DNA of 64,000 nt, taken from NCBI RefSeq assembly GCF_026571515.1, contig NW_026859253.1, forward strand, positions 124,001-188,000. The letters are read 5' to 3'. How positions within the stretch are numbered: position 1 is the stretch's first letter; every line of letters begins with the position of its first letter. The notes beneath the pieces were generated by a model, which did not search any database, was not told the origin of the DNA, and worked only from the letters and a program-made list of their open reading frames with translations. Made by a program: the position numbers and the translations under genes. This DNA comes from Ruditapes philippinarum. Taxonomy: Eukaryota. Of the stretch, positions 1-64,000 are shown piece after piece.

Positions 1-252
1 TTTAGCTCTTACTTATCTACTTGTAAGAGGTAAGGGTGTGAAATTATTTACCAAACCAGGGTAAATGACAAAACCAATTGTATTAAAACATATCTCTTAA
101 TTTTTTTTCATTGAAAGATTAGAAACAATCTATCTTATAACAATCTATATTTACTGTTAATACTTATGTTGTACTTAGTACATGATATACAAAAATCATT
201 TAATTATCTTTATTTTCAACAAGTAATTTAACAACATAGACTATCAGTTATT

Positions 253-3200
253 TCAGGCATCAACTTTTCCCCAATATTCCATTGCCATGCTTCTGGCAGT
301 CTCGGGGATATTCATCATCGAGTAGGGTACAGCTGTCTTGTAAGAGATGTCATGTCCGTTCAAGTGCACGGTGATGTGTACATTGCTTAATTGCATCTTG
401 CTATTCATTGATGTAGGGTCGTATTGAAGCTAAAATTACAATTATATATAAGTAAATAACCCTTAACATTTTAGATCTATAAACCCTGCAAGGTATGTGA
501 AGATATTGTGAAGAAAAATGTTTATAACAACTATCTAATTAATCATTCCATCATTATTTGCACAAAGCAAGCAAATTTTCACTTTGATTGTGAACATTCA
601 AACATTTTTTTAACATTTGGTGTATCTTCAGCTCTATTATTGTTTGAAAAAGTGGTTATACATCAACATGTGAACACCGTTAAAGAATGCAATACTTTTA
701 ACTTTCTTTTTAAATAAGTTATACGTTAAAAAACCAGAACAAAGGTCAATAAGACAGAGGCATGTTCACAGAACGCAGCCCCAATACACTCCAGTCATAA
801 CAGCAAGGCACCAAGAAGACACCGAACCATTAAACCATAAAGGCATTAAATCAACAAAAAGAGGTCATGTGATGTTAAGATATTATATGATTTGTGTCCA
901 AAACAAGGGAAACAGACAGCATTGCCAAAATGAAATTGCGATATACAATTAAAGGATCGCAGGATACGTGCCGTGGCAGAACACATTCAGGTAGCCATCT
1001 GACGTATAAAACATATAGAAGAATATTTGACTGATGTTTAAGATTTGAAAGAGTATATTGCGTATACATGTATATCCTTTTGTTTTAGGCTTATCGACAT
1101 TTCACTAGAGTTTTGCATTTTTCTTTAATATCTCAAAAATGTCTTGTTATTGATGGAAGTTTATCAGGGCTGCTAAAGTGAAATGGAGCACTGAGTCTAA
1201 CTCATAATCCATATTAAATAAATACGAGTATATAATACTTAAATTGTAGTAAATAATGCCGTAAAATTCATTATGATTCAACTCCGAGTAAAAGTAAATA
1301 AATAGTTCATTCTAATACTGTCAAAGAGAAGTTATGCAAGCAAATACTTTGACTTTATGAAGAAAAGTACAGATTTTATTAAAAATGAATGATACCAAAT
1401 TGTGCCTTTTTAATTCAACATTTTCTTTATCTGTTGGTGAACAGACACAATTTTCGCATATTTGAAGTTCACCGAAATTATTATGTAAACCTATATAATA
1501 ACATTTTGGAATGATGATAGAATCATGTTATATTAAGTCATGATACTGACCTTTGTAATGATGGGATGTGCCTTATCTAGAGCGGCGTCATATACTTTCT
1601 GAAGCTTGCTGACCTTGCTAGTCATTGTGGTATTCATTTTGACAATGTCGGCTCCGCATACTACAGTTACAATCATAAATTCAAAATCATTCAAAACGAA
1701 AAAGAAAAATATAATACAAAATATGTATTCACCAGGCATTATCATTGTGTCGTATTATACACGGAATTCATATCATCTGCCGACTATAATTATTATAGCT
1801 CTTTGACAGCATTGTTGTTATTAACTAACTGTACTCTTCTCTTATTATTGATTACAGGCGATTCTTTTTGCAACATGCAAATTATGGGGATTTAGTTTTT
1901 TGCATAAAAGTCAAAATACAATTTTGTTTAAAGTATCGTACTTTTAAGAGTTTAAACAATACTTTCACATTTAGCTTTACTTTCTATAGGTTATATGCAT
2001 CTTTCGTGCTTCACAATACTCATGTTTGCCTCTAACGTTTCTGAGGCGTCACGTGCATTTTAAGTATATAATACAATACAAAATGCCTATTGTTTTATAC
2101 AATTATATACTTTGAACATCACTTTTGAAAGGTATCAACCGCGATCGTATTAAACGAGTTATCCGTATCATACAGTATCAATAGGTTTTGAGTTTACTTG
2201 AGTTTTTGTTGAATTCAAAAACATGATCAAGACCTACTGACTGTCAAAGTGAAAGCTTTGTAGATAAACATCAACTGGACTGAAGGAATCACGCATCTTT
2301 CTAGACAATTAGTATGCATCTTTACAGTGATCATGTCAGTTTGAATAGATTGCAGAAATGTTCAATCATTTAATAAGAATGCCTACCAGCAGTGATCACT
2401 TCAGCTTGGGTAGGTAAGAGCAATGGTCTGCAAGAAGCGCATTTTTCCATACAATGTCTTGTCTTTGCGTCGATTTCTCGTTTCTTTCCAAAGATACCTG
2501 TAATTTAAAAACGAAACTATTTGAAAACATATAATTAAATAAAAAACAGTAAAATGAACGATATATTGCTTCATCAAGATTAAACAATTGAACGTTATGG
2601 AAACAAGTTTCATGATTTCAAAATTAGTAATTTTGATCAGGGTTGTATTCTTACATATCAGACCATTAGTTTTACCGATAACGAAAACTTTATGTGGCAT
2701 TTTATAAATAAATTGCGTTAAACTGATGCTATTTCGGTGCATTTTTGAATGAAACTGCATGTCTAGGATGACGCTATTTCGTCATAATGAAGGAAGTTTT
2801 AAATCCATATTAAGGTTTTGTAAGAAAATAGTTACGGGAGAAATGATATTAATTTTCATGAAAAGTTCTTTAATCAAGGTTAATCATTATATAAAAAATA
2901 TAATATAATATGATAGAATATGGAAGAAAATAATATCTAGCATGCTTTTGCAGTTCAGATCGCAATATCTGTATATATTATAAATCTAGAAATTTCATAT
3001 CGCCGATAAGGTAAAATCCTAGGGTATCTAAATTAGAAATAATCATTGACAAGTGTTTCGATGACTTTGACTTTGAGTATTGCCATTTTTACATAGCGTT
3101 TTACAGTGTTATAACACTTACATGTAACAAAATCAAAGTCATTCATTAATTCACCTATTTATATGTGTCACATTCTTTTTCTGCTCCCTAATATTGAATT

Positions 3201-6200
3201 TATTATATTGTTTCTCGTACCTCCAATGGCATGACCTATACTGCTTCCAATATGTTCGATTTCATGACCAGCATTGTTGAGACCGTCCGTCAAACCATGT
3301 CCTAAATCTGTAAATCCGTCCCCAAGTAGTCCAGCTGTATCAATTACTGCATTACCAGCATCAGTTAAAGTACTACCCACTTTATCAAGCCCGTCTTTCA
3401 TTGTACTAAAGGCAGACTATAAATTAATGGTATTATTAGGGTAATGAAATCATATTTATAAATCATATTAAAAAGATAAGCTTTTTCGAATTATTTACTC
3501 TTCATTTGAAATTCCAAAAAGTTCTGAAAAGAAAATATTCTTCAAGAGCGATAAACGCAAAGTTAAAAAGTAAAAATGCGAGTATTTTAAGTGACAATGA
3601 ACCATTTTACATCGCTTATGCCTCTTAGCACCAGCCCAAGCAGTATGTGAACTTTAAACACAGACACGCGTTCAAACATTTATCTCGAAGGGCAAATTTA
3701 AGAAAATGTTGAAGCACAAAGATACTTGCCTATGTAAGTTTTAAAACAATAGAAACGCTTTTTAAATATCTGTGGACCGTATGCAAAGATTTGGGACTTT
3801 TCAACTTTAAAATGATGTGAAACTTGTTACAAGCGCAAACAAATCAACTTATTGATATAAGTTTATTTAATGTGTCGTCACAAAAAAATAGATAAACACT
3901 ATAGCTTACTGAGAAACCATCAGCTACCCCTCCTGAGGCAGAACCTCCCAAATCTTTCATTGACTTAACAAAACCAGCAGCTTTATCTCCAAGAAGATCC
4001 ACAGCATTACCTAATTTTCCGGCCATGTCGTTCAAAGGTCCTTCCAGATATGTGTAGGGATTGGCAAGCGCAAGATAATCCGAGAATGATGGATCAGCAC
4101 TTAAATAGAAATAACTTAAAACATTATAAATGTTATATGTAAATATAAAACATTTAAATGTTCGGATAATTGTAACATATACCGGACGGCATAGAAAATG
4201 CAAATTCGTTAGGTAGAAACAACAGTATCAACGAAGTGAAAGTGAGTTGCGTTAGTACCTATAACTTCCAAAATCCAGCAAATTTTGTGAACTTAGACCG
4301 GGTTGAATATTTTTTAGAGAGTCATGAAAATAAACGAAAATGTAACAGAAACGTATGCACAAAAGCAAACGTAGCAAGAGGGCAAAAGGGAAAACATTTT
4401 ATTAAATTTTTCAAGTTAACACTTTATCAATTATTTAGCACTTAATTTATTATTTTGACTCCACTATGAGTTGTGAAATTAAAACTTAGTTTGACCAAAA
4501 TATTCAAATCATTATCAACAGGTTTTTCTCTCTCAATCAATGTATTCTTTTTAAAACAATTTTGTAATACAGCAAGCATTTTGAATTAAAAAGAACTAAC
4601 AATTAGTAAAATTCTAAAACTCCTTTGTCAACATTAATTCTATGAATAAAGGCAAGCATCTAGATTTTAAACCAATGACACAAAGTAGAACTGGCTAAAA
4701 TTTTGTAATAGTTTTAAACATATGCCATTTATAAAAAAAAAGCGGGCGTACTGGCATGCTGATTTTGCACAACTTTTACATTCGTTAGTCTTGACAGTTA
4801 TCTTAGGTTTACAGTTGTCCATTTTAATCTTCAGCTGCTTGCTCATGTCGACAGTAGCATTCATTTCTATGGCGACCTTGTCCAGCAATGTCTGTCGGAA
4901 CAGTTGTATAAACGCTGAAAAAAAATGCTGATGACTTGCGTGTTCCTGTTTTAAAAAATCATGTTTTATTTATTTTCTGGTACACTTTATGAAAAGTGGT
5001 TTAATAACTCTTAATAACTCTTTTATTCATGTGTACGTATCGAAATATATAAGGCAAATGAATAGGTTTTTCACAGTGTTTCTTTAAATTAAAATGATAT
5101 TTATGATATTTATACTAGTTATGCATTTTTATAGCTCTGCATTTTTATAGTTCCAAAATTGATTCTTATATAAATATACAGGACAGTTACGTACTTTGTT
5201 ATATATGTATATTTGCACATATATACTTCATACACAAAACATAATTTATCGAATAACAATATACTTAAACTAATTCTAGTTATAAACCTTTATATATCTG
5301 CCAAATCAATATTGTTTTTTAAATACACATTACAATATCATACTTATTTTAGATATATTTCTGTAATAATAAGACACATAACCGATATCATATTCATCCT
5401 AGTTAGTTATATACTAGTTTTGGCATGTACATACATGACAGTACCATATACATGATAGTACCACATACATGACAGTACCACATACATGACATTACCATAT
5501 ACATGACATTACCATATACATGACCGTACCATATACATTACAGTACCATATACATGACATTACCATATACATGACAGTACCATATACATTACAGTACCAT
5601 ATACATGACATTACCACATACATGACATTACCATATACATGACATTACCATATACATGACATTACCACATACATGACATTACCATATACATGACAGTACC
5701 ATATACATGACAGTACCACATACATGACAGTACCATATACATGACATTACCACATACATGACATTACCATATACATGACATTACCATATACATGACATTA
5801 CCACATACATGACAGTACCATATACATGACAGTACCACGTACTTGACATTACCATATACATGACATTACTACGTACATGACAGTACCAAATACATGACAT
5901 TACCATATACATGACAGTACCATATACATGACATTACCACATATATGACATTACCATATACATGACATTACTACGTACATGACAGTACCAAATACATGAC
6001 ATTACCATATACTTGACAGTACCATATTCATGACAGTACCATATACATGACATTACCATATACATGACAGTACAACATGCATGACTGTATACATGGCACG
6101 TAAACAATGTACAAATAATATAACAATAAACAATATCACTCCATCCACGTGCATAAATTTGTGTACATAAATATCACACGCGTTTAACATGAACAACTTA

Positions 6201-6518
6201 ATGATTTTTCAACATATTTAGTGCAGTTATATTTCAAATAACCTGTGACTTCTTACATTTAGCATTGTAATGTTAACCTAGCTAAAACCATGTTCAATTA
6301 GTAGAATTACAATCATATCTTTTGCAAAGAGAAACTCAGTAAATAAGGCATGTCATTCTGTTTCATTTTTTTTAAATTGTACTTTGAAATAAAAACATAT
6401 GTTACAACTTATATCACATACTTTGTAGGGAAAACGTATCCATCGGCTGAAGACCACGGCGTTCCACATTGGCACCATTGGCAACAGCCAAGCATGCTAA
6501 CAAGGCTGTGAATATCAT
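253..6518 (-). CDS. Secreted 8-Cys precursor with amphipathic cassette and convertase site, paralog A (347 aa, unknown family)
   Basis: Seven exons with GT..AG introns and compatible phases (1,2,0,1,1,0): 6518-6422, 4914-4752, 4099-3910, 3416-3221, 2497-2387, 1660-1551, 429-253. Spliced ORF: MIFTALLACLAVANG-ANVERRGLQP...FRQTLLDKVAIEMNAT...NCKPKITVKTNECKSCAKSAC...LANPYTYLEGPL...GHAIGGIFG-KKR-EIDAKTRHCMEKCASC...VCGADIVKMNTT...MAMEYWGKVDA*. AATAAA on minus at 209-214. Structure confirmed by two paralogs. Confidence 0.9.
5431..6074. repeat. 17-bp minisatellite (ATACATGACA[G/T]TACCA[T/C]), about 38 copies
   Basis: Visible tandem array in intron 1 of paralog A. Confidence 0.95.
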
Positions 6519-6562
6519 TTTTATTTTTACTCCTGCTTTAAACTGGTCCTTCTTTTGTTCTA

Positions 6563-6598
6563 AACTGACGTTAATGTCACATTGGAGATACGTTTATA
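6563..6598 (-). promoter_or_regulatory. Putative core promoter of paralog A (TATA + Inr)
   Basis: TATAAA at 6598-6593 with TCAGTT initiator at 6568-6563, about 32 nt apart and about 48 nt upstream of the ATG. Confidence 0.6.
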
Positions 6599-6822
6599 TG
6601 TAGCATTTATTCGCAGGCGCGGGTCTAGAATTTTAGAAAAGGGATGGAAGATATGAATCTTACAATTTTTTGGTTATATTCATCGTAAAAACATGTATTA
6701 CATGATATAAGTATAATGTATAATGTGATACATATGTAAAATAATATGTATTACACCTACATTTACATAGACCTACCATAATCATTAAAATTATAGTAAT
6801 AATAATGGATTTAACTCAATAC

Positions 6823-7064
6823 AGGATTGGAGCAGTACCTCTAGACGCTTGCAGAAATCATGATCACAAAATAGCCAAATATCGTTCTTTTCGCCGATTT
6901 TTACATTTTTTATTCATAACCATACATAAATCGGTGTGAAAAGGTGAATTAGACCTATTTCAGTTCATTCCGTTGGGTAAAAAGGCAAGATTTAAGCATT
7001 TTATGATTCAAGCGCCTTGCCCGGTATTTACCGGAATACGGTATTGAGTGTGGTGCTCCAATCC
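6823..7064. mobile_element. Small MITE-like element
   Basis: Terminal inverted repeat AGGATTGGAGCA ... TGCTCCAATCCT; no clear TSD. Confidence 0.5.
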
Positions 7065-9102
7065 TTTTTTAGTCTCACTCAATAATAATAATATATAAAT
7101 ATTATACGTCTGATATCCTAAATCAGTACAAATGTTTTCCTGAATATAAGCCAAATTAGGAAACCTTACGATGCTTCCTCAATAGAATCTTCATAAACTT
7201 TCCAGCATTATAGGCTATAATTCTTAATACGGAGTTAAAATACGAGTGGTTATATCACTGCACACGTGAACTCGAACGGTACATTTTGTTGTTCTGCAAC
7301 TTTTCACTAATAAAAGTGTTTATTTACGAATTTTAGATTATATCAAGATCAAAATTAAGTGCACCGAGGATTCACCTCAGGTCATTTTAGCAGAAGAAGG
7401 ATTAAGTGCGTGATGGGGCGCACCATGCTTTTATTCAGACTAAGTCCGTCAGTGATTTGCTCCCTTATCAATCTTATCATCAGTGTAAAAGGCCATACGC
7501 CGTTGTGTTAAGGTTGACCGCGTTCATTTTTGTGATGATAGTAAGAATTAAGTGATTGAGATCACACTGTGATAAGGTGGAATCATTTGAAAATGTATAA
7601 TGAAAATGTACAATGACATACAAACTGAAAACATGTTGTGTTGGGATATTTGATCAAGATATCCACGTTATAGTTTGTTTTATTATTTATACATTTACAT
7701 ATATATATAACGTAATATTACAAAACCATTCACTTTATTTATGTGCGTACTTTATGTTAGTATTTGAATTCTACAACAGTTATTTAAATATATGATTTTA
7801 TAATAGATTCTTAATATTGGGCGTGTTAATTTCCCGTTTGTCAACCATATATTAATATCTCTATAGAAATTCATAGAAATCATCAACTCCCAAATTTTCA
7901 AAATTGGTGGATTATTTCGCTTTTTTCCGGCAGTAAGAAACACTGGAAATTTTAATGTCATAAATAAACCGCCTTCCACTTGTAACGTTTACTTGACAAT
8001 ACATGACATCACACAATACAAAATACACAAATAATACACGAGACGGACCCACTTCCTTAAAAGAATTGTAATTGTCCCATTCTTGCTTTCATGGGACTAA
8101 CAACTACTGAGGACATTACTTAAAATACAATCGACCGATACAGATCTGAAATACTTGAGATATTATGTTCTTTCCTGTTCTTATATGTGAAAGCTCCAAG
8201 GAAGTCCAAAAGCCTCAAAGCATCAATATGTGTGAAATTGTAATGAGTTTTAGTCCTTTAAACGCTTTCAATTTAGGGTCATTTTGCACAATTGAAATAT
8301 TTTTTCTTAAAGAAAAAGGGAATGAGCGATTGATCTGAAAATGTGCACTCATGTTATAAGTCCTACATAAATTAAAACACAAATCTGGAGAGAAATTAAA
8401 TCAAGTCACTTCATATAAAAAATCTCAGTCAAGTTTATTTAAGACATAAATCTAATTTATGATATGGTATCCAAATTTATCTAATTGGCACTTTTATGAT
8501 TTAAAAAGTCTAAAAGGGACACTTTAAACGACTAAATTTGCTCGATTTTTCATTAGGTATGATTCTTTTCTGAGGTTGATTAGTCATTAAATGTCTCCTT
8601 AACTCATATGACAACAAAAGAATGTTCGACTTAGTATTTAAAGTAAATTTAAATAGGAAATGTAGTTAATAATGTTTTACATTTTCAAAAAATATGTGAA
8701 CATTTGTTTAAAATTGTATAATGATAACAAAGTATGTTTTGCATGGCAAGATAATGTTCAAAAGTGTTTCATTTTTAATCAAAATCATGAAACGATCTTT
8801 AAAGTTGCAATGTAATGAAACCGGACGTGATGAGTCATTGCCAACAGATGAGTATGAAGCCGGGTAAGTCTGCAAATCCAATGCAGTCTTGCAAGACTCT
8901 TGACTGCTTGTAGCTTTTTTTCTATATTGATAGTGAAAAATATTAAACTTTGAATATCCTGTTCCAAATTCATACCTGGGAAAATCCATGACACTAATTT
9001 AACAAGTTCAGGGTTAAGTGCCATGTTCTTATCTCTGAACCTTCCAAATATCCACGTCATCGTTTAAAGTTAAACTTAAGCTAAAGAACTTCTGTTTTAA
9101 CC

Positions 9103-10469
9103 ATGGTTCTTATGGTGATTCTAGTTTTTGCTTTAAGTCATACTGTTGCAGGAGGTAAAACTCAAACTGATGGTCACGTAACTGATTCAGGAATACAGGA
9201 AGTTTCCAAGCGTCTTAGCTCGCTTGAGGTTAACCTGAAACGTCAAGCAGAAGACAATGTTGTCCTTAAGCAGACGGTAGCAGATCTTCAAGAAGAAAAT
9301 CAACGGCTTTTAAGTCAGGTCAGTAGTTTACAAGCGAGCGAGACGGACATGTTTAAAGCCCTTAATGACATGCAGAAGAAAGTGGACCAGATTGACGCCT
9401 GTGATCAGAAACACGATGATAATATGCATGACGTCGTTGAGTATATAACAGAGCCCTTATACGAAGAAATAGAACCTGAAAAAGAGGATAAAATCAAAGA
9501 GCTATCCGAGACACAGCCTAAAGCTCAAAATAAAGGTGAGAGTGTTACTATTCATAAATACATGCATATGTCAGTCACATAATGAAAAACCGGCATCTTC
9601 ATTCAACTTCAATGCAAAACTACATTTTTGTTCTTCTGAAGTGATCTATCCTTTTAGCTATGATAGGACGTGTTCAACTATCATTAACCTTTTACAATTA
9701 AAACACAGAATAACAATTGGATGAACATTGATAATGATAATTGCCTTATCAATAGATAAACAAAATGGGCGATATACCGACAGTGTTTTTCTTTTTTGTG
9801 CTTCTTCTCTCGTATTTCAAAGCAATTCATTCAAGAAAGTTATGCCAAGTATTGAAACGTTTACGAACATAAAACTTCATTCAAATGTTGCGTTCCGCAA
9901 AATATATATAATAAAGAAATATATGGCATATTGATATATCAATTTATATTTTATATAAAATGTACAAGTTTTCTTTTAAAACTATTACTCATCTATTTGC
10001 AGATGCGAGAAAAATACGAAGGTCCCTTCAACGCCGGGAAAATGAATTGAATGTTTCCTTTTTTGCTACTCTCGGAAATCATCTCCAACATCTTGGAGCA
10101 AGTCAAAATATTGCTTTTGATCGAGTTATTACCAACATAGGTAACGGGTATAACAGCCATGCCGGAGACTTCAGGGCGCCTGTTGCCGGAACCTACGTGT
10201 TTTCCGTTACGTTGATGGCTTACAGTTCTTCAACAACCCATTATAACATTGTCAAGAACAGTACAACCGTGGCCAATCTCTACGTCCGTGGTATAGAGTC
10301 GCCCTATGCGAGCTCCAGTATGACGGCGGTCCTTCAGCTTCAAAAAGGAGAAGATGTTGCCATCAGAAACGTTGATACAGATAAGATGTTACACGGCTCA
10401 CACTACAGCGCTTTTTCTGGTTTTCTGCTTGACCAAGACTTTTCAAGTCCTGCAATCGTTGGGAAATAA
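9103..10469 (+). CDS. C1q domain-containing protein (signal peptide, coiled coil, globular C1q domain; 299 aa)
   Basis: Exon 1 9103-9535 (G|gtgag) and exon 2 10003-10469 (ttgcag|AT). Signal peptide MVLMVILVFALSHTVAG, heptad coiled coil, acidic linker, then gC1q motifs IAFDRVITNIGNGYN, FRAPVAGTYVFS, LQLQKGEDV, YSAFSGFLL. No collagen repeat, as is typical of bivalve C1qDC proteins. Confidence 0.93.
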
Positions 10470-12228
10470 ATGTTACTAAATTAAATGAACATCTGATTTT
10501 AGCGAATAATAAAAAGAAATTTTCTCTTAATTAAAGTTTCGTGTTGATGTATTTTATAAGATATGGATATTGTCAGACTTTTCACGTTTTCTGCTATTAA
10601 GACAACAGCGTTTTCTTTGTGTACTTAACGTCGTGTACAATTAGTTACTACAGTTATGATTCACATAGCAATTTCCAAACCTATGTTTTCATTAATGTAC
10701 GAGCGGATAAATAAGTTTAATAAATTCGTACAACTCGATATTTAGTTTACACAATTAAAGATTTTTTCCATTCATTTTTATGCAGTGTAAACCTTTGTCT
10801 GTTGAATGATAACATCCGCTCAGCCAACAAGTACATTTTTGCTCTTAATTGTTGTTTGAAAGACAAAAATAGAAATTCGTAAATGCTAGTTGGACCACTT
10901 AAATCACCCGCCATACAGTTTAATCCTGTGAACAAGTGATTTGTATCTGCTTCAAATTTTGAAGACGAGATTTCGGGACGATGAGCTCAAGGCTACTATA
11001 GAGTCTTGGTTTTGGGATCAAAGAAACGTATGTGATTTAAAAGACTGATCAAAAGAAAAGTAAGCTAAATGCAGTGAAGTAAAGACGGAACACATCGAAC
11101 AATAATATTGAAACTATTTTCCAATATATGAGTTAATTACCATAGTTCTTCAAACTCACTGAAATCCCCTTGTATTTTAAAAAGCATTTTAATCCAAAAA
11201 ATTTAAAAAGACCAGTCTTGTGCGTTTTTAAAAGTTTATTTTTCATTTTGGTATCCCGTTTTAGTTTTTTTTTCAAATATCCGTTATTATCCATTTAGAA
11301 TAGCCATCGTTTACTTCTTTTCGTGTGTTTTGGTAGTACAGTTATACAGTAGATTCAATATTTTGTATGGAAGTCAAAATATTTTAGATGTCATTAAGAT
11401 ATCTGGATGAGTTTTGCATGATAAGCATAAGTGCTAATTCAAAAATAGGGTCAAATACGCTTGAAATTAAACAGTCATATACGCAGTATTATTCTTTAAA
11501 TTCAAATACATGCAAAGATCAGATCTAAGAAAATATAGTTTTGCTTTGTGGTCTGTTATTTCATTTCTAGGGTCCGACAAAAGTTTGCTAAATGTTTTTT
11601 TCACTTTCTCTCAATGTTAACAATAAATCTGCTAAATGTCTTCAATAGACTTTTCCCGCTTCCGCATTTGTCAATATTAAGAACATTAAGGTGATAATAT
11701 ATCGACTGCAAAACTGAACTCTGTTTGACGGGTACACAATTGTCAAAACTGAAATGGGTGAGGTTAAAACCGAAGTATATTTTTTGCAGCTCTGTATAAG
11801 TCCAATCATTATTGTACTCAACAATGTATATTGACCGCTTTATTTTTTTATATAACAAATTGCTTTGATTATTTTGACAGAACTTTGATTTTCAAAGTAC
11901 GATATGGATTTGATGGCAAATGTTTGGACGCACAATATTTGTGCATACATGGAGTTGTTGTGGACTCAGAAAATGAAGACGAGGCTAAATTGATAAGATT
12001 AGATCCAATAAAGATTTTCATTGCAGGATTACATGGTTAAAATGCTGGATGTATATTGGTAGGTTTACATTAAGGTATGCAAGAAACTCTGTTGAATCTC
12101 TTCGAGTTATGTTTATCACACAGACTTTTTATTATACTATTTTAACACAATAAATAATAACTAAAATCTCAGATATTATGCTTTATCACCCCTGCACGAA
12201 CACGTAATTCTTTCATTACAATGTATAT

Positions 12229-14277
12229 TTAAAACTTGAGCCAGTATTCAAGAGCCATGGGCCTAGCTGGCGCGACGGCCAGATCAGTTATGTAAACTGG
12301 AACCCCCGTCAGGTAAGAAGTGTACGCTCCATTCTTGAACACGGTTATTCGCACTTTTGTCACCTTAAGTCCTTGCATGGAACTGAAGTCAGCTTCAACC
12401 TACAGCAAAAGAAATGTATAAAAAATGAGAATTAAAGTTAATGTCTAATGCTCTATGACGTAAAATAAATGCTTAAACTTGGGTTTATAAGAATTATTAT
12501 CATTTATGATAATTTCCTTTTTTGCTCTCTGTCGTACTGGTCATTTTAAGACTTTACATCATATGCAATGTTTTCTGTTTGTTTTCATTTATTGTCGCAA
12601 AAAATGTACCAAACATCCTAAACTTCCACTTGATTCACGTGCTTGTGACATTAACGTTAAATAAGCCATAGATTAAGGTTAATCTTACCGATTTCACGAT
12701 GGGGTTAACTTTATCCAGGGTATGATCGTAGACATCTTGGATTTTCTTCAGTTGGTTTTGCAGAGTGTTGTTCTTATCTACTATTGCACTTCCACAAACT
12801 ATGAAAAAGATAAGCGTCAATCATAATAAATCATGCAAATGTCTTTGTTTTGTTTTGCATGCTTGTTTCTTGTTATATGTCGATTTTAGTTCATTTCCGT
12901 TCATGTATTCGATCCACCTTGCAGGCCTTCCTTGATAGCTACCCAATAACCACTGCTTTCTCTGCAGATTATCAACTACTTACCCCATATGATTACTGAA
13001 AGACAAGTGACAACCAGACTAAATACAAATGTATTAGTTTTACGATCCATGACATAGGATCGAACAAGCAACTTACAATAGTCCGATACTCTCACTACTT
13101 AGCGGATGGACTCTATGCAAATGTATGCTTATAAGCCAGTGTACATTTGTATTTCAAAAACAAGTGTAACGACAAAATCTTAGAAGAATAGGAATATAAT
13201 ACCAGTTAAAGCAAAGCATCTGCCTTAAATTCCTATCTTAGGAAATCATGTTTTATGTTACAAAATATATCATCATATTCATTAATACCTGCTGTGACAA
13301 CTTCGTCTTCTGTTGGAAGCAGTAGCGGTCTACAGGATGTACATTGCTGCATGCATTGTTTAACTTTCGGATCGATCACTTCGCGCTTCCTTCGTCGTTT
13401 TCCTAAAAGATCTAAACGAAAGAAAATAAGGAAAATAGATGGTGGGCGTAGGTAATTGGTATTCAAACAAGTTCGTTTATGTTCAAGAAGCTTTGTTACT
13501 CTCCGTAGTTTTATCAAAATTAGATCCCACCATGAAAGACAAATGTTGTGGACATTGTCGTGAATGAATTATTTCAAGATATTACCAACAAATCCAAAAC
13601 CAAATAAAGCCAATTTCAAGCTGCTTAGTACAAAACTTATTTCTATCTGGTAAAATACATTTTACAACATATAGTGAATAGTTTGAATGTTATTTTAGCA
13701 TACAACTTAGATATTTATCACAAAAGCTCGGACATTATACATTGAATCTAAACAATTTTGGAAATTTGTGGTTTCATATTTTTGGTTAAAAAGATGGTGA
13801 CAGCAAATATAAAAAATACCTTTCAAATCTTTCAGTTTATCTCCAATGAGTGACCCAGTATCGATGGTGAAATCTTTAATGTCTTTGCCCAGGTTTTTCA
13901 GACTGTCGACAGCTTTTTTGATTCCGATTTCTATTTGTTTATAAAGGAACTAGAAGACAAAATAATCCCGTTTATTTACAAATACTCATAGATTAAAATA
14001 AAAGAGGCAAAAATGAACTATATTCTAAAAAACCATTAGCATCGTCAGATGCTAACGACCTATTCTTTCCCTTATTATTGCAAAATGACGAAGAGATATT
14101 GGACTTATGTATCTGTTGATGAATTACGATGATCTTTATCCTTAATACGATCTTGATGATGATGTTGATTGTAATGATGATGATGCTCATAATGATGATG
14201 AAAATGATGATGATGATTATGATGATCATGATGATGACAAAATGATGTTGCTGATGCTGCTGTTGCTGATGATGATA

Positions 14278-14336
<59 letters not shown>

Positions 14337-15886
14337 AAATGTGATTATCATGATGATGACGACGATGATATTGATTATAATGATGTGATGATCATGATGA
14401 ACAAACAGTAAATACTACCTTAAACTCTTTCGGCAACTTGACGGAAAGGCCTAGGTTTTTGAAGTAGTTGATAAAACCACCGGCTTTGTCTCCAATTAAT
14501 TCCACAGCAACATCAACTTTCTTGCCTATGTCATCTAGTGGTCCCTTCAGATGTGTATATGGATTAGCAAGATTCAAAATGTCTTTGAATGTCGGCGATT
14601 TTCTGTGAAAATTCACTTGTTTCAATATTTACATTAATCTATTTATTTGATATTATTTATTTATTTATCTATTTGTTTTATTCATTTATTTATTTATTTA
14701 TTTATTTATTTCATTTTATCTTGAATTTCCACTTGACACGTGCACTTGATTAAACAGTTTTAATCACTGTTACTGCAGTGTAATTAAGTCGGATTAATGA
14801 AGCTAATGGTTGTTCCTTTTTATTACATGTATAATAAGTGTTCTGAAGAATAGATGTATAGCAAAAATTTACAACTGTACAAATAGTAAAATGGTTCATA
14901 CCACTTATCATGTTAGAGTTTAAGTACAAGATTTTAATCCTCGCAAGACACCGAAAACGAAAACAGTAAAAATGTTAAAATTACATTTCTCGTATCGAGC
15001 TATCGATGTTATTTTAGACTCAGCCATTTGAGTCGGTCAGATTAATTTAAAAAAGAAAATAAATCAATAGGAAAATGGATGTAAAACTTAACTTACTTGC
15101 ATTTACTCTGTGCACATGACTTGCACAAGTTTACTTGTGATTCTATTTTAAGTTTACAAGCGTCTACTAAAGGTGTCAGTTCATTACTGGCCTCAACAGT
15201 CCTATTAACTTCGATTGCAACTTGTTCTAGAAGTGTTTGCCGGAATATTTGAAGAAATACTGAAAATTGTAAGTAATTTATGATAAGCATTATACAACAT
15301 AGGTGAAATATTTAATAAATTACCCAAATTTTATGATCAGAAGAAATTATCTAAATCAAGTAAATTTTCATAGCAAATTCTCCTCTTAGCTCCTCTATTT
15401 ACAGCAAACTCCATGTCGGATGTTCTTATGATCATATAGCACCTTTCGAATTTCCTGATGGAGGAGGACCTCATGTTCTTTATTGTACATTATTTACATT
15501 ATTTCGGAGGTATGCTGACAGTTGTGGGCTGTTGAGTAGAACCACCGACTTTGTAAAAACTGACAGGATAGATCAAAACGCTTTTCCTTATTTTAGTTAT
15601 TAATCATCAACTTTTTGATAAGCAAAGACGTATAGACATTTTGATCAACGACATACAAACGTTTTGAAGATAATGGCCAGATATAAACTGGTAACTTGTT
15701 AAAAAGACTAAATAACGAATATTGCTATAATACATTTCAAACAAACGGCAGACAAATTATTCGACATAAAGTAAGAATTAGTGAAACCTCTTACAAACCT
15801 TTGAAGGAATCCGGACTGATTGGTGTAAATTGCCCATAAGTACTTCCAGTCACTAAACACACCAGAAATAGCCCTGACAACATCAT
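12229..15886 (-). CDS. Secreted 8-Cys precursor, paralog B (322 aa, unknown family)
   Basis: Exons 15886-15799, 15259-15097, 14602-14419, 13949-13820, 13411-13289, 12798-12689, 12399-12229, same phases as A. MMLSGLFLVCLVTGSTYG...FRQTLLEQVAIEVNRT...CKLKIESQVNLCKSCAQSKC...LANPYTHLKGPL...DLLG-KRRRKR-EVIDPKVKQCMQQCTSC...VCGSAIVDKNNT...MALEYWLKF*. AATAAA on minus at 12128-12133. Confidence 0.9.
14150..14400. repeat. (GAT)n microsatellite, degenerate at the edges
   Basis: Pure (GAT)n core around 14277-14335, in intron 3 of paralog B. Confidence 0.95.
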
Positions 15887-16437
15887 TTCTCTCTGTTAGT
15901 ATGAATGCTCTGTGTTACGGTGTATCCTCCGAGTAGCAGTCAGCCCGGCAAACGGCTAAAAAGTAAGAGAAAGTAAAAATATGCCCCTTGGAAATGTTTC
16001 TTCTTGTAGATATACAAAGACAAAAATATCGAAATACTATAAGTAATATTCAAAATAAAAGTTTTTTTTATTTTGTCATCAGAAGTCAATTCGTTTTGTT
16101 GAATACGATTAGCAATACGCCGTACGTCGAGTTTATTTATACACAATGTGTGTGTAGCGAGCCATACCGAACGTGTAAACAAAAATATATTTTACGTCAA
16201 CGTAACGTAGGTAAGCAAACGAAATGTAAACATTTCACGGTAACGGGACGTTCATGGGAAAAGCCGCAGTCTTTACTTCACACTATGTAAATTTAAAGTA
16301 ATATGGAAATATACAAACATCTTAAAAAGAGGAAACGATAATTAAAACCATTATAATTATGTTTACAATAAAACGGTTGTCACGTGAAGCACTTCTGCTA
16401 TATTGTATTAAATCCTGTTATAATATAATGTACTTAC

Positions 16438-16488
16438 TTTGGTTCCCAGAATTTTGCTGACGCTTCTAATCACCGTCCCTTATATATA
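16438..16488 (-). promoter_or_regulatory. Putative TATA promoter and non-coding first micro-exon of paralog B
   Basis: TATATATAAG at 16488-16479, Inr-like TCAGCA about 30 nt downstream, then an AAA|gtaagt donor at 16438/16437. A matching ctaacag acceptor lies 6 nt before the ATG (15894-15893). Confidence 0.5.
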
Positions 16489-18539
16489 CATTTTGTAAGT
16501 CTTATTAACCCGAGGGTTAGTTGAAATAAAGCAAACAGTTCAATTGATTAACACGGCAATTAAACGTCATTTAAAATGATAATAAGCCGCCTTAAGCCAC
16601 GAAATATGCTTTATTTCCTACACGAATTGCAACATCTTGTAGATGACAAATGAAAATAAACTAAAAACAAATTCTACCGAAAGCTGTGAAGGTTCGTTAA
16701 ATTACTACAACTACAAATATTTTATTGCATTACAACAATATGTTCCATTGCAATAATTAATATTTTCAACACAAAAACATGCAAATTCATTATTTTATTA
16801 TTTTAAAACCCGTGTAACTGACATATTCAGAACTTGCCTTCCCACGCACTCAGGCAAACCGTTTTCCGGGATACTCGAGAGAAAAACAATAACAGGAGTT
16901 TTTATAGCGTTACCAAGACCAATTGAGAACGAGCTAAATAGACAGTCTAATGGGGACATACAACCCTATCCTTCACACCAACGGATCGCGGGTTCGAGCC
17001 AGTGGGGTGACGGTTACTTCTCCATCAAAGTATACATTTTGTTACAGTAAACAGTAAGATACATTTTGCAATAGCTTTTTTAACTATGCAAAAAATCAAT
17101 AATCCAAGTGACCAACGGAAATATCGTCTGGTATGTATCACTAACGTTCATTTTTCATAATAGTCGGGGTAGTCTCTTTATAACTTGGGTGGTTTTTACA
17201 TCATATCCTAAACATTTTTCATTGTCAATTTATTGTCATTCTCTTAGAATAAACTGCTAATTAAACTGAACTTGGCAGTGAAAAAAAAAATAATATCACT
17301 AAATTGCTAATAATAAACCAGTTTTGTAACTGACTGGCCAAATTGGATAAAAATTATAGAATTGATTCTTATGGTTTGCTGGTGTCATTGAAATTGTTAT
17401 TTCCAATTGTTGATAAAACCATCTGTTTCATATATTGAAAACATATATCAAATAGCTTAAAGCTTTGATATTTATCATCATAGTTGATAAATGGAAATGC
17501 ACGATAGTTTCAAAAATAAACAAAAAATAACTGACGCTCATCGTTTACATCCGCAAGCACTTACAATATAAAATAAGTGCAGTGAACTTGTTTTGCCTGA
17601 GCTGAAAATTCACTTTTACGTACTTAAAAGTATTAATCAAACAATTTCTCAATTAACGTTAATAGCATGTAATCACGTGTATGTATAAAGAAATAAAATC
17701 GTTTATTTGTATCAATCAAAGACCCAAGATATCAATAAAAAGGAATATTGATCTTTATGTAGTAGATAAATGCCGAAAACTGTCAAAAATGTAAAATATT
17801 GCATTTCATGAAGGTCGGGTTATATTTTCAAAGAACCGTTTATATGTGGCCAGATAACCTGTCAAAAATCTTTATAATGAATAATATATTTTGTTTTAGA
17901 GTATATCTCTTTTGATTAAAAGCAAACTCGTGTAATTATCTTTATTCTTTGTAAATTTCAATGCCTCAGCTCTTTATTATTCTGCACGATATGCATTAAT
18001 GAAAAGGACAAAAACATTTGGGGGTAGTTACACAGATGTTGTTTATGTTTTCTGATTGTTGTTTTTGTTGTTGTTGTTATACATTCATTTATACACCCAT
18101 CAGTTTAAAAAAAATGTACAACCGCTCTTTCAGAATGCACGTGTATTCTTTATCTTTCCGGTGCATATCCGCACTTTAAGACCACACGAGTATTTGGCGA
18201 CAAAGCTTTAATTAAAGTTTACCTTATAACGAACAACTAATGACTACTGACTTATAATTCAGAGAAAGACCTAAAGTAGTTGTTTAAGTATCAATACTAC
18301 ATTGTCATTTCGTCAAGTAAGGAATAATGACTTTTTTTCATCTTTTTTTCCCTAAAATTTTAGGGGAAAATAATGCATTAGGAAATATGATAAGCTATTT
18401 GTTGTCCGTATCTAAACATACTCTGCACATGTTTTATATTTCCAAAAATAGATTACATCAAGATATATATTATTGATCAGCGACAGGGACTAATTGAACA
18501 CAACGTATGCGTCTAATGTGTAATATGTAGAAACTTTAA

Positions 18540-18887
18540 AGACACCTTATGCCTCAGAAGCAAATATTTTTTACTTCTTTTGAAAGGGAAAAACATAAAT
18601 GTTGTAATGTCTTTATAATTGTTTAAGACAATGATGCTTGTTACCTGATGTAAAGTAGCGCTGAATGTGAAATAATTTGTCATAAAAATAGCAAAATGTT
18701 AACAAAGTAGTATTTTGACTTCCATGCAAAGTACTAATTCACTATAACTGTACTTATTGCCAGAAAGCAACAGATGGAAAAGTTGTTTCAGGTAATAGGC
18801 TTATTTGAAATTTTTGGGATACTATAAAAGTACACTAAAATAAAAAAAAAATATCTTCAAAAAAAATTCCCGAGGCATAATGGGCCT
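18540..18887. mobile_element. Kolobok-like non-autonomous DNA transposon
   Basis: TTAA on both flanks, AG..CT termini and imperfect TIRs (ttatgcctcagaa / ttcccgaggcataa). The internal motif ttttgacttccatrcaaa recurs at ~11360, ~24645 and ~51255. Confidence 0.6.
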
Positions 18888-19655
18888 TTAAAGGTTGACA
18901 ACTTACAAAAATGACAATCTGCTGATCAAATTATTCATATTCGTAAAAACCAACCAAATTACCAGTCATGTCAGAAAGTAGTATTTCATCACAACAACCC
19001 AAACCGTACACTATGTACAGATAGATTTGACAGTCATGCAGTAAACAAGTATTTACTTTACCTAGTAACAGTTGTTTTTACAAATACATTTTTAAAAAAA
19101 CATCAGTAAATAATTATAAATTTGTCATTCCAGGTAAAAAAAACAAATAAAGATGAAAAACGTCACAAGTCTTAACCTTTAGATTTCTCATTTGTCTGTT
19201 GTTGTTTGTTTGTTGTTGTTGTTGTTGTACGTGTGGGTCATGCAGCACATTTGCGTGTGTGCGTTCGCACGCGCGCTTGTGTGATTGAGGGAGGCGGTAA
19301 TAAAAGTAGCTATAGATAATTTGTATGAACAGTATTTCACAGTATTTTAAGGAACTCTAATGAGATCTAAAACCAACAATTTCAGTTTTTTTAAACTGAT
19401 CAACTTGGGGTCATTTAATGTAGAAATGTATCACAAAGAAATATACTCCAAATTAAAATGAAAATGGTGGTTTTGTGCGACTCTTTGTCTGATTGGAGTA
19501 AAAGCTTTTATTTTTGTGTCATTATTCTCAATAAGAGTAAGTATTTTAGAAAAAAAAAAGAGTAGGCGAATGATCTGAAATCCTGCACACAAGTTTTTGG
19601 TCCAGATTTACATTAATTATACGAGTGTTGTCCCAAAATGTCGTATATTGAAAAA

Positions 19656-20622
19656 TGAGCCGTGTCACGACAAAACCAACATAATGGTTTTGCGACAAGC
19701 ATGGATCCAGACCAGCCCGCGCATCCATGCTTCGCTCCCCCTATTTTTAAATAGGAAACATACGATGAAAGAGTTCTACCAACCCCGGGGTTTCCAGGTG
19801 GTCGACCAGTATGAAACGAATGTTTTTTGACACCCCAATTCTTTTCCCGGGTAAAATCTTATTCTTAAAATATTCGAAAAAAATATTTTATTTTATACTT
19901 TTTTTTTATAATTGTTTTAAAAAAATACAAAATAATACAGAAGAAGAAGAAGAAGAAGAAGAAGAAGAAGAAGAAGAAGAAAGAACCATAATATGAGTAT
20001 ATGCCATGCAATAAATGCGCTTAACTGAACTCACTTTAAGCATATAATATAAATGTATTTTTGAATCAATTTTTTTCGTATCCACCCCTGAGTTAATCTT
20101 TTAATCGGAGCCTCGGCCCCATGCGCAACTGCAACATTTATAGGGTCTTGTAAAGGGCATGCACTTAGACTCTGGAATAAAAATTTTAAAATTTTACCCT
20201 TTAAAATTTAGAATAAAAAAAACCCAAAAAACAAAAAAAAATAGGTCCAAAAGGGAACGGTCAGTAAAATTATTTTCCCAAAAATTCCAGAAAAAGAATT
20301 AAGAAGCTACATTTGAATTTAAGAGGAAAAATTTTCTGTAAAATTAAAATGAATGAGTTTTTTTTGTTCTGAAAAAAAATATATATACAGCAAAATTTGC
20401 CGTTTTCACACAAAAAACCAAAAAATAGTTTCGTTTTTCGAACCCGCAGGATCCAGAACCAGCCCCGCGCACTGCCAGTCTGATCAGGGCCATTGTTCCT
20501 ACAATCACTTTTAAATAGTTGGGTTAGCGAAAGCATATCCTGACAGACTGCGCGGGATCCAGGCTGGTCGATTCCATGCTGGTCGCAAATGCGCTAATTT
20601 GGTTTTGTCGTTGCACAGCTCG
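19656..20622. mobile_element. Interrupted or damaged copy of the palindromic MITE at 58032
   Basis: Left arm tgagccgtgtcacgacaaaaccaacata at 19656; the remainder lies at ~20440-20622. The intervening sequence is homopolymer-smeared and contains (GAA)n at 19938-19980. Confidence 0.75.
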
Positions 20623-21336
20623 AATAGTTTTTAAAAGAATATGACTCTTCAGAGCAGATATTTACAAAGTTCGATCTCTATACTTTATGCAGGTGTTTGA
20701 ATCTGTAAAATTTTCTGTTTGAAGTATAGCAAATATTTTTTTCCCAGGGAGTGTCTGATATTCTCTGAAAAGGTAAACGTTGCACTAAAAAAGTAAACTG
20801 TGTACTAAAAAGTAAACCTTGTACTAAACAGAAAAGCACAACCGAAAACAGAGAAAATAGAAGTACAAATAGATGTATGTCATTTTCTAACTCAATATGT
20901 TTAAGTATAGATATTAAATTGACTAAGTGTGTTTGCTAAGTATGTTTGAACTTTTGTTTTTAAATTTTGTCAAATGCATTGACTATTTTGAAAACGGAGC
21001 AATAGTGTGCATTTGGTTGCCTTACATAGTCTGTGTTCATTTTGCTGAACGATTTCTTTTCAGTCTTTTCCCTATTTTTGTCAGAAATTTTATAGATCTA
21101 ATTAAAGTCTTCTCATTAAAGTTAAAAATACATGATTGGGTAAATAAATGTTGGTGAAGATATTTATCAGAAAGCGACAGTCATAAAGTTTGTAAATATA
21201 AGGTTTTCACATTGCACGAGTAGTATAGGGGGCGATCATCCCTCTTTTTAAGCTGTTTTTCCCCTTCAAATTAACGTCCAACTATGATTTAATTCCGGGA
21301 CGCTGTACTTTGATGACGTATTCTTGCCATCTGCAT

Positions 21337-24300
21337 TTATACAACGACTTTCTCGTACCAATACTCCACCCCCATTCTCTTGGCACCCAGTGCCATGTTG
21401 AACAATGGAAATTCAACATCAGTGTTGTAGGTGCGGTATTCCTCGGCACTGTAGGCAGTAATTGTGACCAGTGAAACCTTGAAGTCAGCAGTTAGGGAAG
21501 ACAAATCTAAAACAACCTGAAATATACGTGATTATATTTATCTACCTTGACAAATTTTGCTGCCATATTGATATTAACTATAATTTAGTTTTACATCATA
21601 AATCATATAACATGATTATAAAACAATCAACACAATGCAATGTCGCTAATTTTAAGTAAAGAACTCCATTTCATAATTCATCAAATAAAAAAGCCTTTTT
21701 AAATGTTCCCGTCAAACTGCAACTGCTGTACTAAAATATGTTACAAAAAGGGCGACAATCCAATTTAATGATCGCTGTATGTTCGGATATGAGTTATGCA
21801 TCTTTATTTGTAATTGACCAGCGCCTATGGGTGTGATGAATGGGGTTATAAAGTCAACCAAATAACAGATATGTCAAACAGACAAGTATTCTGTACCTCT
21901 TTGACGATTGGGTACACCTCGTCCAATGTGTAGTTGTAGGCGGTTTGAATCTTCAAGAGATTATTCTGTATGGTTTCGTTTTTCGTGATTACGTCACTGC
22001 CACATACTACAAATACGAAAAAAAGAACACAATAATTACAAATACAAAAAAAGAACACACTAATTTAGTGATGTTATGCTTTTTATAAAGTGTGTACCTT
22101 TATTTAGCTACTTTGTAAATGTATCTATATATATTTAGACTTTCTATATATATTTAGACTTTGTAAATGTATCTTACTTTGTAAATATTGTTTGCATAAT
22201 TTCGGTTGCAGCAGTGTATTTGATAAATCACAGAGATACCAAGAGTTCTTCATTTTGCATGTTAAAATAAGAAATGTACTTCTATGCCATCAATAGTGAC
22301 GGTATGCCATATAGTTCACTACATTTGAGGTAAGATTGTGTTCTTGCTGGTACTTACCGTGTGTTGCAGAATATTAAGAAGTTATATTTATCAAAAAGAT
22401 TTGTTAGTTTAAAATTGTTTTGAACAATGTTTTTGATATAAATCCAAGCATATAATAGCTATTTTTAAACCTGCTGCAATAATGTCTTGTTGGGTAGGCA
22501 GCAGCAACTTCTCACAGGGCGGACATTTCTCCATGCACGCTCTTATCTCGGCATCATCGTTTGAACGCTGATCCAACTTCCGGTCAATTAACTTGCGCAG
22601 AAGAACTTCAGCGCCAAGGAGTTCGCGCAGATTCATTAAAGAACGCTTTCGCCTTTTGAAAGGCAACAGGTCTTCTGAAATTAGAAAAATAAAATTGCAC
22701 AACAGTAACATACATATACGAGTGTGGGCTTTGGGAGTGAACATTATGATTTACGTGATATAGAACATAGAATATTAATACCGTGAAGAAGAATGAACGT
22801 TTACTTACTGTCGCCATCTATTACATAAATATTATTAAAGCTACGAATAGTGTAGTAAATGATCTGAAGCACGAATAAAATAAAACACAATATATTTTAA
22901 AACTGGGCGACTATTACAACCGCCATACATCACATGACACAGACCACTTACTGAAAAGATCGAAAAGTCCTTCTGTTGCATCTTTTATGAAGATTCCAAA
23001 ATCTTCTAGTTTGTCCTTCAACTTCGCCAGATCTTCATGCAATTTGTCAAAAATACCCTGACGATAAATATATGTATGTTTTAATAATGATAAACGGGTC
23101 GGTTACATGAACTAAGACTTTAACTCGCAATTTATATTTCATTTTCATTAAAATAAATAAAGAAAGAAATAAATAAATAAAAAATCCTCATGTAAATGAA
23201 ATTATTCTAGAATTTTAAATGTTAAAACTAAAACGGAAATTTTTACACCCTATCTAAACACTATCTTGGTATTTGATTTTACACTCTTCTGATAATATTA
23301 TAACTATGTTTCCAAATAGGGCTTTCCTTTTTTCAATATATACGTGCACGTGTTTCGCACATTGGAATTTTCGCAGATAATAAATATTACCATTATTCAG
23401 TCAAGTTTTGGATTTATTGAACGAATCATTGCCCCTGTCGAAAATGCAATACATATTACATGTAAATGTAAATGCTCTTTGAAATATATTCAAGGTAACG
23501 TCATGACACATATTAAACACGTACAATACGTCATACCTTTGCAAAATCTGGAAAATCTTTCAAATGTCCCCCAAGATCATTTAGTGCGTTATAAAATCCA
23601 ACAGCATCCTCTTTTAGAAGTTCTCCAGCAGTTTCCAGTCTATTTCCGATGCTGTCAAGCGGTCCTTCGAGGTAATTGTACGGATTTGCGAGCTCTAGGT
23701 AATCCAAGAACGTAGGAGATCGTCTGGGGACAAAAGGAGAGCATGTAGTGAACCTAATTACACTTTTAGAATGGACATGTCTTATATAAACTTACGTTTT
23801 TGGAATTGCCTATTATCAATTTTGGGGAAAAAGATTTGCCATACAAAAGTAAGACTTAAACAGATTATCATCTAGATTAGATTTGGTAATAACATCCAAA
23901 ACAAACAAGCGTCGATGTGTTCATGAATATAAACTATCCTGCTATTCAACGCATTTTAGAAGAAAAAATATCAAAATTACTTGCGCTATTCGTAGTATCC
24001 GAAAGCATTTACTTACTGGCATTGTGCCTGAGTACAAGCCTTGCATTCGGCGGTCAATGACTCCATGGCAGGTTTACAATCATCTATCAATTCTTTTAAT
24101 TCTTCAGTCATATTCACAGTGATGTCTAGATTTAGAGCGATCATTCCCAGCAATCCTTGACGGAATTTGATGGTAAATTCTGAAAAAAAAGACGCAGCAA
24201 ACTTTCCAGACACATAGAACTTAAATTTGATCTGTTTTTAAAAATGTGAGAGAAGCGATACATTTGCCTCGATATGATACGATACATACCGCGATACTTA

Positions 24301-27071
24301 ATTACGATACAATAAATGTCACAGTGAAAAACAGAATGAAATATTTAAACTAACTTACTGTACTGGTTCGAAACAGTTTGTATTTATGTGTTTTATTTGA
24401 AATAAGTAAATAAATAAATAAATAATGAAGGCAGATATATTAAACTTAAGTTTGAAACTAGTAAATTAGAAACTGAAAGGCATATTATGCCTAAGAAACT
24501 ATTCCCCCCCACCCCCTTCTTTAGAAAGGGCACACATGAGTTTTACAACGTTAAAATAGTGGTTTAAGAGCATTTATGAAGAAAATTGCGTGTAATGTGA
24601 AATATTTATCACAAAAGTATCAAAATGTAAAGAAAGTAGTACTTGACTTCCATACAAAATACTAAATCAATATATCTATTCTAACCGTCAGAATGTAACA
24701 GAAGCAAAACATGGTTCAAATAAATACTTAATTATTCATGTTTTGTAAACTTCTAAAGGCCAACAAAAATAACAAGCTTTTGATATATGAAACTGAAAGC
24801 AATGGTCAATTAAGTCAAAGTGCAATTTGTGTCAATAAACAAAAACTGTAAGATATTTTGACATGAGCTATTAGAGGCTTTGCTAAACATTGTTTACTAA
24901 TAAAGAATTGGCACAATATTCACCTACCGCTAAGGTTTCTGTTTTCAGAAAATCAGAAAATTTTAGTACTTGAAACCATAACCTGTTTGTACCAAACGTT
25001 ATTAGCCTTTGCCACCATCATAGATCCAGACCAGCTTGCACATTAATACATTCTGACCAGGCTCTATACTGTAGACTGACCAACTAAAGATTTCTATATT
25101 GATATCCCAAGAATAATAACGAACAGTTCCAAAAAGAAAGTTGCACAAATTCATCCAAGAAATACAGCAAGTTTCAACATAATGTTATTACACATTTTAT
25201 TTAAAAAAAATTAAACCCTTTTGAACATTAAATGTGATAAAGATGTGCAAGCACTGGCAAGGGTCATAAAGAAACGAGAAGAAAGATCAACAAGGCAAAA
25301 GCAACGTTCACAGGACGCAGCATAAAATACGATAATTTAAATGTCAGTTTAATAAACCGTGCCGTTAGCTCAATAGGTACAGCATTGTTATGTGATTCGC
25401 GGGGTTCGATTCCCGGACGGTGCAGGTCGCTTTCGTACTGTTTGATCATGAAGAACTTTCTACTATACTGCATGTAAAGAAGTTATCACTATACGCAAGA
25501 AATGATACGGTGCTTAACTGTGCTCTAGTAAATTCAGAAGTTATCACTATACGCAAGGAATGATACGGTGCTTAACTGTGCTCTAGTAAATTCAGAAGTT
25601 ATCACTATACGCCAGGAATGATGCGTTGCTTAACTGTGCTCTAGTAAATTCAGAAGTTATCACTATACGCCAGGAATGATGCGGTGCTTAACTGTGCTCT
25701 AGTAAATTCAGAAGTTATCACTATACGCCTGGAATGATGCGGTGCTTAACTGTGCTCCAGTAAATTCAGAAGTTATCACTATACGCCAGGAATGATGCGG
25801 TGCTTAACTGTGCTCTAGTGAATTCAGAAGTTATCACTAGACGCCAGGGATGATGCGGTGCTTCACTGTGCTCAAGTAAATTGAGAAGTCATCACTATAC
25901 GCTAGAAATGATGCGGTGCTTAACTGTGCTCAAGTAAATTGAGAAGTTATCACTATACGCTAGGAATGATGCGGTGCTTAACTGTGCTCAAGTAAATTGA
26001 GAAGTTATCACTAGACGCCAGGGATGATGCGCCGGTGCTTCACTGTGCTCAAGTAAATTGAGAAGTAATCACTATACGCTAGGAATGATGCGGTGCTTAA
26101 CTGTGCTCTAGTAAATTCAGAAGTTATCACTAGACGCCAGGAATGATGCGGTGCTTAACTGTGCTCTTGTAAATTCAGAAATTATCACTATACGCCAGAA
26201 TGATGCGGTGCTTAACTGTGCTCAAGTAAATTGAGAAGTTATCACTATACGCTAGGAATGATGCGGTGTTTAACTGTGCTCTAGTAAATTCAGAAGTTAT
26301 CACTATACGCCAGGGATGATGCGCCGGTGCTTCACTGTGCTCAAGTAAATTGAGAAGTAATCACTATACGCTAGGAATGATGCGGTGCTTAACTGTGCTC
26401 TAGTAAATTCAGAAGTTATCACTATACGCCAGGAATGATGCGGTCCTTAACTGTGCTCTAGTAAATTCAGAAGTTATCACTATACGCCAGGAGTGATGCG
26501 GTGCTTAACTGTGCTCTAGTAAATTCAGAAGTTATCACTAGACGCCAGGAATGATGCGGTGCTTAACTGTGCTCTTGTAAATTTAGAAGTTATCACTATA
26601 CGCCAGAATGATGCGGTGCTTAACTGCGCTCTAGTAAATTCAGAAGTTATCACTATACTTCAGGAATGATGCGGTGCTTAACTGTGCTCTAGTAAATTCA
26701 GAAGTTATCACTATACGCCTGGAATGATGCGGTGCTTAACTGTGCGCTAGTAAATTCAGAAGTTATCACTATACGCCAGGAATGGTGCGGTGCTTAACTG
26801 TGCTCTAGTAAATTCAATGTAGCTCCCGGTCGATATCCAGGAGGTAAACTACCAACACCAGCACCAACAACACCATATCAGTTAAGCAACCACCAACAAC
26901 ACCACGTCAGGTAAGCAACGAGGTAAAGCATGTGATTATAAAACTATGAAAACAAATAAATACAATGTACGAACCTTTTATTTCTGATTCACCCAAAGGC
27001 CGTGCCTGTGCTTCCGTACGGGTCCCTGACAGGATGACAATCATCAAAACAAACACAATAACCTTCAACAT
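21337..27071 (-). CDS. Secreted 8-Cys precursor, paralog C (348 aa, unknown family)
   Basis: Exons 27071-26975, 24179-24017, 23723-23537, 23057-22952, 22674-22471, 22006-21897, 21516-21337, same phases. MLKVIVFVLMIVILSGTRTEA...FRQGLL...CKPAMESLTAECKACTQAQC...LANPYNYLEGPL...LLPF-KRRKR-SLMN...CMEKCPPC...VCGSDVITKNET...MGVEYWYEKVVV*. Confidence 0.9.
25361..26905 (+). mobile_element. tRNA-derived SINE with an internally amplified satellite
   Basis: tRNA-like head with A box (tagctcaatagg) and B box (ggttcgattccc), body tgatcatgaa...ttctac, and a (CAA/CAC)-rich tail. Homologous to the copy at 27702. Confidence 0.7.
25478..26816. repeat. 58-bp tandem satellite, about 23 copies
   Basis: Unit AGAAGTTATCACTATACGCCAGGAATGATGCGGTGCTTAACTGTGCTCTAGTAAATTC, starting at 25478, 25536 and so on, in intron 1 of paralog C. 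Confidence 0.95.
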
Positions 27072-27701
27072 TTTAGTGAAATTGAAGGCGTATTTCTGAT
27101 ATGTCACAAATAACTCTTAAAACCAAATAATATGTTAAAGTATCGAATTGTATTTATATTCTCGCCCAGAGTGAACAAAGCTTATATACGTTAATCAATT
27201 TATAAACAACAACTGATTTAAGCTAAAGTGACAAAAAAGATACATCAAAAAAAGATTATTTACTTCAAAGCCCATTGTCTACTTAAGCCTCACATCACTT
27301 AATTCACTAGTGATTTTATCTAACTGCACAGCGACTGCACAAACTTTTGACAACACTTTGATGGTAAAAGTTGATAAAATATTTTTTTGGAGTTCAAACA
27401 TTATTAGTAAAAATGGGGGTGCTTTTAAAATACCATTAGACAGTCACGTAATAGCTTTTATACCATATTTTTTAATCTTAAACATCAAAATTAGCTTCGA
27501 GTGGAGAAGGACGTCAAGTTCAAAAGAGAACGTCAAGTTCAAGAGTTTGTAAGGCTGATCCAAGTGGTTCATGATGAGAAAGGGAGAGAAGTTGGTGGGG
27601 GAGTAATTTGCAAACAATAGCATAGTTTTGGAACTGATATAAAAGAAACACTAACTAATTTCTTAACCACATGTTTTATAATTGAAAACCATAAATTCAA
27701 A

Positions 27702-27945
27702 GCCGTCCGGTTAGCTTAATATGTATATAGCGTTAGACTGTGAATCGGGCGAGCAGGGTTCGATTCCTGGACGGCACATGATCATGAAATCCCTTCTACG
27801 GTCATGTACACTCTACCTTTGCACTGGCATATACAGAGGTTATTTATTCCTTGCAAAAGTGAAGCCATCTGGTACATATACTTGTAAACTGCTGGACAGT
27901 CTGCCTAGGAACGATGCGGTGATAGAAGTGTGTTCTGATAAATTA
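27702..27945 (+). mobile_element. tRNA-derived SINE
   Basis: Head gccgtccggttagcttaat...gggttcgattcctggacggca followed by a body homologous to the 25361 copy. Confidence 0.7.
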
Positions 27946-29841
27946 TTTGTTTTTATGGTAGCTAATTACTGCCAAATACGTGCAAATACCACATAGTCAC
28001 CACTTTTCCGTGTTATCATGTTTTCGATTTTGCACTCCGGGGAGCGAAAGTACGACAAATTGGTCACTATGATGTATTACTGTGTTCGCCTTTGCCCCCC
28101 CCCCCCCCCACACACACACACACACACCCGGAGAGAAAGTACGAAAGAATGTTGTATTTTCATGTTTTCGTGTGGTGCCCGGCTGAGAGAAAATATTTCA
28201 TGGAACAAATCAACCATCATAGTTTTCCCTCTAAACATATTTTTCTATGAAGCGTTTTATTTTATTTACTAAAAACGATATACATGCGCGTTGAAAAATA
28301 GCACCTTTTATCATACCTCTTTAAAATCATTACCAAACAATATTTACAAAAATCGCAGTGAACGCAGTATAATCTGAACGTTTAAATATATTCTCGATTG
28401 ATGATATCTTGGAATTTTAAAAGCAAACATTTCATTTTTATCATTTTACATCGCCTTTATCCTTTGATGGACTTTTTTATCATTGTTGTTTATTCAACAT
28501 CTTTATTTTATTTATGTTGGGAATATGTGCCTTAACGTCTACGTTTACCATTTTAAAAATAATTATATCAAGAAACATTACCAAAAATCACTATTTTGTA
28601 TTGCTTTTTATATTAATTATTTATTATATTTTTTACATTGTCTGTTCTTGATAATGGGTGGTCATAATATCAAGGCCTTTTTTAATGTAATTATGCTTTG
28701 TAACACATGCTTGAAATATTTCTGACAGTTCAGGGAATTGTTAGATATCGTATGTAGCTAAGTAAATGATTTGTCATTTTTCTAGAAAAGTAAGTGAAAA
28801 AAACTGACAAATTATCAAAACGTTATGACATATGTCATTTAAAATATCATACTGATGCCAACTTCACAATATTTTTCGCATTCTGTGCAGTCTGTTTTAT
28901 ATGTCTAAAATGATATAAAGACATTCTAACTTTTCGTACTGAAGTATGTATAATAAAAAGAAAGATAGCCAGTCCAGCTGTACTTCTTTGATAAGAAAAT
29001 TTGTTTGATGTTCTTGAAAGATTTCGAGAGAATTGGATGAATTTTAAAGTTGAAATACTAATATCAACTTCATAAGAGCAACTTCATAAGAGCTAAAGTC
29101 CACGAACGAACATTTTCTTTGACATTCTGAAGGATAAGTTTTAGGTTTATTATATGTTTTTCTAAAACAGCTTTTACAAGGGTGGCCTTAAAGTTTTTCC
29201 TTTGAATTGTTAAAAACTTAGTCGGTATAATTTGATTTAAGGATATTTTTTTCTTGCGCATTTCTACTATATGATGCGTTAGTGGATATACACTAACGTT
29301 GATAAAGTATTGCTTTTAACTGATGATAATGTATGTATTCGTTTTAGTGCAAAATGTTCAGCAAAAATTAAGTACACAAAAGTGAAGGTAGCGACAAATT
29401 CCTTTTCGCAATTTTGATTTTTTCCACATATCTGTCATGCTCATCAGATTTTATACGCAAGTGTATTTTATGTGTGTGCTCTAAGGGCTCAAAATGAATT
29501 AATAAAAATGTGCAATGATGATATTAAAACATTCAGATACCGTATCATTAGATCTACATGTTCATTTTAACAAAGAAAGACGCACGTTATTAAAGCCTAC
29601 AGTTACGAGCGGTTGTTTTTTCTTGTTGTTTTGCTGTTGTTGTTGTAGTTGTTGTTTTGTTGTTGTTGCAGCGTATGGTTTTATTATTTTATTTACATGT
29701 CTAGAACAAACTTCCATGACATCTGAAAAAGTAGTAGTCTTAACCTTTTAAGTAAAGCCAAATACTAAGTGACCTATTTTTCATCATCTTTAATCGCTGC
29801 GAAATAGTTAAATCTTTTGTAATTCATTAAAAATATTTTTA

Positions 29842-29960
29842 CGAGGGTTGTTCAAAAGCTTATAGGACTCCAGTTCTACTGTTTACATTTTTAATTGACC
29901 TGCACATTTGAATATGAAGATGCAAGACTCTTAGCCCTCTTACTTTTTGAACAGCCCTCG
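29842..29960. mobile_element. Tc1/mariner-type MITE
   Basis: TA|CGAGGGTTGTTCAAAAG ... CTTTTTGAACAGCCCTCG|TA. Confidence 0.7.
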
Positions 29961-31710
29961 TACTTCATTCATATTTTGCCGCCAGTTACCGTTTACACAT
30001 TTGAGCATACTCCATGCGACTCAATGGGTTAAATTTATTGGAGGCTATGCATCTTTTAGCTCCAGCAGGTGAGGTAGTTTTTTACCCAAAGGTTAGCCAA
30101 AATCGACTTTCCTGTTTCAGCACCATAATGACCTAAATTGTGTCGGTTCGCCGTAAAACCAAACACTAATTGTTACAGCAGATTCCACTGTTCAATTATA
30201 GGTATTATTCTAAGTCAATTACAGCACAGTTAGTAAAACTTATTGATTAAAGAGATACTGTACTCAGTTAATAAGATTTTACTCAGGATGCCCTACCTAT
30301 CGCATATAACCTGGCTGAAGCAACGGCACTGACTGACAGAATACATTATTGTGAACCAATTCATCTTTGAAAAATGTATATACATGTATCTTCCTAAGGA
30401 CCCGGGACTTAAAACTTTTATTATTTTTATCTTTTTAGTTGGTCGTGCTGACTTATTGGTTGATGATATATGTCAATGATAGGGGTGTGACGTTTATCCG
30501 TTTAAAAACCGGTCAAAAAATATGTTCGTGAAGTTGGCAGCCTAGCAGCCTAAAGTCGGTAAAAAGTTTTGTTCTAGCACTGCTGTAAAGAGTAGAAAAT
30601 CGAGTCTGATATGCAAGAAAATACATGTGGATCCACGCCTATGATATGTAGTATGAAGAGAATGCATGTGAATACGGATCCGCGCCTATATTAGGTATTA
30701 AGATGAAACTGGTGTGGAATATGGGATTGGCGGTTTAATTGGTTAATTATAATTGTAAGTACATGTATATTAAATGCCAAAAATCTCAAGAAGAATAACT
30801 TTATGTATTTACCTAAATTACGAAATCTCTGAAAGCATGTGTTTAACTGGGAATCAATTATATTTTCTTATGACGAGACAGAATTCACTTTGTTGGTGAT
30901 CTTATCATTTTTTAGGCGGGAAATTAAATACAGTTAACTCATGATATAATTTCATTAAAACCAGATATTAAATTTGTGCGGCTCCAGATGGGTTTGTTCC
31001 CTTCTTACCAAAGATAATTAAATCATGGTAAATCATATTAAATCATAAAAAATCATATTAAATCATGTGTTCCTACAATGATAATGTAATTAATTTGTGG
31101 CGGAAGTTGAAATGATAACAAATTTTCCATTAAGATTTTAACGATACTGCATAAAAACCCTTTTTCAATAGAGCCACTTATATTCTCCCGCTGTATCATT
31201 ACATATCTAAATATTGTCTATAAAAAAGTAAAAGGTAAAAAAAAAGACATAAAAGCTAAAAAATCATCATATATTTATTTTTTCAGAAAAAATGTACATG
31301 TGACATGAAACAAAATACCCAACAGAGATCCAAACCTTTATCCTAATTCGTATTTGTTCAATGAATGTTTAATTTATTACAAAACTATGTACATAAGTGA
31401 CATCATAGATAAAAAAACATTTATATACACGTAGATAAGGCTTAGAATATATGAGAGATCATTGTTAAATAATTACATGTATGTATTTAAATAGAGCTTT
31501 ATTTTAATCTTATATTAATAATGACTCATTTTATTCTGCTGTATTCATCAATTTCGAGCCCGCTTCCTCCACTGCAACCAGGAGGGGTATAATATGAACA
31601 AATTTGGCGGCAACCTTGGTTATCAACTTATCACACATGAATCCGAACCATTTGGTTTTCGCAAACAATGAAAGCCAATATTTTAATGTTTCACATATTC
31701 AAATAAAAAG

Positions 31711-32977
31711 ACAAGAGGGCCATGATGGCCCTGAGGTCGCTCACCTGTATAAAGGCCCCCCAAACCCCCAATTGACCCAGGGCTTTTATTTGAACAAACT
31801 TGGTAGACACTTATTAGAACATGTTATATGCTAAATATCTTAGCTCTAACTCTTTTGGTTCTTTAAAAGAAGATTTTTTAAGTTTTTACTATATGCATAT
31901 AGGGAAAATCAATGACCCCCCAGGGCGGGGCCAATTTTAACCCCAGGGCTTTTATTTAAACAAACTTGGTAGACACCTATTAGAACATGTCTGATGCTAA
32001 ATATCTTAGCCATAGCTCTTTGAGTTATTTAAAAGAAGATTTTTTAAGTTTTTACTATATGTATATAGGGAAAATCAATGACCCCCCGGGGCGGGGCCAA
32101 TTTTGACCCCAGGGCTTTTATTTAAACAAACTTGGTAGACACCTATTAGAACATGTTTGATGCTAAATATCTTAGCTCTAACTCTTTTGGTTCTTTAAAA
32201 GAAGATTTTTTAAGTTTTTACTATATGCATATAGGGTTAATCAATGACCACCTTGGGCGGGGCCAATTTTGACCCCAGGGCTTTTATTTGAACAAACTTG
32301 GTAGACACCTATTAGAACATGTTTGATGCTCAATATCTTAGCCATAGCTCTTTGAGTTCTTTAAAAGAAGATTTTTTAAGTTTTTACTATATGCATATAG
32401 GGAAAATCAATGACCCCCCGGGGTGGGGCCAATTTTGACCCCAGGGCTTTTATTTGAACAAACTTGGTAGAAACCCATTAGAACATGTTTGATGCTAAAT
32501 ATCTTAGCTCTAGCTCTTTGGGTTCTTTAAAAGAAGATTTTTTAAGTTTTTACTATATGCATATAGGGAAAATCAATGACCCCCCGGGGCGGGGCCAATT
32601 TTGACCCCTGGGCTTTTATTTGAACAAACTTGGTAGACACTCACTAGAAGATGTTTCATGCCAAATATCTAAGCTTTAGCTCTTATGGTTTTTTAAAAGA
32701 AGATATTTAAAGTTTTTTCTTTCGGTTGCCATGGCAACCAGAGTTCTGCATGGAATTAAATTCTTTGAACAATTTTTAAAGGTGACCACCAAAGGAACAT
32801 TCCTGTGAAGTTTGGATGAAATTGGCTTAGTGGTTTATGAGGAGATGTCATTTAAAGTAAAAGTTTACGGACGGACGACGGACGGACGACGGACGGACGG
32901 ACGGACGACGGACGGACGCCGGACGAAAAGCGATCACAAAAGCTCACCCTGTCACTTTGTGACAGGTGAGCTAAAAA
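31711..32977 (+). mobile_element. Non-autonomous Helentron (HINE, pearl-like) carrying 166-bp tandem repeats
   Basis: 5' hairpin agggccatgatggccct; subterminal IR gctcacctgt/acaggtgagc; 5-6 repeats with a 166-bp period (31779, 31945, 32111, 32277, 32443, 32609); (GACG/ACGG)n microsatellite; 3' hairpin; A-rich flanks. Confidence 0.8.
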
Positions 32978-32978
32978 A

Positions 32979-33030
32979 GGAGAGCGGTGACCGAGTGGTT
33001 AAGGTGTCTGCCTCTCAACCCAGAGATCAT
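32979..33030 (+). mobile_element. Truncated tRNA-derived SINE head
   Basis: ggagagcggtgaccgagtggttaaggtgtctgcctctcaaccc: A-box half only. Confidence 0.5.
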
Positions 33031-34638
33031 GTTGAGTGATATGTTGAAACCAAATAAAAAGAATGTATTGTATTGGTAAAAAGCTCCATAATTAAAAATG
33101 AAAGAAAGTTAAACACCTCAGGAATTCAACATTAAGAAAAGAAAGTTTCAATTTACAATATCAAATATTGATTTTTGTTCTTAATTTTAAGCAGTATCGG
33201 GAGGTTCCCGATTCGAGTCAGTTCTTTACTTAGAAAAATAAATAAAAATGGACGAAAAAGTACATTCATATAATTTCATAATCATAATCAATTCTTCTGA
33301 AAAGTAAAGAATGGATATTGTTTGCTACATCACACACTGTAGGTAAGAACAAATGATATAATGTCCATCACTTGAACAACTCTTGTTCATGCTACAAATA
33401 TGTTTTTCTACATTATTTAGCAAACGAGATCACGTGATTATACGTCTAAACTTAAAGCTCTGAATAATGCATTGCTATTGAATTTCTGTATAGAAACCGT
33501 TGAATTGATAGATTTTGTGTTATGATATAACAAATCAACGCCGACACGGAAACAGACGGGAAATGCCGAGAAATGCCGGAAAATGAGTATTACCTCAAAC
33601 GACATGCGATATGACGCAAACCTAAGGTATATTATACACATCGACTGTCAGTCTCATTACATACTTAATAACTTTTACATATATACAATCTCCGCCGACA
33701 GCGTTCCAGATGAAAAGCAAAAGAATAACTGTACACGATCTGTCCACGTGTATTGCCACGAAACTATCAGTGAGCACTGCAAACGGAATGAATATAACAC
33801 AAAATCCTCGTAGGAACTCAACAAGTCCACACTTAATTTCACAGTCTCTTTCATATTCTAAGTATCACTTATTCGTGACTTATTTATAACAGCTTAAGAT
33901 GTCTAGGCACCGTGTTATACGAAACTACCGACGACAGAAAAGAGGAATTTTCCACGATTTCACTGCCGAGTATAACGATAAATGTGAAATTATCATGATT
34001 GCCAACAAAGTGTTACTATTTCACTAGGCACGATCATGTTAAATTGCAGGTTCAAAATTGAGCGTTAAAATTATTTTGTTATATCCTTCCAGAAATTCTT
34101 TAAGAACAATTATGGAATATTCCAAAATTCAAATTGCGGAACATGCTTCTCACACGTGTAAAGTTATCTATTCCGAATTGTTGATTATTTGGGTTAAAAA
34201 AAATGTAAATGTATGTACATGTAGTATGCTCAAAGCTAAACACTCATTAATCATTGGTCTACTTTATCATTCACTGACCAATCAGAACGTTGCCATTATC
34301 TTCAATATACACATTAGCCAATCAGCATTTCGTATACATAAGCCAACCATTGCATCAGTACATATTAGCCAATCAGCGCGCTGTTATCTCGAAAACATCA
34401 TGGAACTCTAACATAAAATCTCACTTTTCAAGCCGTCCTTTTTTAATTTTGGGCTCATTTTAGGAGTTTTATTACCTTTATCATTTTTGCAGTCAGCATT
34501 GGTAAGGGAATCATTGCATGCTAATATAACAATGTCCACTTGATCACGTTTCGATGTATGTTTAAATGAACCAAACCTGTTAACAATCAGATCTTTATAA
34601 ATTCTGAACATTAGTTTCACGCGTTCCCCGCTTTTATT

Positions 34639-37600
34639 TTAGATAATCCCGAAACGTTCTAAATGTTTGCGAATGATCAAAGTTCGACAACCATCCAAAA
34701 CTCTCTGAATATTATTGGTGTCAACTGCGCATGTGTAGAAATATTCGCAGCTGTGGTTTTGGTGCCAATCCTTATTGATTACCTGTACCGAAGGTTTCAA
34801 CACGATATCTCCTTTCACAATTTTCTGAAACGTAAAAATATTACAAAATATAGGGTAATATGGTGAAAGTGAGAAAATAATTTGTAACACGGTGTATTTT
34901 GTCCGAGAAAATTGTGCTGTTTATTAATATATAGGTTATATAGATATGACACTGATTTTCTTTCATTAGATTAAGAAGATGAAAATATCTGGTGTGCATA
35001 TGTATTTAGAAATTGATATCACAGAGATTCACAGTAATAGGAGTGGCAACACGTGCTTTTTACTAGAAATACCGATTCATACGCTAATAAATATAGTCCC
35101 CGCATCATTAATGCTCAAGCCAGTTTTACAGACCGAAATGTCTTGAGCATAACAGCTAATGGTGGTCTGTTATAAACTATACGTTAAGGTAGACTAGTTT
35201 TTATGTTCTTCTGTCGCAAGGACGAAATTGCAAAGTCTGTCACGACAGATTTATGCTACGGTATATATGCTATGTTTTTTTTTGTATTCTGTGTAGTTTG
35301 CATTCTATTTGTCACGACTTCTTTTTACGCCTTACTCGTAGCATGGTGAAAAGTCTAGACAGCGCCAACACGACTGCCCTTGTCATTTTTTTCATTTTTT
35401 TTCGTCCCTCCAACAAAATTCGTGCACCTTGCGTGTTACCGTCCGTCGCATTTTCGCCTTGCTAATAAAAACTTGAAAGGTGGGCATTTGTGTGGTGCGT
35501 AGGAGTGTGTGTTGGAGGGTAGCAATGCAAAAGGGTTTAAAACGCAGAAATACGACAAGGCTATGTTATTATCATACATTCTTTTTAATCATTTATTCAC
35601 GAAATGCCAGAAAAAATATTTCTTTTTAGCGAGCTCGAAGAGCTGGCCCGAAGGGCCTGTTCGCAAAGCGAGCTTTACGGTAACGCGAGTTCCTGCTAGG
35701 TAGTGATGGTTTTGAAAACTTCCGTCCGAAGTACTGAATTGACACATCGCAACTTTTCGAATTACAAGATAACGATAAAAATCGAGGTATTCTGATTGAA
35801 AACGGAAGCGTAGACTGGTGTCCTTCAGACTTATATGGGCAATCTCCTACGCAGTGATCTCACCTTATAAGTACAGAGATTTCTGCCATCACAAACATTA
35901 AAATATCAATATTTTGATATCTTATATTTTTTAGCTTTTTAATTTATTTTTCATTGTTTTGTATACGTTTGATAATTTTTTGACAAAATATAACGGACGT
36001 AGGTACAAAAAGTTAAAAATAAAACAAAAGGAGAAAAATGACGTTAGATTTTCTATGTAACGGTCGATATTTACATTTGAATTTCGACGTGACGTCAGGG
36101 AGGTAATCACTGTGACGATTTTGTTATATTGGAACCATAATTGGACAAGGAACCAGAATAAACGGAAGTAGTGTATAAAATACCGAATGACTATTTTAAA
36201 ACGGAAAATGTAAAATAAAAATGAACGATTTTATACTATTTCACGGTAAAAGTAAATCGAGCTCGCTTCGAGACTTTGCCTTTTTCATATTAATTCATAC
36301 TTATTTATTGATTCATTTATTTCCATAAATTTTTTAATTTTACTCGGTAATTTATTTCATTTATAATTTTGTTACAAAACACAAACTTAACAAAGCATAG
36401 ATACCATAAATAGATGCTTAATGTAAACTGCATTTTTTATCAGGTCCTGATTAATATCGGCTGATTTTGATCCTGATCGGGATCCTCTTCGTCTTTTTCC
36501 GTCACTTTCCGGTCTATGGTACGCATCGGCAAACTCCAGCTTTTCAGAATCTGAAAAAAAAGAAGTTAAATAAAATTCGGAAAATAGAAAATTAGTAAAC
36601 ACATTTTTATTACAAGTTCAATTATTCCCGAAAACGATCTAAACAAGTCCAACCTTGATGTGACAGACAAGTAATAAAAGCATCTGTCTCAAAAACATCA
36701 GGCTGTCCTCAGGTCGGACATTTACGTACTGCAGTCATATCATGTCCAACGGCCGGCAGAATAAGTGTGTTTTTTTTTCAAATAACAATTGTTGTTGCTG
36801 TTAAAAATGATAAAATTGCGTTTTAAACTATTTGCATTCGAAAACAAAGCCCTCAGTTTAATGAGATAATCATATGCCTTATAGATTAAAAGTTCATTGT
36901 GATAAATTATATTAACAATTCTATTCTATAAATTCTGTAAATCTAAAAGTCTGTAAATTTACTGGTGACCCAGTTTAAATATTACCATCTCAATTTTCTG
37001 GATAGTGTCTATAGTTCAAATAAATATAGCTTAATTTAGAATATTTGTATCATGATCAGTTAAGAGGAATAATCGTAAGTTTTCTCTTTAAATATTTACC
37101 ACAATTTCCAGACAAAAACCTTCGTTTCAAACATGACATACTTTGAGGCCAAGTTGGTTGTGAAAAGTATAAAGAATGTTCAGACTATAGATGAAGATTT
37201 ATTAAGCAAGTGTCTAATGAAGTTTAACGGCCTATTGGGTATACAACTTAGTGGATTTGAAAAGTAAGAATCGTTTCTTTCTTTTTTCCGCAAAAAGAAC
37301 ATCGCATTTAAAGAAATTCCCAAGCTCTGATAAAGGACAAATTTCACCTTAGAATATGCATACTTCGTAAACTGACATGGGATTATGTCTTTAAACAATA
37401 AATGGGTGGGAATTTAATATTATCCGTTGTTATTCATACATAGTACCCCTCATTCGCTATAATAAAAGACGGACTCCAGAATCCAAAATCCGTCGAAGAC
37501 CGGAGACCGGCAACCATCAATTACTAGTCATGTGCCAGTTTTGTTGATTTCTTTTCGTTTAAGCGAAATGCGAATAAGGAAATAATCATTATGCATCGCA

Positions 37601-40600
37601 TTCACATGACTGTTTTTTTAACAATTGAAAACCTGTGTTTGTAACATTTACATGATTCATAAGCCTCGGAAACTCACTTGATGGTGTAAACTTTTCGTAG
37701 CTGGGAAACAAATCTGGGTATTTGTCTGTGAGACAGCTAACATGGCGACCTTTCTGTACTTTTTCTGCCAACATATCCATTTTATTCATAAAAAGAAGAA
37801 TTGACACGTTCTTTAAAAATCTGGAAAAAAAAGAATACAAAATAATGAAAGCAAAGATCGACAGTGGAAGGCAACGTTCATCGGACACCGGACGCACGAC
37901 TATCTACCCATTAAGTAACAACGAGCCACACAGGATAGAAGAAAACTGGTCTATTAATGACTGACCAAAAATGATAAGAACTCAAGCGTTCAATCTAAGC
38001 GTTTCACAAAAGCACGTTATCAATTTATTCAATAAGTCATTATCTATATTAGGCTATTGTTATACTTTGTTATACTACTGACATAATTATGAGGGATAGC
38101 ATAATATATTATAGATATTTTTAACAATATAGAAATATAGATATGCATCAAGATGACCTTCTGAATGTTATAATAATGAATATCAAGCTAAATGAATATT
38201 AAATCAATGTAATAGTAGGTTCACCAGGAACTAGATTTTGGAAAAGCTTCATTAGGGTCAGATTAATACAAATCTAAATAAAATTTGAAAACAAAATACC
38301 ACAAAACATATATTTATCGAATAGTATTATTACATTCTAATTTATTCATCGGCATTAATAATCATCAATATTCAGATTTTATATGTTCATTATTAACATA
38401 GAACATAAAAAACTGCGAAATTCTATAATGTTTCAAAAGACTGTACATAATGTTGATTTAAACATATTAATTCGATATATTTACATTTTGCATGATAAAC
38501 AATATTTACACAATACATTTTGGAATTAGGCATAAAGCTATGGAAGCTTTTAAGTGTCCTCCTCCTTGTTATATGTATTTAATGTTTGGTTCAAACATAT
38601 TTATTCCCACAAGCATATATAATGAACATGTACTTGATGTTTGAACGTGTGTCTTAATGCAAAATATAGAGAGAAAATATGAAAGTACTATGACTGTTGC
38701 TTAATTACTTTCACAAAGTACTGGCACGGCAGTACTGAACCAAAATCTAGCATTGACATTGAACATTGGTTTTAGTTGCTGATAAAATGTATCAATGATT
38801 GCGCGTGAAACAATCACCGGGAACAAAGTATTTTCATGATTTTGGTCAACTTTCTAAAAATACACATAACAAAGCTTGACGAATGTATACGCTTTATTGA
38901 TATAATTAAGGTATTGTGTCATTCCATAACGTCATAAAGGGCATTTAATGAGATATGTAAGGAAAATATTGCATAAAAAACGTGTTTCCTTAAGCTACAG
39001 TCTCACTTACATCCCGGCAGAGCCCCGGCAGAGCCCCGGCAGACGTCCGGGGTGATCCGGGAACGACCGGGGTACGACCGGGAACAACCGGGGTACATCC
39101 GTAACTCTGCCGGCAACGTCCTGGATGATCCGGGATGATCCGGGAACATCCGGCATTCGACCCCGGATGGAATAAAATATTTAATATCACCGGGATGGTC
39201 CGGGATGATCCGGGAAGGTATAGCTTTGCCGGCTTCATCCTTAGCTCTGCCGGGAACGACCGGGGTTATACCGGGAAAGCACCGTAGCTCTGCCGGCACA
39301 AACCGGGGATGATCCGGGGTATGATATAGCCGGTAGAGCTACGGTAGAGCTACGGTAGAGCCCCGGTATATGCCGGCAGAGCCCCGGTAACTACAGGCAG
39401 AGCCCCGGAGGATAAAGGTAGAGCTACGGTTGATCCCGGTAGAGCCCCGGCAAAGCCCGGATCATTTCAAAAGAATAACGACAATTTGCGATGATTGCAC
39501 TTGTTTGTATTAAAAGCCTTCCCATTTCCCTTCTATCCAGTATAGCATAAGGATTTTTCAGAAAATCATCATGAATTACTATTCTGGAACAATAGATATT
39601 ATATTAAATAAAAAATATGTATCAATGTTATCATTTTCGGGAGTTTTCAATCCACCGGGGTTCTACCGGGGCTCTGCCTGGATCGTCCTGGGCTCTGTCG
39701 GGGCTCTGCCTGGATCGACCGGGCTCTGCCTGGTCAACCGGGGCTCTTCCGGCGTCATCCGGGAACGACCGGGGAAGCACCGGCATGAACCGTAGCTTCA
39801 CCTGGGCTCTGCCTGGATGATCCGGAGCGCATCCTGGGTGGTTAGTAGGGAACTACCGTAGTGCTGCCGGGGTAAGTGTGACGCGCAACAATAATTTCAT
39901 CCCGGACCGTCCCGGACCATCCCGGTAACTTACCGGGATGGTCCTGGGCTCTGCCGGGAGTAAGTGAGACCGAGGCTTTATAGCTAGGACAGATACATGC
40001 CGCTGTTATACTCGTACAGATTATTTAATCACCAAGAAAAAAATGCACGTATACAAATATAACATGTGAATATTTGATTAGAAAAATAAACATTGTCTTA
40101 GATAAATGACGATAAAGATTCTGAAAAAAGCAGGTATTCGATTGTCTTTCCCGTCGCCTTTCCGGAACCAGCCGGATAAAACTGGCTTTATTTGTATGAA
40201 ATCATTGATCAAAACGTTATATAAATTTAACAACGTTACGTGAAATTGAGAGCCATTTGATGCGATTTTGATATGTCGGTAACACATTAAAAGACCACCT
40301 GAAGTTATACTAATGGCAGAGGATAATATGACTTCACACAGATTCGTGATTAAGGCAACTTTGTGTTTACTTCTTAACAATGAAATTACATAATCAGACT
40401 GTTAAACAATTAATTTCCCCTGACATTGTCCCAGATTCCGGACAAAAGAAAGATATTCTAGATATAAAGACACAAATACTTAATGTTCATAGAAAACATT
40501 GGAGCAAAAGTTACATTAATAATGTTTGACGTTATTATAGAATCATTGTCTCCTAAATTCAATGTTTCGTATATCTCGAATTCTTCATTTCCTAGAGACA

Positions 40601-43600
40601 ATGGTTCATATATCTCTATATTTCATTTCCTAGAGACAATAATTCGTATATCTTGAATATTTCATATCCTAGAGACAAGGATTCGTGTATCTCGAATATT
40701 TCATATCCTTGAGGCAAGGATTCGTATATCTCGTATATTTCATCTCCTAGAGACAATGATTCATATATCTCGAATATTTCATCTCCTAGAGACAATGATT
40801 CCTATATCTCGAATAGTTCATCTCCTAGAGACAATGATTCGTACATCTCGACTATTTCATCTCCTAGATTCAATAATTCGTATATCTCGACTACTTCATC
40901 TCCTGGATACAATGATTCGTTTATCTCGAATATTTCATCTCATAGAGACAATGATTCGTATATCTAGAATATTTCATCTCCTAGAGACAATGATTCGTGT
41001 ATCTCGAATATTTTTGTCCAGCATAGTGAAGTAACAGCACTTTCTTCCGCTCTTTTTGGGGTCAATGCTAAGTCATGTGAACAAGTTAAGTTTTCCAGTT
41101 TCGTCACTTATTTTGTCCATCTTGTAGCTTTTGGACGATGCCCTAGCCTCTGACAATGACGATGAGGCTTAACAACGATACTTAACAGCGAAAAATAATG
41201 ATTTGCTATGTATTTATTAGAATATTGAAATGAAAAAGAGGCTAAATGGAGTATAGCAGTGATTTGATATAGATTGTTTGGACTCGAGAAATAAAAACGA
41301 GGCTAAATGGATAAAACTGTACAAAACTGTATATAATAATTTATTACCCTTCCAGATTTTTTCCGCCTTTTTGATTGGTTATTGATCACCCGAAAGAAAT
41401 TGATATTACCGAGCCAGACGGGTAATATACACACTAAATTTCCCCGTTTGGTACCCCACGTTGTAAACAACATGCGCTGAGGTGATGCGCGTATGGTTCG
41501 ATTTTACGCGGCGTAAATTCCGATTTACAAACACTTTTTAACTGTCAAATGATAAATATTTACCAAAGTAAAGTAATGACACATATTCTCATCAGTATTG
41601 AAAACAAATATGACCTTGTGAAAGCTTGATATTAATTACAAAAAAGTGCGTTCAATAGATTACTCCTTTTCTCTTGTTTACATTCGTTAGGTACGGGAAA
41701 AAAAAAGTCAGTAATTTTTTTGAGTCATGGGCGGGTGATATAAAATCTTAGCAGGGAAAATCCCCATATATTTACTTTCCCAAAAACCCAAAAAACCCTA
41801 TAATACTTGCATTTGGGGAAACTTTATTTTAAAAACCGGGTTTTAAATTTTAATCTAAACCCTCCCTATTTTTTATTTGAAAATTTTCCCCTTTTTTTCC
41901 CGCTTTCCCCAAAAATTTCCAAGGCTTAAAAAATCGGTTTTTTTTTTCCCGGGTCTTCTCGCAATGGGTTTTTCGTAGGCTACTTTCAGTCGGGAAGAAA
42001 AAAAATTTCGGGCAAATGGGCAAAAGCTTGGGTCCCCTTTTTCCCTTCCCCTTTTCTGACCCCCTACGTTTAAACCCCATGGAAACAAATATGAAAACCC
42101 TTTTTAAAATACCCCTTACAAAAGGGAATTTAAAAAATGAAAAAAGTTCATTTAAATTAAAAAAAAAAGGAAAAGAACTATCTAAGATGAAAAAACAATC
42201 TTGAAATGTCATCATGTTTATAGTAAAAACAAAGTCAATTATTTTCCCCGTAAACTTCCTATGAATTGTTGACTGTTCAAATATTAAGCCGTTTCTATTG
42301 TACTAAGCTGCATCAATATGGAATGTTAACGTGACAATTAAAACACATTGAACCATAAATAGTTTTTTTTCTTGGCGCTTTATTAAAGAAACGTTTCCGG
42401 AACGAGGTGTATTTATGAACTAAGTAAACACAATTAGACGTGAGTCAATCAAACAGCTTAAGAAACTTCCTGTTAAAATATAAATCAAAATATTTGCTTC
42501 ACCGTGTATTACTAAAAATCAATCTGATCTTCTCGGCAATAGATGCCGACATATTGGAACCATTTTATGTCACATGCCTCCATGTGCTAAAAGTGACAGG
42601 GAAATTTCTTTTATACAGTGGGAGAAAAAGTAGTCGGCATAGACAAAGTTTGCAGAAATTGATGCGAAAGTTGCCTTTTTTGGCCAATTTGATTTAAAAA
42701 CGTCCTATAGCCCAGGGCGGGGCGGAAATTGGGTTGCTTTTTTCCGTGGTTTCCCCATCGGGGGCAACTTATCCAAGAATACGGGGGGAAAAACCCATCT
42801 TTTGGGAGTTAACAACATTAAAACTATTATGGGTTTTTTGGGTTTAACACATTTTTTTGAAAAAATTTTAGGGGAAAAAAAAAAAATCAAAACGAAAAAT
42901 GCATCGAAGCTATTTAGGGTTTTTGAAAAATCTACCCCGGGTTTCCATTTTGAGAACGGGGTCCTTTGGGAAATTTTGCTTACTTTAATTTCTTTCTAAA
43001 AGTTTGGGGAAAAGAAAATTATTTACTAAATGAACAGGATGGGCCACATTTTTAACCTCAAATTCTATTGTTGAATACTAGTAGTTAACACTCTACAGCG
43101 GAGAATATCCTGGTCCGACGGTATATAGTCCGCTTGACGTATCTCGGTCAAGTTATCTAAAAAACTAAACAAGCATATGTATTATAAAATTGTTCCATTC
43201 TGATTCCAAGTTTTAGAAATGATACATAAAACTAAAAAAGAATCTACTCATTTCAAATGCTCGAAAAAAATCTTCTTGCAATTTTTAGCATACGTCGATT
43301 TATTTGAGCAGTTTAAAACGTTGTTGTTGGTTTTTGTTTTTTTTCTTATAAGAGGTAAACGATTGCATGCCAAACTAACAAGTAAACTTGTAGATCTATT
43401 TTTGGAAAACATTGGTACTGCGCTCAAGAATACAGTTCGTACCTATCAACAAGCGCCTCGTTTATGTGACGATAAGAATTAGTGGTGTTTATGACAACTG
43501 TCCTTAAAATGCAAGCAAAAATAATGACATGTCTGTATGCATAGGCTCACGTCAACCGGCACGTTAGTTGGTCTTTTTAAATTTTTTAGTTAACTGAAAC

Positions 43601-46600
43601 ATCTCTAATTTAAAAAGGAAATTTTTAAATTTTAAAAAACCAAAACAAATTTTTTTCAAAATCAAGGGTGGGAAAAATTTTAAAAATTTTTGATATTCTA
43701 ATCAGTATTTATGCCAAAGAGGTAAAAAAAAATTTAAAATATTTTTGGGGGATCAATGAAACTGGAAATTTTGTGTGATCTGGGGAAAAAATTTCTTTTA
43801 CTCCCCCCCTTCCCTTTAAAAATTCTTTTGTGAAACAAAAATTTCTGCCCAAAAGTTTTTAAAAAAGATAGGTTTAAAAGCTATTTAAAAGTCGGGAAAA
43901 TTTAAATTTTTTTTGGAAATAAGATATACTTTAAAATAAAAAGCTATCAAAAACAGAACACCATCATCATTTCATCAACAACAAAACAACAAACCCCGTT
44001 GTCATCCCCATCAAAACATTCTGTCGTTTGTCGTTGTCAACGAAACATCACTATCACAATTTCATTATAATCTTCATCGACCGACACCCAAATAATTTTG
44101 CAAAACACTGCCACTGAATTAAAATAAAAGTCAAAAATTCTCATTCAGGGCGTAAAAAAAACCCCCGCAAAAAATACATATAGATTTTTCCCTTTAAACC
44201 CAAAAGACAGAAATCCAGTCAGGAGGCTTTTGATAAAGTTGTGCATGCGACATTCTGCAACTGTCTTATTTGTACGGTGACCAGTTACCATTCAGGTAGA
44301 ATACTGACGCAAACAGCGTTGCCGCAGAAGGAAGCATTATGATAAGTTGTAGTGTTGGCCTTTTGAAACAGTTTTATAAATACTTGTTACTAAAATCCCA
44401 TTTCAACAGCTAATGGACAAGTAGTCAATTCTTTAAAATCCCAATTACAAATCTGGTTTTTGTCAGTCTTTTAAACTAAGGGGAAAAACATGGCCCAACA
44501 TTTTGCCTATTTACAAGAAAAAATTTAATTTTGATACATTCTGGTTAAGCGCTTGTAAACCCAAATTGACCCAATTTTTTTTTGTACCGGGTTGGGGATT
44601 TCCCATGTAACTACCTCCGGTAAAATTTTTAAACATGTTAAAAGGGGGGAATATGGGGTTTACTGCAAAAGGGGGTTTCAATGAAAAAAATAATAGGGTT
44701 TAAAACAGCTGTTGATGAAAAGAAAATTTAACATTTTTTTGGTGTGCCAAGAATTTTTCTATACTTTTTGTTTTGAGTCAATGGTTTTTTCGATTAATTT
44801 GGATTGTAAAATTAAAGTTTCCCCACTAAAAGTTATCAAAACACGGTCTTTACATTTTTTTTTAGTTTGGGGTTTTTAGGGATTCTTATTTTTCTCTATT
44901 TTAAATTTGGAAAAAGAGTGGCTGTGTACATACCCCAATTTATAATAATAATTTTCCCTTTTTTCATTTTGAGGCTTAAAAATGCTTTTTTAATTGCCCT
45001 AAAAAATTTTTTTTATTGATTTCGTCCGAAATGTTTCCTTTGGGTTTTCCTGGCTCTAATCTAGGATTTAAATCAACAAGGATTGGGGGCAGTTAAAACC
45101 TCGGGGACGCTTTTGAGAAATCATTTCAGAAAATGACAAATTTCGTGTTTCTTTTTTTTGGCCCAAATTTTTTTTTTTTTCATTCATTACATACTATATG
45201 TGTGAAAAAATGAATTTGAAATTTTAAATTTTCTTTCCCTTTGGGGAAAAAAGGGGGAAAATTTTTCCATTTTTTCATTCAAAGCGCCCTGTCCGGTATA
45301 TACCGGGAACACCCCGGGATTCAGGTGGTGCTCTTTAAACCTTTGTTTTGTCTCATTTTTAGGGGTAATAAACCCTTTTGGGTTCCCCTTCCCACAAAAA
45401 TGGGCAGAAGGTATATTTTCAAAAAAAGGTTTGATTTTTTTTGTTTGAATTATTATTCTTTTATTCGTAAACTTACCTTGTCTACTTTTGTTTCCCTCTA
45501 ATCTTTGAATAAGTGGTTTCCCTTTTTTTTTTTTAATAAAAATTTTTATTTAAATTTAAATTTAATTTTCGGGAGAACACAAAAACACCCGTTTTCTCCC
45601 AAAAATCATATTTTTTAACCCTTTTTATGATTTTAATTAGGGAAAATGCCCACATTAAAAATTTTTTCTTGATTCAATTTTTAAAATCTCATTATCATCA
45701 ATACTCATCGTACTTCATCGGGTCTTGATGGTAAAGATTTTGTTTAATCCAAGAGGATATTGTTTCACAACAAATTTGTGATAGCGACAAATGTCAAACT
45801 TTTATTGGAATGCATCTTTTAAAAAAAAGGTTCTGAGAGTTGACTATAGCGAAACAAGGTTGCGGGGGTAGAATAGGACCCCTTTGTGTCGGTGAAACAA
45901 ACGTAAGCACACACACTAAATGTCAGTTTAACGGTGGAAGTGTGTCAGCGAAGAAAAAATACTTTTGTTACTGTAAACTGTTCTTCTTTTAATCGTGTGA
46001 TGAACAGATTATTAGTTTATTACGTTCAGTCAGCTTCATTGTACCTATACACATTCAATTTCCACCATCTAATAACCGTGTGTTACTATCGCAACACGGT
46101 GTAAACACTTACATACGGTGATACTTAATAGATATTTCGCTCTCTTTTGTAAAGACGAGTTATTCACTTTTCAAAGAATTCAGTTTCTTTTTCGATTGTC
46201 AGTACGTCAATAAGCTAGCTGATGGTCACTTTAACACACACGTTAATGATAATAAATCGTCAAAATTCTGGTCTTGTCGCCTATATTTCTTCAAGTTTAC
46301 TTTCATGCCAGCATCTGTCAGTTGTATAAAGTGCTTCTGATAATTCAATGAAGGGTGTGTTTTTGTTAGATATAGAATGTAATAAAATAATGCGCCTGAA
46401 ATATGTGTCATCTTTTCGTCTTACGAGATTCTCTTATTTCCAGTGACACTTCCACAATTCATATCGTTTTTAAACTATACCATCCGCGGTAGTTTAGATC
46501 ATTCTGCGTCAAATACAGAAATATAACAGCGGGTGCAGTGGTCTAGTGGTAGCGTTCTTTGATTACAAACTCAGGGCTAGCAAGTTTATCCTCCGCTACA

Positions 46601-49600
46601 CTAATAATTCTTGGGCAACTGAGGTACCGTGTAATGGTGATTAATATCTTTCTCTTAAAAGAAGCACGAGTTCCTACTATATAGAATGGAGCTGGATTCA
46701 ATAAAATAGCATTACAGCCAAATCTATGAAAAAAATGTCATACCAAATATAATATTTACAGGCAAGGTGTCTTTATTTGGAGGTTAGTGTGTTCTATCTG
46801 ATCAATGAAGGTTTGACGAATAGTGGTTTTTATACACAGGGTGATCTTTTTCAGTGGTGGTCTTTAACACAAGTTTTACTGTACATAAGTCTTCTGGAGT
46901 GATTCGACCTTTTATGTTTCCGGTGTCGATTATAGCTAAAGGTATCTCACACACTATGCAGGGGAAAAATATTGGACTTTTCGAGGTCCCTTTTTTATCC
47001 GGGATGGAATAAGAAGTTTTCTGTTTTAAGTAAAAATTATTTGGGAAAACGAAAATCATGGTTGTAGGAATACGTAATTTAAAATTTAATTTGAAAAATT
47101 TAAAAAAATAACAAAAAGTTTTTTACCCAGTTATCGGGGGTTTGATCCATGCTTCGTTTTAGTATATACCCAAATTTTTACTATTTTCTTTAATTTCCCC
47201 TCGATACCTTTTTGGTTTCCCTGGCACACAAAATTTAAATACAATTTCTCTTTTTTTAATTTTGTCTGATGTTTAATTTTTCTATTCTTTCCTGTAAAAA
47301 AAGAAAAAATTTTACTTAAAAAAAACTGGGATATTTTTAAACGTAAAGTTTACGGAAGGGTACTCGAGGTTCTTCCTCCACCAGTAAAGCTAGACCTAAA
47401 CTGTGTTGGTGCAGCGCAAACCGAACATAGGCCCCCAAACTCCCCATCCCCACCCACACTCCCATTAAAAAACTAATTCCTACTTAAGTTCGCTATCCAG
47501 TTACCATTTTAGGCGGCAAATAGGTCCAACTGAACTTTTTCAATTAAGCACCTTGATTCTACATCCTGGTCTCATTGTAACTATTTATTACTATTTTCGT
47601 TGTTTCGTGTTATGTGTGTGTGTGTTGAGATGGCATGAACGGGCCACCATACTTTACAGTTTAAAACATTACTGATCTTCTCTGTGTGTGCTTCAAAATG
47701 TTTATTTTACATTTAAAGAGAAACTGCATAGCAATTATCACTATTTTCGAATATCAAACTTGAGCATAATATATCTCAAGGAAAACTATTCATAAAAAAA
47801 TACCTGGCATTGTTTGTAGCTAAATAATTCCGGCAAAATTTTCATAACAGTTGATAAACATGTTACAATTTAATGCGTACAAAACATTCACCACAGTTTA
47901 TATCTCAATTACAAACAGTGAATGTTCAACTTTCATTCGAGCAAAGATATGTTTTTACTTGACCTGCTTATAGTAATGAAATGTAGTTTCGACTTTGGAA
48001 AGAAAACTACATGTAGTATCAATGTAGAAAATTTAAATAATTCATAATTCATAGCAAGACATTACACTAACCTTTAACATGCTGGGACTGACAGTTGATA
48101 AGCCTTTGCCACCAGTATAGAGCCAGGCCAGCCTGCACACCCGTGTTGCCTGGCTAGTCTCTACAGTATACTGTTGATAGCTTTTTCATTTATTTTATTT
48201 TATTTTTTTTTGGGGGGGGGAGGGGGTGTTTGATATTTTAAAATGGACTGTTCGAAATTCTAAATAGGACGAATCCATTAAAGAATTTTCATCAGGTTAG
48301 TGGTTTAAACATTTACCTCGTTTCAAATCCGTTGATATGTATGATCTTCATCTGTTTGGTAATAGTACTTTTCCCTGATTCACCCGTTCCTGAAAAAGTG
48401 TCAAAAATAATGAATACGTGTATAATAAAAAAGCGATAATAAAGTATCTAAAAAGTAGGTTTTCTTACAAATCAATGTTTTTCCTCTTTCCGGTTCATGT
48501 TACGTATACTAAAGTATCAAATGTATGTTTACAGATCTCGATTAAAGGCGAGTGTGGCGAAAATGAACAATATATCTGTGCCGCGAATTAGCTCCCTTTG
48601 CGCATAATTTGTTACCCTTCAGTACATTTTTGTATTTTCTGATCGCAAGATCAGTAAATACATAGCTAACATCCACGGTCTAACACAAAATTTCCTAACA
48701 GTCCTAACAACGCAAAGTAGTTCTTACTCAAAACTGCTTAAAACCAGCAATTTAAAAGACAGAATAATTTTTAATGTAGACATTTAACGAATTACAGTGC
48801 ATTGAAAGTTCAGATTAGTCAATAGAAATATGAGGTTACAATCACAAATTTCGCGGATGAATATCATTTTAATCAATGAAAATGCTATTTTTAGCTATGT
48901 CGATTACTGAATACTCCAGGGCGTAGTATACACATAAATCTGACTGCCGAGTAGTGGAATATATACATGTCGGACTGTTTTGGCGAGAATATTTTCGCTA
49001 AATTATTTTTATCGGTGTTATTGTTTGGTTTTATTAACCTGTCAATTACATACTGATTACACGGTCGATGCACACAATATATTAATCTTCGGTAGATTTT
49101 CGGAAAGTTCCGTGAGATGTACGTTGTACGATGGAATTTAATTTAATTTGTATCTATGAACTAAGTGTACTGATCGTTATAGCGCAATAGGGTAAAGCAC
49201 GAGTTTATAATCTAAGTGTCATAGATGTTTTAAGTTCGAGACCGCGTTGGTCCATGTTTTTTTCATTCCTATAATACTTTCAACATTATTATAGCTACAC
49301 ATGATTATTTTTTGTGTTGTTCGTTTTGTTTTATTATGTTTTGCTTAATTTTGTAAAGTCTATACTCTTTTTAAATAACATGTTTTAAGAATTCATGTTT
49401 AAAATTAAAACGGATTAAAACCAATAAATGTCTTTTCAATGCCGTAAAACACACTACAAATCGGTTCCATTAAAATATACTGCAAAAATAAAGAGAGAGT
49501 AAAGCCTAAAAGAATTTCATCAGTAAGGATCGAACCACAGACCTCTCAATTATCAGGCATTCTCTTAACCGACTGCACTATTGCGAATTAACGAAAACCT

Positions 49601-52482
49601 TCACATTAAGCTGGCCTGACTTTCAAAACATGACTTATATACTCCACATTAATTCTCGTAAACTACACGGACCAAACCGAAGTGGGGTCGAATATTCAAA
49701 TGAGTGCTTTAATGTATTCATAATTGACAGGTCAATAAAATCAGACAATAAACAGGTTTATCGTGAACAAAATACCTCGAAATTGATAAGGATTACAAAC
49801 ACAAAATGGAAATTCTCAATTTAGAATTACAATGTATTTGTTTTTATTCAGGCTTCATATGACGTATTACTTCACCGTGGTGCAGGGGTATCGCGCTCGT
49901 ATCGCGCTCGTTTAGGGTGTGAGAGGCCTAAGATTCAAATCCTAGTCGAGGCAACTTTTTTTTTTGAAGTGTCTTTTTTAAGGAAGTAGCCACGATATGC
50001 AATGATAAAGTGTGGCTGTCATAAAAAAATGATTTTTGATGCAACTCTAGTCATGCAAAATTCGATATGTATCAATCTCAAACTGTTATAGAAAAAAATC
50101 TTAACGCAGTCGCTGCGTAAGATGAATTATACATGTAGTATATAAAAATAAACCTATATAGGAAAATACATACAGATAGTCAGTATGATTTAGATTGCAA
50201 AGATCAGAAAATACCACAGAGCTTGCAGCCCTTTGATTCTACTATGGTGTCGCCTGAAATGCATAACCGATCAAGATTAAAATGTATCCTTTTGTACAAA
50301 AATTTGTAATAGTTTGCGTACAAGGCAAAAAAAGAAAATGAATATCGATCAGAATGCTGTGCTCATGTCGAGCCAGTTTCACATCCCAGCTCGACATTGT
50401 AAAAAAAGACAAAAATGAATGTCGAGCTAAATGTTGTGCTGAATGTCTTGCCTGCTTCACATTCCATCTCAACAATGATAAATCGAATGTCGAACAAAAT
50501 GTTTAATGTCAATCTCTGTGCCAACATCATAGACTTAAAAAAAAGAATTATTTTTAAAGACCCATTAAGCTTTAAAATGCTATCATTTTTATCTTTTAAA
50601 AGCTTTAATTTTTAGTATCCTGCATTTTGTACGTTTCGGCATTTAGTTGAATGATAGTGAATTAGTATACTGTGCTCCTCTTAGTTCACGGTACTTAATG
50701 CTTTGAAACCAGAAAGAAAACAACAAATGAATCTTATGGTACAAAAATTGTCATAAGCTATAACATATAGGTATTTTCTGCTGTATGACACAAGGAAACA
50801 ACAATATATTCAGGCAAAGTCAATTTTAATGGACCAAACGTAGACCATATGTCGGCCATTTTGAAAACAGTATGTCATCATTTAAATTGCGGTAATAGTG
50901 TTATATTTCAGTTTTTTCATGTTTCAGTTAGAATTTCTACATGTTATTTTGCTTGATTTTAAATATTAAAGTTATCCATACTTTGTAACTCAAAATTTAT
51001 TTTTCCAACAAACAAGAACATTTAGAAAATGATGATTGTTTCAGACGTATGCACAAATTTAACGGACTATTTTGCTTTTGGCAGAAATTTGTAATATGTT
51101 GTTTTGTTTTACATAAAAATCTAGAGATTTAATTTTTTTGCAAAAAAGCTTTGTTGTTTAGGTGTATGAATAAAATATGTCAATTCTGACCAAGTTTAAC
51201 ACCGGTCAATTACCGTGCATTAAGTGATGACGCGGAATTAGTGATGTTGAGTATATTTTGTATGGAAGTCAAAATACCACATTGTTTACAATTTGCTATC
51301 TATTATACGGCAGGTGACATTTCATCTTCTTGAATTCTCGGGTTCATCAACACGAATTCACGATTTCAACGTCATGAATTCACGATTTCAACTTCAGGAA
51401 TTCACGATTTCAACTTCAGGAATTCACGATTTCAACTTCACGAATTCACGATTTCAACTTCAGGAATTCAAGATTTCAACTTCACGAATTCAAGATTTCA
51501 ACTTTATGTATTTGAAATCGTGGATAAATGAAGCTGAAATCGTGAATGCGTGAATTCCGTATGTTGAAAACGTGAATTCACGAAGTTAAAATTGTGGATT
51601 CACGACGATAAAATCGGGAATTCATGAAGTTGAAATGTTTCCCGGTCTTACATATACTTTCACGAGCTCTTTCGAATTCATTTCTATTTTTCATCAGGTT
51701 ATAAATATTTCAATTGTTCAAAGTCCATATAACAACAATATAAAACACACGTTTTCCCTTTCTACAGAAGGAAAACAAATATTTATAATCTGTGACATAA
51801 TGTGCCTTTGTAATAACGCAAGTGTCTTATTCGTAAAACAGAATAAAAATATTCCGGAACAAAATGTAATGCTGCACTTTTTAATTGGTGTTTTAACTAT
51901 TTGGCAATGAGTTTGTGCATGCGTCAATGGCTCCTAAGGACATATACCGACATATTTATTTCATTCAAATATTTAAGAATGTTTCTGTCTCAAAATAAGA
52001 TGTCTTAGCTTTATACAGAAAGAATTTCTATAGAAACAAAAATGTTCTCTGATAGATTCCTTCGAAAATCAACCACAAGATCATGGAAACCAAAGAATTT
52101 TACAATGTTAAAGTAAAAAATGTAATTAAATATGATTTTATACCTTAAAATAAAAAAAAACAATTAGCTTTAAATCAAAATACAAGTATTCAAATTTTAG
52201 ACAGAAAAAGTTCAGAAATGGTTCACAGCGCAGCTTAAATGAAAGAGAGTTATGTTGAAAATGAAAATAAAGACTTTCTTCTAAAATATTAAAAAATGTA
52301 TAGGACTTACCTAATAAGAGTATTTTTAACTTTTTCATTTCCTGTCTTTGATAATCTTTAAGTACTTTAGTGATTTGCTTGTTCCTCATCTTCGCAAGCC
52401 TCGCTTCTTCTGGGCAATCATAATAAGGGTAGGCATTACCATAGCAACTGCTACCAAAACAAGCCATTACGTCCTCCTTCAT
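34639..52482 (-). CDS. Heterotrimeric G protein alpha subunit, divergent G-alpha-s/G-alpha-f-like
   Basis: Clean exons: 52482-52311 (…KILLLG), 48389-48317 ([21 protein letters not shown]), 37820-37678 ([15 protein letters not shown]), 36550-36405, 34824-34639 ([32 protein letters not shown]). Indel-damaged exons: ~47291-47240, ~44508-44395 (tentative), ~43844-43738, 43164-43027 ([30 protein letters not shown]), ~42078-41890 (VGGQ, LRED). All G1-G5 motifs are accounted for. Confidence 0.88.
35622..36290 (-). mobile_element. Possible second HINE-like element in the last G-alpha intron
   Basis: Inverted repeat AGCGAGCTCG / CGAGCTCGCT near both ends, plus hairpin ggcccgaagggcc next to a T run. 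Confidence 0.4.
38993..39977. mobile_element. PIF/Harbinger-like non-autonomous DNA transposon
   Basis: TTA direct repeats at 38990-38992 and 39978-39980; TIRs AGCtaCaGTCTCACTTAC / GTAAGTGAGACcGagGCT; GC-rich subterminal CCGGCAGAGCC arrays in opposite orientation at each end. Confidence 0.8.
40560..41012. repeat. 39-bp minisatellite, about 11 copies
   Basis: Unit ATGATTCGTATATCTCGAATATTTCATCTCCTAGAGACA. Confidence 0.9.
48070..48300 (+). mobile_element. Interspersed repeat (MITE-like); second copy at ~24980-25175
   Basis: Shared motif agcctttgccaccaktatagakccagrccagcytgcaca in both places. Confidence 0.5.
51352..51636. repeat. 22-bp tandem repeats followed by degenerate inverted copies (foldback)
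   Basis: GAATTCACGATTTCAACTTCAG about 7 times, then reverse-complement copies such as tgaagttgaaa and cgtgaattc. Confidence 0.8.
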
Positions 52483-52973
52483 TGATGTTTAACTCTGTCA
52501 CAGATCAAGGTTTTAATCCACGCGATATAAAACAAGCACATATACACACCGTGAAACGTTTTGAACAATTTCACCGAAAAGGGATTCGTGGCATTTCTTG
52601 CTTATATTTCTTCCATTGCATCCACCATGACAAAACATACACAATAAATTCCAATTTTCTTATAAAAGTATCAACTTTATCCGCTGTTTCACATTGGTTA
52701 TCCGGGTGAAAGAAAGAAAACAACACTGATAAGGTTCAAACGAAAAAATTCAGTAAATTTTCGTTTATATGTTAAAAGGATATTATCTTGATATGTTCTT
52801 TACTCCAAAAAAAAAACCTTTGTTCATTGAATATGATGTCCTCTCGAATAACTGTTGAAATAGAAACCGTTTGCCATAGAAACACAGGGCACTGTGTGAA
52901 GCAGTTAATATTACATTGTCACTTTCTTTCCCTGAAAATATAGATTCTCATTATTAGAAGAGAAAATGTTTAA

Positions 52974-53390
52974 AGGCCCACCATGCCTCAGAAATCGATA
53001 TATTTTTAATTCTTCGGGAAATGTCAAATATGTGTTTTAAAGATGCACGCCTCCAGATGAGCCAAAATATTTCAAGAAATTTAATCTTAAGAAAAATTTA
53101 TTAAGATCTTAAGAAAAGTAACAATATTCAATATTAAATTTATTATTTACATGTTATGTGGGATAAATGACTGATTTTGCAGTATCAATCACTATAATTA
53201 TACTGCGTTACTAACGCAGTAAGATGTTTTATGTGTATTTTGAACTCTTTTTGGTAATTTACGTGAATTGTAAGTGCTGTTTGCAATTTTTGAATTACTT
53301 TCTTTGTTCACTTCACAATATTTCAACTTTCTAAATACAATGTTTTAAAATTTTCATGAAAATTAGCATGAATCTGGAGGCATGCTGCTT
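52974..53390. mobile_element. Kolobok-like MITE upstream of the G-alpha gene
   Basis: TTAA|aggcccaccatgcctcaga ... tctggaggcatgctgctt|TTAA; ends resemble the 18540 element. Confidence 0.55.
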
Positions 53391-54010
53391 TTAATAATGT
53401 TACAGAGCATATAATATGTTTAACAACTGAAGAAAGAAGCACTCAGTTAGGATCAGTTATGTCTCGCTACGGTACCAGAATGTAAACAAATCAGTATTTA
53501 TAGACTTCAACACAAAAATTCAAGTCAATACGATTATACTACTTGCAAATTGAAAAGGAAGAGCAAAAGATAGTTCATATATATTGTAAATGTGTGTTGT
53601 TTTTTTTTTAATTATTTTTTGTTTATTTATTCCCTTTTTTCTTTTCTTTTATTTTTTGAAACTGTATCGAGAATAAAAAATTTAGGACGTTTTTTTATAC
53701 ATATAAATGGTGGCATTTCGAAGGCATAATGTGACTTTAACTTAAGACGCTGTGTAGCAATGTCATTCGACCCTTTTACAAAGGAAATGAAGAACAAGCC
53801 TCCCTGTTGTTTTTTTTCTCTTTTAAATGAAATATTCAAGACCTAGTCGGGTTTACAACTGTTTAATGGACAAATGTTTGTACTTTTTCCTAAGTATAAG
53901 TTTCAGAATTGTCTTACTTCAAAGATAGCATAATAGATCTTACAAAGAAAATGCAATATGTTTGAACAAAATTATTTCTTTTTGTGTTTGTCTGTGTGTA
54001 TATGATTTGT

Positions 54011-54151
54011 NNNNNNNNNNNNNNNNNNNNNNNNNNNNNNNNNNNNNNNNNNNNNNNNNNNNNNNNNNNNNNNNNNNNNNNNNNNNNNNNNNNNNNNNNN
54101 NNNNNNNNNNNNNNNNNNNNNNNNNNNNNNNNNNNNNNNNNNNNNNNNNNN
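54011..54151. other. Assembly gap
   Basis: Run of N. Confidence 1.
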
Positions 54152-54299
54152 GTTGTTTATGTTTTTTCGAGGTTAAGATAATAAAGATTTTTACATAATT
54201 CTAAAGAAGCAAAATAGCAGATACACGATTATTTGTTACACCCGATCTTTGAAAATATAAAACAGTTTATTGGCATGAAATACTGTTACAACACAACAT

Positions 54300-57200
54300 C
54301 ACAGTATATAAACGATTTGAACCCCAACCGGATCTTGTGAGAAGATTTTAGTGTCAGCCATATTCTGCCACTTTACTTGTTTACGATATTGGTATTATAT
54401 TGATACTGATGGACGTTAGGTTAGTAAATCTATATTTATATTATAAGAGAGAAACTTTATTAAACGTCTTAGTTATGCAAAACATAAACGTTAGCACGAA
54501 GGCTATGAAATAATCGAAACTCACGAACAGCTTTCAGGTGATCAACACTGAACACGAACAAAAATCCGTCTTATTCCAATGTTGATTTAGTTAAATATTG
54601 AATTGTGATATCGAACTACTAAAGTAATCAATAACAAACGATAATTTAGTCATATGCATAACATATTGCTGTATCTTGAACATAAATTTTTAAGAGTTTT
54701 ACCAAGGAGGTCATTTCCGTAAACTGAACGTTACTTGCTGGTGATTGTGAACCCTACTTGTGAGTTTACGAATTTTATCTGTACCCTGACTTGTGAGTAT
54801 TTTTAAAGATTTATTGGAGAAAAAGTTTACGTTCATTGCGATTTTGTATCAATTATTGCCAGAAAATATAAATGATTGTAATAGAATTTTAGTATATAAG
54901 GTGGGATCTAAAGTATTTACCGAGAATTGGTTTAACTGATAATATTGTTAATCATTTGTTTAATAAAATATATAATGCTATGTATATTTTTCTTTCGGAT
55001 CACCATGGAAGAATACAACTGCATATACTGTTCAGTAAAGACTACGAATTTCAATGCCATCATTGACCACATAATTATAATTATTCGCCATCCAGACTGC
55101 AACTTGAAAATAAGAATAAATAATGATAAACTTAAAAATGTCAGCGTCACAGCCAATAACGTAAACGAAAAAAAGAAGTTTATAACACCAATAGCTGAAA
55201 CACTAACAATTAAAATTTCAAAATTTCCCGAATATTCTCCGTTTAAAAAGATGCCAAAAGTGTCGACGCCTATGAAAGATATACAAGAATAAAAGTTGTA
55301 CATGTCAGAATTAAATAGAAAGTCAATGAATTTCTGAGAATATAAAACAGTGTTTAAAAAAGCAGAATGAAATCAACGGTAGGTGTAAAGCTTTCAACAT
55401 GTTGAAATAAGTAATCTGCAAAAAAATCTTGTAATGATATTTCGAGGTTTATTGATACGTGACGTTATGTCAAAACTAACAACAATGCCGTTGAACTAAA
55501 TATAAAAAAATTATAGTACATATGTAATATTTTAGCTTTATATCTTTCCAAAGAAAAATGAATGGTAAGTGAAAATGAGGTTTGTTAGTTAATTATTCCT
55601 ATCAAGAAATAATTGACTTTCTGATTCGTAAAACAGTGAAAACATGACGAAGCTCCTCCATTCATATGCAGTTTTAGTTACTTATAATCCCCGGTCACAT
55701 ATTCACGGATTATGCCACGGAAGAGCTACGGTCTAATTGTTCACGGATTACTACGGAAATGTGAAATTCCGTAGTCCGCTACGGTTCCAGTACGGAAACA
55801 CAACGGTATGAGTACGGAGTTCGACGGATTTACCACCGAAAGCCCCGGGATAGACACGGATTGTTACGGACTGACACGGTTTGATACGGAGCGACACGAA
55901 TCAGGACGGACGCACTACGGATACACTACGGTCTGCTACGGTGTAAGCACGGGTTAGTACGAGTAAGTACGGTCTGATACGGAGAAGAACGAATTGATAC
56001 GGAGAAGAACGAATAGCCACGGATCTATACGGACCTATTATATCCGTCCACAACCTCTTGCATGCTCAATTTTATAAAATGCCTCACAAGAAAAGAACAC
56101 AAAAAAAAAAACGAATTGCAGAGTTCAATGATTTTGGCGGAGAGGATTCGGCCTCATCGCGTCCGATCCCCGAGACATATCAGGTCCGATTAAAGTGAAT
56201 TTCTTGAACGACACCGGATCCTTAACAAGTTAGACCATGATAGCCTCATACTAAACATGAAGGGGTCTTCGTAAAAGCCCATCTCTAGTTCACCTTTTCT
56301 TACCTGATAATATATGGACTAGTAATCATAAATGAAAAATGTTGATCAATATTGCTTCTCTTTTGATTTGAAAATTTGCTGTTCATCTTACAATTACATT
56401 AATTATCGTGGATGTTTATGTTTTAAGAATATGTGAAAAGCTTGTTAATTAATCTTATTATCACTCAAGGGCCAGCGTCCGAGGCTTATGAGACACTTCG
56501 TTTTATGTACATATTTACTCAAATTTCACAATCCAATGTTTTGTAAAATATGTAACATTAAATGTTATTCAATTACTTTTGAATTGTAGTACAATTTTAA
56601 TATATATTTTTTACCTCTATTCATGTCATCAAGCAGCTGGGCCACTGCTTCCGCGTTCTGAGCCATATCAATATACAATTGCAGCCAGTTAATGGCAATT
56701 ATCATTTATTGAATGTTCACGCAAATATGTCTGTTTTTAACAAGAAGGTATAGCATTATTTATATACTTGGAAAATACATGATACTTATAATTTATCCAT
56801 ACTAAACAGTGGTGGACCGTACCATTCCGTACCGTTTCGTGATGCAACGCAATAAACCGTATAAGACCGTGCTTATCCTTGCCTCTCCGTAGTACATCGT
56901 ATTACGATCGTGGCTTTCCGTGACAATGCCGTATTAATCCGTATTAAAACCGTAGCTTATACGTAGGGTTATCGTACAAATACGTAGTTATCCGTACCAA
57001 ACCGTGGAAATCCTTGACAAGTTGGGGCCTACGAATCAGTACGGACTAACTACGGTTTTCTTACGGACCAGTACGTATCAGTACGGTTTAATACGGACTA
57101 GTAGGGATACGCTACGGTTGATTTTTCCGTAGCAAATTTTTGTGCATGTTCAAAAATTGTCAAGGATCGCTACGGATATAGCAGGACTACTACGAATGAT

Positions 57201-57923
57201 TACGGTTACAATACGGAGAGCCACTGACCAGTACGGGTAGCTACGGACGATGCCGGAATTAATCCGTGGCTCTTCCGTGGGCGTTTTCCGTGAATATGTG
57301 ACCGGGGTATTACATAGAACTAAAACATGTACCCTTCTCTTGTGACACAATACTTTCATATTCTGCACAATAAAATTTGGAACATACGACAAAAACACAA
57401 TAAAAATCATCAAAAGAGACTCGCAAGTAATGGTTCAGTGAAAACACAAGTAGGGTACAGATCATTAAAATTGTTTTAGCAAGACGGGTACAGTTATCAG
57501 AAATGTCGCCTCTATTATTTACTATGTTTTATCAATATTTAAAGATATTTTCACAAGTGTCTGTCCGGTAACATGAGGTTTTAAAAGACAATAAATTAAT
57601 TAAAGATTCAGATATGAGTTATAGTGAAGTAAAACAATTTTAGGCATACATTTGGTTGTGTAATCGGCGTGTGTTGACATAAACAAAACATGAGGCGAAG
57701 AGCACAGCGTTTTATGCACAAATATTTTACGAAGAAGGTTATGGATGTATATTTAAGCAAAGATTAATTATTTCTTAATATGATTCAAATGTTAACATAC
57801 CGTAACATATTAAAATCAAGCCGATTTTTATTAGTTTAATGTGTCATTACGCCTGATTGTACGTTTAGATGCTGAGATCTTCTCACAAGATCCGGTTGGG
57901 GTTCAAATCGTTTATATACTGTG
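54300..57923. mobile_element. DNA transposon with perfect 47-bp TIRs starting CACAGTA and a 5-bp TSD (Transib-like termini), non-autonomous
   Basis: 54300-54346 is the exact reverse complement of 57877-57923, and AACAT flanks both ends. Internal relic ORF from ~55005-55292 has a C2H2-like motif YNCIYC-x12-H..H. Confidence 0.85.
55686..57310. mobile_element. Harbinger-like non-autonomous element nested in the CACAGTA element
   Basis: TIRs CCCCGGTCACATATTCACGGA / TCCGTGAATATGTGACCGGGG; dense subterminal TACGG/CCGTA repeats; TAA/TTA flanks (TSD imperfect). Confidence 0.75.
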
Positions 57924-58031
57924 AACATTATAGCAATGTATACAGTGTTACACAAGTTCAACTTTCACATTGTCCATTCTGTTTTACATGAGAAATGTGT
58001 CAATTAATTAACGTACGTTTGCATTTACAAA

Positions 58032-58268
58032 TGACCCGCGTCACGACAAAACCAACATAGTGGGTTTGCGACCAGCATGGATCCAGACCAGCCTGCGCAT
58101 CCGCACAGTCTGATCAGGATCCATGCTGTTCGCTATCAGTTTCACTACTTGTTTTAGGGTTTGTAAGCGAACAGCGTGAATCCTGATTAGACTGCGCGGA
58201 TGCGCAGGCTGGTCTGGATCCATGCTGGTCGCAAACGCATTATGTTGGTTTTGTCGTGACACGGCTCA
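58032..58268. mobile_element. Palindromic MITE (~105-bp arms)
   Basis: gtcacgacaaaaccaacata...gcatggatccagaccagcctgcgcatccgc ... gcggatgcgcaggctggtctggatccatgc...tatgttggttttgtcgtgac. Confidence 0.85.
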
Positions 58269-58639
58269 AATGTACTTGATATACATGTCGTTCCTGTGAA
58301 TATTTCTGTCAAATAAACCAAGTTGATAAAGCAATTCTTAAGCTTTGGTCATAAACAGAACAGGCCGCATATTATTGTATATATAAAGTTAAATTACTAT
58401 TTATTTATTTCTGGGTACTGCCAGAACTCGCAAGTGTTATAGCACGTCGGATTTGTTAGTAAATGGTGTAAGAGAAAGTAAAAACCTGAAGATCAACACT
58501 GACATGAAGAACTGGGAGCCACACAACACTTACTATTTTTTGATATTATGAGTCTAAAAAACTACTATATAAAAATGAGATGCAAAATAGTGTGTGGACT
58601 GATTTACAATGCTCCGTTGAAATGTTATTTAGCAATGAG

Positions 58640-59216
58640 NNNNNNNNNNNNNNNNNNNNNNNNNNNNNNNNNNNNNNNNNNNNNNNNNNNNNNNNNNNNN
58701 NNNNNNNNNNNNNNNNNNNNNNNNNNNNNNNNNNNNNNNNNNNNNNNNNNNNNNNNNNNNNNNNNNNNNNNNNNNNNNNNNNNNNNNNNNNNNNNNNNNN
58801 NNNNNNNNNNNNNNNNNNNNNNNNNNNNNNNNNNNNNNNNNNNNNNNNNNNNNNNNNNNNNNNNNNNNNNNNNNNNNNNNNNNNNNNNNNNNNNNNNNNN
58901 NNNNNNNNNNNNNNNNNNNNNNNNNNNNNNNNNNNNNNNNNNNNNNNNNNNNNNNNNNNNNNNNNAAAAAAAAATAAATATGTCTAAAAAAATACAAATA
59001 NNNNNNNNNNNNNNNNNNNNNNNNNNNNNNNNNNNNNNNNNNNNNNNNNNNNNNNNNNNNNNNNNNNNNNNNNNNNNNNNNNNNNNNNNNNNNNNNNNNN
59101 NNNNNNNNNNNNNNNNNNNNNNNNNNNNNNNNNNNNNNNNNNNNNNNNNNNNNNNNNNNNNNNNNNNNNNNNNNNNNNNNNNNNNNNNNNNNNNNNNNNN
59201 NNNNNNNNNNNNNNNN
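58640..59216. other. Assembly gaps (58640-58965 and 59001-59216)
   Basis: Two runs of N separated by 35 bp. Confidence 1.
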
Positions 59217-59721
59217 GAAGATACTAGCTACCTAATAAAGCGATAAAGCGGTTGTCCCCCTTTAGCCAATAAATATTATCATTAGGAAAACAAGAAAGTT
59301 AATTACACTGTACTTTACAAATATAGCAAATCTTGTGTGGTCGCCGGTGATAAATTCTATTTCTGTTGATGCATATACATATAGTTGGAGACAATAGGGA
59401 GAACAGTGTTAGGGTGGGCGAAAAATATCGTCATTTTAATGACGTGTTTTTATATTTCTTGTTTCATTAATGTCAATATTATCTATTTGTGTATAGTAAG
59501 TTCTGCCTTAATAGACACGTGGTAATGGCTGGCACGTGTTACATCACAACAACAACAAACCACTATTTCAATTATTTTTTTTGGTAATGACGTGATATTT
59601 AAATAAAATGAGTTTCGTTGTAACTTACTAAAGAAGATTGTCCGATATTATTGTATTGTTGTCAAAATTTCGAATGTTTATTCTACATGATCATTACAAT
59701 ATATTTTTGATTGCCTACATA

Positions 59722-60092
59722 CGCCCCGGGGTAATCGTGTTTATGATTAAATAAATTCCATACAGATAGTAAAAATGTCAGTTTGCTATACTCTGTTAAC
59801 AACGACCAAATTCAATAAAAACCTCAAATCTATTTTTTCGGCGACTTTATTTCCTTTTTTTTTCTTTAAATAAAAAAAACGAAACAATTAAATCTAGTAT
59901 TATTTTGTGTATTACAAATATTGTTGATCACGTCTTTAATTATACGTTGGTCAAAACCAACCTGTGGTCTTGCGTAATCTTGCACGGTATGGCTTTATTG
60001 CATAATAGATCGCAAGCTTTGATTGCACATAATAAAGTTAGGTTTGGCGAATCGGATACCTGGTTGAAAATATGTACAATTACCCCTGGGGC
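59722..60092. mobile_element. Possible small TIR element
   Basis: cgccccggggtaatcgt versus acaattacccctggggcg form an imperfect inverted repeat. Confidence 0.35.
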
Positions 60093-61559
60093 GATAAATG
60101 CGCATTTGTGTGAAATATATAACGGTCCAGTAGCCTATACACGAATTGACCTTTACTTACGTAGATATATACATTCAGGACACTGGATATTTTATTTGTT
60201 TACTATATATGTCAGAAGAGTTTTTACAACAACTTGATGTATTTTTGCGATTTTTTTTCTGTTGAACAACTTTTAAATTATCAGTTGGAGCGAAAATATG
60301 TGATTACCCGTGCACGATGAAAGGAAATTACCGCCAAGTAAGTTAGATTTATATTCTTTTACCTGACTAGGTGATTTTTTTCTAGTGTTTTTTATGGCTT
60401 CATTTAAAACGAGCATATATAAATAAAACTGAAAATTTGAATGACGTTCTGAACGTATATTTGCTTCTGAAAATATAAAAATTCGAATTTCTGCATTTAT
60501 TGAATACAGTTTATTGATCTTACTAGACCTACTTCGGATAGGCCGAAATGTATGAATTTCGGACAGTTAGTTAAACGGCTATTTACGAAGAGATATCTGT
60601 ATATTTGTTACTATTCCTAAACCTAACCGCTTTAATGTTATCAGGGTCTTACACATAACAGTATCATTGAAAGGCCTGGTTAAGTACAATAAGACAGCTA
60701 TAATTATATTAATATAAAACTTTAACCCGGAATGTTTTTCGGATTGACATGCACGATTTATGATTATATAACGTGGTGACATACCAAACAAATTCATATA
60801 ACATGATGTACATGTGCTTTTTTATTAAGTTGATATTCAAAAGCCTGCAAAGTGATCCACTGGTAACACTGTCAGTCTGTCTTTCAACAAATTCAGGAGC
60901 CGCGAGTTCGAAACCCAGTTACTCTAACTATAACAACTAATAAATCAGTATTAAAAAATCAGTATTAAAATTTATATTTCAATATTTAGTCTCATATATT
61001 AAACGTTAACTGTAAAATTAAAAGTGTACTTGAAATAGCGTAAGATGTTGAAATTTTAAAACAATGTTACAATTACCTCATAATTACTTCACAAACATAC
61101 GTGCATAAGCCATTTAAAAGATAGTTTAATACTGATCCTGATCCCATATAATTGATCCTTATTATATTTCAATGTAATTTGTATTGTTAATTCTTTACTT
61201 TGTCCCTAAACTTTGCCCCATACACATTATGATATTTGTAATAGTGATAAAAACGTCATGTCAGTGATTGAATAACGCTGATTATAATGTAAACACAAGT
61301 TAATGCATTTGTTAGAAGATTTTCTTGAATTAAGATTTGAAATTATATGACTAAATTTTCCTTTATCTAAAATGCTGTACTATAAAGTTTTATTCTCCTA
61401 TGGATGATATTTATGGTGTAAAATTTCTAACGCACAATATTTTTTTCCAGAAATCTACTGGCGTATGATGCACGCGTACACATGTTGTCTGTGATGGTTC
61501 CTCCATGAAGGTATGTTGAGATATCTCTTTTACAGAGTTGATAATACAACACATATACA

Positions 61560-61985
61560 TTTAAGAGGCTATCTTTTTCCAACACTTATACATATTAGAG
61601 GGTATCTCTTTTCAACACTCACACTTTTTAGAGGGTATCTCTTTTCAACACTCATGCATTTTTAGTAGGTATATCTTTTTTTCAACACTTATACATTTTA
61701 GAGCATATCTCTTTTCAACACTTATACATTTTAGAGGGTAACTTTTTTCAACGCTAATACATTTTAGAGCGTATTTCTTTTCAACACTTATTGCATTTTA
61801 AAGGGTATCTCTTTTTAACACTTGTACTTTTTAGAGGGCATCTCTTTTCAACACTTACGCATTTTAAAGGATATCTCTTAAAAAACCACTTATAATACAT
61901 TTTAGAGGGTATCACTTTTCAACACTTATGCGTTTTAGAGGGTATCTCTATTCAATACTTAAACAATTTAGAGGGTATCTCCCTT
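61560..61985. repeat. 33-bp minisatellite, about 13 copies
   Basis: Unit TTTTAGAGGGTATCTCTTTTCAACACTTATACA. Confidence 0.85.
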
Positions 61986-62387
61986 AAAAAGTTAAACAGT
62001 GGTATTCCTGGGTGCATGTTATTTCTATCATGAACAATTATTCCGAATTCCTATATCTGTAATGGGATTCCGGAGGTTAGATATTTCGAATAGCGATGTG
62101 CAAAGACAATACGCATGTATGTAGTAGCGTAAACATTTTTAAATATACTTAATGCATGTATATAGCTTTTTAAATGTACTTAACATAAAGTTATCAGTTT
62201 TGTCATTGTAGGCACCAGGTATCACCATTTTTAAGTAAACATAACATTCTTTATCTCGATGTTTATCAGTAACATAAAATTATCTTTTCTGACAATGTCA
62301 TTATCGTAATTATCAAGTCATTTTCATGAATATTATCAAAGCAAACAACATCTCATGACTATATTCATCACTATAATCAGTGCAACC

Positions 62388-62465
62388 ATGATCATCATCA
62401 TCACCATCACCATCATCATAAAACAAACTCATAATTGACGTCATCGTCGTCCACAATAGCACCAT

Positions 62466-62502
<37 letters not shown>

Positions 62503-62558
62503 ATTACAAACGCAACTAAAACAACATCAAAAGCAACAAACAACAACAACAACAACAA
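62388..62558. repeat. (CAT)n and (CAA)n microsatellites
   Basis: Visible trinucleotide runs. Confidence 0.9.
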
Positions 62559-64000
62559 AGGTAAATAATGAAAACATCTTCACCGCCGTCAATAAAAATA
62601 TTATATCATCAACAGATCGATGTATTGATTTTGTTTTCGATATTAATTGCTTGTATCATATTTTCATTATCGAAATAATGTTTACAAAGTTATTACGAAA
62701 CATCGAATTGTAACACAGGTATTCGTAGTGTACAATGTTGACATCTGACGCGGTATATTGTCCACGCATTTATTCATGTGACGTAATTGTAAGGGCCCGA
62801 GGGAGGGTAAACAAACGCATGGTTGTGTATTACCCTGTAGTCATGTTGTTCAATTAAATCATTTTAATCAAGACATGATAATGATTTCTTCGTTCCGCGC
62901 CAGTGACCATCTAAAAACTTTATGGGAACGGTCATTTTAAAACGACTACGAGAGATTAGAATTTATGCCAAAACTTTTTTGTTTTAAATGGTATACGGAT
63001 ATCTGCCCCCACTCTTAAAATGAATCACTGGAAATTGCTTCCCCAGTGGAAATGTAAATATGGACATTTGTCCCCACCCCCACAGTTTGGACATTTTCTT
63101 TGGACATTAAATGCACTCTTAAGCTTATCTTTAAATAATAATGCATCTGTGTCAATAATAACAATGCATTGATTGAAACTATTCGCAACTCCTCGGCCAT
63201 TTCCGTCAATCACCGGATAAGAACGAGTGTAACCTACGCTTAAAATATGTAAATGTAAATGCAAGGATGGGTTTATCAGTTTATACATGTATTCATGATA
63301 TCATGTAGTCCTCATAAATTAAAAAAAAAATTGTAGATATATAAGTAACAAATACATTATTTATGTACTATCTATTATGGGTTTTTTGAAACCGAAAGTA
63401 CAAACTAAATACCTGTTGACGGTATTTCTGACTTTGCAATCCGTATAAACTCCGAGATTATTATTATTTATCGTCCATGGTGTTCCGAATGATTTTTGTA
63501 AAGTCAAATGTCACATCATTATTAGAAACCGCCAATGTGGCGTCTGGCATTAGGGTCAGTGATGTTTAAAAAGAACCTTTTAAACAAACGTCTTTAAATT
63601 AAATTGTTTATTAACAGTGTGATTCGAAAAAAAAAACATGCAAAATTAGCCCTCACTGCGTTAGTCATACAGTAGCAATATTGTGATAAAATTGAAAAAT
63701 CAGTAATTAATCGCATATAAAGCATGTATATAATTACTTGAATTTTAAATCTTTTTTATTTTTCTTAAAATCTTGGTAATTTTTATCAAGATTGATTTTC
63801 TTGACTGGTTTGGCTCATCTGGACGCATATAGCTTAAAGCCTGTGTGAACCCGGACAACTTTCCATATCTACGTGACAACACTTACTTTTACTAGTTATC
63901 ATAATAATGGACGCTAATGTGAAAATAATGGCACACGAAAGAATATCAAAATTTGCCTAGTGTGTTATGGATGTGTCATTTTATGTTAATATTAATACTG

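Follow-up and report, generated by a model that had tools for sequence, protein, structure and literature searches.

Three tandem genes of Ruditapes philippinarum, here called A, B and C, very probably encode distant homologs of clusterin (apolipoprotein J), which is secreted, acts as a chaperone and carries lipids; this link had been missed by the preliminary description of this DNA. They lie within the window, i.e., the whole stretch of 64,000 nucleotides that was analysed. As a whole, the evidence is best explained, fairly probably, by secreted clusterin-type two-chain proteins with four disulfides and an amidated arm able to bind lipids or misfolded proteins. A, B and C probably work like clusterin as its homologs, and are better filed as a new invertebrate variant than as members of the vertebrate family, because they have fewer than ten cysteines, fall below the Pfam cut-off and differ in the composition of the tails.

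Gene organization and transcript evidence

The DNA of the window is AT-rich and of animal type. The three paralogs are arranged in tandem on the minus strand, with seven exons each, identical intron phases and a mutual identity of 33–42%, and no fourth copy was found by tblastn in the 64-kb window. In the following list the arm is the segment between the first cysteine cluster and the basic site.

Gene A, 6518-253, minus strand: 347 aa, seven exons
Gene A exon 1, 6422..6518, minus strand: signal peptide (by inspection), then a short pro-segment with RR at its end (aa 20-21)
Gene A exon 2, 4752..4914, minus strand: long N-terminal helix and first cysteine cluster C67, C78, C81, C86
Gene A exon 3, 3910..4099, minus strand: first half of the amphipathic arm, helices in the model
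Gene A exon 4, 3221..3416, minus strand: Gly/Asp-rich amphipathic arm, mostly disordered in the ortholog model (166-212)
Gene A exon 5, 2387..2497, minus strand: F-G|KKR site (basic run 2486-2478, Gly before it) and C231, C235, C238
Gene A exon 6, 1551..1660, minus strand: C254 (codon at 1658) and coiled-coil return helix
Gene A exon 7, 253..429, minus strand: three-stranded sheet and last helix, the counterpart of the clusterin alpha/beta roll domain
Paralog B, 12229..15886, minus strand: 322 aa, site G-KRRRKR at 13400-13383, arm net charge +5
Paralog B exons, minus strand: 15886-15799, 15259-15097, 14602-14419, 13949-13820, 13411-13289, 12798-12689, 12399-12229
Paralog C, 21337..27071, minus strand: 348 aa, F-KRRKR at 22657-22643 without Gly, then a 35-residue spacer, arm charge –10
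Paralog C exons, minus strand: 27071-26975, 24179-24017, 23723-23537, 23057-22952, 22674-22471, 22006-21897, 21516-21337

In transcript contigs of run X1, each of the five junctions from exon 2 to exon 7 of A is present as a GT-AG joint, and contigs of run X5 contain four of the five, together with exon-1 sequence as a loose end at 4914; the joint 4099-4752 between exons 3 and 2 is among those found in transcript contigs. The level of the A transcript is uneven, being abundant in some runs and almost missing from others, and no spliced A reads were found in the parts read of the raw RNA runs X21 (4%) and X23 (6%). The models of B and C were built from splice sites, open frames and homology, the transcript evidence covering A only. 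Gene B is 88.7% identical to P0011 and C 49.9% to P0014, and the closest named relatives of A belong to venerid clams (Ruditapes P0007, 91% over 189 residues; Mercenaria P0001, 82%). The N-termini of all three proteins are hydrophobic, as judged by eye (putative secretion signals), and the sequons for N-glycans are two in A, two in B and three in C.

Sequence searches recovered 13 close relatives and 93 representatives at E ≤ 0.001. After removal of fragments and truncated models, 45 of 102 proteins, those with both cysteine clusters, were kept (42 by pattern and P0071, P0078 and P0043 by hand), which with A, B and C gives the 48 members counted below, all of them kin and including orthologs of A, B and C. 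The named bivalve members come from Mercenaria, Ruditapes, Mactra, Mya, Potamilus, Sinanodonta, Solemya, Mytilus, Pecten, Mizuhopecten and Tegillarca, and amphioxus is represented too; the annotation of all named members is “uncharacterized”, “hypothetical” or missing. The tree of the family is a quick tree with SH-aLRT support only.

Probable relationship to clusterin

Human clusterin was the sole PDB match of the arm-poor family profile A4 (E 0.0036), with the cysteines aligned, and was absent from the PDB matches of the single sequences P0001, P0078 and P0097 and of the arm-rich profiles. The arm-rich profiles A1 and A2 matched talin, apolipophorin III, haemagglutinin HA2, spike heptads and tape measure, which were rejected as compositional helical matches, and a viral-fusion or pore-forming reading was dropped together with them. 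Clusterin came first in four of six fold searches, with modest scores.

Convergence, by which an unrelated disulfide-clamped coiled-coil hairpin would have acquired a similar CxxC pattern, has several low values on its side. The structural identity to clusterin in fold comparison is 8–13%, and the Pfam, Foldseek and VIA scores are sub-threshold: the Pfam Clusterin gathering score is 23.6 bits, with 14.6 for P0001 (the A ortholog) and at best 23.1 for P0097 and 22.6 for the amphioxus P0078, which aligns with Pfam Clusterin positions 329-428, and the Foldseek score was not raised with the shortest member, P0043 (E 0.077). The ESM Atlas, queried with P0001 and P0078, gave no usable match, a result uninformative either way. 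Convergence is nevertheless very unlikely, since the cysteine spacing of both clusters and the position of the site agree in order with clusterin, the profile matches are collinear from the N- to the C-terminus, a C-terminal sheet-plus-helix domain is present and clusterin is the only PDB sequence match. Complex prediction for residues 16-219 and 223-347 of P0001, run without alignments, scored 0.46 vs. 0.02 for the best control, with at least 36% of contacts shared between runs and a partner pLDDT of at least 48. The mark used was reached in 51 of the 78 solved complexes and in 2 of 108 mismatches; scores of 0.60 or less, however, comprise only 5 of the 78 solved complexes and all 4 passing mismatches of 180. 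A like structure, that of clusterin, is already solved, and the prediction, which came without contacts, gives weak support and was not relied on.

With clusterin (PF01093; PDB 7ZET, 7ZEU), the clam proteins share a putative signal peptide, two cysteine clusters with a basic site between them, N-glycan sequons, a flexible segment at the cut and, in unchanged order, predicted coiled-coil, disulfide and alpha/beta roll domains; the first cluster of A, B and C, C-x10-C-x2-C-x4-C, equals clusterin C102/113/116/121. They differ from it in having eight cysteines and four predicted disulfides instead of ten cysteines in five interchain disulfides, in being about 100 residues shorter, in carrying 2–3 sequons instead of six, and in a Gly-rich amphipathic arm of 104–133 residues before the cut, in place of the short Phe/His/Arg/Pro/Ser-rich tails of clusterin. 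Further differences are a Gly amidation signal at the cut in A and B, a site that in A is only dibasic, and a tandem multigene family in the clam as against the single-copy human CLU.

Cysteine clusters and predicted disulfides

The mature cysteines of A and C are residues 67, 78, 81 and 86 (exon 2), 231, 235 and 238 (exon 5) and 254 (exon 6), and those of B are residues 64, 75, 78, 83 and 208, 212, 215, 231, so that the spacings 10-2-4 in the first cluster and 3-2-15 in the second are common to the three paralogs. The eight cysteines per paralog of the preliminary description, four from exon 2 and four from exons 5-6, were thus recovered in all three models rebuilt from coordinates; its range for the feature in A, 2387..4914, takes in most of them, but leaves the eighth, with its codon at 1658, outside.

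In human clusterin, according to the available text of the structural reports, the furin cut lies between two cysteine clusters that antiparallel disulfides hold together (PMC12527946, PMC10488069), namely 102-313, 113-305, 116-302, 121-295 and 129-285 (PMC10488069). Mapped onto A, these would give the ladder C67-C254, C78-C238, C81-C235 and C86-C231, which we expect with good confidence. The cross-cluster antiparallel pairing is inferred from the homology to clusterin and from the gain and loss of cysteines in the family, which occur mostly as cross-cluster pairs. Cluster sizes are 4/4 in 35 of the 48 members, 5/5 in five and 3/3 in four; precisely C86 and C231 are missing from the 3/3 members, while both cysteines of the fifth clusterin pair are present in the 5/5 members, two of which match six of eight clusterin spacings. 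The ten-cysteine relatives, from mussel, scallop, ark shell and amphioxus, have a spacing near that of clusterin. The 3/3 and 5/5 states each appear at two places on the quick tree, and so represent few events. Against the ladder, C81 is lost and C235 kept in four members of two lineages and in the truncated P0005, an odd cysteine that the pairing leaves unexplained. The earlier proposal of a disulfide-clamped two-chain protein with a tethered amphipathic arm is supported; this is the known architecture of clusterin, from which the pairing itself is carried over.

Predicted cleavage site and amidation signal

A K/R-R site precedes the second cysteine cluster in 48/48 full-length members, and this conservation argues that it is not there by chance. 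The furin consensus R-x-K/R-R is present in 23 members and absent from the other 25, A among them. Of the sites that the preliminary description had placed at the start of exon 5, G-KKR (A), G-KRRRKR (B) and F-KRRKR (C) were all found; the first cysteine of the second cluster follows at 35 residues in C vs. 8–9 in A and B. The furin consensus (R-x-K-R) fits the sites of B and C, whereas A has only the dibasic KR. The chain start SNDD that it had proposed for C follows a single Arg and finds no support. Besides the main site, A has an N-terminal RR, and in several relatives a second dibasic site lies 15–25 residues downstream, which could allow a connecting peptide to be excised.

Members without a furin consensus, A included, would also suit a clusterin homolog that is cut partly or never, acting as a single-chain apolipoprotein in which the glycine before the site is a structural helix cap. 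Single-chain clusterin does retain most functions: in the available text of PMC12527946, the human furin-site mutant has normal lipid binding and almost normal holdase activity and shows only a partial defect against A-beta. In the structure model of the ortholog, moreover, a helix end at 210-219 lies immediately before the site. By contrast, K/R-R is kept from bivalves to amphioxus while the surrounding arm diverges, and the second dibasic site of several members follows after a spacer, as in processed precursors, so that an uncut or partly cut protein is considered improbable. On the sequences, two-chain processing appears likely, and cleavage by a convertase, furin-type for B and C and specific for dibasic sites for A, is put forward with some assurance.

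The preliminary description overlooked an amidation signal at this site. In 44 of the 48 members the basic run has a Gly immediately ahead of it, when the first or longest run is picked blind to that residue, vs. 3 of 63 other K/R-R sites of the same proteins and 6.8 expected from the composition of the arm. It is present in A and B and absent in C, and in the quick tree it is shared by descent across bivalves and amphioxus, with losses in three lineages. In the available part of a report on mussel peptides, a Gly with basic residues after it is interpreted as a CPE/PAM amidation signal (PMC5577615); interpreted in the same way, the first chain of A and B would end in an amide, and that of C would not. 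Alternatively, as in the uncut protein, the conserved Gly may be a helix cap. Trimming of the basic residues and amidation by PAM, giving a Phe-amide end in A or a Leu-amide end in B, is slightly favoured.

Of the 44 members, 27 have Phe ahead of the Gly, five Trp and four Leu. The aromatic-Gly-basic endings resemble those of amidated neuropeptides, and would suit a prohormone from which the arm is set free as an amidated signalling peptide. However, between the first cysteine cluster and the main site there is no K/R-R in A and C, and in B there are KK pairs only; with no convertase site ahead of it, the arm would stay tethered to the N-chain, which makes a prohormone extremely unlikely.

Amphipathic arm and possible functions

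The arm measures 133 residues in A, 109 in B and 104 in C (family range 28–246). Its hydrophobic moment peaks at 100 degrees with z values of 7.7, 4.4 and 4.5, respectively, and z exceeds 3 in 46 of the 48 members. The net charge is –11 in A, +5 in B and –10 in C, within a family span of –21 to +38, and the pooled composition (%) is G 14.9, S 8.9, L 8.8, D 7.5, F 5.7, P 2.4, H 1.9 and R 1.5. Long amphipathic helices with a 100-degree periodicity are a feature of the exchangeable apolipoproteins as well (apolipophorin III, ApoA1/E, ApoC-I), from which the clam arm differs in being tethered to a disulfide-clamped scaffold. The weak profile matches to apolipophorin III and ApoC-I point to composition rather than kinship, because they are confined to the arm and stand amid many unrelated helical matches.

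The arm had been described as a looped-out cassette, armed by the protease. In the ortholog model the first half forms ordered helices (103-141, 144-164) and only 166-212 are disordered, so the cassette is probably not wholly looped out. Arming by the protease is doubtful, because clusterin needs no cut to bind lipid normally and because the arms, being acidic in A and C, differ from lytic cationic peptides. Clusterin needs the segments at the cut and the adjacent amphipathic helix for chaperoning and for the formation of lipid discs (PMC12527946, available text); by analogy, the arm would be the working surface, with cleavage tuning rather than arming it.

The clam proteins would be secreted, glycosylated and clamped by four antiparallel disulfides, and a proprotein convertase would cut them at the basic run into two disulfide-held chains. 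The new end of the arm would be trimmed, with amidation to follow in A and B. The arm would then bind lipid particles, or protein whose hydrophobic parts are exposed, and keep both soluble for uptake; cleavage would free and finish the end of the arm, and would likely not be an on-switch. That the function is that of an exchangeable apolipoprotein or extracellular chaperone, solubilising lipids and damaged proteins for uptake, seems moderately probable.

The main rival is a host-defence effector, in which a clusterin-like scaffold would carry an amidated amphipathic peptide, able to attack or coat the membranes of microbes only once the site is cut. The mussel myticalins also have a hypervariable region ending in Gly and a dibasic site, predicted CPE/PAM amidation and a multigene family, but release a free cationic peptide of 23–42 residues instead of carrying a predicted disulfide-tethered and often acidic arm of more than 100 (PMC5577615, available part); no homology to the A, B, C family is shown. 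Some relatives share the Pro/Arg-rich cationic arm ends, with Pro-Arg-Ile-Arg repeats in P0047, P0029 and P0032 and net charges of +38 in P0065 (Mytilus) and +31 in P0047. Tandem duplication, the wide range of length and charge of the hypervariable arm and the uneven abundance of the A transcript also fit defence. On the other hand, A and C have acidic arms, as do many relatives (17/48 at –8 or below, only 2/48 at +8 or above), C lacks the Gly, and lipid binding by clusterin needs no cut. A defence effector is therefore unlikely, and most plausible for the cationic relatives.

Significance of a probable invertebrate clusterin

The 2025 structure paper terms clusterin a phylogenetically young vertebrate protein, and its alignment figure, in the available text, covers jawed vertebrates only, though the underlying source data might include invertebrates (PMC12527946). 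No paper on an invertebrate clusterin, or on six gene ids of family members, was found in the literature searched, which takes in few subscription journals, so that prior notice is possible; a bivalve “clusterin” mention refers to clusterin-associated protein 1, a different gene. Homology to clusterin would name a family so far annotated as uncharacterized and, if the bivalve and amphioxus homologs were inherited vertically, would date the clusterin fold, together with its processing into two chains, back to the base of the bilaterians. With three, four or five disulfide rungs and arms that vary in length and from acidic to cationic, the family offers natural variants that could test the purpose of cleavage and tails in this Alzheimer-linked chaperone.

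If an amidation signal is conserved on a tethered arm, the enzymes of neuropeptide processing would be put to an uncommon use here, and farmed clams could have a protein of lipid transport or immunity that has so far gone unnoticed. More tentatively, and on balance doubtfully, clusterin could be an ancient bilaterian scaffold that serves in invertebrates as a display platform, on which convertase, carboxypeptidase and PAM make of the hypervariable arm a disulfide-tethered amidated peptide, with paralogs tuned from acidic (scavenging of lipids and debris) to strongly cationic or Pro-Arg-rich (membrane-attacking defence). If so, these proteins would be tethered amidated effectors of a class not recognised so far, and likely the ancestral state of the vertebrate chaperone tails.

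Additional basic sites and predicted processing

Besides the main site, the K/R-R basic run that precedes the second cysteine cluster, gene A carries a second dibasic motif directly after the signal peptide:

6461-6456, (-), RR, amino acids 20-21 of gene A, with coordinates computed from the codon positions

K/R-R occurs inside the first 35 residues in 16 of the 48 family members (A, B, C and 45 relatives), which suggests that most of these 16 have a short pro-peptide. In eight relatives (P0026, P0029, P0030, P0032, P0033, P0053, P0055 and P0056) the main site is followed by a spacer of 20-35 residues closing with a second dibasic site, and this spacer may be an excised connecting peptide. The spacer is also present in paralog C (window 22642-22538), but there a single Arg stands alone at its end.

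Variation among the relatives

The arm, i.e., the amphipathic segment before the main site, is strongly cationic in P0065 from Mytilus (+38) and in P0047 (+31); taken together with P0029, P0032 and P0073, these relatives have an arm that is either strongly cationic or ends in a Pro-Arg-Ile/Leu-Arg repeat, and such arms resemble antimicrobial peptides that have been joined to the scaffold. In P0003, P0004, P0005, P0009 and P0012 the third cysteine of the first cluster is lost and its predicted partner is kept, leaving an odd cysteine that perhaps serves the formation of covalent dimers. P0103 (Branchiostoma belcheri) is a family member annotated as a fusion with a reverse-transcriptase domain, probably a gene-model artefact.

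Expression of gene A

The exons of gene A (window 253-4914) are deeply covered in the transcript contigs of runs X1 and X5, whereas no spliced reads of the gene were seen over the same interval in the raw RNA runs X21 and X23, of which 4% and 6% were read; expression of gene A may be restricted by tissue or condition.

Other features of the window

A typical bivalve C1q-domain gene separates paralog A from paralog B and lies on the strand opposite to both. An ORF elsewhere resembles exon 1 of a G-protein alpha-subunit gene; the Pfam search gave no match to this ORF:

9085-10469, (+), two-exon gene, N-terminal coiled coil and C1q domain (Pfam E 1e-24)
52138-52488, (-), ORF

Five minisatellites are present, together with a homopolymer-rich stretch, which looks like low-quality sequence, and runs of N:

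5431-6085, 17 bp minisatellite, intron 1 of A
25478-26816, 58 bp minisatellite, intron 1 of C
31772-32717, 166 bp minisatellite
40549-41013, 39 bp minisatellite
61547-61981, 33 bp minisatellite
about 41800-46000, 53950-54100 and 58640-59220, homopolymer-rich stretch and runs of N
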